Below, piece by piece: positions 1 to 64,000 of a stretch of 64,000 nucleotides of DNA. Under the pieces are notes generated by a model that searched no databases, had not been told where the DNA came from, and saw only the letters and a program-made list of their open reading frames with translations. The position numbers were made by a program, and so were the translations under genes. Position 1 is the first letter of the stretch. Each line of letters opens with the position of its first letter. The stretch lies in NCBI RefSeq assembly GCF_021869535.1, contig NW_026262712.1, positions 110,422,001 through 110,486,000 of the forward strand, read 5' to 3'. Source of the stretch: Mytilus californianus (taxonomy: Eukaryota).

Positions 1-979
1 TGGTCTGCTGTTTAATTTCAACGGAAATTTCTTTCAAGCTCGGAAAAAATTGGTAGACCAAGCTCAAAAAGCACTTTATTCTCTTTACAAGAAGATACAA
101 AATATCTCACTTCCGATTGATTTACAGTTAAAATTATTTGATGCATTGGTGGTTCCTATTTTGACCTTTTCCTCGGAAATATGGGGGTTTGAAAATAAAA
201 ATAATACTGAAAAATTACATCTACAGTTTTGTAAGCGCATTTTGGGGGTGCGATCATCTACGCCAAATTTTATGGTATATGGGGAACTTGGAAAATGTCC
301 ACTTGAACTGCAGATCAAGTTAAAAATGGTATGTTTTTGGCACAAGATAGCAACAAATGATAAAAAAACTATCGGGTAAACTGTATAAGTTACTTTGGTA
401 CATGCATGAGCATGAAGGTTATAATTTCAAGTGGTTTAACTATGTAAAATCTGTGTTTAATGATTGTGGCTTTTGTGAATTATATAATATTCCGGGGCAA
501 GTTGATTATAATTATATTAAAAGTAATGTAAGGCGGCGTCTCCAAGACCTTTTTATTCAAAAATGGTTCTCTGATATAAACAACTCATCAAGGGGGGGGG
601 GGGGGGGGGTTATTTACACTTTAAGGAAGAGTTTTGCGTAGAACCATATCTGTTAAAATTAAGGCGGGGTCATAGAGTAAATATATGTAAATTAAGGGTA
701 TGCAATACAAAGTTTCCCATCGAAACAGGAAGATGGAGAAATGTACCGCGAAATGAGAGAATTTGTCCACTTTGTAAAGCTGGTCTTGGGGATGTATACC
801 ACTATATATGTAAATGTACCAATTGTGAAGTTAAGGATTTAAGGGGGAAGTTCATACCTCCATATTATTTAAAATATCCAAATGTAAAAAAAGTACTAGG
901 CATGCTTAAATATTGTAATAGTAATGTGCTGTCTAAGCTGTCAATTTTTATTCAAAAGGTAGAAAAGATGCTTGTCTAA
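1..979 (+). mobile_element. 3' end of a decayed non-LTR retrotransposon (LINE) ORF2: post-RT region and C-terminal Cys/His motif
   Basis: ORFs 50-379 and 357-641 (LQLKLFDALVVPILTFSSEIWG...ILGVRSSTPNFMVYGELG) continue in a shifted frame into PIETGRWRNVPRNERICPLCKAGLGDVYHYICKC, stop at 977-979; AATAAA near 1122. Several frameshifts and an 18-G run at 592-609. Confidence 0.85.
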
Positions 980-2307
980 TTTAAAACTGTAATTAACAAA
1001 GACTTATTTCTGAAGATGTATAATTCAACAATGTATACTGTTTGTATTATGAACTATGTTGTAATTAATATTGTGTATGATATGCTCCTGTTACGCAGTC
1101 TTCTGCGGCTGAGTTTTCTTTAATAAACTATGTTAGAAAGTGAAAATACTAAAAATCATAAATTTGTAGATATTCTGAGGGCTAAATTATTAACCACATA
1201 GACTAGATTCTAGAAAATTGAATATAATCTTCACCCAATTTAGATGCTCGGCGTCTTTCTTGAATTGTGACTTATTTAGAGCTAACATTATATCTGATCC
1301 AACATGTAGCAGTGTTAATGTGGATTGGATATTGAGGACATGCGACATTTTTACTTTGATTATCCTTTCTTTTTAAATGAAAGGGCTATTCTGTTTAACG
1401 CTCTCAGCTGGCTTCTCGTAGGCTACAAGTCTTAAATTTTATAAATATATCAAAAAGATTCCTCGTGGAATAATATCAACATAGGCAAAACGCACATTAT
1501 CATCATTATCATTATCATCCTTATCTCTGTAATCTCTGTCGTTCTTTCTTTACCCCTTTCTTTTTTTAGTACAGTTTAGTAATATTTATGTTGTTTATAT
1601 TATATACTGCATGCTCACATTCAATTTGTATTGTTATATATATATTGTAATGTGGAGAACACTTCATAAGCACGTTTTACTTTTTTGCTTTGAGCGAATA
1701 AAATATGTTGAAACTAAATTAAACTAAACTGTATTTCCACTATATTTACTTTTAATGTTTACTTGCTCATAACACTGCAGCTTTTATTTGCCCAATGATG
1801 ACTTTCAATTATCTCTACAAATCAGAGGAGCTTTTACTGTCGAACCCTGATAGTCTCATTTATTCAATATAACTTTGGTTATGTTCTAAGGTTTAGAGAG
1901 TAGCTATTTGTACGGATTTCCAGTATGATTGTATGTTTATCTAATATTCCACTGTAGTAACCTTTGTTTGCGGATAGGCACCATCATTCAAGAAGATGTA
2001 TTTTATTGCATGGCTTTATTATGTTCCACTATGGTGGTCATATCTTAATTCAAATCGTCAAAAAATAGTTTTGAAATATTACTTTAATCTACATATCAAT
2101 TATTGACAAATGACAGATCGATTTCTAGTGCAAAGGTTTGTGTTTTTTTTACCTAGTACGGCCTATCACATCATGTGGTATACCACCATTATATCTAATC
2201 TTCATTTATAACAAGGAATATCGAACATTTCTGCTGATATGATAGCTTTTAAATTATTGCAGGTGTTTTTCATTTCTATACAGACAATATAGTGTACTTT
2301 TGTACAA

Positions 2308-2439
2308 ATGTTTGGATACTTGATTTTCCTTTCATTTTTGGGTTCTGTTTTGTGCTGTTGTTTCCCAAAGCAATGGGAAGGATGGACTTACCAAACATCT
2401 TCTCACACACTGAACAATGGATCTGTTATTTATGAAGAG
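2308..2439 (+). CDS. Ependymin-related gene, exon 1 (signal peptide and CCFPKQWEG)
   Basis: ATG at 2308, 44 codons, donor GAG|GTTAGT at 2440. Confidence 0.88.
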
Positions 2440-5400
2440 GTTAGTATACGTATTTATTGTTTATTCTATTAGAGTCACAGGTCGAAATATATATAGTTAA
2501 AGTGAACATCTAATGAATAATCCGTCTACTCTTTACCTGTGCCTTAGTTTATTGCTACCATATTTTAATCTGTTCAGTCATTCGATTTTAATTCATAACT
2601 ATTATTATCACTTGGCGTCATTCGTCGTCATAAACTTTAATACAAAAAATATCTCAACTACTGTCCCCAAAAGTATAAACCAAACTTTAGCTGAATGTTC
2701 ATAAGGGATCTAGTTTGTAAATTTTATCTCGAGATTTGGCTCATCAATAAACAATGCCGCCGTTGCTAAAAATAAAACATAGGGCTTAAACTGTAGTGTT
2801 GGCTAATATGTTAAAAAAATGAAGCAGTTAGAGAAAAACTGGCAATGAAAAGTTGATCAAAAAGTCACATTGAAAAGTTCAGAAAAATCGGACCACCCAT
2901 TTTTGAGTTATTGCCTCTGAATGGATATTATCTTGAAAACTGATTTAGATATATCATGAAAAACTTTAAAAGAGTAAAAAATACCAGCAGAATAAAATCT
3001 ACGGAAAAGTAAACTTTCCCAAAATAGTCCGTCTACTCCTTTGGGGAGTTATTACCTTTCAATGACGATTTATACTTATTTCATGTGTCTTGGCTATTAT
3101 CTTATGATCATTTAAATTTTAAACAACAATATTTTCAAAATATTTGACTACAGTAACTGTTTATTTTGACAAAATTATCAGTCGACTCTTCATAGACAAA
3201 GCAAACCGTAAGTAGAAAGAAAATGTCAGCAATATGAGAACTCGACCCCATAAAAGACTTATCGACCTTTAATGACGTGTTTTACCCATTTTTGTGATTT
3301 TAGCTGTTTTTTAAATCCTATACTATAAAGAAAGAAACACATCAAACTGAGAAGATCTAAAAGTTAAGTCAACATGACTGAAATCGTCAGTCGACTTCTT
3401 ATCAGAGGTATTGTTCTTAAATGCCAATTTCCCCCTATTTTTTCGTTTCGTCTAATATCATGAAAGCTATAATCTATATAAAAAAAAAAAACTTTAAACA
3501 GCAAAAGTAACAAGCATGGAAACATCTTCAAATTAGTCAAACATCGCCGATCGCCGGAATCGTCAGTCGACTCTTATATGAGTTATTGGCCTTACATGAC
3601 AATTTTTATCAATTTTTGCCTTTTTGCAGTTATTCTGAAACCTATAATTATAGATGGAGAGCAACTGTTTTCACAAGAAAAAAAGTGTGGATCGTTCATT
3701 GACTTTATTTTTTTTTTGACCTTAATTGACTTGACCATTTTTTTTAAAATATTTTGTAAGTGGATGTAGATCAACACTGGTCACAATCTTACTTACGGTG
3801 ACCTGTAGCTGTTCAAATTCTTTTACTTTTGATCTTTGGTGGGTAATAATCTCATTGAAAATTATAGTTATCATAGCTTCTTATTCTTATATTAGATTGT
3901 GAAAGATGATCTCCACTGTTGCTAATGATTTTATTTAAACAGGCTTTCACTTACTGTTAACTTGATGAAATTTTTGCTTTAATTAATAATGAATTTTCTA
4001 TTTACAAGAATTTACGACAAACGAGACGATTGTTCGTTCCCTATTGTTAATTTTCCCTTTTTGGACGATGATGTTCCTTTGAACCCTTCTTACAGTGAAT
4101 ATATTTCACAACTTGTTCGCTATGTCCGTGTCTGTAGTCGCGTTTTAGATTTCAATGAACGTAATTTATGTTTAACTGTTGAATTATTAACTTAGGGATT
4201 TCGTTACCACAAGTTAATTAAAACTTTACTAAATTCTTCCATAGAAACATAGATTTAGCTAGGAAGTTTGGCTGTACCATTAGAATTCTGATTGAAAACG
4301 GGATATCACATTCAAAATTTTACAGTGATATTGTTTATAAAGCCGGTCAATTTAGATACGATCCATATAAACTCATTGATCCTTGAAATAAACTTATTCT
4401 TAAAGGTTATCAATTTAACACCGTACTGAAACCTTTAAATGTAGTTTTTATCGTTACTAACATAGATTTTGTTTTTGATAGATTAAAACAGAACTAAATA
4501 TATATTGCTATATATGTACAGTTATCGGTAATCATGATCCTACATCCTGTCGATATTATTAACTTATATGTTGGCATGGAACAAGGCCATGCGTTTCGCA
4601 GACTGTTTATGATGTCTGTACACTAAATCAGTAGGATGTGTACTGATTGATACTTTAGTCTGGGAAAACATGATTTATTTTTTAGTTGTAATTGGCTTTG
4701 TACTAGCTTTCAATAACTGCGGGTACACTTATATCGGTGCTTTGTGTCTGTTGTGTTTACGTTAATTGGTTTATTTGTGCTTTGTGTCGATTTATTGATA
4801 TAAGCCATTTGCAACTGATTTTTACAGTTTGTGTTTATTTGTCATGTACTCCACAGTCCCAGGTTAGTGGGAGGGCTGAGCTCTTATAAACATGTTAACC
4901 AAGCCACATTATTTATGTGCCTGTTCCAAATTAGGAGCATGTAGTTGAATAGTTGTCGTTGGTCCATGTCTGTCGTATTTTTTTTCCATAAATTGAATTG
5001 TATAAATAAGGCCGTTAGTTTTCTCGTTTGAATTTTTTTACATTTTTCATGTATGGGCCTTTTATAGTCGACTATATTTGGGTTTTCTCGTTGTTGAAGG
5101 CCGTGCGGTGACCGATAATTGCTTTTATCTTCGTCATTTAAACTCTGGTGGAGAGTTGATTGATTAGCAATCATACCACATATCCTTATTTTGATTTTAA
5201 TTCAATATCTGCAAGTACTCTTAGATCAGTACTTTGTGCCTTTATTCTTTTTGTCAGTTGTTTTTGTGCTTTTATGTCGATCTGACGAGTCAAACCTTTT
5301 TCTACTGATTTTTAGCAGTTTAGAGTTTGTTCTTGTTTTGTTTTGCTTGATGTGCTGTAACACGACTGTCCAAGGTAAGGGGAATGATTGAGTGCTCGCT

Positions 5401-8400
5401 AACATGTTTAACACCGATATATTATGTGTGTGTCTGTCTCTGCAACTGATTTTGCAAACGTTGTTTATCATCTTAATTACGTGTTATAGTTTTCTTTTTA
5501 TTTGTCTTTGTATATCGTTAACTTTAACTGTTTAGTCCATTTTTGTAATATACTTTTGGCGTGGCTCGGTATCTATACATCCCACCATTGTGTTATTGTG
5601 CTATGGTCATTTTTGTATTCTTGTCTTTCATTTTTGCTTATGTACTTTGTCTATATAGTGTCTATCTGCCATTTTTTTTGTTGTTGAAATAGTTATTTGT
5701 TTTATATAGTTATTAAGATTATAACACCCCAATTTTTGACATTTTTACCTATTATGTGTGTTTTGTTCACCCATTGTTGTCAATATGATGGAATTCTATG
5801 GGACTGTCATACAAGTGAGAGGTTTAGCTAGCTATAAAACCAGGTTTAATCCACCATTTTCTACATTTGGAGTTCGGTATTTTTGTTATTTTGCTTTTTC
5901 CTCAAGTAAGGATCATGCAATTCAGTGGTTGTCGTTGGTCGCTGTCTATCATAATTGTTTTTCGTTTATTGTTTTTTTAGACCTAACATAGGAAACAGAC
6001 AGGCCATTGCTTCTTTTTTTCGTTTGAATTGTTTTACATTTTTTCAGTTCGGAGCCTTTTATAGCTTACTGTACGGTTTTGGTGTTGCACATGCTTAAAG
6101 GCCGTACGGTACCCTTTAGTTGCTGACATCTGTGTCATTTGTTCTCTGATGGATAGCTGTCTCATTTGAAATTATACCACATCGTTCTTCTTATTTTTAT
6201 ATCATTGTTATACATTTTTACCAGGCCGGAGTTTCGGGCTTCTAGGAGCCACTTATTAAATCATTTGCAAGGATATTTGTTGGACTATTCATGATTTATT
6301 TCTGCAGAAAAAAATATAACTTAGATTGATGAAATAAGATAGTAGGATATCTCTTTTCTTCTTCGGCAGGAATCTAGCTCATTATCTGTTGATTATAACA
6401 AAGGTTTTGCATATTACAACCAGACTACAGATACCAACAGTGGACAGACCAAACAGATCATCCTTCAAGACTTCAATAAGGTATATTATCCTTGTAAATC
6501 ATTATACTGTGCTAAGTAAGGTTTCAAGAAGTTTCTTTAGAATTATACGACATATGTCATTTAATTCAGCTTTAACTCAGACAAATCCTTTGATTCACAT
6601 ATTTTAATTTCTGTTTATGATGTATTTATCTATTTATTGAAATCGCCTGTACCTTCTTCATCACTTGACCAGAGCAACATGAGGACCACATTATTCCAAC
6701 ATTTTTTTTATCTGAAACTAATAGACAATACTTAAACTGTAATGAAACAACATTTACTTCTAATACAGTTTTAGTGTCCTGAATGTTTATTAAATTATAC
6801 TTTTTCGCCTTTCTTATCGATTGAACCACTTTTCCTGATAAACTTAATTGTTTATAAAAAGTAAAATATAACAAAAATTCCGAACTCCAAGGAAAATTCA
6901 AATCGGAAAGTCCTTTATCAAATGGCAAAATCAAAGGCTCAAACACATCAATCGAATGGAAAACAACTGTCATATTCCTGACTTGGTACAGGCATTAACT
7001 TATGAAGAAAATGGTAAATTATACCAGGTTTTATAGCTAGCTTTACCTTTCACTTGTATATCATTCTTGGGACGACTTCGCAACATTTATTTTGTCCTCT
7101 TAAGGTAGATGGGGTGTCTAAATTATAATCCATAGAATTTTTTAATAATTTGCCAAAATGTAGTTTATATCAAGCTTTTTAAAAAAAAATGATAAAAAGA
7201 ATGGGTCACGGGGCTTATTTTCACGCTACAGGTTGTTCAAAATTAACAGATTTTGTATAGATTATGCATGGAAAACCCAATTTTCTGCCACAAAACGAAA
7301 ACTACACCATAGAATTTTGATATAAAATATGAGAAGATAGATTTAATAGTATGCTTTCAGATAAGAAAAAGAAAAAATGGGGTCACCGGACCCGTTTTCT
7401 TGCTACATAATAACATAGGTAAATTTCTAACACATTCTATTGTAAAAGTACCTTCATCTGAATTATCTTCCCTTACATTTGAGTTGCCTCCCCTTATGTA
7501 GCAAAGTTGGAAAAAATTGAATCAAACAAAAGTTTTCTGTTTTTTGTAAAATACAACCATAAATATGATAAAACATGTCATTTTCTATATTGAAATGAAA
7601 ATTCTTACACATGAATTACCTACTACTCTCAAAATTTGCACATTCTATTAAAGATCTAGACCGATTGTTTTCAGGTATTCAAAATCCAAGATGGAGGAAG
7701 ACACCCTATCTACCTTAATGAAAAAGGGTTCAATAGAATGTTAAATTGTTTACGTCTACTTTTTGTGATTATCAATTCCTAAATGGCATATTTTATTTGA
7801 CGTACTATTTTAGGTTTTAACTTATTCATATTTGCTTCAAAGAAATTTATTACCCATTTGTGTGTGCCTCTGTATTATGGCAATTTATTTCCTCTATTTT
7901 ACGTTTGAATGTAATGCTTATTTATTTCCCCACCTCACATAGATGTGCTCAAACACTATATCTCCTCCAGCAGGCTAATGAAAAATTAGTTGGAAATACA
8001 TGCATAGCAGGAGAGAGACTCTTCTTACGTACAATGAAGATGAATTCGGTTTCGTTTTACTTGGAGATCATGTCATTCTCTCATGGACTTTCCCTCTTGA
8101 TTAGCATATTCAAAATTGATGAAGGACTTATAAACGTTTCTCATTTGACATTAAAATCCACAGATCGTCTTTAAAAGAATCATTTCCCTCTTCAACCGCT
8201 CCTATAAAAATTTATATGTCATCATTTTAATAAATATTTGTTGTTCAATCCATCCGTTTTGTTCACATTATCAACGACACATCGTTCCTTTAAACAATTA
8301 CCATAACAGTTTTATTGGTTTATGTACATATATACCACTGTACGTTAAACATACATTAATCAATCATTCATCAATGTATCAGCATAAAATCAAAACTTTA

Positions 8401-11400
8401 TTCTCAATATAAACGAATAAAACTGTTATAGTGAGTCGTTTAAAGAAGCGATGTATCTAGTTTATTATAATCCGTTACAGAAACTTTAGACATAAAAGTT
8501 ATTCGAAATACAAGAGATTAAAAATGAAAACATGCAGTTTCTTCTAATCTTTCCCTTATAGGAGTTATTACCCTTAAATGAAGTGGTTTTGCCATCTTTA
8601 CATTTTCCCTATTGTCTTATAAACTATAATAGATTAAATGATCAGCAATAAAAGACCTAAACGATGTAATTCTGACTAAAACCACAAATTTACTCCTTTT
8701 ATGAGTTATTGTTCTTCAATTACAAAAAATAAATTAATCGAAGATTGCAGATTAGATACAGAATAAAAACATCTAACAATCGACTTATGAAAAAAACAGG
8801 TGACCAAGAAGTATATGCAGTTCCTGCGTTTTACAAATATTATACACCAAATATTGTAGCCATTTTAACATCAAATTCATCCAATTCACCTCAAGTTCTT
8901 AAAACAAATAAAATGTTTCTGCCTCTTACAGCAAACTCTTGACCAGAGCAACAAAAGGCCCACATTACTCCAACATTAATCTCACATACTCCATAACTGG
9001 TTATTTTTTTATCTGAAACTAATAGACAATTCTTATACTGTAATGAAACAACATTTACTTCTAATACAGCTTTGGTGTTCTGAATTTTTATTAAACTATA
9101 CTTTTTCGCCTTTCTTATCGATTGAACCACTTTTCCTGATAAACTTAATTGTTTATAAAAAGTAAAATAACAAAAATTCCCAACTCCAAGGAAATTTCAA
9201 ATCGGTAAGTCCCTTATCAAATGGCAAAATCAAAAGCTCAAACACATCAAACGAATGGAAATCAACTGTCATATTCTGGACTTGGTACATGTATTTCTTT
9301 ATGTAGAAAATGGTTGATAATAGCTAGCTAAACCTCTCACTTGTATGACAGTCGCATAGAATTCTATCATATTGACAATAATTTGTGAGCAAAATTAATA
9401 GACATAACAGGTAAACATGTCAAAAATTGGGGCACAGCAGTCAACTTTGTGTTATAATCTTAATCAATGTAACAACAGATTACTATTTCAACAAAGAAAA
9501 ACAAAATGGCATATAGACACTCTTTAGACAAAGTACATAAGCAAAAATGAAAGACAAGAATACAAAAAGACCATAGCACAATAACACAATGGCGGGAGGT
9601 ATAAATACCGAGCCACGCCAAAAGTATATTACCAACAATGGACTAAACAGTAAAGGTTAAAAATATACAAAAACAAATAAAAAGAACAGTACTATTACAC
9701 GAAATTAAGATGATAAACAACGTCAGTACCTAGAATGTATACTTCAAGACCATCATATATTATTTGTGAAGTTGATACGGAATATGTATCAACAAGGTCT
9801 TGGTATCTTCCGATGAATTCTTTTAGAAAAAGACGAGACGTTCTTTGACATAACCCTGGTTCATCATGTTTGTTTGTTTGTTCATGATGTAAAGAAACAT
9901 GCATTGATTGATTGTTTGATTGATTTAGTGATTGATTGTTGGTGTTAAACACCACTTTCAGTACACTTGCATATATCACGGCGGTTATTCTTTATTGGTG
10001 GAGGAAGCCGTAATACCCGGAGAGATTTACCGACCTTCAGCAAGACTTGCTTCTGAATGCTAACAATAATCGATAATCATATTATCTGGACTTCCAGAAA
10101 TAATTGCAAATATTATTTTTATAATGGTTTTAGAAATAATTATAATAATCATAATGAATATGATAAACATAATATGAATATATATCATAATTATTGATTT
10201 GTGATTAGTTTACAAGAGATGAATGTCCTGATTTATTGACGAGATCATGATCTAGGGGTCATCAATTTTCCATAGAGACGTCGTTGGTCGTTTTTATAAG
10301 ACGATCACGCATTAGCATATGTGTTTGCATGGAGGGGGTGAAAAAGTTATGCATGCATGATTGAAACAATCTTTAAACAGGATCGAATTTAGCTTTTAGG
10401 GAACGCTGAGGCTTTATATTTTAATTGGATAATTTGCTATTTGGTCTTTGGTAGATGATTGTCTCATTGACAATCATACCTCATGACCTTAATGTTTTTT
10501 TACTAATGATGAACAGATAATAAGTCCACTTTTGGCCCTTTGAATTTAATAAGTTGATGACAGTTTCAATTCAAGTGGCAAATATTTCAAGAATAGTCAG
10601 GGGGACAACATGCAAATGAAATATACAATAGGCTGCTTGTATTAAACCAAGTCGGAAATCTATATTTTCTTCTTTTCTTCTCTGTATCAAATTTTATAGC
10701 ATAAACACGCAAAAGTGACATGAATTTTTTGAATATAATACATATAAAAAGCTGTTCCATTATAGATCACGATAGAATATTTCAGTCGTTCTGTCTCTAA
10801 CAGGCATGTTGATTTCTTAGATTGCGGCCTTTTATATGGTAACCTTTGCAGGCGCGACAAGTTCGTGCCAAACAGAAGACGGTAAGTAGGTAAACTTTTA
10901 AGTCTAGATTATTACCACAAATAATAATTCCAAGCAGATACCAGTAGGAATCAGGTAAGAAAAGCAGCGAAATAAATTGGTTATCTAAAGTTTTACAACC
11001 CGCCATCTAATAAAATCATATCACGTGCTTCTGAACTAGTATGGCTCTCTTCATATGTAACACCACTCTTAAGCTTCCTGGTAGTGAAATCAAATTTACG
11101 CGTACAAAATTTTATTTCTGGTATCCATGTTTAGTTTATTTAAGATGAAATCAAAACAACATAAATGAACAGGAGCGTGACCTTCAACTTTGTATAATAA
11201 TGTAAGATTGAAAATTATCTAGATAATAATGATCATTGATTATTGTTGTTATACCGACAAATTGCGAGCCAAGAGTTTATCTCACAAGAAACTACACGAT
11301 AATCCAATTTATTTATGTTCCCTCTTCCTCTATCGCTCTGCATTTCTAGGCCTTGGGACGTCAAATACGTTGATCTGGTATTGATAACTTTAACCCACTT

Positions 11401-14400
11401 TAATAAGTTTGACCTAAAATTATCAACTTCGCTTCCAATTTGCTGGTGAAAAAATGTTTCTATCATGAAAAAACACAATCAAATTCAATCAATACGATCG
11501 ATTATTTATTTTCATCATATTGATACTGTGAAATATCAGCTGCTCGACAAAATACTTTAAAGACTTTTTGAACTCGTTCGCTCCGCTTCGTACCGGTTAC
11601 CAGGTTGTCTGCATATTGATATTGTAAACATTAGTTGCAAGTCACAATATGAAGCTTTTTTCGAGTGAACGCTGCAAACGAGTTCAAAAAGGCTTCATAT
11701 TGTGTCGAGCAGCTGATATTTTACAATGTAAATATGATGAAAATCTGATAATCGATATATCGGATAGTATTTGTGTATATTGCAGGATAGAAACAATTGT
11801 TTTCTTTGTTTCACCAGCAAACCGGAAAATGACTTGATAAGTTCGAGTCAGACTTATTAACGTCGGTTCGTTCATTATGACGTCGACGATATGTCCGGGT
11901 CAAAGTTAGTTGATGTCACAAAACCGTGATATGCAATTTTATGAAGAGATGAGGAGAGTGATACAGACAGTTGGAACACCGATAAATCATTCTACTTTTA
12001 CCGGGGTCAATTGCGTATCAACTTCAATGGTTCCGTCACTTGAGTAGATGACAGTTGAGAATGAAAAAATACAATGTTAGGCTTTAGTAAACTTACTATT
12101 AATATCTGCATTTATTTTTATATGAAAGTCTTGAGTGGCGAACGTGATACATTAACTATTGAAGAAAAATTATCATGTTTGCAGTATTCATTTCATTTGA
12201 ATTAATAAAATAATAAAATAAAAGACTTTTGAAACAATTTGAGGTCAGTATGATGTCACTGTAAATTTCCGTGGTAAAAATGGTCAAGAAACTCCTAAAT
12301 CGACAATAATTGCATTTTACGCCTTTATGTCAAAACCGATAACAAACCCGTCCAGTGGTCGACGACTGATATTTGATGTACTAACGACAAAACAGGATAG
12401 TGGATATAACAGCCATACTGGTGTTTTTACCAGTCCAAAGACAGGAACGTACGTTTTTGTGTTGGTTGTTAGATTGTACTCTGCATTACATTCAATTCAG
12501 TTAATGATTAATAATTCTGTATATGGAATCACCTTTCTTAACGCCAAAAAAGCGGACAGCACTGTCAGTAGTGCTGTTGTTGCAAATGTGTCGAAGGGCG
12601 ATACTGCATACGTTCGTACTCACTCTACATACAAAGGAATGGGTAATATATACTAGTACACAAATGCATATGGTAGAACAACATTTTCTTGATGGCTACT
12701 GAACTAAACAGTTTGATTTAAATAAATGTATTCTATCAATACTTGTTATGATTGTTACAAAGTATTCTTCCCCAAAAAACAATGGCTTGCCCAGAACTGT
12801 TTTTTTTTCGACAGTTGATATTAAGGCATTCAAGGTATTTTTTCGAATTAAAATATATAGGTTCAGCGTTTTTTAAAGCTAAAATTCGATCCTTTTATAA
12901 AGAATTGTTCAAACACTTAGATGCATATTCCACAATTTTTGGTTTGGTTTAAACCCTACCCACTTCACCCCACCCATACAAATGTTCATGTATGCATGAT
13001 CGTCCTATAAAAATGATTGACGACCTCTCTGTGGAAAATTGATGTACATAATATTTATAATATTTATATATAAAATTCATATGATTTTCATTATAATTAT
13101 TATAATTATTTCTAAAATAATACATTACTGTTATCATTCAGTTCACTCAATGTATTCCGGTTTCTTCCACCAAAAAAAGCTAACAACCATTATATAGTCA
13201 AGTGTCCCAAAAGTGGCGTTTAACACCGACAATATATGAATCAATCAATCCATGTTTCTTGAAATCATGAACAAACAAGCATCCAGTAGATCTCCGATGA
13301 AGAGTCGTCGTGGTCGTCTAATTGGCAAGAATACCAACTAACGTATATTTTTATATACATTAAAACCATTAAAGTATATCAGGAAAAGTATTTCAATCGG
13401 TACGATAGGCAAAAAAATTAATTCTGCCAAAGTTCAGGACACCAAAGTTGTATTGGAAGTAAATGTTGTCTCAGTATGGTGTAATAGAACGAATCTCTGT
13501 TAAGAAGATAGTAGTTTCAGATGAGAAATTATCAGTTTATGGAGTATTTGGGTTTAATGTTGAAATTAGGTGGGCTTCTTGTTGCTCAGGTCAAGTGTTT
13601 TTTGTAAGAGGCAGAACATTTTGATTTGTTTTGATTAGTTTTGATAACTTGAGGTGAATGTATGTTTAGTTGATTCGTTGTTAACCTGGCCACAAGATTC
13701 TGTGTATAATATTTTTAAAACTTGAAATGTTTATAATTCTGGGCTACTGTATTTTAAGAAGTTGATTTTAGTTGTTTCTGACATATTATCTACAATCTTA
13801 ATTAAATGAGTTGTTTGTAATTTAAGGGTAATAACTCATATCAGGAGTAAATTGATGTTTTTTATTTTATCAGAATGGCATTTTTTAGATCTTGTATTGC
13901 TGATCATTTTGATGCATTTATTATAGTTTTCAAGACAACAGAGAAAAATATTAAGATGGCAAAACCAACTTATTTAAAGGACATAACTCATGTTTGCATG
14001 TTTGTTTATCTTGTACATGTATTTTGATTCCTTTTTGGTTTAAATATTCTTTAACGGAATGATAATAAACTAGATGCATCGTTCCTTTGAACAACTCAAC
14101 ATATAACAGTTTTATTGGTTTTTTTTGAAAATATAGTTTTTATTTTATGCTGATACATTGGTGATTGATTGATTAATGTTTGTTTAACGTCCAGTGGTAA
14201 ATATGTCCATAAATTAATACAACTGTTATGATGAGTTGTTTAAGGGAACGATGTGTTGTTAATAAGGGGAACGAAAAGGGTAAAAGAATGATGAATCGTT
14301 GATAGTGCGAACAAAATGGGTGGATAAAGGAACGATGTGAAGTTGATAAGGGGTACACAATAGGCGGATAAAGAAACGATGTGTCGGTAATAAGGTGAAC

Positions 14401-17400
14401 GAAATGGGTGGATAAAGGAACGACCTGTCGGTAATAAGGGGAACAAAGTGGATGGATAAAGGAACGATGTGTCGGTAATAAGGGGACCAAAATGGGTGGA
14501 TAAAGGAAAGATGTATGGTTTATAAGGGGAACGAAAAGGATGAACAAAGGAACGATGTATCGTTAATAATGTGAACAAAATAGGTGGATAAAGGAACGAT
14601 GTATCGTTAATAAGGGGAATAAAATAGGTGGATAAAGGAACTATGTGTCGGAAATAAGGTGAACGAAATGGGTGGACAGAGGAACGATGTGTCGTTAGTA
14701 AGATGAACAAAACGGGTGGATAAAGGAACAATGTTTCGGTAATAAGGTGAACAAAATGGGTGGATAAAGGAACGATGTGTTGGTAATAAGGGGAACACAA
14801 TGTGTGGATAAAGGAACGATGTGTCGGTAATAAGTTGAACAAAATTGGTGGATAAAAGAACGATGTATCGTTGATAAAGGAAACAAAATGAGTTGATTGA
14901 ACAACAAATATTATTTAAAATGATGACATGGGAATTTTTATCGGATAGGTTGAAGACGTAAATTATTCTTGTAATTCAAAAGACAATCTGTAGATTTTCT
15001 CATGATAACTTAAAGATGTTCATATATAAGTCGTTCATTAATTTTGAATATACTAATCAAGAGTGAAAACAAAAAACCATGGACTCCAAGTAAAACGAAA
15101 CCAGATGCATTATCATGGTACGTAAGAAGCCTCACTCTCCTGCTAGGCATGTATTTTCAACCACTTCTTCATTAGCCTGCTGGAGGAGTTTTTATCTTTG
15201 GGCACATCTCTGTGGGGTGGGGAAAATGAAAACCATTGAATTGAAACGACAAATTGAGGAAATAAATTGTCAGAATACAGAGGCACACGAAATACAGCCA
15301 CCATTTTCTACATAAGAAAATGCCTGTACCAAATCAGGAATATGACAGTTGTTATCCATTTGTTTGATTGTTTAAGCTTTTGAATTTTCCTCGGAGTTCA
15401 GTATTTTTGTGATTTTACTTTTTGCAGCATATGTATAAATTAACTCATAAAATAGTCGGCCAAATATAATATGTCATTTAAAATTTGATGATCAGAAAAG
15501 AAGGCGTAACAAAATTTGAAATTCTATTCAAGCCTCTTTTCATTTAAATGATAAAATAAATGTTGCAAAGTCGTCCCAAGAATGAAATACATAGACAAAG
15601 ACGGTACAAACTCTTTTTATATAAAAGGTAAATACATTAAAATCAAAATATGTGATCTGATGTATTTGTTTTCAACAACTCTAACAGTGACCTTTTAGGT
15701 CGAAATATGGGGTCGCCCTCTTCTGTCTTTTAGCTTTTATTGTTTTGTGTTATGAATTTTGGCGTTTACCCTTCAAATTTGTAATTTAATGGATATAACA
15801 ATAATAAGGAGTGAGTTGATGGTTTAAGTCAGAATGGACCTTCAGCTTGAAATGTTGGATATTTGGATCAAATTGTCTTTCTTACTATATAAAGGAAATA
15901 ATACTTGTAGGTTCAACTAAATACAAATTTGCCCGCAGTTTTACATACTTAAATATCATGTTAATAGCATTTAGTTTCTTGAAAAAATAACTGTAACACA
16001 TAACATGTGAATGTATCCGTTCTTTTCGTTGCGGTAATAAATAGACTGCGATTATAAAATGAGGCAATTCACACGAAGAACAAACATGTTGCCTTGGTAA
16101 AGTCAATCTAGGGGTAATACGATCATTGGTTTCCCCTGTTAGTCTTTGCTAAATAGACATTTTTCCAAAAAAGTGTGTATAATTTATCTTTGTTTCAAAT
16201 AAAGAAATACTTGGCATGAGTAAAGTTTTATACTGTTCTTTTCTACAATGAAATGTCACATAACATTTCATTGCATATAAGAAAATAACCACCACCGAAA
16301 GAAAACAAAGTTATGTTTCATCCTCTTTTACTGTTTGCAAGCTTTAGTTACCATGTCACCAAGTTTCCAAAATATTTTATGGCAACACCAAATTTAAAAA
16401 GAATGGTGCTTTGAAACTCCAAAGATACATGTTCATCATCATGACACAGAAAAAAAATTCTGAAATGAAATGCAGGGTTCATTTCCTACAATTTTCGAAT
16501 TGAACGGTATATTTTTGTTTGCCCTTTTGAGGACAAGACCGTATTTGACGTTCATTGGTATGGTGGTATTACACCTAAAGAAGACCATATTGTTGAATAA
16601 GCTGAATGTGATTTTTACCCGTGAAATACTGGTAATTTCAAGTATTACCGTCAAGTTTTGTCATCATCAGTTCAATAGTTTTAGAGATTATCATTATAAA
16701 GTATACGATACATATAGCGAATTGAGCAAAATATCATCGAAAAATCCAAATCACGCCGCATCATACAAGCTTAAGTAACCATGTCACCTCAAGTTTCCAA
16801 AATATTTAACAGGAACACCAAATAAAAAAATAATTGCTGCTTTAAAACACCAGTGATATATTTTAAGGTTAAAAAAATGTTCTCTAGTGAAAAACAGGGT
16901 TAGTTTTCTACAACAGTCAAATTGAAGAGAAAATTTGTTTTACCCTTTTTTATCTTGGAACCGGATTTAAAATGTTTGTGGTATTACACCTCTTTGGAAA
17001 GGATTAACTATTTTCGATGTAATCGGAATTATCTCTATTCACAAAAAGTGTGTGACAATTAAATGCAATACAAACTTTCAAAGAAAATATGAATCGTTTA
17101 GTAAAATTAGTAAAATCCTAAATCATTTTGTTGGCCAATTTATTAATTTTTGGGAAAAAACGAACAGTCATTGATCGTATTTAACAACCAATGAATAATT
17201 AATGATTTAAAAGATATTTTAAAGCTGAAAATTCAAATAATAATAATAATACTTTATTAAGCTCAAATTACCCCAATAAGGGGGTCAAAAGCATAGTTTC
17301 TAAGTTACAATTTAAACAATACCATCATCATGACATTTTCTAGAACCTGAAATAAAATAAAAACATTAAACACACAACACACAACGCAAAAAATGACAAC

Positions 17401-20279
17401 ATGTGTCCCATGTCCTCAGTTTTATAGACTGTTTCATAAAGCAGTCTAAAAATGAATAATTTTACTTGCTATAATTTGGATTTAGAATGTATTTCAGTTT
17501 GTTGTCAGGAAAAAAATATTGGTTGTTTAAATCATTATAAACGACAAGTCTTAAATCAATATTATTTTACAAAATGAAAAGAAATGGGATTCATCATCCA
17601 GAACTTTGCACCTATTACAAAGTCTTTGGTGGCATGGCATATTCTTATATCTTCAAGTTTCAAAAGCGAGGAGATTGATCACTCATTCTAAATTTGCATA
17701 CAAGTTTTCTTATATCAAGATTTCGGTATGTCAAATAATACTTTAATTTTGTTTAGATTCAGTTTTATATGACTGTATAAATAATAGAAGTTTACTGCTA
17801 GTATTTTTATCAAGTGAAGATACTTTATTTTCATATACTTCTTTATATCATTGTTCAAGTTCATTTTTATAGTATTTCTTACGTAGATTCTTACAGACTC
17901 TATATTTGATTTAAGGTATCATTTTGATATTTGCATGTTTAACGCTCTGCTTGCTCCTCAACAATTTACCGCTTTAGTTTCTATGTTGTTTACAGTGGTT
18001 ATCAGAATCTTTTCTGTAAATATAATGTTTCTCGTAAAAAATATATTATAAATTTATTTTTTCATTGCGTCTTTCATTGGAATTTTGTTAATAGAACAAA
18101 ACACTGGAAATGATATATATTCAAGCACAGAATTTCTAACATCTTCCTACAGACGTGATATACTCAATAATTCATATAACAAAATGTTCTTTGTTCTGAT
18201 GATCTGACAATTTTAATCACTTCCTGGCCTTTTAATGATACTGCCGATTTCAATTTAATCTTATGATGAAACTTTACGAAACCTGGTAGGAGTGTTGTTT
18301 TGGACCGGAATAAAATTACCGTACCAGGGCACAGTACATACTTTTGACTCCGAGGCGATCAGTCTTTGCTTTTACTCCTTAATGCCACATGCTTACAATG
18401 CAGCGAAGACGTTTAAAAGTCATTGGTTTAATCTGACTTATGATCGAACTCACGATCTCATGCACACCAGACAAGCACTACAGCGATACCTCCGAATTTG
18501 TTAAATTGTAATATAATCTGACGAATGTTTTGTTTACTCAAATGCACACTGTTATTATTAATGTCTTAATTTCTATTACAGATTTTTATAAATTTTCCAA
18601 CAAGAATTCGTTACTGAACAAAAGTATTGCCCGTTTGAACATTAATAAGCAAAACACTTTATTTGTGTTTACAATAAAGGTATTTTATTTTGTAGAATAA
18701 AGAGTATGTTATACAAAATAATAAATGCACGACACTGAACTACACAACATCTGTTGAATTAGCCTGTATACCAAGTAAGTAGATTACTAGAAATTAAATA
18801 TATCGTTGACGCAATAAAGATTATTCGCATTCAGTTGACAACAGATATTTTGAACACAAAACTATACGATGCTTTCCATTTCCCCCAAAGTGTTTATCAG
18901 AATGAGTATAGTAACATATTCTCTTTCCAATAGGCCGTTCTCTTTCAGAGTAGATTCGATAGTTCATTACATCCCTGCAGTTTTCCTTTCGTAGTAGTAA
19001 TATTCTCTATTCATCATCATAGGGTTTTATAAACCAGGATACATTCATTAAAAAATCAAATACTGTCCGTTTAAGCTCATTCACTCAAATGATTTAAAAT
19101 ACGAAAATGTGTATGGTGAAATTACTGTTGTTGCTGGTAGGTATTTGATTGTTTCTGTTAAATTTATTCACTTAACTTTCCTAGACCCGTGGCTATTCAG
19201 AGCTTGTCATATTGTATAAATAATTGACTATTTTTGAAGACCGTATGTTGGCTTCTAGATGTCTTATTGTTTTTGTCTGTCTCAATCCTTCCTGAAGTAA
19301 ATATTCAGTAATCATAAAAAGCGAGAATAGTAATACAAAATAATAAACAAAAAGCCGTATGGTATGATTTCCGTGTGCACCTGTTACTGAAATAACTCTA
19401 ATGTTCGCGCCAGACCAAACGTTGGCCTCCTTAAATAAAAAAGATGAAGAGCACAAAACCAAAAGGATATAAACAGAACTGTTCAAACCATTATTATTAT
19501 AAGTTCAAATTTATTTTGGCCTTCCTCAATTTAATTTCAGTGGGATCTAAGATACTGTCAAGGTCATATGTTGGCGCTGGAATGACAAAACTTAATGCAA
19601 CACTTTACAAGTATATGGATATAACAGGAACAAGGTTTTACTTTGAAGTTGTTGACGATGGCTGTATTCCTTTAATGACAGATACAGCAAGTCCAAACTG
19701 GCTCGGAGGTAGAGGAATTACATTTAAAAAAGATTCTTTTCACTTTTCGAAATAAATTTAGTAATCGAGTAAATGTTTAGTTTGTAATACTAGTATGTGT
19801 ATCAAGATTATTTGCAGAGTAATATTTCCATAACATTTTCAACAAGTTAACTGTAGATGTTGATCAACATTAAAGAAAAATCCGGAAATCGTTACATCAA
19901 ATGCAATAGGTAATACAGATCAAAATATGCTGTACGCAATTGCAAAATCCATTGTATTGCAATGACAATCAGACAAGACTCAGCTGTACACGATAGCCAC
20001 AACAACTGTTTTAATAAGCAGTTGGAAACACAGATCATATGTTACCTGCCGTAGAGATAGACGGTAATAGGGTGTGATAAAAGTTTTATATTAAAAATCG
20101 AACGAAAACCTGAATCTGAAAATTGATCGTTTTAAAACTGTCACACAGATTTGTTTGACATTGTATCCTGTTATTTTACAGAGGGAAGTAAGAAAACAAC
20201 AGTAACTTACATGGGAATCAGCAAAGGAATCCAGAACCCTTCCGTATTCAACGTACCAGCAATTTGTGTAAGCATTTGA
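2308..20279 (+). CDS. Ependymin-related secreted protein, five coding exons, about 192-195 aa
   Basis: Exons 2308-2439, 6370-6480, 18696-18774, 19541-19708 and 20182-20267 (or to the stop at 20279) have GT-AG boundaries with matching phases (0,0,1,1) and join into one open frame: MFGYLIFLSFLGSVLC-CCFPKQWEG...SVDYNKG...IILQDFNK-NKEYVIQNNKC...LACIP-MGSKILSRSYVGAG...DDGCIP...-GIQNPSVFNVPAIC. Signal peptide, CCxPxQWEG, CIP twice and the F-x-x-P-x-x-C end are ependymin-family hallmarks. The GTAAGC after the last Cys codon may be a donor to a sixth exon that I could not locate. Confidence 0.88.
3990..4500 (+). mobile_element. Penelope-like element fragment (RT C-terminal/thumb region), decayed
   Basis: TRIYDKRDDCSFPIVNFPFLDDDVPLNPSYSEYISQLVRY...GFRYHKL; same motif set as the fragment at 25.6-26.2 kb. 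Confidence 0.75.
6370..6480 (+). CDS. Ependymin-related gene, exon 2
   Basis: Acceptor CTTCGGCAG|, ESSSLSVDYNKGFAYYNQTTDTNSGQTKQIILQDFNK, donor |GTATAT; 111 nt, phase 0-0. Confidence 0.85.
6660..7058 (+). repeat. Direct copy of 8938-9345 (arm segment plus SINE-like interspersed repeat)
   Basis: CTTGACCAGAGCAACA...GAACCACTTTTCCTGATAAACTTAATTGTTTATAAAAAGTAAAAT...CACTTGTAT occurs at both positions. Confidence 0.8.
7104..7714. mobile_element. Non-autonomous DNA transposon (MITE) with TTAA target duplication, Kolobok-like
   Basis: TTAA at 7100-7103 and 7715-7718; 16-bp TIRs GGTAGATGGGGTGTCT / AGACACCCTATCTACC with one mismatch; termini RR...YY. The other arm of the inverted duplication (near 15543) has the empty site. 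Confidence 0.8.
9165..9870 (-). mobile_element. Abundant interspersed repeat plus Penelope-like 3' fragment, inserted in the left arm
   Basis: Reverse complement of the CATACAAGTGAGAGGTTTAGCTAGCTAT...GACAGTTG family (also near 5800, 15300, 38450, 39040-39500, 44910, 45500-45960), and PGLCQRTSRLFLKEFIGRYQDLVDTYSVSTSQII in ORF 9695-9979. Confidence 0.65.
12074..12707 (+). pseudogene. C1q-domain-containing (C1qDC) pseudogene nested in ependymin intron 2
   Basis: gC1q motifs IAFYAFMS...LIFDVLTT...GYNSHTGVFTSPKTGTYVF...VSKGDTAYVRTH...GRTTFS*WLL*. In-frame stops at 12654-12656 (TAG) and 12690-12692 (TGA where Gly is expected); stops and a frameshift near 12200-12242 after a signal-peptide-like start MLGFSKLTINICIYFYMKVLS at 12074 (start is inferred); AATAAA at 12721. 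Confidence 0.85.
14245..14890. repeat. Minisatellite, unit about 42 bp, about 15 diverged copies
   Basis: Consensus GGATAAAGGAACGATGTGTCGGTAATAAGGGGAACAAAATGGGT; it explains the four overlapping repetitive ORFs at 14173-14907. Confidence 0.95.
17260..18200 (-). mobile_element. Decayed LINE 3' end (C-terminal Cys/His region and tail)
   Basis: Minus strand reads DIRKLVCKFRMSDQ.../LAFET*RYKNMPCHQRLCNRCKVLDDESHF, ending AATAAAG followed by (TTA)n near 17260-17240; same type of C-terminus as the element at 1-979. The 5' limit is approximate. Confidence 0.75.
18696..18774 (+). CDS. Ependymin-related gene, exon 3
   Basis: Acceptor TTTTGTAG|, NKEYVIQNNKCTTLNYTTSVELACIP, donor A|GTAAGT; 79 nt, phase 0-1. 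Confidence 0.85.
19541..19708 (+). CDS. Ependymin-related gene, exon 4
   Basis: Acceptor TTTCAG|, (M)GSKILSRSYVGAGMTKLNATLYKYMDITGTRFYFEVVDDGCIPLMTDTASPNWLG, donor G|GTAGAG; 168 nt, phase 1-1; lies inside ORF 19444-19755. Confidence 0.85.
20182..20279 (+). CDS. Ependymin-related gene, exon 5
   Basis: Acceptor TTTTACAG|, (E)GSKKTTVTYMGISKGIQNPSVFNVPAIC, then either donor GTAAGC at 20268 or read-through VSI* ending at 20279. Confidence 0.8.
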
Positions 20280-22099
20280 GTTGTGTTAAACATGTTAATA
20301 TCTATAATGTTGATAAGATGAAGAACAACAAAAAAAATCGAAATCAATATGTTTTTGCGCATTTCATCAGAATTGATTTATATTGTTCTCGTTATTAATA
20401 TGTATCTTGATGCTGACCAGCACAGTTTTTGTATACATTTTAGTAGTTTTTGTTTAAACAGCCTAATCTGTCCGACACCTGAATTTATATATTATACGTT
20501 GTCTAATGCAAGCACCACACAGAAAAAAATGTTAGTTTACTTTAAATTGTACAGATTGGCTTTTAGATGGATATGACAAAATTCAAGTTTAAGGGCAAAA
20601 TATTATAGGTCTTCCTGGTCCTACTCATTTGCGAATATCTAAATGTAGGAAATAACACTGTTGGGTACTTGTCAGCTTGTGCAAACACGAAATACTTTCC
20701 GAGAGTATTGAATTTGTGCGTCAGTCATGATGTCGAATTCCAAAGACGATTTTGTATATGTTACTTTCGAATGTTTCATACGATATCCTTTAAATTAAAT
20801 ATTCTATTCGACGAGTTGCATTTTTTTTTCATTTCAGATGAAATGAAAGACAAGAGTTGATCCTGTATAGGATCGAATTTTGGAAGAAAAAAGATTAATG
20901 TAAAACCTTACAATTAAAAGACAGCAAAATATCATGTAAACTTTTGAACACACCTTATCATACGGAAAAGGCGATGCAGGGTATACACAAGTTAGACAGC
21001 ATCCAATCGACACAAAATCAAAAGACGTCTACAGAATGTTAAGTTATATTTTGGCTAAATAAGTAAGAACTTGGGTATTTCGTTTAGGAATACATGTCAC
21101 TGACCATTATAAATTACTTGAAAGCAATTCTTTCCATATATTTAAAATCTAACCGTATGTCGGTACTTGACATGAATAATTTTATGCCTCTACTGCAAAT
21201 ATATAGTTCTGACTATTGAAAAGCGTAGCTAAGGTGTCCTTATACGGGTTTGATTGTTATGTCCAGTTAACCTTGTTTGTGATGTTCCTGAAAATATGTG
21301 TATATGGCCTTCCAAATATTTCACTGTGATATTTCTTAATGAAATCGTATTGTACCTGTCAGTGTTGGAGCTATTTCTATTTCGAATTAAGTATTTTTGA
21401 TAATAGTTTTTAACCTTGTCTTTTTTTTCTTTGTCTTGTATTCTTTTGTTTGAGTATGTCTGAAAAAATATTGGGAATACATCTATTGGAAACAACAGCA
21501 ACCCAAAAGGCACAAAAGACTAGAAATGACATATAGAAGTGAATATATATACAGCGTTCAACAATAGACAAGTTTCTATTAAATATCATGAATATGTCAA
21601 GCCATTCGGCTAAATCGTCTGGAAATTAGGCTAGTCGTGGATACATTTTGGCAGAGACTACCAATGATTTGGCAACAACAAATTCTTGAAAGAACAAACG
21701 TACTTAGATATTAAAAGCTGGAGATAAAAACTGACAAAAATTCCGAATTTAAAACACATATTTACATGTAGAAAGGTGAAAGTACTTTTGGATTACGCAC
21801 GTGTACGTTTGCTAGGGCAAAATCAGCTGTTTGCATACGCAAGACCAACGCCAAACAGTTTGTTTGCGTATCATAAAAGTAGCGCGTAAATATTTAGTCC
21901 TACTACTCTAGAGCAAAACGATACACTGTATTCGCGTACGCTAGAGCAACGCGTTTCAACTTAAACGATAACGTGGTTTGCGTTCCTCTAGGGAAAGTAT
22001 ATAATTCGAAAAAATGTCACCCCCATTACTGACTAATGGAATTCTCTGCATCAACAACCTTTTATTGCCCAATCAAATTAATTTTAATAACATTTTACT

Positions 22100-22142
22100 G
22101 CACAAATACGTATTTCGACAATTAATGTCTCTTCAGTGATGC
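22100..22142 (-). ncRNA. Minimal type I hammerhead ribozyme motif
   Basis: GCATCA-CTGAAGA-GAC ATTAATT GTC-GAAA-T ACGT ATT-TGTGC: core CUGANGA/GAAA, 3-bp stem II, palindromic loop III (ACGT), AUU triplet, stem I with one bulge. Confidence 0.7.
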
Positions 22143-22462
22143 TCGAAGCCAAAATGTATTAAAATCCAAAAAAATAAAACAGACGTTGAAAACCAGATAA
22201 AACCAAAAAGGACAGAAAACCAAAGACTTAGCAACACAAACCCCACCAAAAAACCGGGGGTAGGCTCGTGTGCTCCGGAAGGGCAAGAAGTTCCTGTTCC
22301 ACATGTGGTACCCGTTATGTTACTGAAGCAAGCAAAAATCCGGGTACGCTTTTCACTATTTCGTAATGACAAAATCGAGAAAAGAGGACGGGATTCAATC
22401 TTTTAAACATTATAACACTACAAAATAAACTCATCAAAGATACCAGGATTAAAATTTCGTAG

Positions 22463-22504
22463 GCCAGACGCGCTTTTCGTCTATAAAAGACTCATCAGTG
22501 ACGC
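22463..22504 (-). ncRNA. Minimal type I hammerhead ribozyme motif, slightly degenerate
   Basis: GCGTCA-CTGATGA-GTC TTTTATA GAC-GAAA-A GCGC GTC-TGGC: intact core and stem II, palindromic GCGC loop, GUC triplet; the stem III base after GAAA is A where C would be needed to pair with G. Confidence 0.75.
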
Positions 22505-25008
22505 TCGAATAAATAAGGTTAAAAGGCCAAATAAAGTAAAAAGTTGAAGAGTATTGAAGACACAAAATTGCGAAAGGTTTTGTCAAATACAGCAAATTGA
22601 AATTACCTTTAAATTAAACATATGATATATATTATTGTCGCAACTACCAAACCTAGAACGAAGCTCGGAAATTTGGTGTCTACACAGAACTTCTGGAAAG
22701 TTCGGAGAGCCAACACCCGTGCTTCGGATATTAATTATTGTCGAACATTTATTTGATTCTAAATACATATACAATACACGACAGCTCGGTAAAAATGTAC
22801 CTAGGCAGTTAAAAAGTTGGAACATACTAAGGTGGGTGATAGTTGCCTGTTGTAAGATAAAAATCAAAATCATAACCCAAAAAATCAGAAAGTTAGAAAA
22901 AGTCATTATTTGACAATCAACAGTATAATTATCCAAAAGTTCATGTGAGGAAAACAATATCAAAATGGAACTTATAATAATCAAAAATATGCTTATATGG
23001 CTAGTATCATGATAATTGATGTTGATATTGCTGTTTGATTCTTTTGTAATGCCTGATATGATTGATTAGAAGTTATAGTAGGAATCATCTTTCAAGTTTT
23101 CATTTTTTCTCTTGACATGGTTTATTTAATATATTTTTCATTATTCGGCTATATAAATACCATAAGGAGTAAAACCAATGACTATACACCTTCGTAATAT
23201 TCTTATAGATTTCGCAGTCACAATCACAAAGTTGTAAAAGGTTAAATTCACTAAATATGTACGTCATTAAGGACCGCTCATTATGGGGAGAGCTTTCTGG
23301 GTACCACTGAAGTCCTGTGCTCCTCTAATTGATATATAATGTTTGAAACAAATCCTTTTTATAGATGGATCAAAACTAGGGTTAAGAATAATGAAAAATG
23401 GATGCTGATTGGACTTAATTTTTATACTACTACACGATTGAAAGTAATGGGGATCAGTGTAGTAATTAAATGGAATCTAGTGTTTGTAAACAAAGCAGTG
23501 TAAAATGGCCCAAAATGCCGCATGACCCTAACTGTCTTTATTGTTGAAAAGATAAAGCTACATTTGTACTTTAATGAATGATGTATAAAAGCTTCTGATT
23601 TCTTTTAAATTAAAAGGTAAACCAGGTATAAATTTAATATTTAAAATAGGTTTGCATTGAAGTCTAAAGGAGATGTTTTCCAGAATTTAAACCGTCATTA
23701 ATACAGTTTTCTACTTTTATATACAATGTTTATGCATCATCAACTAATAAAATACTGCTCCTTTTCGTTGAAATAATATCCTGCAAGAAACTATACATAT
23801 ATTGCATTAACACATAAGAACGAGTAATGCAGCATTTTGGGTTATCTTTCATTTTACAAAAGTGTCCTGTTTTGTTTTCATGACCAAACTTACTCACACA
23901 TGTACTGGAATTCAGTTGACCATTAAAGTGGACACTGCGCAAGTACGTGTTATTTTGAGGAATGAAATAAAAGATATGAAAGGTTCGATTTGCCAGCTCT
24001 TACTTTTTTTTCAAAATTCTCTTAATGAAGAGAATTTTTACAATATCAAAATAGCTAATTCTTCAGAAATTTGTGAAACATTACAGATCATCCGTTTTCA
24101 TTCTTTGAAAAGGTGATTTTTTTTAAGATAAATATTGAAATATATATCATCGCAAGGTAAAAAGCTTGTATGTCTTCGCAGAATATAGAATTATTTTTCA
24201 GTCTTATTTAGATGTAATCATTTCAATATAACCCAAACAAAAGCAGTGAATTAATACAGTCAAAATAATACCAATCTGCTTATTTTAACATAAAAAGTCA
24301 TTTTTTTTCATTATAAGGCCGGATTGGTATATCTCACAAAATCTGGCCAGGTACTTTAAAATTTGTCTTTATTAAGATGAAAATCTTTCAAATAATTTCA
24401 TTCCTGTCGCAATATTTGCATATTTTAATAAATGTCTAGACGGATTATGTTCTGCTGTTTTAAAATCCAAGATGGAAGAAACCCCCCTTTCCATGCACCT
24501 TACGGACAAGCCTTCTCGGCAATAGTGAAACTAATATATAAGGTAGAAAAATACCAAGGGGACAATCAAAACTGATAAGTCGAATAGAAACTGAAAAACC
24601 ATGGCTAAAACACAACATAAAAAACTAAAGATTGAGCAACACAAACACCACCAAAATTTGAGGTTGAGCTTAGATGCCCCAGAATAGTAAGCATATCCTG
24701 TTCCACTATTGGCACCCACTATGTTGCTCAAGGTTAGTACTGATTAGGTAAAAGTCTAATTCGGTGATGTTAGAGGAAAAGAGGACGGGATTGTTGTTAC
24801 AACAATTTGCGACTAAATTGCCATGCTTCAATTTTGAAAAATTCTAAATGTAGTTACTCTACCAAGTAATGTGAGTTGCATCCATAATGTACTGTGTCAT
24901 TAGACTTTTTTTTAACAGACAATCTGCATTTCAACTGTGTGTCCTGTGTTTCTTTATTTTAATGATTCAGCTTTCATACAGTAGCTTCTCAGGAAAAATG
25001 AAATGAAA

Positions 25009-25400
25009 TTGGTTTTGTCCTTTAACTTTACTTTTCGTTATATAGATAATGTCCTTTCAATGATTATAGATAATACAAAGTTTGGTGACTATGTTGACCC
25101 AAGCTGAACATGAATAAGAGATAAAGTAAACTAAGGATACAATTAAGTCTGCCTAATATCTTGACTCACATCTAGAAATTGACAAAGCAGGTCGGCTGAG
25201 AACTAAAGTTTACGACAAAAGAAATGATTTCAGTATTCCTAATGTAATTTTCTATTTCCGTGTAGCAACATCCCATTAGCGCTTGCATTTGGAGTATACA
25301 CATCCCAATTGGTACGGTATTAATGGCTTGCTTTTTCTATTTGAGAGTTACTGCTTAAAAGGAAGCTATTACACCAAGGGTTTAAAATGTTATGGAATAT
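25009..25400 (+). mobile_element. Penelope-like RT fragment, strongly decayed
   Basis: Nucleotide-level paralogue of 25710-26090 (TTTAACTTTACTTTTCGTTATATAGAT...CATCTAGAAATTGAC...TACGACAAAAGAAATGATTTCAG). Confidence 0.7.
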
Positions 25401-25605
25401 CTGTGTCACAGATTACCAAGGATATGTACAACTTGTCGTATTCACAAAAATTGTGTATATAAAATAGAAACTGTATTAATGACGGTTTTAAAGTACTCAG
25501 CAAAAATTATAGTGTTTAAACATAATATCGCATGGTTCTTGTTTATCGCGAAGTTTATATTTTTTTACATGTATATAGATGTATATACAATTGTTTAAAA
25601 GGCAT

Positions 25606-26495
25606 TCCCATGGAACAAACTGTGCCCTCTTCTTGCCGACTTGTTCCTTTATTCATATGAGGCTGATTTCATACAGGAACTTCCTAGGAAGAAAAAAAAA
25701 AAGAAGTTAGCAGTATCCTTTAACTTTACTTTCCGCTATGTAGATGATGTTCTCTCCCGAAATAATTCAAAATTTGGTGACTATGTTGAACGAATCTATC
25801 CCATCGAACTTGAGATAAAGGATACAACAGATACAGTTAAGTCTGCCTCATATCTTGACTTACATCTAGAAATTGACAATGAGGGTCGGTTAAAAAAAAA
25901 AACTTTACTACAAAAGATATGATTTCAGCTTCCCAATTGTGAACTTTCCAATTCTATGTAGCAACATTCCAGCAACGCCTACATACGGAGTATATATCTC
26001 CCTCCAGGGCTAGTATTTCCTATCATGATTACCTTGATGGAGGGTTGCTGCTTACAAGGAAGCTATTAAACCAAGAGTTCCAAGTGGTGAAGTTGAAATC
26101 ATACCTTCGCAAGTTTTATGGACGCCATCACGAGCTGGTTGACCGTTATGGAATATCCGTTTCACAGATGATAGCGCACATGTTACTAATGTCGTAACTA
26201 CAATCCCGTCCCGAATGTGACCTACCCAATTAGACTTAATACCGGGTCTGTACTAACATGAGCAACACGACGGGTGCCACATGTGAAGCAGGATCTGCTT
26301 ACCCTTCCGGAGCACCTGAGATCACCCCCAGTTTTTGGTGGGGTTCGTATTGCTCAGCCTTTGGTTTTTTATGTTGTGTTTTTTGTACTATTGTTTGTCG
26401 GCTGGTCTTTTGTTTTTAGCCATGGCGTTGTCAGTTTATTTTTGACTAATGAGTTTGAATGTTCCTCTGGTATCTTCCGCCTCTCTTTTACTTAA
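25606..26495 (+). mobile_element. Penelope-like retroelement, 3' portion (RT core and terminal region)
   Basis: GIP(M)GTNC.../LFLYSYEADFIQEL...SFNFTFRYVDDVLS...YPIELEIKDTTD...SASYLDLHLEID...FPIVNFP, followed by the CTTCCGGAGCACCTGAGATCACCCCCAGTTTTTGGTGGGGTTCG terminal segment. Related terminal segments occur near 22220-22330, 24580-24730, 26750-26950, 31130-31310, 49560-49740, 54700-55080 and 60200-60400. Confidence 0.8.
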
Positions 26496-27689
26496 AGGGA
26501 TAGAACTACAGTCAAGAAAATAGATTTCCTAAAGTCGGGCCAGTTCAACTAAGATTTCTTTATATAGGTTTCCCCCCAGACGGAGGCTAGATACGTTAAC
26601 AGTTGCAAATTTTGCTGGTAAATATCTACCACCAATTCAAACGTCCTATACTATAGTACCAGTCCTGGTATCTATGATGAGTTTATTTCCCTCCTCGTTT
26701 TTGATTGTGACATTACCGAATGAAATGTATTTGCACGAGCAACACGGTGGTTCTACGTGTTGATCAGGAACTTCTTTCCCTCCCGGTACACATGAGCTCA
26801 CTCCAGTTCTTTGGGTTCGTGTTGCTAGTCTTTGGTTTTCTGTGTAATGTTTTGTCATTGTTGTTTTCATCGTTCTTCTTTTGACCTTCATGATGTCTGT
26901 TTTGATGGGACTTATCATTTTTGATTGACCCCTTGTTGTCTTCTTTCTTTTTGTTGGATATCTCATATTTACTACTTACTTCGAACAAGTTACCAGCAAA
27001 ATATTATAGCGTTATATGTTCTTTTGTAATGGCAAGGGAATATCATAACGTTTTCATCATGTCTTTCAGAAAATAATCTTTCACAACCAAAACTATATAC
27101 TATAAGAATATTTCTTTCCAATCGTGTTACATTGTATCAATTTCGTTCATTTTACCGAGAATACGGAAGATTAAAATTTAAAGGAAAAAGTATTAAGTGT
27201 CAAATGTTTAAAAACACAAACGATTGAGATATACACCCCATCCCATTGTCTAACATGATTTTTTTGCTCTAATGGTTGTACTTTCACCTCGTTAAGATAA
27301 TTTTTCGTCGAATATAATAGTTTGTAATGCTTCCTTGTTGTCATAGTAGTAATCAGATATTGAACATTTTGGCTGAAATTGTGTCCGCTTTTGCCTCTTA
27401 AACAGAATGACCAACACAGATTAATATATCTTGTTTGTGGGAGGTAAAACCACGCTTTGTAAAGAAAATCCGACCTGATTCGAACAAAGAGAAGCGCAGT
27501 ACAGTAGATATTTAACCCGATTGTTGCATTTGGTCCAAACAATGGTAGACTTATGTTCCTTATATAATTTTACATCTACATGCAATCAGATAACGTAACC
27601 GAAAAGGTTTGTAGAGAGGTATTACACTGATTATTTTACTTCCTATCACCACTTTGTAAAAGGAAAAAAGCTATAAGTTGATAATAGAC

Positions 27690-30170
27690 AGCTGTATAAC
27701 GAAAATAAAAAGAGAACAACAAACGATAGTCAACAAAATACTACACATTAATTATCCAACACTATCCTTCACCCTTTTTCCAAAATAAATTAAATAGGTG
27801 TCCCGGAAGAGTTAACACATGCTGCTCTACTAGTTTCACATATCCACCGTGCATGTCATGGGAAGTTAAAGATTCGGTGTAAGTCGCATTCAGTGATGTC
27901 AATTAGAAAAGGACGAGACTGTGGCAGCAACATGTGGAATATATCCATGGTCATTTGTGACCCATATATTTCATCAAGGTCAAGAATAGAATCCTGGCGT
28001 CCGATAAATGTTTACTTTACCTTTACCTTTTTCCACCCGATGTAAAACTTCTTTGCAATCAGTAACCCTCTGTCCAAGGAAATCACGATAGGAAACGCAA
28101 TTCCTTAACTATCATATTAACTTGAAAGTATACACCCTCCACAGGTAGTAACTACTTTAATTGCACTAAATATAAATGGAAAGATCTCAATTATAAATTG
28201 AAATGATTTTATGTATCGTATAGTTTGGATCTAAACCAACTCACACTGCTAATTTCAAGATTTAAGTCTAGATATGAAGCACGTGTGGATTTCGTTATTT
28301 TTTTATTTTTTTGGAGTTCAATTGGAATGTATTAGATCAACATACATGACATAGGCATCAAATTTTACCAATAAGAACGTGAAGATAAAAGATAATACTA
28401 GCTTCTTATAATTGTTTTTGAGAAGCTCCCATACGAAGTCTGCCTCATATGAATAAACAAAAAGTCGGCAAGAAGAGGGGTACAGATGGTTCCCGCATAA
28501 ATGACCACTTTCTGTTGAAAAATACGTACACCAAAAGTAAAGAATATAATACCAATTAAAAGTAACCGTGTATATCGTACAATTACACCTTATATAAAAT
28601 ATTTTGATTGGTTGATAGCTATTGTATTTGTCATGTATCTTCGTTAATGAGATTTGTTCATGCATGCCTATCGCCGGGATAAATATGCACAAGTGTATGC
28701 CTTAGTTACTCTTGTCAGTAGTATATGCATGTTTTACCCTTCACGGAGTCTTTTGATCATTTGTGCACTTTTTAAATGTGGTTGTCTTTGCTAACGTCTT
28801 AAAGCGAAAGAATAAATGAATTTAATTTCAAATGATATAATTGTTTCTATAACAGTCCTGAGTAGAAATTTCCTTTGCCTGACGGCTCAGCAAATGTTAC
28901 GGTCTCTTGACTGATATTTGTCGTAAATCCCCCTCTCAAAAATGATAAATCTATTTATGATTTGTCGATAGAGTTAGAAAAATTTCCAGTGCAAGACTTG
29001 TTCCTTCCAAAAACAACCTATTTATGTCTAGTTGGTCCTTTTTATGACACAAAATAAGGCATGCAGTTTTGCAATCTGTCTTTTAGTTTAGAATAACGAT
29101 AAATTGTACACAAAGTAAATAAGTCAAATATTTTATATTATATCTAGGGGAGAGGGACTAAGATAGAAAGTACTCCTGCATATTTTTTTATTTTATTTTA
29201 TCCATATCCAATCCAGATCGCTCCAAGAGAAGATTAATTCATTAAAATAAATTCTGAACCCCGGTTTTTAATGATAATAAATTAGATGTTAGTTATATGA
29301 ACGCGGTTTCTTGAGGCATTTAGCAGACCAAGCAATAAAACGTTTGTAAGAACACCTACGTAATTTGTGTATCTAACAGGGTAAAGGATCGTATTTGGCT
29401 GATTTTAGAAAGAAAAATACAACAGGTAAATTATTGATCAGGATTTCCTCTATAGTAGGTTTCATACTGACAAATGTTGGGTCCGTCGTTAAAGAAGACA
29501 TTTGATATCAAAGTGAACTGTAAAATAATGTAATTTGCCTACACAAACGATATCACTTAGGATCACATTATATATATTTATTTTAGTTGCAACAGATGTT
29601 AAGCACTATTTTTGCCTTTGAATATAGATTCAAAACACGAAGTCTCAAAGGCTCTTTCAGTTTTCTTTTTGTATCAACGACCTCACACCTTTAGGTCGTC
29701 CAGTTAGAGTTTGAAATATCTTTTTTTGCAGATTTTGCCCATTGTTTGGCACAATCAACGAAACAATCTATCAGTATTTGAAAGTTTTAGGCTATCACAT
29801 TTGATAGAGAATTGTGGTTGACAATGTTAAAATCACAGGTTATAACGTGGTCAGTCGGATGATGTGTAAATTAGAAACTTGTAGAGGTCCAATCAGGACG
29901 TTGAAAAGTTGCATTTGTCGACATACGATCCTACAACTCGTGTTGAAGTCGAACATTTTAGTTGAAATAGGCTTGGAGTAGATACAAGTGATGATTTGAA
30001 CAAATTATCTTGAAAGAAGGGAGGTATGTTAATATTTATTATCTGATATAGGATATAGCCTAAGTTAATAGCTTCAGCAAGAACTTTATTGTCGAAAAGG
30101 AGCGTTTGTATGTGCAATCTTCTTCAAATCCACAGGTATAGGCAATATTCGAGATGATAGCTGAAAAGTT
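27690..30170 (-). mobile_element. Interrupted, decayed Penelope-like retroelement
   Basis: Minus-strand fragments in expected order: LFDNKVLAEAINLGYIL...IPPFFQD, YSKPISTKMF, DHVITCDFNIVNH...DCAKQWAKS, PTFVSMKPTIEEIL, LFVYSYEADFVWELLKNNYKKLVLSFIFTF, then terminal segment near 27800. Unrelated sequence interrupts about 28500-29400. Confidence 0.65.
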
Positions 30171-31551
30171 TAATGATAAGAATTGGGGGTTTGTAACGGG
30201 TTTTTCTAAGACTAATTTGTCCATTTGATTTAGCTACGAACATTAATTATTATATATCACGAAAAAAGGCAAGACATAGGGCTGTTTATCCGGCGGTGGC
30301 AGCGTAAACTATGTATATAAAGCATTATATTTCAGAAGTGACTGCTTAAAAACTATAATTTTTATCACGTATTTTTTTACTTTGTATAAGCAAGATGGTA
30401 ACTATATTTAAGATAAAGGATCCGTCAGACAGTGTTCATAAGGATGAACGTTAAGTTTCGTGGTCAAATCCGTTTCTTAGATATTAAACGTAATAGTTCA
30501 ACTATATTTGTATGGAATGCTTTTGAGTTGTATATGTTCGTCTGCCAGCGTTCAGCTGCCCTTGTAGTTGTAATTTAACTATACTATAGTTGCCCTAATG
30601 ATTATTGTAAGGTGTACATGTCAGGTTCGTTCCACTTTTAGCTTATTTTCATCGTTCATAGGTTTTTCATGTTTTTGTTTAATGTCTATTTCTCAGATAC
30701 TATATGCAAAAGATCAGCCTTTTTTAGTGAATGGCATGACTGTAAAGTGTGCACGTCCGTTTGGGATCATTTGTCATTTTGTGGTTTCATGATTTGGTCT
30801 TTCTCAGATCCTAAACTATATTTAGCGTATGGAATATGGTTAGGTACACCATGTACACATGCCAATACGGAAGTATTACCGTGATCTTAAAGACTTCCAG
30901 CTTAAAATTCAATCATGATAAGGAAAGCACGCGAGACATATCAGCCTATGCACTCTTGTTATTTTTTTATCAAACGTTACATCACCCCTCAATCCAATTT
31001 AAATAATGTGACAATTTGTCCTGTCTAGAAACCCAAGAATTATAGCAAAATGTATTAAAACTGTTAGAAAAAAGATGATGAAATTTATCTAATTGTCCAT
31101 GAGATTATTGTAAAAAGAAGTGGAAGATATCATGGGGACATTTAAAGCTCATAAGTCGAGATAAACTGATAACTTTATGGCAAAAAAACGAAAGACAAAG
31201 AAAACACACATAAGTCCACACATAGAAAAATAATGACTGAGCAACACAAACTCCACCAAAAACTAAGGGTGATCGCAGGTGCTCTGGAAGGGTAAGCAGA
31301 ACCCGATCCATTACATACATATTGTAAAATATGTGCATATACAATTACACCGAAGCCATTATATTATAAAATGTGTATTGTGGAAAAGTTAGAAGTAGTC
31401 GCCAAAAATATATAAAATTCACATTACTTAAAATCTAAGTTAACATGTATTTTTTTTTCTGAGCAAGATTTTACATACATTTTGCTTGGATATAAAAAGG
31501 TTCGTAGAAAACATGACATTAGAAATGTAACGTTAGAAATATTAGTAAACG

Positions 31552-33702
31552 TTATTTTAATTCAATATCTAAGAAATCAGATACTAAGCTTAAACCTTTT
31601 TTCAAAACAGGCGGCACCGAATCACGCTCAACCAAAGGCTGCAGAATCTCAATGGCAATATTTTTTGCAATACGTTTACCAGGATTAAAATGTTTGACAA
31701 ACAAATCTTTGTATATAAGAGGAAGTCTGCAGTAGAAAAGATAAAAATCCGTTAATATAAAATCAGGTATTGTCTCAGCTTCTCGAAGTGCTAGACCTAA
31801 ATGGATGATCGAATTCAGGTATTCCGCCGAAGTTGTACTTTGTAGATTAAAGTCTTTTAGTAAACGAAGAGCCTTCCATTTTTCAATATTGTTTCCTAGA
31901 TAATGATGGCATAGAAACAGTAAATAATACATTCGTATCTGCGGATGAACAATAAGCATGTCCTTCTCCAAATTTGCAGTTTGAAATTCTTCTTGATAAA
32001 ACATTATATGTGGCTTTGCTTTTGGAGTAAGGTAAAATAAATCAGAACACGAATGCTTATATCGCTGCACAAAATGTAATCCAATATTTTCTAACATTTT
32101 ACTACTGGGGTGAGGCTTCAAACCAGGAGTTATCATCTGATGATCGGTCGAACTTTTAAATTGACATAGTTGAATTATCTCTAAAGTTTTCCCTAGTTGT
32201 TTGCGTTGAAAAAAGAATTCGGCCAGTAGAAGCCAACCGGTATATGAATCAGAAAACGTACCTAGTATGGTATACCAAATGCATTTCTTGTAGTCTGGAT
32301 AGAATGTTTTATTACATTTTCGATTTTGTAAATTTGTATATCCATCATGTGATATCATAAATGGATAATGCTTCGCCAAAGATCCGCACAGTTTTGAAAA
32401 CCAAATGAAGCATACGTGTTTTAAAAGCTTACATTTTCTATGAGACATAATACAATAAATAGGCTGATATATGGCATTACTACCGCCATATCCTATCCCA
32501 TGCATATAATGTAAAAGCGGATAGATGATTGAGTCTATGTTAGAATAGTTTTTTCTGAACAATTCAGAAGTTAAAGGTGTTTTAATATGGTCAAACAAAT
32601 ATGAAAGAGTTTGTATTTGTTTTAAGGAATTATTTTCACTAGTGAAAAAATTACGCAAAAGTGATAGTAATAACTTCTTTTTAGGTACATCAATTTTTCC
32701 TTTTATCAAATTGTTCTTTGGTAGAAAGTAGTTTGGAAGGATATTGTACTGTATAAAAAATACTAGTCTTTTTATGCATGCTTGAAAGCATTCAAACAAT
32801 TTGCAAGGTTGCCATTCAGAAATCTGAGATTCTTCAATCATCCAGAATAATACTGTTTTCATAAAGTATGAACACATGGTATCTTTTATTTTTTGGTGAA
32901 CTACTAGTAATTCTTTTAATGTATATTTTAGTAACGCATAACACACAATTTGTGTATGATTAAACGAATGAACAAGCATTTTTTCCGCAATTGAGAAAGA
33001 CATTCTCCATTCGTAAGGATTTTCCTTCTTGTTGTTAAATTTACTTCCAATAGGTGCCAGTAAGACATTATCTCGTATTATATCTTCAATCAGTTCTGTT
33101 GGGGGCCATTCATAATTGCGAGGTCTTGTTATCCACTCTGCAGCTATTGTTGGCCACGAATGACATTTGTAAGTAGACAAGAAATCATACGATCCACAAA
33201 TGGTAGAAGAACAAGGACCATGTATCTCTGAAAAATTCTCCAAAAATGTGCTTGTAGCATTTGGCATATTTATGTTTTGTATTAACTGTTTGTAGTGTTC
33301 ATTTGATAATATAATGTGGTTTCCAGAGTACACATGGTTCGGTTGTATCCCATTTCTTTTTTTCATATGTAGCTCAATATGAACATATCCCGGTGGTGTA
33401 TTTTCGAAATCTAAAAAAAGTCCATATTGCAAGTCACTTGGTATTTCAGATTTTGTATTGTATACTGTGTCCACCTGGTTGATATACATAATATCTAAGT
33501 CACTCCCTGGTAAGTCTAAGCCTTCTGATTTACTTCCACTGGTCACTACTCGCCAATTAGGACTGTACTGTAAAGCATGATCTAGCACTTTAAAGAATAT
33601 CCTTCGTGCTCGGACGTCTTTTTCAGAGCCAACAATTTTGCAAAGAAAATCAAAAAGTTCAAGTGAGAAATTTGACTCTAGCATCGCGGCTGGAAATTCC
33701 AT
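31552..33702 (-). CDS. Mab-21 domain nucleotidyltransferase / cGAS-like receptor (cGLR) with C-terminal helical extension, 716 aa
   Basis: Uninterrupted ORF. NTase motif SGSKSEGLDLPGSDLDIM (G56-S57, D68, D70), PPGY, HGP, likely third acidic residue D173, WPTIAAEWITRPRNYEWP, EWRMSFSIAEKML, CSYFMKTVLFW, PNYFLPKNNL. A splice acceptor TTTTAATTGTAG| lies 2 nt before the ATG, implying a 5'-UTR intron. Confidence 0.93.
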   Translation of the reverse strand: MEFPAAMLESNFSLELFDFLCKIVGSEKDVRARRIFFKVLDHALQYSPNWRVVTSGSKSEGLDLPGSDLDIMYINQVDTVYNTKSEIPSDLQYGLFLDFENTPPGYVHIELHMKKRNGIQPNHVYSGNHIILSNEHYKQLIQNINMPNATSTFLENFSEIHGPCSSTICGSYDFLSTYKCHSWPTIAAEWITRPRNYEWPPTELIEDIIRDNVLLAPIGSKFNNKKENPYEWRMSFSIAEKMLVHSFNHTQIVCYALLKYTLKELLVVHQKIKDTMCSYFMKTVLFWMIEESQISEWQPCKLFECFQACIKRLVFFIQYNILPNYFLPKNNLIKGKIDVPKKKLLLSLLRNFFTSENNSLKQIQTLSYLFDHIKTPLTSELFRKNYSNIDSIIYPLLHYMHGIGYGGSNAIYQPIYCIMSHRKCKLLKHVCFIWFSKLCGSLAKHYPFMISHDGYTNLQNRKCNKTFYPDYKKCIWYTILGTFSDSYTGWLLLAEFFFQRKQLGKTLEIIQLCQFKSSTDHQMITPGLKPHPSSKMLENIGLHFVQRYKHSCSDLFYLTPKAKPHIMFYQEEFQTANLEKDMLIVHPQIRMYYLLFLCHHYLGNNIEKWKALRLLKDFNLQSTTSAEYLNSIIHLGLALREAETIPDFILTDFYLFYCRLPLIYKDLFVKHFNPGKRIAKNIAIEILQPLVERDSVPPVLKKGLSLVSDFLDIELK

Positions 33703-34106
33703 AGCTACAATTAAAAGAGTTATAGCATGATCACTGAATAATGAAAAACGTAAAATATGTTTAGGTCAAGCCTTGAAATTGAAAACAAAAAGTTAAGACC
33801 TTTCAATTATGTTCTCAGTTTTAAAAATCATAAAGAATGATAGAAACCATATAATTCATGCTTCGGAATGGCAAGCATGTGCTAGAATCAAAATAGTTGT
33901 TTGTTTAAACATTTTAAACAATATATTATCTAAAAGAAACTGCTTTCAATTCAGTGACAAGTTCAGTATAGTGTGGAGGTAGGTCCATGGTATCAATTCG
34001 GCCTAAAATCAATTATTTTTAAATATATTTTGAAAAATTTTGTTGTTGTGTTTTAGATAGAAGACACCAACATAAATCTGTAAAGCTAGGTGGATAAGAT
34101 ATTGCA

Positions 34107-35107
34107 CAGTGATCTGGAAGGATTTTTTCTCTATGGGCCCAGGACCCCCCAAAAATAAATTCAATGGGCCATTTTTAGAATTAATGGGCCATGTTGTCAA
34201 ATGAGTGGGCCATTCGTTTACAATAAAAAAATAAAAAAAGTGTATATTTCACTTTACTTACAAGTATGATTCTAATTAATATCATGGATATTGTTCCTGT
34301 GGTTTTGTAATTTCAATTTCAATGAATATACAATAACTTCTTCCAAACCGGGCAATATTCACGATAACCTTTATTTACAATGTTAAAACTGGTACTGTTC
34401 CCTTGTTCATGTTCATGGTTTTTGTAAATTAAATTTGTGTCTTCGTCGATACCATACTTATTAGAGGACGTTTATGGCATTTCCTCTGCACTTGTATTAT
34501 TATTACTTCATCACGATAACAAGAATAACAGTAGAGAGCAACGTTAATTAATAAGACACAACAACAATTCACTGAAGGCATGTTTATAAAATGTCAAAAC
34601 GAGCCAAAGACCAAACAAATAGACAAGGACAGTTAAGCCCGTTTATTGAGACAAATACTATGCTATTCATAAAAAGGCTTTTGGGTTTTTCAATCGAAAT
34701 AATAGCAAGCTTACTTAAAAGATTATAATTAGAGAAGAATTCTCGCCTGTACTAGCCAATTTTCACAAATTTAAAGTTGTTTATAAAAAAATATATCATG
34801 AATGATGGTTAATTACGTTTTTTGGGTAATCAGTCATATCGCATGTTGCTATTATTACCATAGGAAAACACCCGAGACGTCCCAAAAATATATAGGTGCT
34901 CCTATAATTGGAGTAAACACTACACAGTTGTGTACTCACACATGGCGGCACGAAATACAATCGGAAATCCATTTGACGATATCTCAACGTTTCAAAACGA
35001 AGTGAAAAATATCATGCGCCACGCGGGCGCTTACATTTGTCACTCTATCCGCCATTTCTGGTCGATAAGCGCAATTGGCGCAAGGCGCACGTCCTTCCCG
35101 ATCACTG
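34107..35107. mobile_element. Non-autonomous hAT-like DNA transposon, 1001 bp, present only in copy A
   Basis: TIRs CAGTGATCTGGAAGGA / TCCTTCCCGATCACTG; 8-bp target duplication ATATTGCA (34099-34106) / AAATTGCA (35108-35115); four subterminal TGGGCC motifs at about 34135-34212; empty site GATATTGCATACAACG near 41568 in copy B. Confidence 0.9.
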
Positions 35108-38100
35108 AAATTGCATACAACGTATATTGAATTAATTAACTAATATTTGTCTCTAGATGTTCATTTTCTTATTGTCTGTCCTTGCTGCTTACTATCTATA
35201 TTTTTTTTTGGTTTTAACATAAAATATAACATGGTTACAGTAATGAGGAAAATGAAATTCTATGCACAAAATAGATCAAAAAAAAAATTTAAAATGAAAC
35301 GGTAACTTACTTCAATAATGATATGCACGCAACTTTTATATGGTAATATGTTGACTGTAGAACATGAACGATTCTGTTTTTATATACTCATGCACCTTCC
35401 GTGTTGTTCATAACGTTCCCAAAATTTGTTTTTTCATTGTTTTACTTTATAGATATTCATATTAGTTATATTGTAAAAGAAATTATTTCATTTACAAGGA
35501 AGTTGTCTAAAAATTAGTGTTTTTTAGTTAATTCTTCCTTAAAAATAAAAGAACTATGTAACCGCTTCGTTGGTCTCGTGGTATCGTGCGGGAGGTCACG
35601 GATTCAATTTCTGGCCGATACAAACTGAAAACTTTGTTATTCGTGGAAAACAAACTATACACAAAACAAAACTGAGAATATGCACCCTCTTTATATGTAA
35701 AAACGCTCAGTGCAATATAAAAGTTCAAGTTTAAAAACTTTACATAAATGTAGGAGTAAGCCGGACTACTCTGCATGCCTTATATTATCATATAATTGAG
35801 AATGGAAACGGGGAATGTGTCAATGAGACAACAACCCGACCAAAAGAGCAGAAAACAGCACAAGGCCACCAAATGGGTCTTTAACACAGCGAGAAAATTC
35901 CGCACCCGGAGGCGGGCTTTAGCTGGCCCTTAAGCAATAATGAATACTAGTTCAGCGAAAATGGAAGTCACGCTAAACTCCGAGACATATACATGATCCA
36001 AAATTGAAAAAAAATATACAAGACTAACAAAGGTCAGAGGTTCCTGTCTTGGGACAGGTGCAAAAATGTGACGGGGTTAAACATGTTTTGTGAGATCTCA
36101 ACTCTTAGCAAAAATATCATACATTTATATTCTGTATAAGTTGCATTTTACAAAGTATTTCTACGAGCACACATACATATACATATTTGGTGACACTTAA
36201 ACGATCACAGGAGAAAAAAAATAAAAACAAAAACCGGATTTCAACTGTCTTGCTATAACTTTAGCCAATGTGGAATAAACAAACACACGCATGTAGTAAA
36301 ACACAGTTCAAAAGTAGTCCGAGTCCGATGTTAGAATATATGGGTAATTAAAGAAACTCAGCAAAATGACAATGACAAAAATAAATTAACAAATGGCTAC
36401 TAGCAGTTACTGACATTCCAGCTCCAGACCTCAATTGCCTTAATTACCAAAATGCCAAAGCTCATGCAGCAACCTGTCATTTTTTAAAATTCAAACCAAA
36501 ATTTTGACAAAATGCAAACCATTAGTACATGTATTAACACCAGGTACATAATTTAAAAGTTGTATCTTGAAAACTGTAGTCATATACTTATTAACTTTCC
36601 AATTCAAGGGGCCAATGAATATTTACTAAAACTACAAATGAGCAATAAATACATACTTGTCCATCTTGCATTAATCATGTGTTATCTAAATGTCTTTGAT
36701 TTTGTGTGTCGTTATTTGATCAGTTGCTGGCTTATTGTATATATCCCACATCTCCCTTTATTCCAAAAAAGGAATTTACCAAGTTGAACGCTTTATTTTT
36801 TTTTAACATTACTTGTATACTTGTTAAATAAAACTCCTTATAAGACTGCGAATGCCCTTGGGCCTTTTTCGTTGCTTATACAGGCACCTTTTTCAATCGT
36901 CTGTGAGTCGTTTTGTTCCCCACTTTGTAAAATGGTGCGTTTTTAGTCATCTTTACTTGTACAGTATGTCCAACTCAACACATCAAAAACAAATCCATCC
37001 CTGAAGACCCAAACGTAAATTAACATGAATCTAAAATAAACATGTTAAGGATGTACACCTCTGAGGAGCCAACAATTTCTAGAATTAAACTCTTTTTCTT
37101 AACCTGATTTTTGGGTTTATATGACTGTAAAAAAATAATTGGTGAAGAAAAAATCATATGATGGTGCACTTCTTTTTTTGCTACGGCCATTTGAAAGTAC
37201 ACAATTTTGAAGATTTTCCCATTTTTCATCAACTTTTACCCATTTTGAGGCTAATATTATGAAAAAAATCACAATTTCACAATTAAACTTTTTTCATACT
37301 TTCACTAAAGATGAAGTGGACCAATCTGAATAAATTTTACTTAAAAAAAAACTATAGGTAGGTGTTAATATAAGAAAGTTTTATAAAATTTTGTTGCTTT
37401 TTCGTGTCAAATTTGCTATGCTGTCAATTTTGTAAATTTGGGATTTTTCTAATTTTTTTTAGAACAGACAGCATATTATTTCAACTTCTTTGTTATAAAT
37501 GATTGAAAAAATACATATCTAAGAATCTGAAAAGAAAAAAATTGATATGGGATGTACATATTTCTGGTAAAATTATTTCTTATACCCTTCACCCATTTTC
37601 TCAACATTTTGGCTAAAGAGACTGACTTGATTGGTTATAAAATGTGAAAATTTTATTACTCAAATACTACCTATTGTAAATACACAATTTTTTCACAGAG
37701 TTAATTTTGATTATAATGTTTTTTAAATGCATTGATATTTTCCACTTGTATCACATGTTTTGGAAATAATTCCAGAATGAGATTTCAACGAGACTGAAAC
37801 GTAAGAAGGTCAGTTTCTTTTGTCGATTGTATAATATAGGTTAATGAAAATAATTTATTTCAGAATGAAATTGACAAAAAAAATGTAACGAGATCTGAAT
37901 AGTGTTTCCTCTGTAGTGTTTTGTAAATTTCCTACTAATTCAATATTACATTCCACTGATTTAATTTTATTTCGTCCTAACTGAGTGCACATTTAGTGTT
38001 GACATGCCATATTTTCATGGCTTTGTTAAGTTCGGCCAAATACCATCTTTCTTCTTGAACGTTCAATGCCAACAAATCATTTTCTGTCCGAGTTTCCACG

Positions 38101-39524
38101 TTGGCTTATACGGAGCGTTTTTTTGTTATTGCTGAATTCTTTTCCAAAGAAATTTTTATCCTATTTTGCTAGCAGCGTTTTGGCGATATTTCTAAAACGA
38201 ATGACGTTTAACAAAATTGCCAGTAATAGTAGTACAATTCTCCGTATGTTCACAAATTATCCCGAATTTCTATAATTTGGATTTCTACTTTTAAAATATA
38301 ATTTCATCGGAAACAGCCATGCATGAAAAAAAAAGAATTTATTGCAAGCAAAAAACAAACAAACAAAACATCTCGGTCTGCATAATAGCATATATAGATC
38401 ATTCGTACAAATGCTTACTTATGCGCACAAATCAATCGTCCAAATGCGACTGCCATACAAGTGAGAGGTTTAGCTAGCTATAAAACCAGGTTTAATCCAC
38501 CATTTTCTACATAAGGAAATGCCTGTACCAAGTCAGGAATATGACAGTTGTTTTCCATTCGTCAGATGTGTTTGAACTTTTTATTTTGCCATTTTTATAA
38601 AGGACTTTTCGTTTTGAATTTCCCTTGAAGTTCGGTATTTTTGTTATTTTACTTTTTATCAATAGAAATAGAAAAAGTAAAAAGTAAATAGAATAAGAAG
38701 AAGGGGAGGAAGACAACGAAGCAATTAAAGTCAAATAATGTTTTGCATCAAAGTTCTAGGCACTCGGTATCTATGCTAAATTACAATGAAAATAAATCAT
38801 GTTTACTAAAAATAAAACGTTATTTTTGTGTCGTCGACCGCCAGAAACACGACGGAACCTTCTGCATTGACTTGCATCTATAAACGTTAATATCGTCTAC
38901 TTGTATCACATGTTTTCGAAATAATTCCCGAAAGAGATTTCAACGAGACTGAAACATCAGAAGAATTCATCCTTAAACATAAAACGGCGTAAGAGTGTTA
39001 CGGTAAGTGACGCCACTAACTAGTTATCTTGCGACGTCTCTATATTATTAACCTTTAGTCCATTTTTGGTAATATCCTTTTGGCGTACGTCGGTATTTAT
39101 ACATCCCGCCATTGTGTTATTGTGCAATGGTCATTTTTTGTATTCTTGTCTTTCATTTTTGCTAATGTGCTTTGTCTATAGAGTGTCTATATACCATTTT
39201 ATTTTTCTTTGTTGACATAGTTGTTTGTTTTTGTAGTGATTGAGATAATAACACAATGTTGACTGCTGTACCCTAATTTTTGACATTTTTACCTATTACA
39301 TTGTATTATAAAAATAAGGAGTTGAAGTATGATTGCCAATGAGACAACTATCCAACAAAGTTCAAATAAAGTGGATGTTTGTATTGTTCACACATTGTTG
39401 TCAATATAATGGAATTTTATGCGACTGTCATACAAGTGAGAGGTTTAGCTAGCTATAAAACTAGTTTTAATCCATCATTTTCTACATAAGGAAATGCCTG
39501 TATTAAGTACTTTATCAATTTTTA

Positions 39525-40300
39525 TATGACACGAATCCAGGAAAGCGCTTCGGACGCACGAAGTTTATAAAGTGTTGTTTTAATATTTTAAAGCACTGGG
39601 TCGATATCGCTGACGGCTGACTATCTGTCCGCGAGAGTATCATTCGCACAATAATCAGTACTTCAGTACTGCCATAACATATAACAAATCTTTCTAAAAT
39701 TCTCCATTCATCAATTTATAAATAAAAAAACTAAGATTTCAACTCCCTCAGGCCAAGTTTGCGTTAGATGGATTCGGCTATAATTTATTCTAGGTCCTTT
39801 TTAGGTCATATAGCTCCCCAATTCTTTCGGTTCTTATACACAATTGACATACAAATATTCGGCTATGCGCTTTCGTGATGAAGGTAAATCAAGAAAAGCG
39901 CTTCAGACAAACGAAATGTATAAAGTGTTGTTTTCATTTTTTACAGAACTGGGTTGATACCGCTGCTGGTGAACTATTAGCCCCTGATTATATCACCAGC
40001 TCAGTAGTCAGTACTTCGGTACTGAAATGATGTATAACGAACCTTTCTGAAACGGTATGTTTATAAATTCATAATTTTTTAAGAAATATAGGTTTAAACT
40101 CCCTCAGGTAAATTAAGTTGATGTCTATCATTTTAGGTCCTTTTTGGTCATATATCTCTCTCTAACTGCATAATTGGCATTCAAATATTCGGTTTTGAGC
40201 ATTCCTGATGAAGGTAAATCCAGAAAAGTGCTTCAGACGCATGAAATTTATAAAGTGTTGTTTTCATTTTTTTATATCCTGGTTTGCCTACATTTAATGC
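39525..40300 (+). mobile_element. Tandem retrozyme-like array: two full units (353 and 330 nt) bounded by three hammerhead motifs
   Basis: Putative cleavage triplets TTC end at 39551, 39904 and 40234. Units 39552-39904 and 39905-40234 are homologous along their length. Best motif 40199-40240: GCATTC-CTGATGA-AGGTAAATCCA-GAAA-A GTGC TTC-AGACGC. Confidence 0.75.
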
Positions 40301-41172
40301 AGGTTTACAATACTGAATAATACTGTTTTCATAAAGTATGAACACATGGTATCTTTTATTTTTTGGTGAACTACTAGTTCTTCTTTTAATGTATATTTTA
40401 GTAACGCATAACACACAATTTGTGTATGATTAAACGAATGAACAAGCATTTTTTCCGCAATTGAGAAAGACATTCTCCATTCGTAAGGATTTTCCTTCTT
40501 GTTGTTAAATTTACTTCCAATAGGTGCCAGTAAGACATTATCTCGTATTATATCTTCAATCAGTTCTGTTGGGGGCCATTCATAATTGCGAGGTCTTGTT
40601 ATCCACTCTGCAGCTATTGTTGGCCACGAATGACATTTGTAAGTAGACAAGAAATCATACGATCCACAAATGGTAGAAGAACAAGGACCATGTATCTCTG
40701 AAAAATTCTCCAAAAATGTGCCTGTAGCATTTGGCATATTTATGTTTTGTATTAACTATTTGTAGTGTTCATTTGATAATATAATGTGGTTTCCAGAGTA
40801 CACATGGTTCGGTTGTATCCCATTTCTTTTTTTCATATGTAGCTCAATATGAACATATCCCGGTGGTGTATTTTCGAAATCTAAAAAAAGTCCATATTGC
40901 AAGTCACTTGGTATTTCAGATTTTGTATTGTATACTGTGTCCACCTGGTTGATATACATAATATCTAAGTCACTCCCTGGTAAGTCTAAGCCTTCTGATT
41001 TACTTCCACTGGTCACTACTCGCCAATTAGGACTGTACTGTAAAGCATGATCTAGCACTTTAAAGAATATCCTTCGTGCTCGGACGTCTTTTTCAGAGCC
41101 AACAATTTTGCAAAGAAAATCAAAAAGTTCAAGTGAGAAATTTGACTCTAGCATCGCGGCTGGAAATTCCAT
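40294..41172 (-). pseudogene. Truncated duplicate of the cGLR (codons 1-286) with a nonsense codon
   Basis: Matches the first 286 codons of 31552-33702 except Q139* (CAG>TAG, 40758), S151G and L265E; homology ends at the duplication junction, giving TVLF-SIVNLH*. Confidence 0.93.
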
Positions 41173-44100
41173 AGCTACAATTAAAAGAGTTATAGCATGA
41201 TCACTGAATAATGAAAAACGTAAAATATGTTTAGGTCAAGCCTTGAAATTGAAAACAAAAAGTTAAGACCTTTCAATTATGTTCTCAGTTTTAAAAATCA
41301 TAAAGAATGATAGAAACCATATAATTCATGCTTCGAAATGGCAAGCATGTGCTACAATCAAAATAGTTGTTTGTTTAAACATTTTAAACAATATATTATC
41401 GAAAAGAAACTGCTTTCAGTTCAGTGACAAGTTCAGTATAGTGTGGAGGTAGGTCCATGGTATCAATTCGGCCTAAAATCAATTATTTTTAAATATATTT
41501 TGAAAAATTTTGTTGTTGTGTTTTAGATAGAAGACACCAACATAAATCTGTAAAGCTAGGTGGATAAGATATTGCATACAACGTATATTGAATTAATTAA
41601 CGAATATTTGTCTCTAGATGTTCATTTTCTTATTGTCTGTCCTTGCTGCTTACTATCTATATATTTTTTTGGTTTTAACATAAAATATAACATGGTTACA
41701 GTAATGAGGAAAATGAAATTCTATGCACAAAATAGATCAAAAAAAATATTTAAAATGAAACGGTAACTTACTTCAATAATGATATGCACGCAACTTTTAT
41801 ATGGTAATATGTTGACTGTAGAACATGAACGATTCTGTTTTTATATACTCATGCACCTTCCGTGTTGTTCATAACGTTCCCAAAATTTGTTTTTTCATTG
41901 TTTTACTTTATAGATATTCATATTAGTTATATTGTAAAAGAAATTATTTCATTTACAAGGAAGTTGTCTAAAAATTAGTGTTTTTTAGTTAATTCTTCCT
42001 TAAAAATAAAAGAACTATGTAACCGCTTCGGTGGTCTCGTTGTATCGTGCAGGAGGTCACGGATTCAATTTCTGGCCGATTCAAACTGAAAACTTTGTTA
42101 TTCGTGGAAAACAAACTATACACAAAACAAAACTGAGAATATGCACCCTCTTTATATGTAAAAACGCTCAGTGCAATATAAAAGTTTAAGCTTAAAAACT
42201 TTACATAAATGTAGGAGTAAGCTGGACTACTCTGCATGCCTTATATTATCATATAATTGAGAATGGAAACGGGGAATGTGTCAATGAGACAACAACCCGA
42301 CCAAAAGAGCAGAAAACAGCACAAGGCCACCAAATGGGTCTTTAACACAGCGAGAAAATTCCGCACCCGGAGGCGGGCTTTAGCTGGCCCTTAAGCAATA
42401 ATGAATACTAGTTCAGCGAAAATGGAAGTCACGCTAAACTCCGAGACATATACATGATCCAAAATTGAAAAAAAATATACAAGACTAACAAAGGTCAGAG
42501 GTTCCTGTCTTGGGACAGGTGCAAACATGTGACGGGGTTAAACATGTTTTGTGAGATCTCAACTCTTAGCAAAAATATCATACATTTATATTCTGTATAA
42601 GTTGCATTTTACAAAGTATTTCTACGAGCACACATACATATACATATTTGGTGACACTTAAACGATCACAGGAGAAAAAAATAAAAACAAAAACCGGATT
42701 TCAACTGTCTTGCTATAACTTAAGCCAATGTGAAATAAACATACACACGCATGTAGTAAAACACAGTTCAAAAGTAGTCCGAGTCCGATGTTAGAATATA
42801 TGGGTAATTAAAGAAACTAAGCAAAATGACAATGACAAAAATAAATTAACAAATGGCTACTAGCAGTTACTGACATTCCAGCTCCAGACCTCAATTGCCT
42901 TAATTACCAAAATGCCAAAGCTCATGCAGCAACCTGTCATTTTTTAAAATTCAAACCAAAATTTTGACAAAATGCAAACCATTAGTACATGTATTAACAC
43001 CAGGTACATAATTTAAAAGTTGTATCTTGAAAACTGTAGTCATATACTTATTAACTTTCCAATTCAAGGGGCCAATGAATATTTACTAAAACTACAAATG
43101 AGCAATAAATACATACTTGTCCATCTTGCATTAATCATGTGTTATCTAAATGTCTTTGATTTTGTGTGTCGTTATTTGATCAGTTGCTGGCTTATTGTAT
43201 ATATCCCACATCTCCCTTTATTCCAAAAAAGGAATTTACCAAGTTGAACGCTTTATTTTTTTTTAACATTACTTGTATACTTGTTAAATAAAACTCCTTA
43301 TAAGACTGCGAATGCCCTTGGGCCTTTTTCGTTGCTTATACAGGCACCTTTTTCAATCGTCTGTGAGTCGTTTTGTTCCCCACTTTGTAAAATGGTGCGT
43401 TTTTAGTCATCTTTACTTGTACATTATGTCCAACTCAACACATCAAAAACAAATCCATCCCTGAAGACCCAAACGTAAATTAACATGAATCTAAAATAAA
43501 CATGTTAAGGATGTACACCTCTGAGGAGCCAACAATTTCTAGAATTAAACTCTTTTTCTTAACCTGATTTTTGGGTTTATATGACTGTAAAAAAATAATT
43601 GGTGAAGAAAAAATCATATGATGGTGCACTTCTTTTTTTGCTACGGCCATTTGAAAGTACCCAATTTTGAAGATTTTCCCATTTTTCATCAATTTTTACC
43701 CATTTTGAGGCTAATATTATGAAAAAAATCACAATTTCACAATTAAACTTTTTTCATACTTTCACTAAAGATGAAGTGGACCAATCTGAATAAATTTTAC
43801 TTAAAAAAAAACTATAGGTAGGTGTTAATATAAGAAAGTTTTATAAAATTTTGTTGCTTTTTCGTGTCAAATTTGCTATGCTGTCAATTTTGTAAATTTG
43901 GGATTTTTCTAAATTTTTTTTAGAACAGACAGCATATTATTTCAACTTCTTTGTTATAAATGATTGAAAAAATACATATCTAAGAAATTTGAGAAGAAAA
44001 AATTGATATGGGATGTACATATTTCTGGTAAAATTATTTCTTATACTCTTCACCCATTTTCTCAACATTTTGGCTAAAGAGACTGACTTGATTGGTTATA

Positions 44101-45986
44101 AAATGTGAAAATTTTATTACTCAAATACTACCTATTGTAAATACACAATTTTTTCACAGAGTTAATTTTGATTATAATGTTTTTTAAATGCATTGATATT
44201 TTCCACTTGTATCACATGTTTTGGAAATAATTCCAGAATGAGATTTCAACGAGACTGAAACGTAAGAAGGTCAGTTTCTTTTGTCGATTGTATAATATAG
44301 GTTAATGAAAATAATTTATTTCAGAATGAAATTGACAAAAAAAAATGTAACGAGATCTGAATAGTGTTTCCTCTGTAGTGTTTTGTAAATTTCCTACTAA
44401 TTCAATATTACATTCCACTGATTTAATTTTATTTCGTCCTAACTGAGTGCACATTTAGTGTTGACATGCCATATTTTCATGGCTTTGTTAAGTTCGGCCA
44501 AATACCATCTTTCTTCTTGAACGTTCAATGCCAACAAATCATTTTCTGTCCGAGTTTCCACGTTGGCTTATACGGAGCGTTTTTTTGTTATTGCTGAATT
44601 CTTTTCCAAAGAAATTTTTATCCTATTTTGCTAGCAGCGTTTTGGCGATATTTCTAAAACGAATGACGTTTAACAAAATTGCCAGTAATAGTAGTACAAT
44701 TCTCCGTATGTTCACAAATTATCCCGAATTTCTATAATTTGGATTTCTACTTTTAAAATATAATTTCATCGGAAACAGCCATGCATAAAAAAAAAGAAAT
44801 GTATTGCAAGCAAAAAACAAACAAACAAAACATCTCGGTCTGCATAATAGCATATATAGATCATTCGTACAAATGCTTACTTATGCGCACAAATCAATCG
44901 TCCAAATGCGACTGCCATACAAGTGAGAGGTTTAGCTAGCTATAAAACCAGGTTTAATCCACCATTTTCTACATAAGGAAATGCCTGTACCAAGTCAGGA
45001 ATATGACAGTTGTTTTCCATTCGTCAGATGTGTTTGAACTTTTTATTTTGCCATTTTTATAAAGGACTTTTCGTTTTGAATTTCCCTTGAAGTTCGGTAT
45101 TTTTGTTATTTTACTTTTTATCAATAGAAATAGAAAAAGTAAAAAGTAAATAGAATAAGAAGAAGGGGAGGAAGACAACGAAGCAATTAAAGTCAAATAA
45201 TGTTTTGCATCAAAGTTCTAGGCACTCGGTATCTATGCTAAATTACAATGAAAATAAATAATGTTTACTAAAAATAAAACGTTATTTTTGTGTCGTCGAC
45301 CGCCAGAAACACGACGGAACCTTCTGCATTGACTTGCATCTATAAACGTTAATATCGTCTACTTGTATCACATGTTTTCGAAATAATTCCCGAAAGAGAT
45401 TTCAACGAGACTGAAACATCAGAAGAATTCATCCTTAAACATAAAACGGCGTAAGAGTGTTACGGTAAGTGACGCCACTAACTAGTTATCTTGCGACGTC
45501 TCTATATTATTAACCTTTAGTCCATTTTTGGTAATATCCTTTTGGCGTACGTCGGTATTTATACATCCCGCCATTGTGTTATTGTGCAATGGTCATTTTT
45601 TGTATTCTTGTCTTTCATTTTTGCTTATGTGCTTTGTCTATAGAGTGTCTATATACCATTTTATTTTTCTTTGTTGACATAGTTGTTTGTTTTTGTAGTG
45701 ATTGAGATTATAACACAATGTTGACTGCTGTACCCTAATTTTTGACATTTTTACCTATTACATTGTATTATAAAAATAAGGAGTTGAAGTATGATTGCCA
45801 ATGAGACAACTATCCAACAAAGTTCAAATAAAATGGATGTTTGTATTGTTCACACATTGTTGTCAATATAATGGAATTTTATGCGACTGTCATACAAGTG
45901 AGAGGTTTAGCTAGCTATAAAACTAGTTTTAATCCATCATTTTCTACATAAGGAAATGCCTGTATTAAGTACTTTATCAATTTTTA

Positions 45987-46765
45987 TATGACACGAATCC
46001 AGGAAAGCGCTTCGGACGCACGAAGTTTATAAAGTGTTGTTTTAATATTTTAAAGCACTGGGTCGATATCGCTGACGGCTGACTATCTGTCCGCGAGAGT
46101 ATCATTCGCACAATAATCAGTACTTCAGTACTGCCATAACATATAACAAAACTTTCTAAAATTCTCCATTCATCAATTTATAAATAAAAAAACTAAGATT
46201 TCAACTCCCTCAGGCCAAGTTTGCCTTAGATGGATTCGGCTATAATTTATTCTAGGTCCTTTTTAGGTCATATAGCTCCCCAATTCTTTCGGTTCTTATA
46301 CACAATTGACATACAAATATTCGGCTATGCGCTTTCGTGATGAAGGTAAATCAAGAAAAGCGCTTCAGACAAACGAAATGTATAAAGTGTTGTTTTCATT
46401 TTTTACAGAACTGGGTTGATACCGCTGCTGGTGAACTATTAGCCCCTGATTATATCACCAGCTCAGTAGTCAGTACTTCGGTACTGAAATGATGTATAAC
46501 GAACCTTTCTGAAACGGTATGTTTATAAATTCATAATTTTTTAAGAAATATAGGTTTAAACTCCCTCAGGTAAATTAAGTTGATGTCTATCATTTTAGGT
46601 CCTTTTTGGTCATATATCTCTCTCTAACTGCATAATTGGCATTCAAATATTCGGTTTTGAGCATTCCTGATGAAGGTAAATCCAGAAAAGTGCTTCAGAC
46701 GCATGAAATTTATAAAGTGTTGTTTTCATTTTTTTATATCCTGGTTTGCCTACATTTAATTCAGG
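45987..46765 (+). mobile_element. Duplicate of the retrozyme-like array in copy B
   Basis: Triplets end at 46013, 46366 and 46696, each exactly 6462 nt from copy A. Confidence 0.75.
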
Positions 46766-47604
46766 TTTATAAAAAAAAACACGCGTTTTGTTATTTTAAC
46801 AATCATAGTTTATTTCCAAATTGTATAGTCATATTTTTTACCTTTATTTTACCTGTTAAATTTTCACGGGAAAGGATACTGAGTTTTACTATTAGATTAA
46901 GGGAAATTGCAAAAATACTTGTAAAAAAAATATGTGCAATCTTGTGGAAATATCTTATAAATTTATCAGACAAAATGCATTGAATTTGAGAATTATTTGA
47001 AAAAAATATATAGGAAGGTTTATCGTTTTGACAAAACATCAACAATTTTGATTAATAATAAATTGTTAGTAAAATTCTAAAATATGTAAAAAATATAATG
47101 GTGAAACTTATGAATATAATAAGTACAATTTTATTATCTATTCACCTTATTTATTGTTTAATTTTTGTTAACACTTTTTTTTGAAATTTTGATATATAGT
47201 AAACCAATAAATTCTAATAGATAAATACAACTGTTAAGTAGCAAAGCATTACAATTGATATAATGTAAACAATAATTTGCATCCAAGTTACATTCTCTTG
47301 TTTCAATCAATAATTACGAGAGCTATTTTTTTAAAGTCAGTTTTTTTAGTAGTTTGTCTAAGCTGTGAGATGTTTGGCTTACAACTCAGGAAGGTATCGA
47401 TGAAGCTGATAAAGTACACCGGTACAACAATATTTACCGACTACGTGACAGAGTTTTGGCTTGAAAGATACCGCTTTTTATGGAACGTTATGTGTCTCGT
47501 TTGAATTGTTAAACATGTTGTAATGTCGGGGCCATTTTATAGATCACTATACGGTAGTGGATTTGTTCATTGTTGAAGGCTGCACAAAGCCAGACATAAT
47601 TTAA

Positions 47605-48060
47605 GGAACTGAAACCTGGTTAGATTCATCAATAAAAGACAATACTTTCTAGACGGATATAATATATACAGAAATGACTGGAACTAAAGATGAGGGGGAG
47701 TACTCAAAGCCTTCAAAAGCGCATACATTACATCATCAGTACCAGAACTGCAAACCGACTGTGAAATTGTTTGGTGCAAGATAGAGATTGATGGACATAA
47801 AACGGTCTATCTCTTCCGTTATTACAAACCTAAAACATCAAATGACAAGGGATATACTGAATATGGAATCAGCATTGAAAGAGCTAGTAAAATAAGAAAT
47901 ACTTTTAACATCTCAGCTGGTGACTTCAGCATACCGGGCTGGGATTGGTCTTGCAAAGAAATTAAGCTGCACACAGTATGACTCATTAAAGCAAGTGTCA
48001 TTGACGAATTCATCATAAAGACGGCAATTTTTTTTAGAAGTTGCATTGATTGTATCGGAA
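47605..48060 (+). mobile_element. Decayed LINE apurinic-type endonuclease fragment (CR1/L2-like)
   Basis: Frameshifted pieces GTETWLDSSIKD, GYNIYRND, CEIVWCKIEIDG, AGDFSIPGWDW. Confidence 0.75.
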
Positions 48061-50932
48061 TTACAAACGTTGATCACATGCCGATTTATTATAGAAATAA
48101 TTCACGGCTTGCAGATTAAGAGCCCTCTACTCGGAAGTCCGAGTGTATCCAGGCTGAAAAGTACGTAGCACTTTCCTTTTTGACTGCAGGCAAAATAATT
48201 TCACCAGCAACGTCCCTTTGCGAGAGAAAGGTAAAACATTAAACTCCGTGTTAGAAAATGCCACACTCTCACCACTTGTAAAAAAACCCTTGCAGCAACT
48301 ATTTTCAAATGAACCTTAAAATTGGTTAAAGTCTCCGTACTTACACAACGCTCCATAATTTATACGAACAGTTGCAACCACATTTGTTGTTATCCAAAAC
48401 CCATTTTGCATACATCTTTTCATGATCATTGGACATAATATGTTTCATGTTCATGGCCTGAATATAAAACCTTTATTTGTTACTTAAATGTTAATACCGC
48501 TCGATCAATCGATCAATTTTGGTATATCATTAGGAATGTAATGCATCTGATAAACATGTATACATGTGTGTGTAATAAGGTACATCGCCATATTAAAAAG
48601 TCTTTTCATCTATCCTTTTTTTTTATCAGCTGACATACGAGAGGGAGGCTAATCATCGAGTTAGAGTTCGAGTTAGAGTTAAAATTCGAGTTCGAGTTAA
48701 AATTTAAGATCGCAATTTCATTGTTGACGGACAAGTGATCACAGTGGGTGTACCTACATCTAAGCTTTTTATTTTGTTTTCTCGTTGATTTTTTTTTGCT
48801 AAACTTCCAATGGCAAATATAACATGAATATCAGCACGAAAACAGTTTCCTGTGATTTGAATACTCTTTCACAAGACGGACTTTTAATGTTTGGTTACAT
48901 TGTAGTAGTATTCCGGAAGACATGTTATTCTACACAAATATATGTGTTAAATATTCGACTTATTGCAGACTTTTAAAGTTTAAGATGATGGTCTTATTTT
49001 TTTAGAATTTGCTGGTCCCACGGCCCCAATGAGTTTTAAAAAAAAAGGCCGTCAGACGTCAGAGCAATCTCGGACTAATTGTTTTGATATCTCGCATCTG
49101 CCATATGTATGGTATATCTAGAAATTGTCTCTGATATAGCTTTTCTGAAGTATTATTCATTAAGGTTTTACTTACACGACTTCAGGATTATTAAATTGCT
49201 ATGGTATTTTTTTTTTTAAGTTCACTATTCAGTTTGAAGGAATACTACAAAATATGATAAAAAAGAGTTTTTTTTTTCTGTGCCTAATTATATAAATTAA
49301 GTAAGCCTGTACTAGGCATTAAAGAAAGGTCGAGTAAAATGTACTATATATGACGGTGCTGAATGACAGTTTCTTTGATTTCAATAGCAACTTGAGTGAT
49401 TTTATCGGGTGTTCTTTTCAAATACCTTTTGTTATTGGATTTCCATTGACAGGACTGTAGGGTTTTTATATTACAACATATAGTATTACCCTGCGAATTA
49501 GTCGTGTGCATGTCCCAAAAAAGAGAGGCGGATGGTACCAAAGGGACATTTACACCCATAAGTCGAAGAAACTGACAAAGCCGTGAAAGAAAAACAGCAG
49601 AACGACGAAATGAAAAATAATAAATCACAATATTAAAAACAACAAAGTGAGCAACACGAACCCCACCAAAAACCGGGATGATCTCAGGTTCTCTGGAAGA
49701 GTAAGCAGAATCTTCTGCTCTACATGTACATGTAGCACGTACCGTCGTATTGTTCATGTACGGGTACAGTCATGTTTGTTGATAAATTTCAATCGGTGGT
49801 GTTACATGTGAGGAGAAGTGGAAGACACTTGGAACATTTCATTCGTCAAATGTGAAATAAATAATATTAATATGAAACGTCACTTTAAGCGGGAAGTCAT
49901 TTTAGAAATAAGCGACTCTTACGATGTCATAATACGGTTACGACACTATAGCGAAGAGCGATGTGTAGAAACAATTGTGTGATTTCCCTTTTGATAAGCA
50001 GAATCAGTCTAAGGACTATTTTTCTAAGATTTCCGAACACGTTAATGTCTCACAATTTTAACTATACGTTAACTCGGGACGAAGTTAAAAGAAGTGTTAA
50101 CTCGGATCGTGACTCCATTTGACCCAGGCGGATTTTGGTTTGGTCTACTCCATACAAAAGCAAGAGTGATGGTCCCGATTCTAGAAACTGAACAGACTTC
50201 TAGGTTATCGGTAACGGCGGTCAAATAGAGGTGGTGGAGGTTCGGAAAACTTTGAAAGAAGTTCAATGTTCAAATGATAGAGATACAGTTTGTTTCCTTC
50301 AGCATACCAATACTTTATTCAGTTTGAAACGAACTTATATAAAAATCTACAAAATACTAATCAGTTTGGTCTTCTTCTTTAGTCATCTCGTGTCTAATAA
50401 GTGTATGGGTGTTCTTTTGATAACTAATAGACCGATTATGTTGTAGTATACAAAGAAGAGGAATCATAACTATCAACGAAGGAGACAAAATAACGTTTAA
50501 ACGAACTTGCCTTATCCAAGACTTACGAAGAGACTCACTCCAGACATAGTTGATGCCAGTATTGAATTATATTTAGCTTTGAGGGAGAAGAATGATACCA
50601 ATTTAAAAAAAAAATAAACGAAACACGCCTTTGAAAAACGACGAAAAGACAAACAAAAGTAAACACTGAACAGAAAACTAAGATACGAAAAAGTAATAAC
50701 TCTGTCTTGAAATAAGCCCAACATTATGAGATCTGCAAATTTACAAAAGCAAATTGTGGTTCTTCTCTCAGTGGGATGTAAACTGATGCCTCTGTGACAT
50801 TATGGCAACACCATATGCACTATAAATTAAATTGTTAAGGGTAGATAACTCCTAATATTCACCGACGATTTACGTATCATGTTCATGTGATTTGCATTAA
50901 TCCGTGCACGGTTTAACAAGGAGAAGTGTTTC

Positions 50933-51060
50933 NNNNNNNNNNNNNNNNNNNNNNNNNNNNNNNNNNNNNNNNNNNNNNNNNNNNNNNNNNNNNNNNNNNN
51001 NNNNNNNNNNNNNNNNNNNNNNNNNNNNNNNNNNNNNNNNNNNNNNNNNNNNNNNNNNNN
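50933..51060. other. Assembly gap (128 N)
   Basis: Run of N in the sequence. Confidence 1.
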
Positions 51061-51735
51061 CAGCACAACAATGTTAAATCTGCAAATTTGCGGAAGCAAA
51101 TTTTTGTTCTTCCCTCGCCGGGATTCGAACTCATGCTATTGGGATATCGAGACAACACCGCCTGTACTGTGTCCAGCGCTCTAGACAACTCGGCCACCTA
51201 GACTGAACTAAAAATTCAGCTTTCGGTGGCCTAGTGTTACCTTTTCTCGTCATTAGAATTTAGAGTTGTAACACAGTACATGATATATTAGGCATGAAGA
51301 TGGAATTGATTGCAGATTAGCTAAATCATCTATCGTAAAGGATCGTAAGATGCAGTCACAGAAATAATTATATGATGAGTACGTCTAAAAAAGTGACAAC
51401 TTTACGACAGATCAATCCATTAGATCACTAGTGAAGATGATACACGGCTGAAAACACACACACATATATATATATACATAATTATTCTAAATATCAGCAC
51501 AGCAATGTTAAATCTGCAAATTTGCGGAAGCAAATTTTTGTTCTTCCCTCGCCGAGATTCGAACTCATGCTATTGGGATATCGAGACAACACCGCCTGCA
51601 CTGTGTCCAGCGCTCTAGACCACTCGGCCACCTAGACTGAACTAAAAATTCCGCTTTCGGTGGTCTAGTGTTACCTTTCCTCGTCAGTAGAATCTAGAGT
51701 TGTAACACAGTACATGATTTATCAGGCATGAAGAA
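51061..51735 (-). repeat. Tandem repeat (period 434 bp) with a tRNA-derived, SINE-like head
   Basis: Units start at 51061 and 51495; decayed partial copy near 50725. Minus strand reads GGTGGCCGAGTGGTCTAGAGCGC (A box)...GAGTTCGAATC(C/T)CGGCGAGGG (B box) at 51113-51198 and 51547-51632. Confidence 0.75.
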
Positions 51736-54124
51736 CTATGCACGAAGGAGGTATTTAACAATCAATTAATATGGCGTCAGGCGACAGACCAAAATGACCC
51801 CCTCCTTTGTCAGTTGTAATATAAATGTATCGTTTATACCTTTGATATTCAACATAGATTACTGGGATTTCTTTTTTTCACGAAATCTTTCGAATGTTAT
51901 GAAAGATTGCGGAAGATGGATCAAGCATAGTCGATGGCTTGATAATATTGATTTTGATAAATACACATATGCATAAATGCATTTTCTTTTTAATTAAGCA
52001 TCAATGTAAATTAACTGGGAAATGTTTAAGTCGAATCCTACTTTATTTTTTTTGTTTATTTGGAAATCTTCGGAAATGAATTTCTTTAACATCAACAAAT
52101 CGCAGTTATAAAACGATCTTAATTTTTGTTTGGTGACCACACACACATATGTATATCTGATTATGTGTCGTGCTCTCCTAATTGCTGTGTTACCGTCTTT
52201 TATATCCGCTTGCTGCTCACCGAAACAATAGGAAGCGTCGTCATTTATTTCTTACAGCTCAAAAGACGTTGATGGCACAATACATCACTATGAGGTAAGT
52301 TTGTTATATATGTAGGCATACCTATCTATCCAGACTAATACCTAATCGTCCCAAGTAAATAAGTAGTTGTGGTATAGATCTATTGCAAGTTATACTTCAG
52401 GATTACAATAAGGTAAGACTCTCTTTCGCAATATTTTTTTTTATTTCGAAAAAAATGTAGTAAATAAGTAGAAGAATATCAAAGCAACAGTAAAAAGTAT
52501 TATAACAAAGAATTAAAAGGAATATATACAAGCCCGATGAAAGAGACCGTTGTTCATTGGACACAATCTAATATCTACACTACCCGGACAGTAGTATAAC
52601 AACACAAAAAGTCAAATGGTATAATCTTTCCATTTCAAAATACGCCATAATTAACTTTCGTGTGCGAGTGCATGCAGAATCTCGAGAATTATTTTCTATA
52701 TTTGGTTAAAACTATATGTTACATTTACATATTAATTATAAATCTGAACTTTTGTATTTGTAAATTTACTCTCATAATTCCTATCTAAAGAATAAATTAG
52801 TTGTTATATTACCAAAAAAAAAAAAAACAAATTGGGACCAATTACAGTTTTTGTTATTCTGATTTTTGGAATAAAGGTATTTCGTGTTGAACGGAAGATG
52901 TGAGATACAAAACCTGACGGACTCTCCTCCTTGGTGTCTGCAAAGTAAGTATGTGCAGATCTGTGTATCTAATTATTTTCTATGTGTGAGCTTGTGTTTG
53001 TTTGTTTTAATATAAAAATATTTTTAATTCGCGGGGAAAATAATAACAATTATGGACAAACAGCTATATGAACTGTTAACGTATGACATCACTTCATAAT
53101 AAATTGTACTGACTGTCGAACGTGTGAATACGTGAAAGGGGTGCATTGTTTCTTTTTTTGTATAAGGAACGTTTATATTTTAGTAGAAACAGCATGAAAC
53201 ATTATGGAAAAAGGTACTGACACAGACATTGTTAGTAAAGTGAAGTTTCCTAGTATATATATATAAAAAAAAAAAAAAACATTTGAAGAATTCGGCAACC
53301 ATGTCTTTGAACTCAATCGAAAGCTTGCATCTCAATATAGGTACAAATTGTGCACCGCTTCCTACATATTTCGTTCTGTATGAACAAAATTTAATCAAAA
53401 GGTTGTTACAGAAAAGAGAAAAACGATGGTCCAAATTTTTTGCTTTCAACTTCCACTAAATATATATTGTATTTTCTAAATAACAATCAAACAAATCAAA
53501 GTTGACGTATCGTTTTTCTTCTAACTGATCTCAATGTTAATTATAACCTCTTACAGGCATTTTTTATTGATAGACATATAACTTTTTAATGAACTAAATT
53601 ACAGTTGACTAATACGCCCTCAACGATTGATTGTTGTTTGTTTAAAGTCAAGTTGAAAATATTTCATGCGTATTCACGATAAGAACGTATTAGCAATATA
53701 TCCAGTTAGTATGTTGTGAACAATTGATCGACCGTGATAAAGAGTTGGAAATTTTGACTGCTACTTGACAGAGTATTTTTAATAAGATCAGATATATTGC
53801 CTTACAACAGGATATCTACGGACCCCTCAAAGAGTTGATGACATAGTTCTATTACGTACGTAAGGATCGAGTCACTCTTTCTATAACATGCATTTGATTT
53901 AAAAAAAGAAGAAGTTAACATTCCGACCTGGCATGAACGTGGGTGCGTATTTATTCATCACACATATCCAAACGGACGCCCTACTTTAGCATGAGTTTTA
54001 CTGCCGGATAGAAAAGTCCGGGGTTGACCATATTTCTATACTCACGTCCATTTATGGAGTCGTCCTAATGGAGGTTTCAAGATTACCGACTCGATAGCTG
54101 TGTTTGATACTTCAATAATAATAA

Positions 54125-54529
54125 CACTGTGTAGCATCACCACCGGATAAAGGCACTCCCGAAGCAAAGAAACAATGAAAGCAAAAAGTATCTATTCTAA
54201 TCCCCGTACAGTAAACAATTTTTCGCCGCTATTCGCCGTACAATTTATCCGCTTTGTTAACATGAATTTCTCTGTGTAAACAATAGTTAACTTCGAAATA
54301 CAGTGTTGTTCAGTGGGGATTCATACGATTTGAAGAGAGAGAAAGTCAAGTAAGGATCATAATCAGCCTCAATAGTAGCTACATTATTAGGAATCAGTAT
54401 CACAAAACTTACCTTGTCAGCAAAACGTAGAATATAATGAAAATAAGAAGAATTTGATCTTACCTGACTTCACATTTTTATTCCCACCGCTTCGGGTGTA
54501 CCTATATCCAGTGGTGATGCTACACAGTG
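54125..54529. mobile_element. MITE with ~40-bp TIRs starting CACTG, CACTA/EnSpm-like
   Basis: CACTGTGTAGCATCACCACCGGATAAAGGCACTCCCGAAGC at 54125 and its reverse complement with four mismatches ending at 54529; AA on both flanks is a possible 2-bp target duplication. Confidence 0.75.
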
Positions 54530-54801
54530 AATAACAACACCCAATTACCCAATGCCTAATAATACGGGAGAATTTCGTTAAAAGAAAGATAACCCAATTG
54601 TTGTATTGCTCGGCCTTACATGATTCAGTAGGTAGTCACTGCGGCAATCTACGTTACTTGTATATATATATATAAATATAATTAAAAGAGACAATACAAG
54701 AAAACAATACAAAAGTTCAAGAACAACCACAACATTAGGGGTAAAAGAAAAAGACAAAACAAGAGTCCATAAAATACTACACATAAACTAAATTGAACAA
54801 T

Positions 54802-55060
54802 ACGAACACCACCGTAAGAAAATCCGATTGTCTCAAACACGAACACCGCCGTAAGAAAATCCGATTGTCTAAAACACGAACACAACCGTAAAAAAAATCC
54901 GATTGTCTCAAATACGAACACCGCCGTAAAAAAAAATCCGATTGTCTCAATTACGAACACCGCCGTAAGAAAATCCGATTGTCTCAAACATGAACACCGC
55001 TATAAGAAAATCTGATTGTCTCAAACATGAACACCGCTATAAGAAAATCCGATTGTCTCA
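54802..55060. repeat. Minisatellite, 37-39 bp, seven copies, inside a Penelope-type terminal segment
   Basis: Unit ACGAACACCGCCGTAAGAAAATCCGATTGTCTCAAAC starting at 54802, 54839, 54876, 54914, 54953, 54990 and 55027. Confidence 0.95.
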
Positions 55061-57065
55061 GGTGCTCCAAAAGGGTAAACATCTTTTAATGTTGTTTCGT
55101 AAAAAACGTGCTTGTCCTAACAATAAAATTATTTTCATTTACCTGTGTTTAAAGTAATTGCAAATGGCTGATATTTTTGTTCGAGCATATTGTTTTTCTT
55201 AGATTGTTTAACATTTCATAGCGGTACAACATGTTACTTTTATTATTCTTCCCTTAGCTTATTTATTTTGTATTTACATTGTATCATAGATCAAATTTAT
55301 TTGTTCAGTATATGTTCACTGGTGTTAATATGTCCTTTGATTGAGTTAAGCCATTTCAGTTGATATTTTATAGTGTGTCTTTCTATGTTGTGTTTCAGAA
55401 AAAGGGTAAAGGTTTGGTGCCATTAAAACGTTAAAACCCGCTGCAATTGTTTGCACCTGTCCGAAGTCATGAATCTGATGTTCAGTAGTTGTCGTTTGTT
55501 GATGTGGTTCATAAGTTTTTCTCGTTTCTCGTTTTTTATATAGATTAGACCGTTGGTTTTCCCGTTTGAATGGTTTTACACTAGTAATTTTTTCGGGCCC
55601 TTTATAGCTTGCTGTTCGGTGTGAGCCAAGGCTCCGTGTTGAAGACCGTACTTTGACCTATAATGGTTTACTTTTATAAATTTTGACTTGGATGGAGAGT
55701 TGTCTCATTGGCACTCATACCACAACTTCTTATATATATTGTCAACTACTTCAAACTTGCTTGGGTGTTTAAGGTGACGCCAAAGTGGTTAGACGATACT
55801 ATATAGGTGCTGGTTCATCCAAAATAAAGTCTACATTGTATACGTATCCAGATGGGCTTCAAACTGTCTATCTGTCTGTAGCTGATGATGTGTGTCTGCC
55901 TATAACTTATAAAGCTTTTGGACCGAACGTCAGTGGAGGTATTTATATATATCGGACAAGTCAAATAGATTTATTAGTCATCGTTGAAATAACTGTCTGT
56001 CTGTGAAGTAACTAAATAAACCATTTGATCTTTTTTAAAACCATTTTGACATCAATTTAACATACACAGAGTCCCAAAAAATAAAAAAAAGTTAAATTTG
56101 AACCAACGTTTTCTTATGTTAAAGGTGTTAGTATAAGGAAACACATACAATGTATGAGAAGAATATACATCTATGATAAGGCCATTTACTTCTCGTATTG
56201 AACGAACAAAAATGACAATTGACAAAAATCGTATTACTTTTAATCTTTTAAAATTTCTAATTACTTACAGCATAGCTCAAAAGATATTTTGCCACACAGA
56301 TGTCGGTGAGAACAGAGACATTTATTATCTCTGTTGAGAACAAATAGTTCTTCTTGTGAGAGTGTCACTCGAATCTAAATACCAAAAACTACTTTAGTAA
56401 ATGTTAAAAAGTTATTGGCATTTAATATTTCATAATGACATTTCCTTGATGATAATGATACCATAATTGATAATTCTGGTATAAAATTGATCTCAAATTG
56501 CATAGTGTGTTTTGTGTGACAAATATAATATTAGGTTATAAGGGAATAAAGAACACATGCATACACATGTTCGAAATGTTGGTATATTTTCATCACCTCA
56601 GTATATTCTGTATAATTATTCCGTAATTCTCGACTCTGTACGTTAAATGTTGCATTTTTTGTAGGTGAAGAAATGTTGATAGTAATATTTTGGTGTAAAA
56701 CCAGGTATTCAGAATCTAGCATTTTTTTTTTTCAATTCCTTCAAGTTGTGTAAGTTTTACTAAGTTTATATTTATCAGACGAAGGGTTTTATGTCAAGCT
56801 TTCTTTACATTTAAGTAATCAGCTGACTTTAGAAATTTTGTAATATCTGTAAAATTTATTCGCATTTTTTTCTCATTGTCGTGTACCCTGCATCTTTTTT
56901 CATATATATTTTCAATGTATATAAACAAAAAGAGGACGTGCAGTTTTCGTTAGAGAAACAGCAACCCAACGACAAAAATCATAGAAGTCATCATTAGAAT
57001 AGGTTTTACGTAACATTCCAAGCTCTTAATCGCCCGAGTTTAAAGAAATTTTAATAAGATATCCT

Positions 57066-57210
57066 TAAGCTTAGTTATTCACTGTTATAAGTGAATGTTA
57101 AATATTTAAAGGTACGAAGCTCCAGTAATGATACTGGCCGTAAGCTTAGTTATTCACTGTTATAAGTGAAAGTTAAATATTTAAAGGTACGAAGCTCCAG
57201 TAATGATACT
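57066..57210. repeat. Two-copy tandem duplication, period 75 bp
   Basis: TAAGCTTAGTTATTCACTGTTATAAGTGAA...GCTCCAGTAATGATACTG at 57066 and 57141. Confidence 0.95.
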
Positions 57211-57289
57211 GTACAAGTTGAGTTGATATAATGGGTACATTGCACGAAGCAAGGGATGAAAACAATAAGTTTTTCTTATGCAATGTTTA

Positions 57290-57490
57290 TAAGTTTCCAA
57301 CACCCTCATGCAAAGTTAACCTTTGGCGAATTTGTCTATTCTTGTTATGTCCCTTTTGGTCATACAGCTCCTAACATTTCTACGCGTTTATAAATCTATG
57401 GTTGTCAATGGATTTGAGCGTTCCTGGTGAAGGTAATTCAGAAAAGAGCTTAGAGCAAGAAATTTTTAAAGTGTTATTTTCATTATACGT
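57290..57490 (+). mobile_element. Solitary decayed retrozyme-like fragment with hammerhead remnant
   Basis: GAGCGTTC-CTGGTGA-AGGTAATTCA-GAAA-AGAGCTTA at 57416-57452, preceded and followed by sequence homologous to the 39.5-40.3 kb units. Confidence 0.6.
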
Positions 57491-58542
57491 ATAACCTCAG
57501 TACACACGACACGTGAAAAAAAATCTTCATCAAATATGAGCAAGGCCAAAAATTTTGAAAACATATAATATTGATTCACTTCGAACCAAAATAGGCTAAA
57601 CATGACAGCCAAAACTGTCCATGGTTAACTTAACCCGAGGAAATTCTTGTTATAGTTTTTGAATTAACAAAGTTGCATAATTATAATTTTTTGGTTAAAT
57701 GTGTCATTCTCATTTTTTAAAAAGTAACAACTTTGTTTACAGATTTGAATATATACCGAATAGAACACGAAATTAAAATTGTACATACAGATTTCTAAAT
57801 TTATCAATTGCTTTGAAAGTAAAAATGAACAGCATCCCCAAATTCTCTTTTCCGCTAATTAGTTTTTCAAATCCATTACAAAAGTAGATTTTCCCTAGAT
57901 CAATACGCGCATATAACTCTAAAGGCATGCTTTGCAGTAAACTATACTTATTGTAATATTCACATTGCACTTCTGAAATGGATAATTACCTTTTTATTGA
58001 TCAATTATGAATCATAAAAGGTGTACCTATCACTAAAAGGGAACGGAATATATGAAACGTCGCTACTACTTTTTGTTTGTTTTGGAATTCATCACCATAG
58101 GTTTAGACAAAAGAAGTTCTATTGATGGAAGTTTCGAAACAACTGACTAGTTTCAACAAGCAAAACGTTATTTCGGCTCAATAAAAATCATGCGTACCAT
58201 GTACTGTGGTTTTTTGATGTTGTCACAGTTCCTCTATTTATAGAATTTTAGTTAACTATTTAAAAAACCATCCAATAAAGTACTGTTGTATATTTTAGAT
58301 TTCATGACATCTAATAACGCAGTAGAAGAGGAATATTCATAAATGTGCATTGATGAGCCGTCTCAGATGAAATTTGCTAATGTAATTAACGTATAAATAT
58401 GTAACTTCAAAGTAAATGTAAACTAATCGTTGACGACCATCACATGATCTACGTCAGCCTGTAAATTGACCATTTATATATGTTTCAACTATTACATCGA
58501 TAAGACTTACCGAAAGAAATGGAAAATTACATTAGTATGCAA

Positions 58543-58655
58543 TAAACAAAAACATTGTCTCTGATCAATTGGGTCAAATTTAGGTAGACAGTAAACAAAA
58601 ACATTGTCTCTGATCAATTGGGTCAAATTTAGGTAGACAGTAAACAAAAACATTG
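58543..58655. repeat. Tandem repeat, 49 bp, 2.3 copies
   Basis: TAAACAAAAACATTGTCTCTGATCAATTGGGTCAAATTTAGGTAGACAG at 58543 and 58592, partial at 58641. Confidence 0.95.
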
Positions 58656-59706
58656 ATGCTATATTGCAATGAGACAAATATTCACCAAAGTTTAACTAAA
58701 GTGGATGTAAGCAATTACAGGCAACCGTACGGTCCTCAACAATGAGAAAAACCCATACCGTATAGTCGGCTATAAAAGGCCTCGACATGAAAATTATGAA
58801 TCAATTCAATTGAGAAAAATAAAGAACGTCATATTAGAATATAATTTTTTGCTGAACAAAACCCTAAGTCAACGTGGTAAACCAATATGTATTTCATCTC
58901 CGCTATAATTGGGAGAGAACAGATCTTAGATGAAAACATAATTTCTTTTTTTTTTTGACAAGAATACATGTAAACACGGACCTTTACAGTATTGTCAGCA
59001 TTTTATTTATTTTTTTTTAAATAGAATAGGATAACGTATTAGAGGTATAACCGTGACTTTTTTTAATACACCCATTTTATATACTATAAGAATTAGACAA
59101 TCCTTAATTCTAACTTTGAGAGTATAACGTTGTAGGTGTAAGTTAATTTGGTTTCTTTATCTGTTTTGCCCTATGTGACTTTAATTAAGCATTTCTCATG
59201 AATAGTAACAGACAGTCTATACATTATGATCTCTCTAATGTTATAATACGACATGATCGCTAACTGGATTATGCAAATTAAAACAGAATAGCCTTGTAGA
59301 AAGTTGAATTGATTAAAAAACATACATACAATACAATGCTTTCTTCTCCCAAATTGACTTATTCTTGCAAATGTTATTATTGCTATTTTCAAGTTTGCTT
59401 TGAAGTATTGTATTTTCAGTATTTGATAAACCAATTATTGTCCTGTGTTTCTTCCTTACATAGGCATTTAGAGATGCGTTTCTAAAAAACTTCTTAGTCA
59501 AGAAATCTCAGTTATGATAAAAAAAGTGAGCTCTACCAAATCAGAAACTTTAGTTCTTTATATTTCATTGTAATATGATGGGTTGCTGTCACAAAGACGT
59601 TAACTCTCTATTCAAAATTACGACGATATTTGGTATCATCATGTATAGATGTTTTGGAAAAGAAATGATATGATATGTCTTTACACGAGGCAACAACCAC
59701 AGGTAA

Positions 59707-60118
59707 TTTTTATGCCCCCTCCGCAGCGGAGAGGACATTAAGTGTTACCTAATACGTCTGTACGTCCGTCCATACGTAAGTCTCGAAATTGGTTTCCGTT
59801 CTCTATCTTTAGTTTGCCTCAACCAAATGTTATGAAACGTATACACAATGCTTATTACAACAAAACCCAGATCAATTTCGAATTTGGGTGGCGTCACATT
59901 ACAAATGGAAAAAAATGCTGATTTTTTCGTTTACTTCCGTTCTCTAACTTAAGTTTGCCTCAACCAAATGTTATGAAACTTATACACAATGTTTATTACC
60001 ACAAAATTCAGATCCATTTCGAATTTGATTGGCGTCACTTTTAATGTTCTTGAGTTATATATCCTTTATAGCGTTATATGCAAGCGGGCCATCATTTGTG
60101 TCCCATGGACACATTTTC
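59707..60118 (+). mobile_element. Helentron-associated / pearl-type non-autonomous element
   Basis: 5' TTTTATGCCCC with hairpin CCTCCGCAGCGGAGAGG, GTCC-type short repeats, two internal tandem units of about 140 bp (TTCCGTTCTCTA...GGCGTCAC), and 3' palindrome TGTGTCC-CAT-GGACACA at 60097-60113. Confidence 0.7.
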
Positions 60119-61589
60119 CATTTATTTTTATAGAAATCAAAATACAGTCGTGCAGCTTGAACGGATTTTTTTTATTTATAAAAAAAAGAAAAGTAAAAAC
60201 ATACCAAGGGAACAATCTGAAATCATACATCAAAAACTTAACAAACAACACCTTAGCCAAAAACTAATGACGAAAAGACGACCAACAGTCCAGAAAACAC
60301 TTCACACAAAACAAAAAAGCTGAGCAATACTAATTCCTCAACAAATAGGGGATTAACTCAAGTACGGAATGGTACACATTTCCGTGACTGCCCTTCAATG
60401 GCATTCATCGTGCTGCTAATGTCATGTACAGATTCGTCGATGTCATACACGAGAAAAGGATGGCCAAATCAAGATAGAGTCCAAAATTATTTTGCGAAGA
60501 AATATGACTACAACTAAACCTTTAATACACCATTGGTTCAATAGCTTCCTTGTCTATCAAGTAAGTTCTGTTATGAAACTCAAGCCCTGTGGCAACTGTG
60601 TTAATGGCAGATGTATACGTTAAGAGGCAGGTGTTTGCAGGAATGTAGCTATCTAAGAATTCAGTCACTCACTGTTAATGTCTTATTTCAAGATATGAAG
60701 CAGACTGTATGTATAGTATCCTTTATTTCAAGTTCAATGAGGTAGATGCGTATACCAATATCTATGTATTATTATATTTTAATTTATTAATGAACAAATC
60801 CTATTTATATCTTCAGACAATGAGTTAGACAAAAAACATCATCTGCTGGTCAACGACTACTCTTGATGTCAATAAATAATTGACTATTGTATAAATTGAG
60901 ATTAATGGTGAATTTATAAATGACATGAGGCTAAAATTTATTCCTCATTATGACTTATTCTTTCCTGGGGCAACAACCTCGAATTTTATTTAACCACCTA
61001 CAAAACTGTTGAAAACAACATGGCAAAATTTCCCATATATGCCATTTTTTTTGCGTCAATGTCATGTTGTGTCAATACGCAATGATTTACACGTTTCTGG
61101 TGTGAAAACAAATACTTGTATTTTAATCTTATTTTGTAAGACTTTAAAGAGCTTCATACTGTTTAATAAAATACATGGATCAAATGTGCATTTCACAAAG
61201 ATTGATTATTTTTTGTTTAACGTTTAATAGCAAATATTTCATGCACATTCACGCCTATAACAAACTCCACAAATCCATTTGGTAGGTTCTGCAAAGTGGG
61301 ACAATTGGATGAAGACGAGATGTTTTAGAAATGCCGTTTGCTAAATGTAACTTAAAGAGATATCACCAATGGTCTTCATATGCAGAGACCGTTGCTATCT
61401 CCAAACGTGTGACATCGGAATAATCATCCCATGTCGACCACACATTGCTCTATTTGTTGCAAATATTTTCACAAATCGGTATAGACCTAAATATAATGAC
61501 ATGAAATCATTATTTTATAGTACCTTCCTTCGCCTATTTCACACTGATTGGTCTCTCCGTTATTCTCGTATCAAGGCCTTGTATAGCCG

Positions 61590-61720
61590 ACCATACGGTA
61601 TGGGGTTTTCTCATTGTTGAAGGCCGTACGGTTGCCTATAATTGCTTACATCCACTTCATTTGAACTAAGGTGGATATTTGTCTCATTAGCAATCATACC
61701 ACATTTCCTTATTTTTATTT
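61590..61720 (+). mobile_element. Abundant short interspersed repeat (SINE-like), one of several copies
   Basis: TTCTCATTGTTGAAGGCCGTACGG...GTCTCATTAGCAATCATACC; related copies near 5050-5190, 6040-6190, 47480-47590, 55560-55735 and, on -, 58660-58790. Confidence 0.6.
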
Positions 61721-64000
61721 TGAAACGTTTAATAACTTTCAACTTTGTAACTTACTTTAATAATAAAGGCATATTAAGCGAAGAACACTTTACAAAAAAA
61801 AAAACACAAAAGAAAAACGGATGAAAATATTTCTTTACGTTTCAAATTTGTATTTTTCGAAAACGTATTGAAATATGATTTTTTTGGGGGGGTTCATGTA
61901 AGCTGCAAGCTGACTTTTATCTGTGTTGGTTAAAATCTAGCTCGAGACAAAACTTTGATGACCAGTTTCAGTAGAAAATGGAAACCTGGTTATAACAATT
62001 TTTCTAGTTGTTTTTAGTTTGAATTTCGTTTCAATTTATAAAACAATCAAGAAAATATGTATTTTATCAATGATGCTCGTGACCAGTTTGTGAAGCTGGC
62101 AATTTAATAAAAGCAAAATGAATACCATTATTATTACAACGACATTTATCACAAATTTCATTAATATGCGTTTGCAATGTACGTAGCCTTTTGAGAGACA
62201 TTTTTTTCCACAAATTGGGAATTGAAGATGTGATACATACTTTAATTTCTGTACCATGGTTTGTCGTATATGTAGAAGTGACGTGCCTTGATTAATCATG
62301 AATAGATATCATTAAAGTTATGTAACAAAAGCGATACTAAATATACACCACAGACAAACAAGGAAGTCTGAGATATCTCGATATTAGATGTACATTTATA
62401 AACAAGCTAATCATTAGAAAACTTTCCTTTCCCTCTCTGGTAAGCGACGGGATACATGTTTTCCTGTCACTTAGTATTGTTTCCTGTTAAACGTGATATG
62501 AACCCGGAAGTGTATTGTGTATACTAAATGTAAGGCTAAACTAAGTAAACGTTCTTAAAAATGTTTATATATTGTATATAACATTGAGAATAATCTACTT
62601 TGTTAAATAATCAATGATATTGGAGGCAAATATTGTTTTGCACCTGTCCAGTAATATTATGTTATCTATTTTTTAAATGAATCTGGCTGAAAAAATGTTA
62701 CAATATTGGCGTATTTAAGACAACCAAATTAGATGTGAGGTTAAATCGAAAATGAAAATAATTAATGCTGCCTTTAGAGGTTTCTGTTACAGTAACAGGT
62801 GAGGATTTCATTCCTAATCACGCACCTTATCAATTTACATAGAGATGTTTTCACTTACTAAATATGGAATTGCAAACACTTTCTAATGAAACATTTACCA
62901 TATCCTATTATGTCACGATAACTAAACATTATGATTATAAGAGAGAAGAGAAAGATATGTAATATTTAGCTTTTGATAAACAAAAAAGCACTAAAAAGGA
63001 AGTATGCTTAGCCTAAGTTTATATTCAGAATCTTCAAGGTAGACGGATTTGGTGGCGTCTTTTGTGTAATTTTAGGTCTACTCGATGCTTTTGCACTTTC
63101 TAATGTTTTTATTTTAAGCGCCACTAAACAGATACATAGATACATGTATATTTATTTAATAAAAATGCACATATCTTGCAAATTAATCTCGAAGCTTGTA
63201 ATTTTGTATAAGTTTACCTCTACTTGTTACGTAAAAAAATAAACAAAACAAAAAAGATCATGAAAAATTAAAGAATAGGTTTCCTTACTAAGAAAGGCAT
63301 TATTAAATATGTCAATTATGTCTATCTCTCTCATTAAGCCTGATAAAAGATATGTAATATTTAGTAGACGGATCTGTATATATAATCTCTCGCCTACGTG
63401 TAGAATTCATTAAAGATTAAATTTGTCATATATGAAAGCCGATATAAAACATTTTACTTTGAATTCAATCACACAAGAACAAAAAATAATATCCTTTGCC
63501 TAAGATCAATAGTCGGTCATATCTATTTCGCGTGAAAACAGAACAGTCAATCAATACAACGGCGGAACTTCTTCCCAGAGGAAACTATAGAACTCTTTTA
63601 CACAGATTTACCAGGATTATCAATCGTCTGACAGAAAAAGAAATGCATTTACTGTAAATCGTTCGGAGTAACAATAAAAGTTATCAAAATCGTATAATAC
63701 ACTCTGGAAATTTTTACTTATTCAAATGGATTTTGACGACATTGGAAAGTAGATTTCGGAAATTATAGATAGTAAGTAATTAACATGGGAAATACGTAGA
63801 TCAATGGGTTAAGAAAACGATCAAATAATTGAATTATAGGAAAATGAGAAATATTGATTCACTTCTCTTCCTTCAATAAATGTGAAATAGTTAAATGTGC
63901 TTTGTTTACACTTGTTCATAATTAGCAACACGTTTTAAATGTCAACCAATATCTACACTGAACAGCACTTGGAATTTGTTTCATCAACTGATCAATGTAA

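What the first reader, a model, noticed from the sequence alone, without database searches (positions are those of the whole stretch)
31552..33702. Intact 716-aa cGAS-like receptor with a ~360-aa C-terminal extension between two ependymin paralogues
Seen: the only long ORF in the window, with a complete NTase motif (GS...SDLD and a likely third Asp, D173) and a long helical, TPR-like-looking C-terminal region (YTGWLLLAEFFF..., YYLLFLCHHYLG...). Known: animal cGLRs are Mab-21 enzymes that make cyclic dinucleotides for STING signalling and are greatly expanded in bivalves; most members have unknown ligands and products. Inference: this is an active, probably uncharacterised sensor, and the C-terminal region may replace direct nucleic-acid binding as the input or regulatory module. 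It sits antisense among transposon debris, as expected for a recently moved or dispensable immune gene.
Basis: partly seen in the sequence, partly recalled or inferred. Interest (0 to 1): 0.72.

Follow-up and report, generated by a model that had tools for sequence, protein, structure and literature searches.

The report
Mussel cGAS-like enzyme with TPR-like tail
This is an intact mussel gene for a cGAS-like innate-immune enzyme fused to a conserved helical, TPR-like tail; it belongs to a large bivalve gene family whose architecture is already catalogued but has never been studied functionally.

Summary
The 716-codon ORF at 31552-33702 (-) is real and is the only long ORF in the window. Residues 1-337 form a cGAS/cGLR (Mab-21) fold. 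G56-S57, D68 and D70 are invariant in 70 relatives; D173 is D in 68 and E in 2. Residues 338-716 form a conserved, basic, all-helical TPR-like domain. Both halves are under purifying selection (omega 0.24 and 0.38 against M. trossulus).

It is not an orphan. It is identical to a predicted protein already in NCBI, apparently from Mytilus californianus. It has syntenic orthologues in M. coruscus and M. trossulus. Its tail is homologous (hhalign 99%) to the tails of about 680-aa Mab-21 proteins in oysters and pearl oysters. Li et al. 2023 already list cGLR-TPR fusions and more than 100 cGLRs per Mytilus genome.

"Recently moved" is refuted, the ependymin neighbours are unverified, and RNA support is trace-level. 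A 99%-identical copy 7.5 kb away (40315-41172), truncated and carrying a nonsense codon, was not mentioned.

Most likely it is a catalytically competent cGLR whose tail acts as a regulatory or ligand/partner-binding module. The scan has noted other cGLR loci in this genome, on other DNA. Verdict: new member of a known kind.

The parts
31552..33702 (-). Single-exon CDS of 716 aa plus stop: cGLR-type Mab-21 protein with C-terminal TPR-like domain
   Evidence: ORF. 100% identical to the NCBI/UniRef protein P0167 on GCA_021869535.1 JAKFGE010000006.1. Orthologues are also single-exon.
32968..33702 (-). NTase core, residues ~1-245: spine helices plus a beta-sheet carrying the active site
   Evidence: AF2 pLDDT is mostly 85-97. 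Foldseek matches cGAS, Cv-cGLR1 and Sp-cGLR1 at E 1.6e-10 and TM 0.70 normalised to target. Pfam Mab-21 scores 20.1 bits, below the cut-off in this protein but above it in relatives.
33532..33537 (-). G56-S57 of the NTase G[GS] motif
   Evidence: Invariant in 70 of 70 family members.
33493..33501 (-). D68-L69-D70, the first two metal-binding acids
   Evidence: D68 and D70 are invariant in 70 of 70.
33184..33186 (-). D173, the third catalytic acid
   Evidence: D in 68 and E in 2 of 70. The family profile aligns it with the 'SVD' aspartate of mouse cGAS and of Sp-cGLR1.
32692..32967 (-). Mab-21 C-terminal helical (HhH/H2TH-like) lobe, residues ~246-337
   Evidence: Pfam PF20266 E 9.5e-14. phmmer to cGAS E 5e-12 over residues 181-347.
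31555..32691 (-). C-terminal all-helical TPR-like domain, residues 338-716, pI 9.2. Conserved core: N464-K465, D485, G489-W490, L493, F497, F596-L597, L615
   Evidence: AF2 domain model has pLDDT 77 and pTM 0.72. VIA Z 9-11 to TPR proteins. Profile hit to a TTC7B TPR helix at E 0.003. hhalign 99% to oyster and pearl-oyster tails. omega 0.38.
33705..33706 (-). Candidate splice acceptor (TTGTAG|CT-ATG) 2 nt upstream of the start codon, suggesting a 5'UTR intron
   Evidence: An X1 contig of 181 nt fits only up to 33704 and then continues for 35 nt unlike the window (table 8). This is an inference; the run's RNA status is a guess.
35150..35590 (-). Upstream non-coding block conserved in the orthologue and paralogue loci: candidate promoter or 5' exon
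   Evidence: blastn gives 73% to M. trossulus L001, 92% to M. coruscus L002, and 71% to the paralogue locus L004 over 35249-35441.
34107..35106 (.). 1-kb high-copy MITE-like DNA transposon inserted ~400 bp upstream of the ATG, in copy A only
   Evidence: Absent from copy B, L001 and L002. Has 15-bp terminal inverted repeats and a ~6-bp target duplication. Depth is 1e3-1e4 in X15.
40315..41172 (-). Truncated pseudogene copy covering codons 1-286, with a Q139 nonsense change
   Evidence: The alignment of 32800-33760 with 40270-41230 shows only 4 base differences up to the breakpoint, one of them CAG>TAG at codon 139, and diverges from codon ~287 (ORFs).
32845..46772 (.). Two units of a tandem segmental duplication (32845-40310 and 40315-46772), 99.3% identical
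   Evidence: Self-blastn and repeat finder. Not present in the M. coruscus or M. trossulus loci. Depth is not doubled in DNA run X15.

Best explanation
The gene encodes a cGAS-like receptor (cGLR) of the Mab-21 / CD-NTase superfamily. It belongs to a subfamily expanded in bivalves in which the catalytic cage (residues 1-337) is permanently fused to a ~350-380-residue TPR-like alpha-solenoid.

Shown here: the fold; the intact and conserved GS / DxD / D active site; purifying selection on both halves; conserved synteny in three Mytilus species; and homology of the tail across mussels, oysters and pearl oysters.

Inferred: the protein is an active nucleotidyltransferase that makes a nucleotide second messenger, probably a cyclic dinucleotide read by one of the several STING paralogues that Mytilus genomes encode. 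The basic TPR-like tail is inferred to be the regulatory module. It would either bind the activating ligand or partner, or gate or oligomerise the comparatively acidic catalytic core. Ligand and product are unknown.
For: Fold: Pfam Mab-21_C E 9.5e-14; phmmer to cGAS E 5e-12; family profile to Sp-cGLR1 E 1.3e-30 and cGAS E 5e-24; AF2 pLDDT 80, pTM 0.81; Foldseek E 1.6e-10, TM 0.70 to cGAS, Cv-cGLR1 and Sp-cGLR1.

Active site: G56, S57, D68, D70 in 70/70; D173 as D/E in 70/70. D173 aligns with the cGAS catalytic Asp.

Selection: omega 0.30 overall, 0.24 for the core and 0.38 for the tail, against M. trossulus at dS 0.25.

Tail: conserved in all 70 relatives at 290-407 aa; hhalign 99.0%, E 5e-18 between Mytilus and non-Mytilus tails; TPR-like by VIA Z 9-11 and weak profile hits.

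Charge split: core pI 6.4, tail pI 9.2; family medians 6.2 and 8.6.

Literature: cGLR-TPR fusions are listed as an architecture, nucleic-acid-sensing cGLRs tend to have high pI, and Mytilus genomes hold 119-218 cGLRs and 8-9 STINGs (Li et al. 2023).
Against: - There is no biochemical evidence for activity, ligand or product.
- RNA support is minimal. In true RNA-seq run X21 (about 6% sampled), depth over the CDS was about 1x in two bins and zero elsewhere.
- The strict cGLR regular expression of Li et al. is not matched exactly: S55 replaces [QT] before GS, and the spacer between DxD and the third Asp is 100 residues rather than 50-90.
- The Pfam Mab-21 NTase model is below its cut-off for this protein.
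- The TPR assignment rests on Z-scores below the tool's caution level for helical repeats, and this protein has no Pfam TPR hit.
- The M. coruscus orthologue's annotated tail diverges after about residue 650, possibly through a frameshift. The extreme C-terminus may therefore be dispensable.
Confidence: 0.6

Rival explanations
1. The enzyme is active but the tail is not a sensor. The TPR-like domain would act as a scaffold that localises the enzyme, oligomerises it, or recruits downstream effectors. Activation would come through the NTase core, or the enzyme would be constitutively active.
For: TPR domains are generic protein-protein interaction modules. The closest structural hits are co-chaperone, adaptor and peptide-binding TPRs: Sti1, Tah1, CHIP, LGN, PlcR, Rap. 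Six of the fifteen active cGLRs in Li et al. respond to an unknown ligand. A conserved Arg (R33/R34) sits on the spine helix of the core.
Against: The core is acidic to neutral (pI 6.4), unlike the nucleic-acid-sensing cGLRs described by Li et al.. Nothing distinguishes scaffold from sensor computationally.
Confidence: 0.2
2. It is a non-enzymatic Mab-21 protein, like MAB21L1 or MiD51, that uses the NTase fold only as a scaffold or nucleotide-binding module.
For: Structural and sequence matches also include MAB21L1, MB21D2 and MiD51. The Pfam NTase model is sub-threshold. Spacing deviates from the strict cGLR motif.
Against: All three catalytic acids and the GS motif are retained in 70/70 relatives at about 25% pairwise identity, which is hard to explain without catalysis. 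The best profile matches are active cGLRs and cGAS, well ahead of MAB21L1 (E 1e-30 vs 3e-11). Li et al. describe the Mab21L1/2/3 genes as lacking a predicted functional active site.
Confidence: 0.1
3. It is a silent or decaying copy in a birth-and-death cluster: an intact ORF that is no longer used, in a locus that is being broken up.
For: Expression is trace-level in the one RNA-seq run sampled. A transposon sits 400 bp upstream of the ATG in this copy only. The adjacent duplicate is already a pseudogene. No annotated orthologue above 75% identity was returned for M. edulis or M. galloprovincialis. The M. coruscus tail may be frameshifted.
Against: A 716-codon ORF is intact in 32% GC DNA. omega is 0.3 at dS 0.25 with a full-length orthologue in M. 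trossulus. Synteny is conserved. Immune sensors are often lowly expressed or inducible, and only about 6% of one run was read.
Confidence: 0.08

Closest known systems
cGLR-TPR fusion architecture catalogued by Li et al. 2023 (cGLRs are a diverse family of pattern recognition receptors; bioRxiv 10.1101/2023.02.22.529553, Fig. 1C/S2A)
   Same: A cGLR catalytic domain followed by a TPR-type helical repeat module. It occurs in animals with radiated cGLR repertoires, including bivalves, and no function has been assigned.
   Different: In this Mytilus subfamily the tail is too diverged for Pfam or CDD TPR models (0 hits), so domain-based surveys would probably score it as single-domain. The relatives' accessions were not found in the stored supplementary tables, but one table was cut when stored, so inclusion is unknown.
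Sp-cGLR1 (Stylophora pistillata, PDB 8GJY) and Cv-cGLR1 (Crassostrea virginica, PDB 8GJW)
   Same: Best solved relatives of the family profile (E 1.3e-30 and 5e-14) and of the model. They share the Mab-21 cage and the GS/DxD/D site.
   Different: These are proteins of about 350-376 residues without a C-terminal extension. They are activated by long dsRNA (Sp) or dsDNA (Cv) and make 3'3'-cUA or 2'3'-cUA. Ligand and product here are unknown, and the core here is acidic.
Vertebrate cGAS
   Same: The fold (TM 0.70), the catalytic triad positions, and homology across the C-lobe.
   Different: This protein has no disordered basic N-terminus. The cGAS zinc-thumb region was not examined here. About 19% identity, plus a 380-aa TPR-like tail that cGAS lacks.
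TPR-domain receptors and adaptors (PlcR/Rap/AimR peptide sensors; Sti1/Tah1/CHIP; LGN)
   Same: The tail superposes on these at Z 9-11. Model residues 147-307 match 3-TPR modules at 2.1-2.8 A over 88-125 residues.
   Different: There is no significant sequence similarity. Z is below the level at which helical repeats are diagnostic. The tail has a ~70-residue insertion with a beta-hairpin and a low-confidence loop (residues ~518-586).

Membership tests
cGLR (cGAS-like receptor; criteria of Li et al. 2023) | Complete NTase active site: h[QT]GS X8-20 [DE]h[DE]h X50-90 h[DE]h | tested here: met
   All catalytic residues are present and conserved: G56-S57, 10 residues, D68-L-D70-I, then Y172-D173-F174. 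Two deviations from the literal pattern: S55 stands where Q/T is expected (the family has T in 42 and S in 27 of 70), and the second spacer is 100 rather than 50-90 residues.
cGLR (cGAS-like receptor; criteria of Li et al. 2023) | Sequence homology across both the NTase core and the C-terminal helix bundle | tested here: met
   Pfam Mab-21_C E 9.5e-14. Pfam Mab-21 scores 20.1 bits here (below cut-off) but 30-52 bits in family members. The family profile matches Sp-cGLR1 at E 1.3e-30 over profile positions 154-349 and human cGAS over 102-339.
cGLR (cGAS-like receptor; criteria of Li et al. 2023) | Predicted structural homology to known cGLR / CD-NTase enzymes | tested here: met
   AF2 model pLDDT 80.3. 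Foldseek top hits are human and mouse cGAS, Cv-cGLR1 and Sp-cGLR1, at E 1.6e-10 to 1e-9 and TM 0.65-0.72 normalised to target.
cGLR (cGAS-like receptor; criteria of Li et al. 2023) | Ligand-activated synthesis of a nucleotide second messenger that signals through STING | not testable with these tools
   Needs biochemistry. The only support is that Mytilus genomes are reported to hold 8-9 STING genes.
Tetratricopeptide repeat (TPR) domain | Tandem 34-residue helix-turn-helix repeats recognisable by TPR sequence profiles | tested here: not met
   The window protein has no Pfam TPR hit. Only 4-6 of 69 family tails give weak TPR hits. The family profile gives one marginal hit to a TTC7B repeat at E 0.003.
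Tetratricopeptide repeat (TPR) domain | TPR-type right-handed alpha-solenoid fold | tested here: inconclusive
   VIA-align lists almost only TPR proteins at Z 9.2-11.2. The tool warns that Z under about 13 is common for helical repeats. Foldseek best E is 0.087. I therefore call the domain 'TPR-like' and do not file it as a TPR family member.
Non-catalytic Mab-21 proteins (MAB21L1-3, MiD49/51) | Loss of the catalytic acids / GS motif | tested here: not met
   The triad and GS motif are retained in 70/70 relatives, so the protein is not filed here.

The most novel reading that the evidence does not exclude
The basic TPR-like tail, and not the NTase core, is the pattern-recognition surface. On this reading, this ancient bivalve subfamily would sense its ligand (for example an RNA end, a peptide or a pathogen protein) through the solenoid and pass the signal allosterically to an otherwise acidic, nucleic-acid-blind catalytic cage. 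That would make it the first cGLR class with a separate sensor domain, built like an NLR or RLR rather than like cGAS.
Probability: 0.2. Interest if true: 0.75.

Novelty: new member of a known kind. Interest (0 to 1): 0.4.

Why it matters
Most animal cGLRs have unknown ligands, and bivalves hold the largest repertoires. This analysis shows three things about the long, about 680-720-aa form. It is an old architecture, shared by mussels, oysters and pearl oysters. It is under selective constraint. And it has a consistent charge split, with an acidic catalytic core and a basic helical tail.

If the tail is the input module, this subfamily would give a tractable way to ask how cGLRs acquire new specificities. 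Full-length versus tail-less enzyme assays would be the direct test.

By itself, though, this locus is one ordinary, already-annotated member of that family. The locus also illustrates birth-and-death dynamics: a very recent truncated duplicate and a transposon insertion in the putative promoter/5'UTR region.

Tried and rejected
- NCBIfam scan of the protein: no hit.
- Ependymin neighbours: Pfam and PDB searches of the two flank ORFs gave nothing. Only one shared exon-like segment was found. The last large protein search was not spent on this, because its length window would exclude ~200-aa ependymins.
- Upstream coding exon: the N-terminal extensions annotated in some paralogues are in-frame read-through directly upstream of the same ATG. 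That stretch is interrupted by a stop in the window. M1 is therefore kept as the start.
- Canonical AATAAA within 400 nt downstream of the stop: none seen, so the 3' end is undefined.
- Whether Li et al. catalogued the close relatives: accessions were not found, but the relevant supplementary file was cut when stored, so this is inconclusive.
- Hammerhead or other Rfam RNAs next to the locus: none at the gathering threshold in the window, and none at E <= 1 in 39300-40500. TRF found no array there.
- Domain-domain contacts and mapping of conservation onto the model: not possible, because model coordinates and PAE are not exposed.
- Source organism of the many ~685-aa ENA relatives: only a sample code was returned (ERZ26168041).
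Full report
**Observation**

It is the only ORF longer than 200 aa in the 64-kb window. The surrounding DNA is about 32% G+C, where long open frames do not arise by chance.

The start codon is supported by gene models in relatives. The RefSeq models of the M. trossulus orthologue (P0002) and of the M. californianus paralogue (P0173) both begin at the homologous Met. The longer N-termini annotated for some paralogues are in-frame read-through of the sequence directly upstream, which carries a stop in the window.

**Identity of the N-terminal half**

- Pfam finds the Mab-21 C-terminal helical domain (E 9.5e-14, residues 254-335). The Mab-21 NTase domain scores just below threshold (20.1 bits).
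- phmmer against PDB sequences finds cGAS (E 5e-12).
- A profile of 70 family members finds coral Sp-cGLR1 (E 1.3e-30), cGAS (E 5e-24), MB21D2, oyster Cv-cGLR1 and MAB21L1, in that order.
- An AlphaFold2 model built on that alignment is confident (mean pLDDT 80.3, pTM 0.81).
- Foldseek places residues 1-~390 on human and mouse cGAS, Cv-cGLR1 and Sp-cGLR1 (E about 1e-10, TM 0.65-0.72 normalised to target).

**Active site**

G56, S57, D68 and D70 are invariant in all 70 aligned relatives. Most of these share only about 25% identity with the window protein. D173 is D in 68 and E in 2. In the profile alignments, the D173 column pairs with the 'SVD' aspartate of mouse cGAS and of Sp-cGLR1. I identify that aspartate as the third catalytic acid from my own knowledge of cGAS.

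Against the literal cGLR pattern quoted by Li et al. 2023 there are two small departures. S55 stands where Q/T is expected; the family has T or S there. The second spacer is 100 rather than 50-90 residues.

**The C-terminal half**

Residues 338-716 are as well conserved among close relatives as the catalytic half.

An exhaustive HMMER search of 1.84 billion representative proteins with the tail alone found 35 relatives at E < 0.001. Of the 20 examined, 14 gave a Mab-21-family Pfam hit, and 10 of those are 590-750-aa proteins with the Mab-21 domains N-terminal to the matched tail. All those with names come from Mytilus species.

A profile search widened the family to 136 proteins. These include Pinctada imbricata, Crassostrea angulata and many ~685-aa proteins from an unnamed ENA assembly. 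All 70 that I aligned have 290-407 residues after the Mab-21 domain.

A profile-profile comparison of Mytilus tails against non-Mytilus tails gives 99.0% probability and E 5e-18 over 286 columns. The fusion is therefore ancestral to at least mussels plus oysters and pearl oysters.

**What fold is the tail?**

- The domain model is all-helical (about 18 helices, pLDDT 77, pTM 0.72).
- Foldseek gives nothing significant (best E 0.087), but its weak list is TPR and solenoid proteins.
- The exhaustive VIA-align search returns almost exclusively TPR proteins at Z 9.2-11.2: PlcR, Sti1/Hop, Tah1, CHIP, LGN/Pins, Rap, AimR and APC/C subunits. Model residues 147-307 fit 3-TPR modules at 2.1-2.8 A. The tool cautions that Z below about 13 is common for helical repeats.
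- At sequence level, the family profile touches one TPR of TTC7B (E 0.003), at the invariant 'GWLLLAxFF' block.
- Only a handful of the 69 tails give weak Pfam TPR hits (6 for TPR_8, 5 for TPR_2, 4 for TPR_12). The window protein gives none.

I therefore describe the domain as TPR-like and do not file it as a TPR family member.

**Selection, orthology, synteny**

- Against the M. trossulus orthologue (dS 0.25), omega is 0.30 overall: 0.24 for the core and 0.38 for the tail. Against M. coruscus (dS 0.09), it is 0.49. No formal test of omega < 1 was run.
- The M. coruscus annotation diverges after about residue 650 in a way that suggests a frameshift.
- A maximum-likelihood tree puts the window protein with M. 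coruscus CAC5369742 and M. trossulus LOC134685171 (100/100). This group is sister to a paralogue clade, inside a Mytilus-specific subfamily.
- The flanks are colinear with the M. coruscus locus on both sides (90-95% identity) and with several blocks of the M. trossulus locus.

The gene has therefore stayed in place since these species split, so 'recently moved' is refuted.

The protein is 100% identical to an entry already in NCBI and UniRef. That entry lies on GCA_021869535.1 contig JAKFGE010000006.1, the same contig that carries M. californianus LOC127704635 about 500 kb away.

**Expression**

Only one read-laying run was allowed. In the true RNA-seq run X21 (about 6% of it read), the CDS had about 1x depth in two bins (32773-33166) and none elsewhere. 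In those bins all first mates lay on the + strand, as expected for a minus-strand RNA in a dUTP library.

Small contigs of runs X1 and X3, whose RNA status is only a guess, carry CDS pieces. One fits up to 33704, two bases upstream of the ATG and directly after TTGTAG, then continues for 35 nt unlike the window. That suggests a 5'UTR intron, but I could not verify it.

Expression is thus unproven and at best low in that sample. Several distant paralogues occur on 2.4-2.9-kb Logan contigs. That size would fit assembled transcripts, but I did not test this.

**Charge**

The catalytic core is acidic to neutral (pI 6.4; family median 6.2). The tail is basic (pI 9.2; family median 8.6). The whole-protein pI is 8.7.

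Li et al. report that nucleic-acid-sensing cGLRs have high predicted pI. Here, the positive charge sits in the tail.

**Locus dynamics**

The gene's first 286 codons and about 6.6 kb of upstream DNA are tandemly duplicated. The units are 32845-40310 and 40315-46772, at 99.3% identity.

The second gene copy (40315-41172) has a CAG>TAG change at codon 139 and ends at the breakpoint, so it is a pseudogene.

The duplicate is absent from the M. coruscus and M. trossulus loci. In DNA run X15, contig depth is the same (about 12) over the copy-A-unique and the shared parts. The duplicate is therefore very recent, polymorphic, or an assembly artefact.

Copy A alone carries a 1-kb high-copy element at 34107-35106, with 15-bp terminal inverted repeats and a ~6-bp target duplication. 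It lies about 400 bp upstream of the ATG.

**Context claims**

Repeats and transposon fragments around the gene are confirmed. A C1q-domain exon lies at 12327-12656 (+).

The 'two ependymin paralogues' could not be verified. One exon-like segment is shared by the flanks, but it matches no Pfam family or PDB chain.

**Comparison with what is known**

Li et al. 2023 describe the bivalve cGLR radiation: 218 cGLRs in M. galloprovincialis and 119 in M. coruscus, with 9 and 8 STINGs. They list cGLR-TPR fusions among the 13% of cGLRs that carry extra domains.

I found no functional study of a TPR-bearing or mussel cGLR in the searchable library.

This locus is therefore a new member of a known kind. 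What this analysis adds is that the long architecture is ancient, is mostly invisible to domain databases, and has a consistent acidic-core/basic-tail layout.

**Verdict**

Most likely this is a catalytically competent cGLR with a regulatory or ligand/partner-binding TPR-like tail (confidence about 0.6). Interest is moderate.

No operator restriction was triggered.

Noticed in passing
window 40315-41172 (-) and 32845-46772: A tandem segmental duplication (two units, 99.3% identical) carries a truncated copy of the cGLR gene with a nonsense codon. It is absent from the orthologous M. coruscus and M. trossulus loci, and DNA run X15 shows no doubled depth. It may be polymorphic or an assembly artefact.
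   Followed up: partly
window 34107-35106: A 1-kb very-high-copy MITE-like DNA transposon with 15-bp terminal inverted repeats (CAGTGATC.GGAAGG) and a ~6-bp target-site duplication (ATTGCA). It is inserted ~400 bp upstream of the gene's ATG in copy A only.
   Followed up: partly
window 39300-40500: The neighbouring first-stage note of a hammerhead-ribozyme array here gets no support from Rfam (no match at E <= 1) or TRF. blastn shows only a ~350-bp internal repeat at 74% identity (39534-39942 vs 39887-40272).
   Followed up: partly
window 12327-12656 (+): An exon-sized ORF encoding a C1q domain (Pfam PF00386, E 7.9e-13), another family expanded in bivalve immunity, lies ~19 kb from the cGLR gene.
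   Followed up: no
window 19546-19710 (+) and 55779-55940 (+): A pair of exon-like segments, 42% identical over 55 aa, flanks the cGLR gene.
   Followed up: partly
window 14173-14842 (-): A 200-aa ORF made of a degenerate proline/histidine-rich repeat of roughly 25-30 residues (…THRSFIHPFRSPYY.HIVPLSTHF.PLI.DTSFLYPPILF…). It is probably a translated satellite or minisatellite rather than a gene.
   Followed up: no
L002:12517-18562 (M. coruscus): The M. coruscus orthologous locus has a ~6-kb insertion just downstream of the gene relative to the window. Its annotated protein tail diverges after ~residue 650, which looks like a frameshift.
   Followed up: no
window 50933-51060: A 128-base N run (assembly gap or masked stretch).
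   Followed up: no
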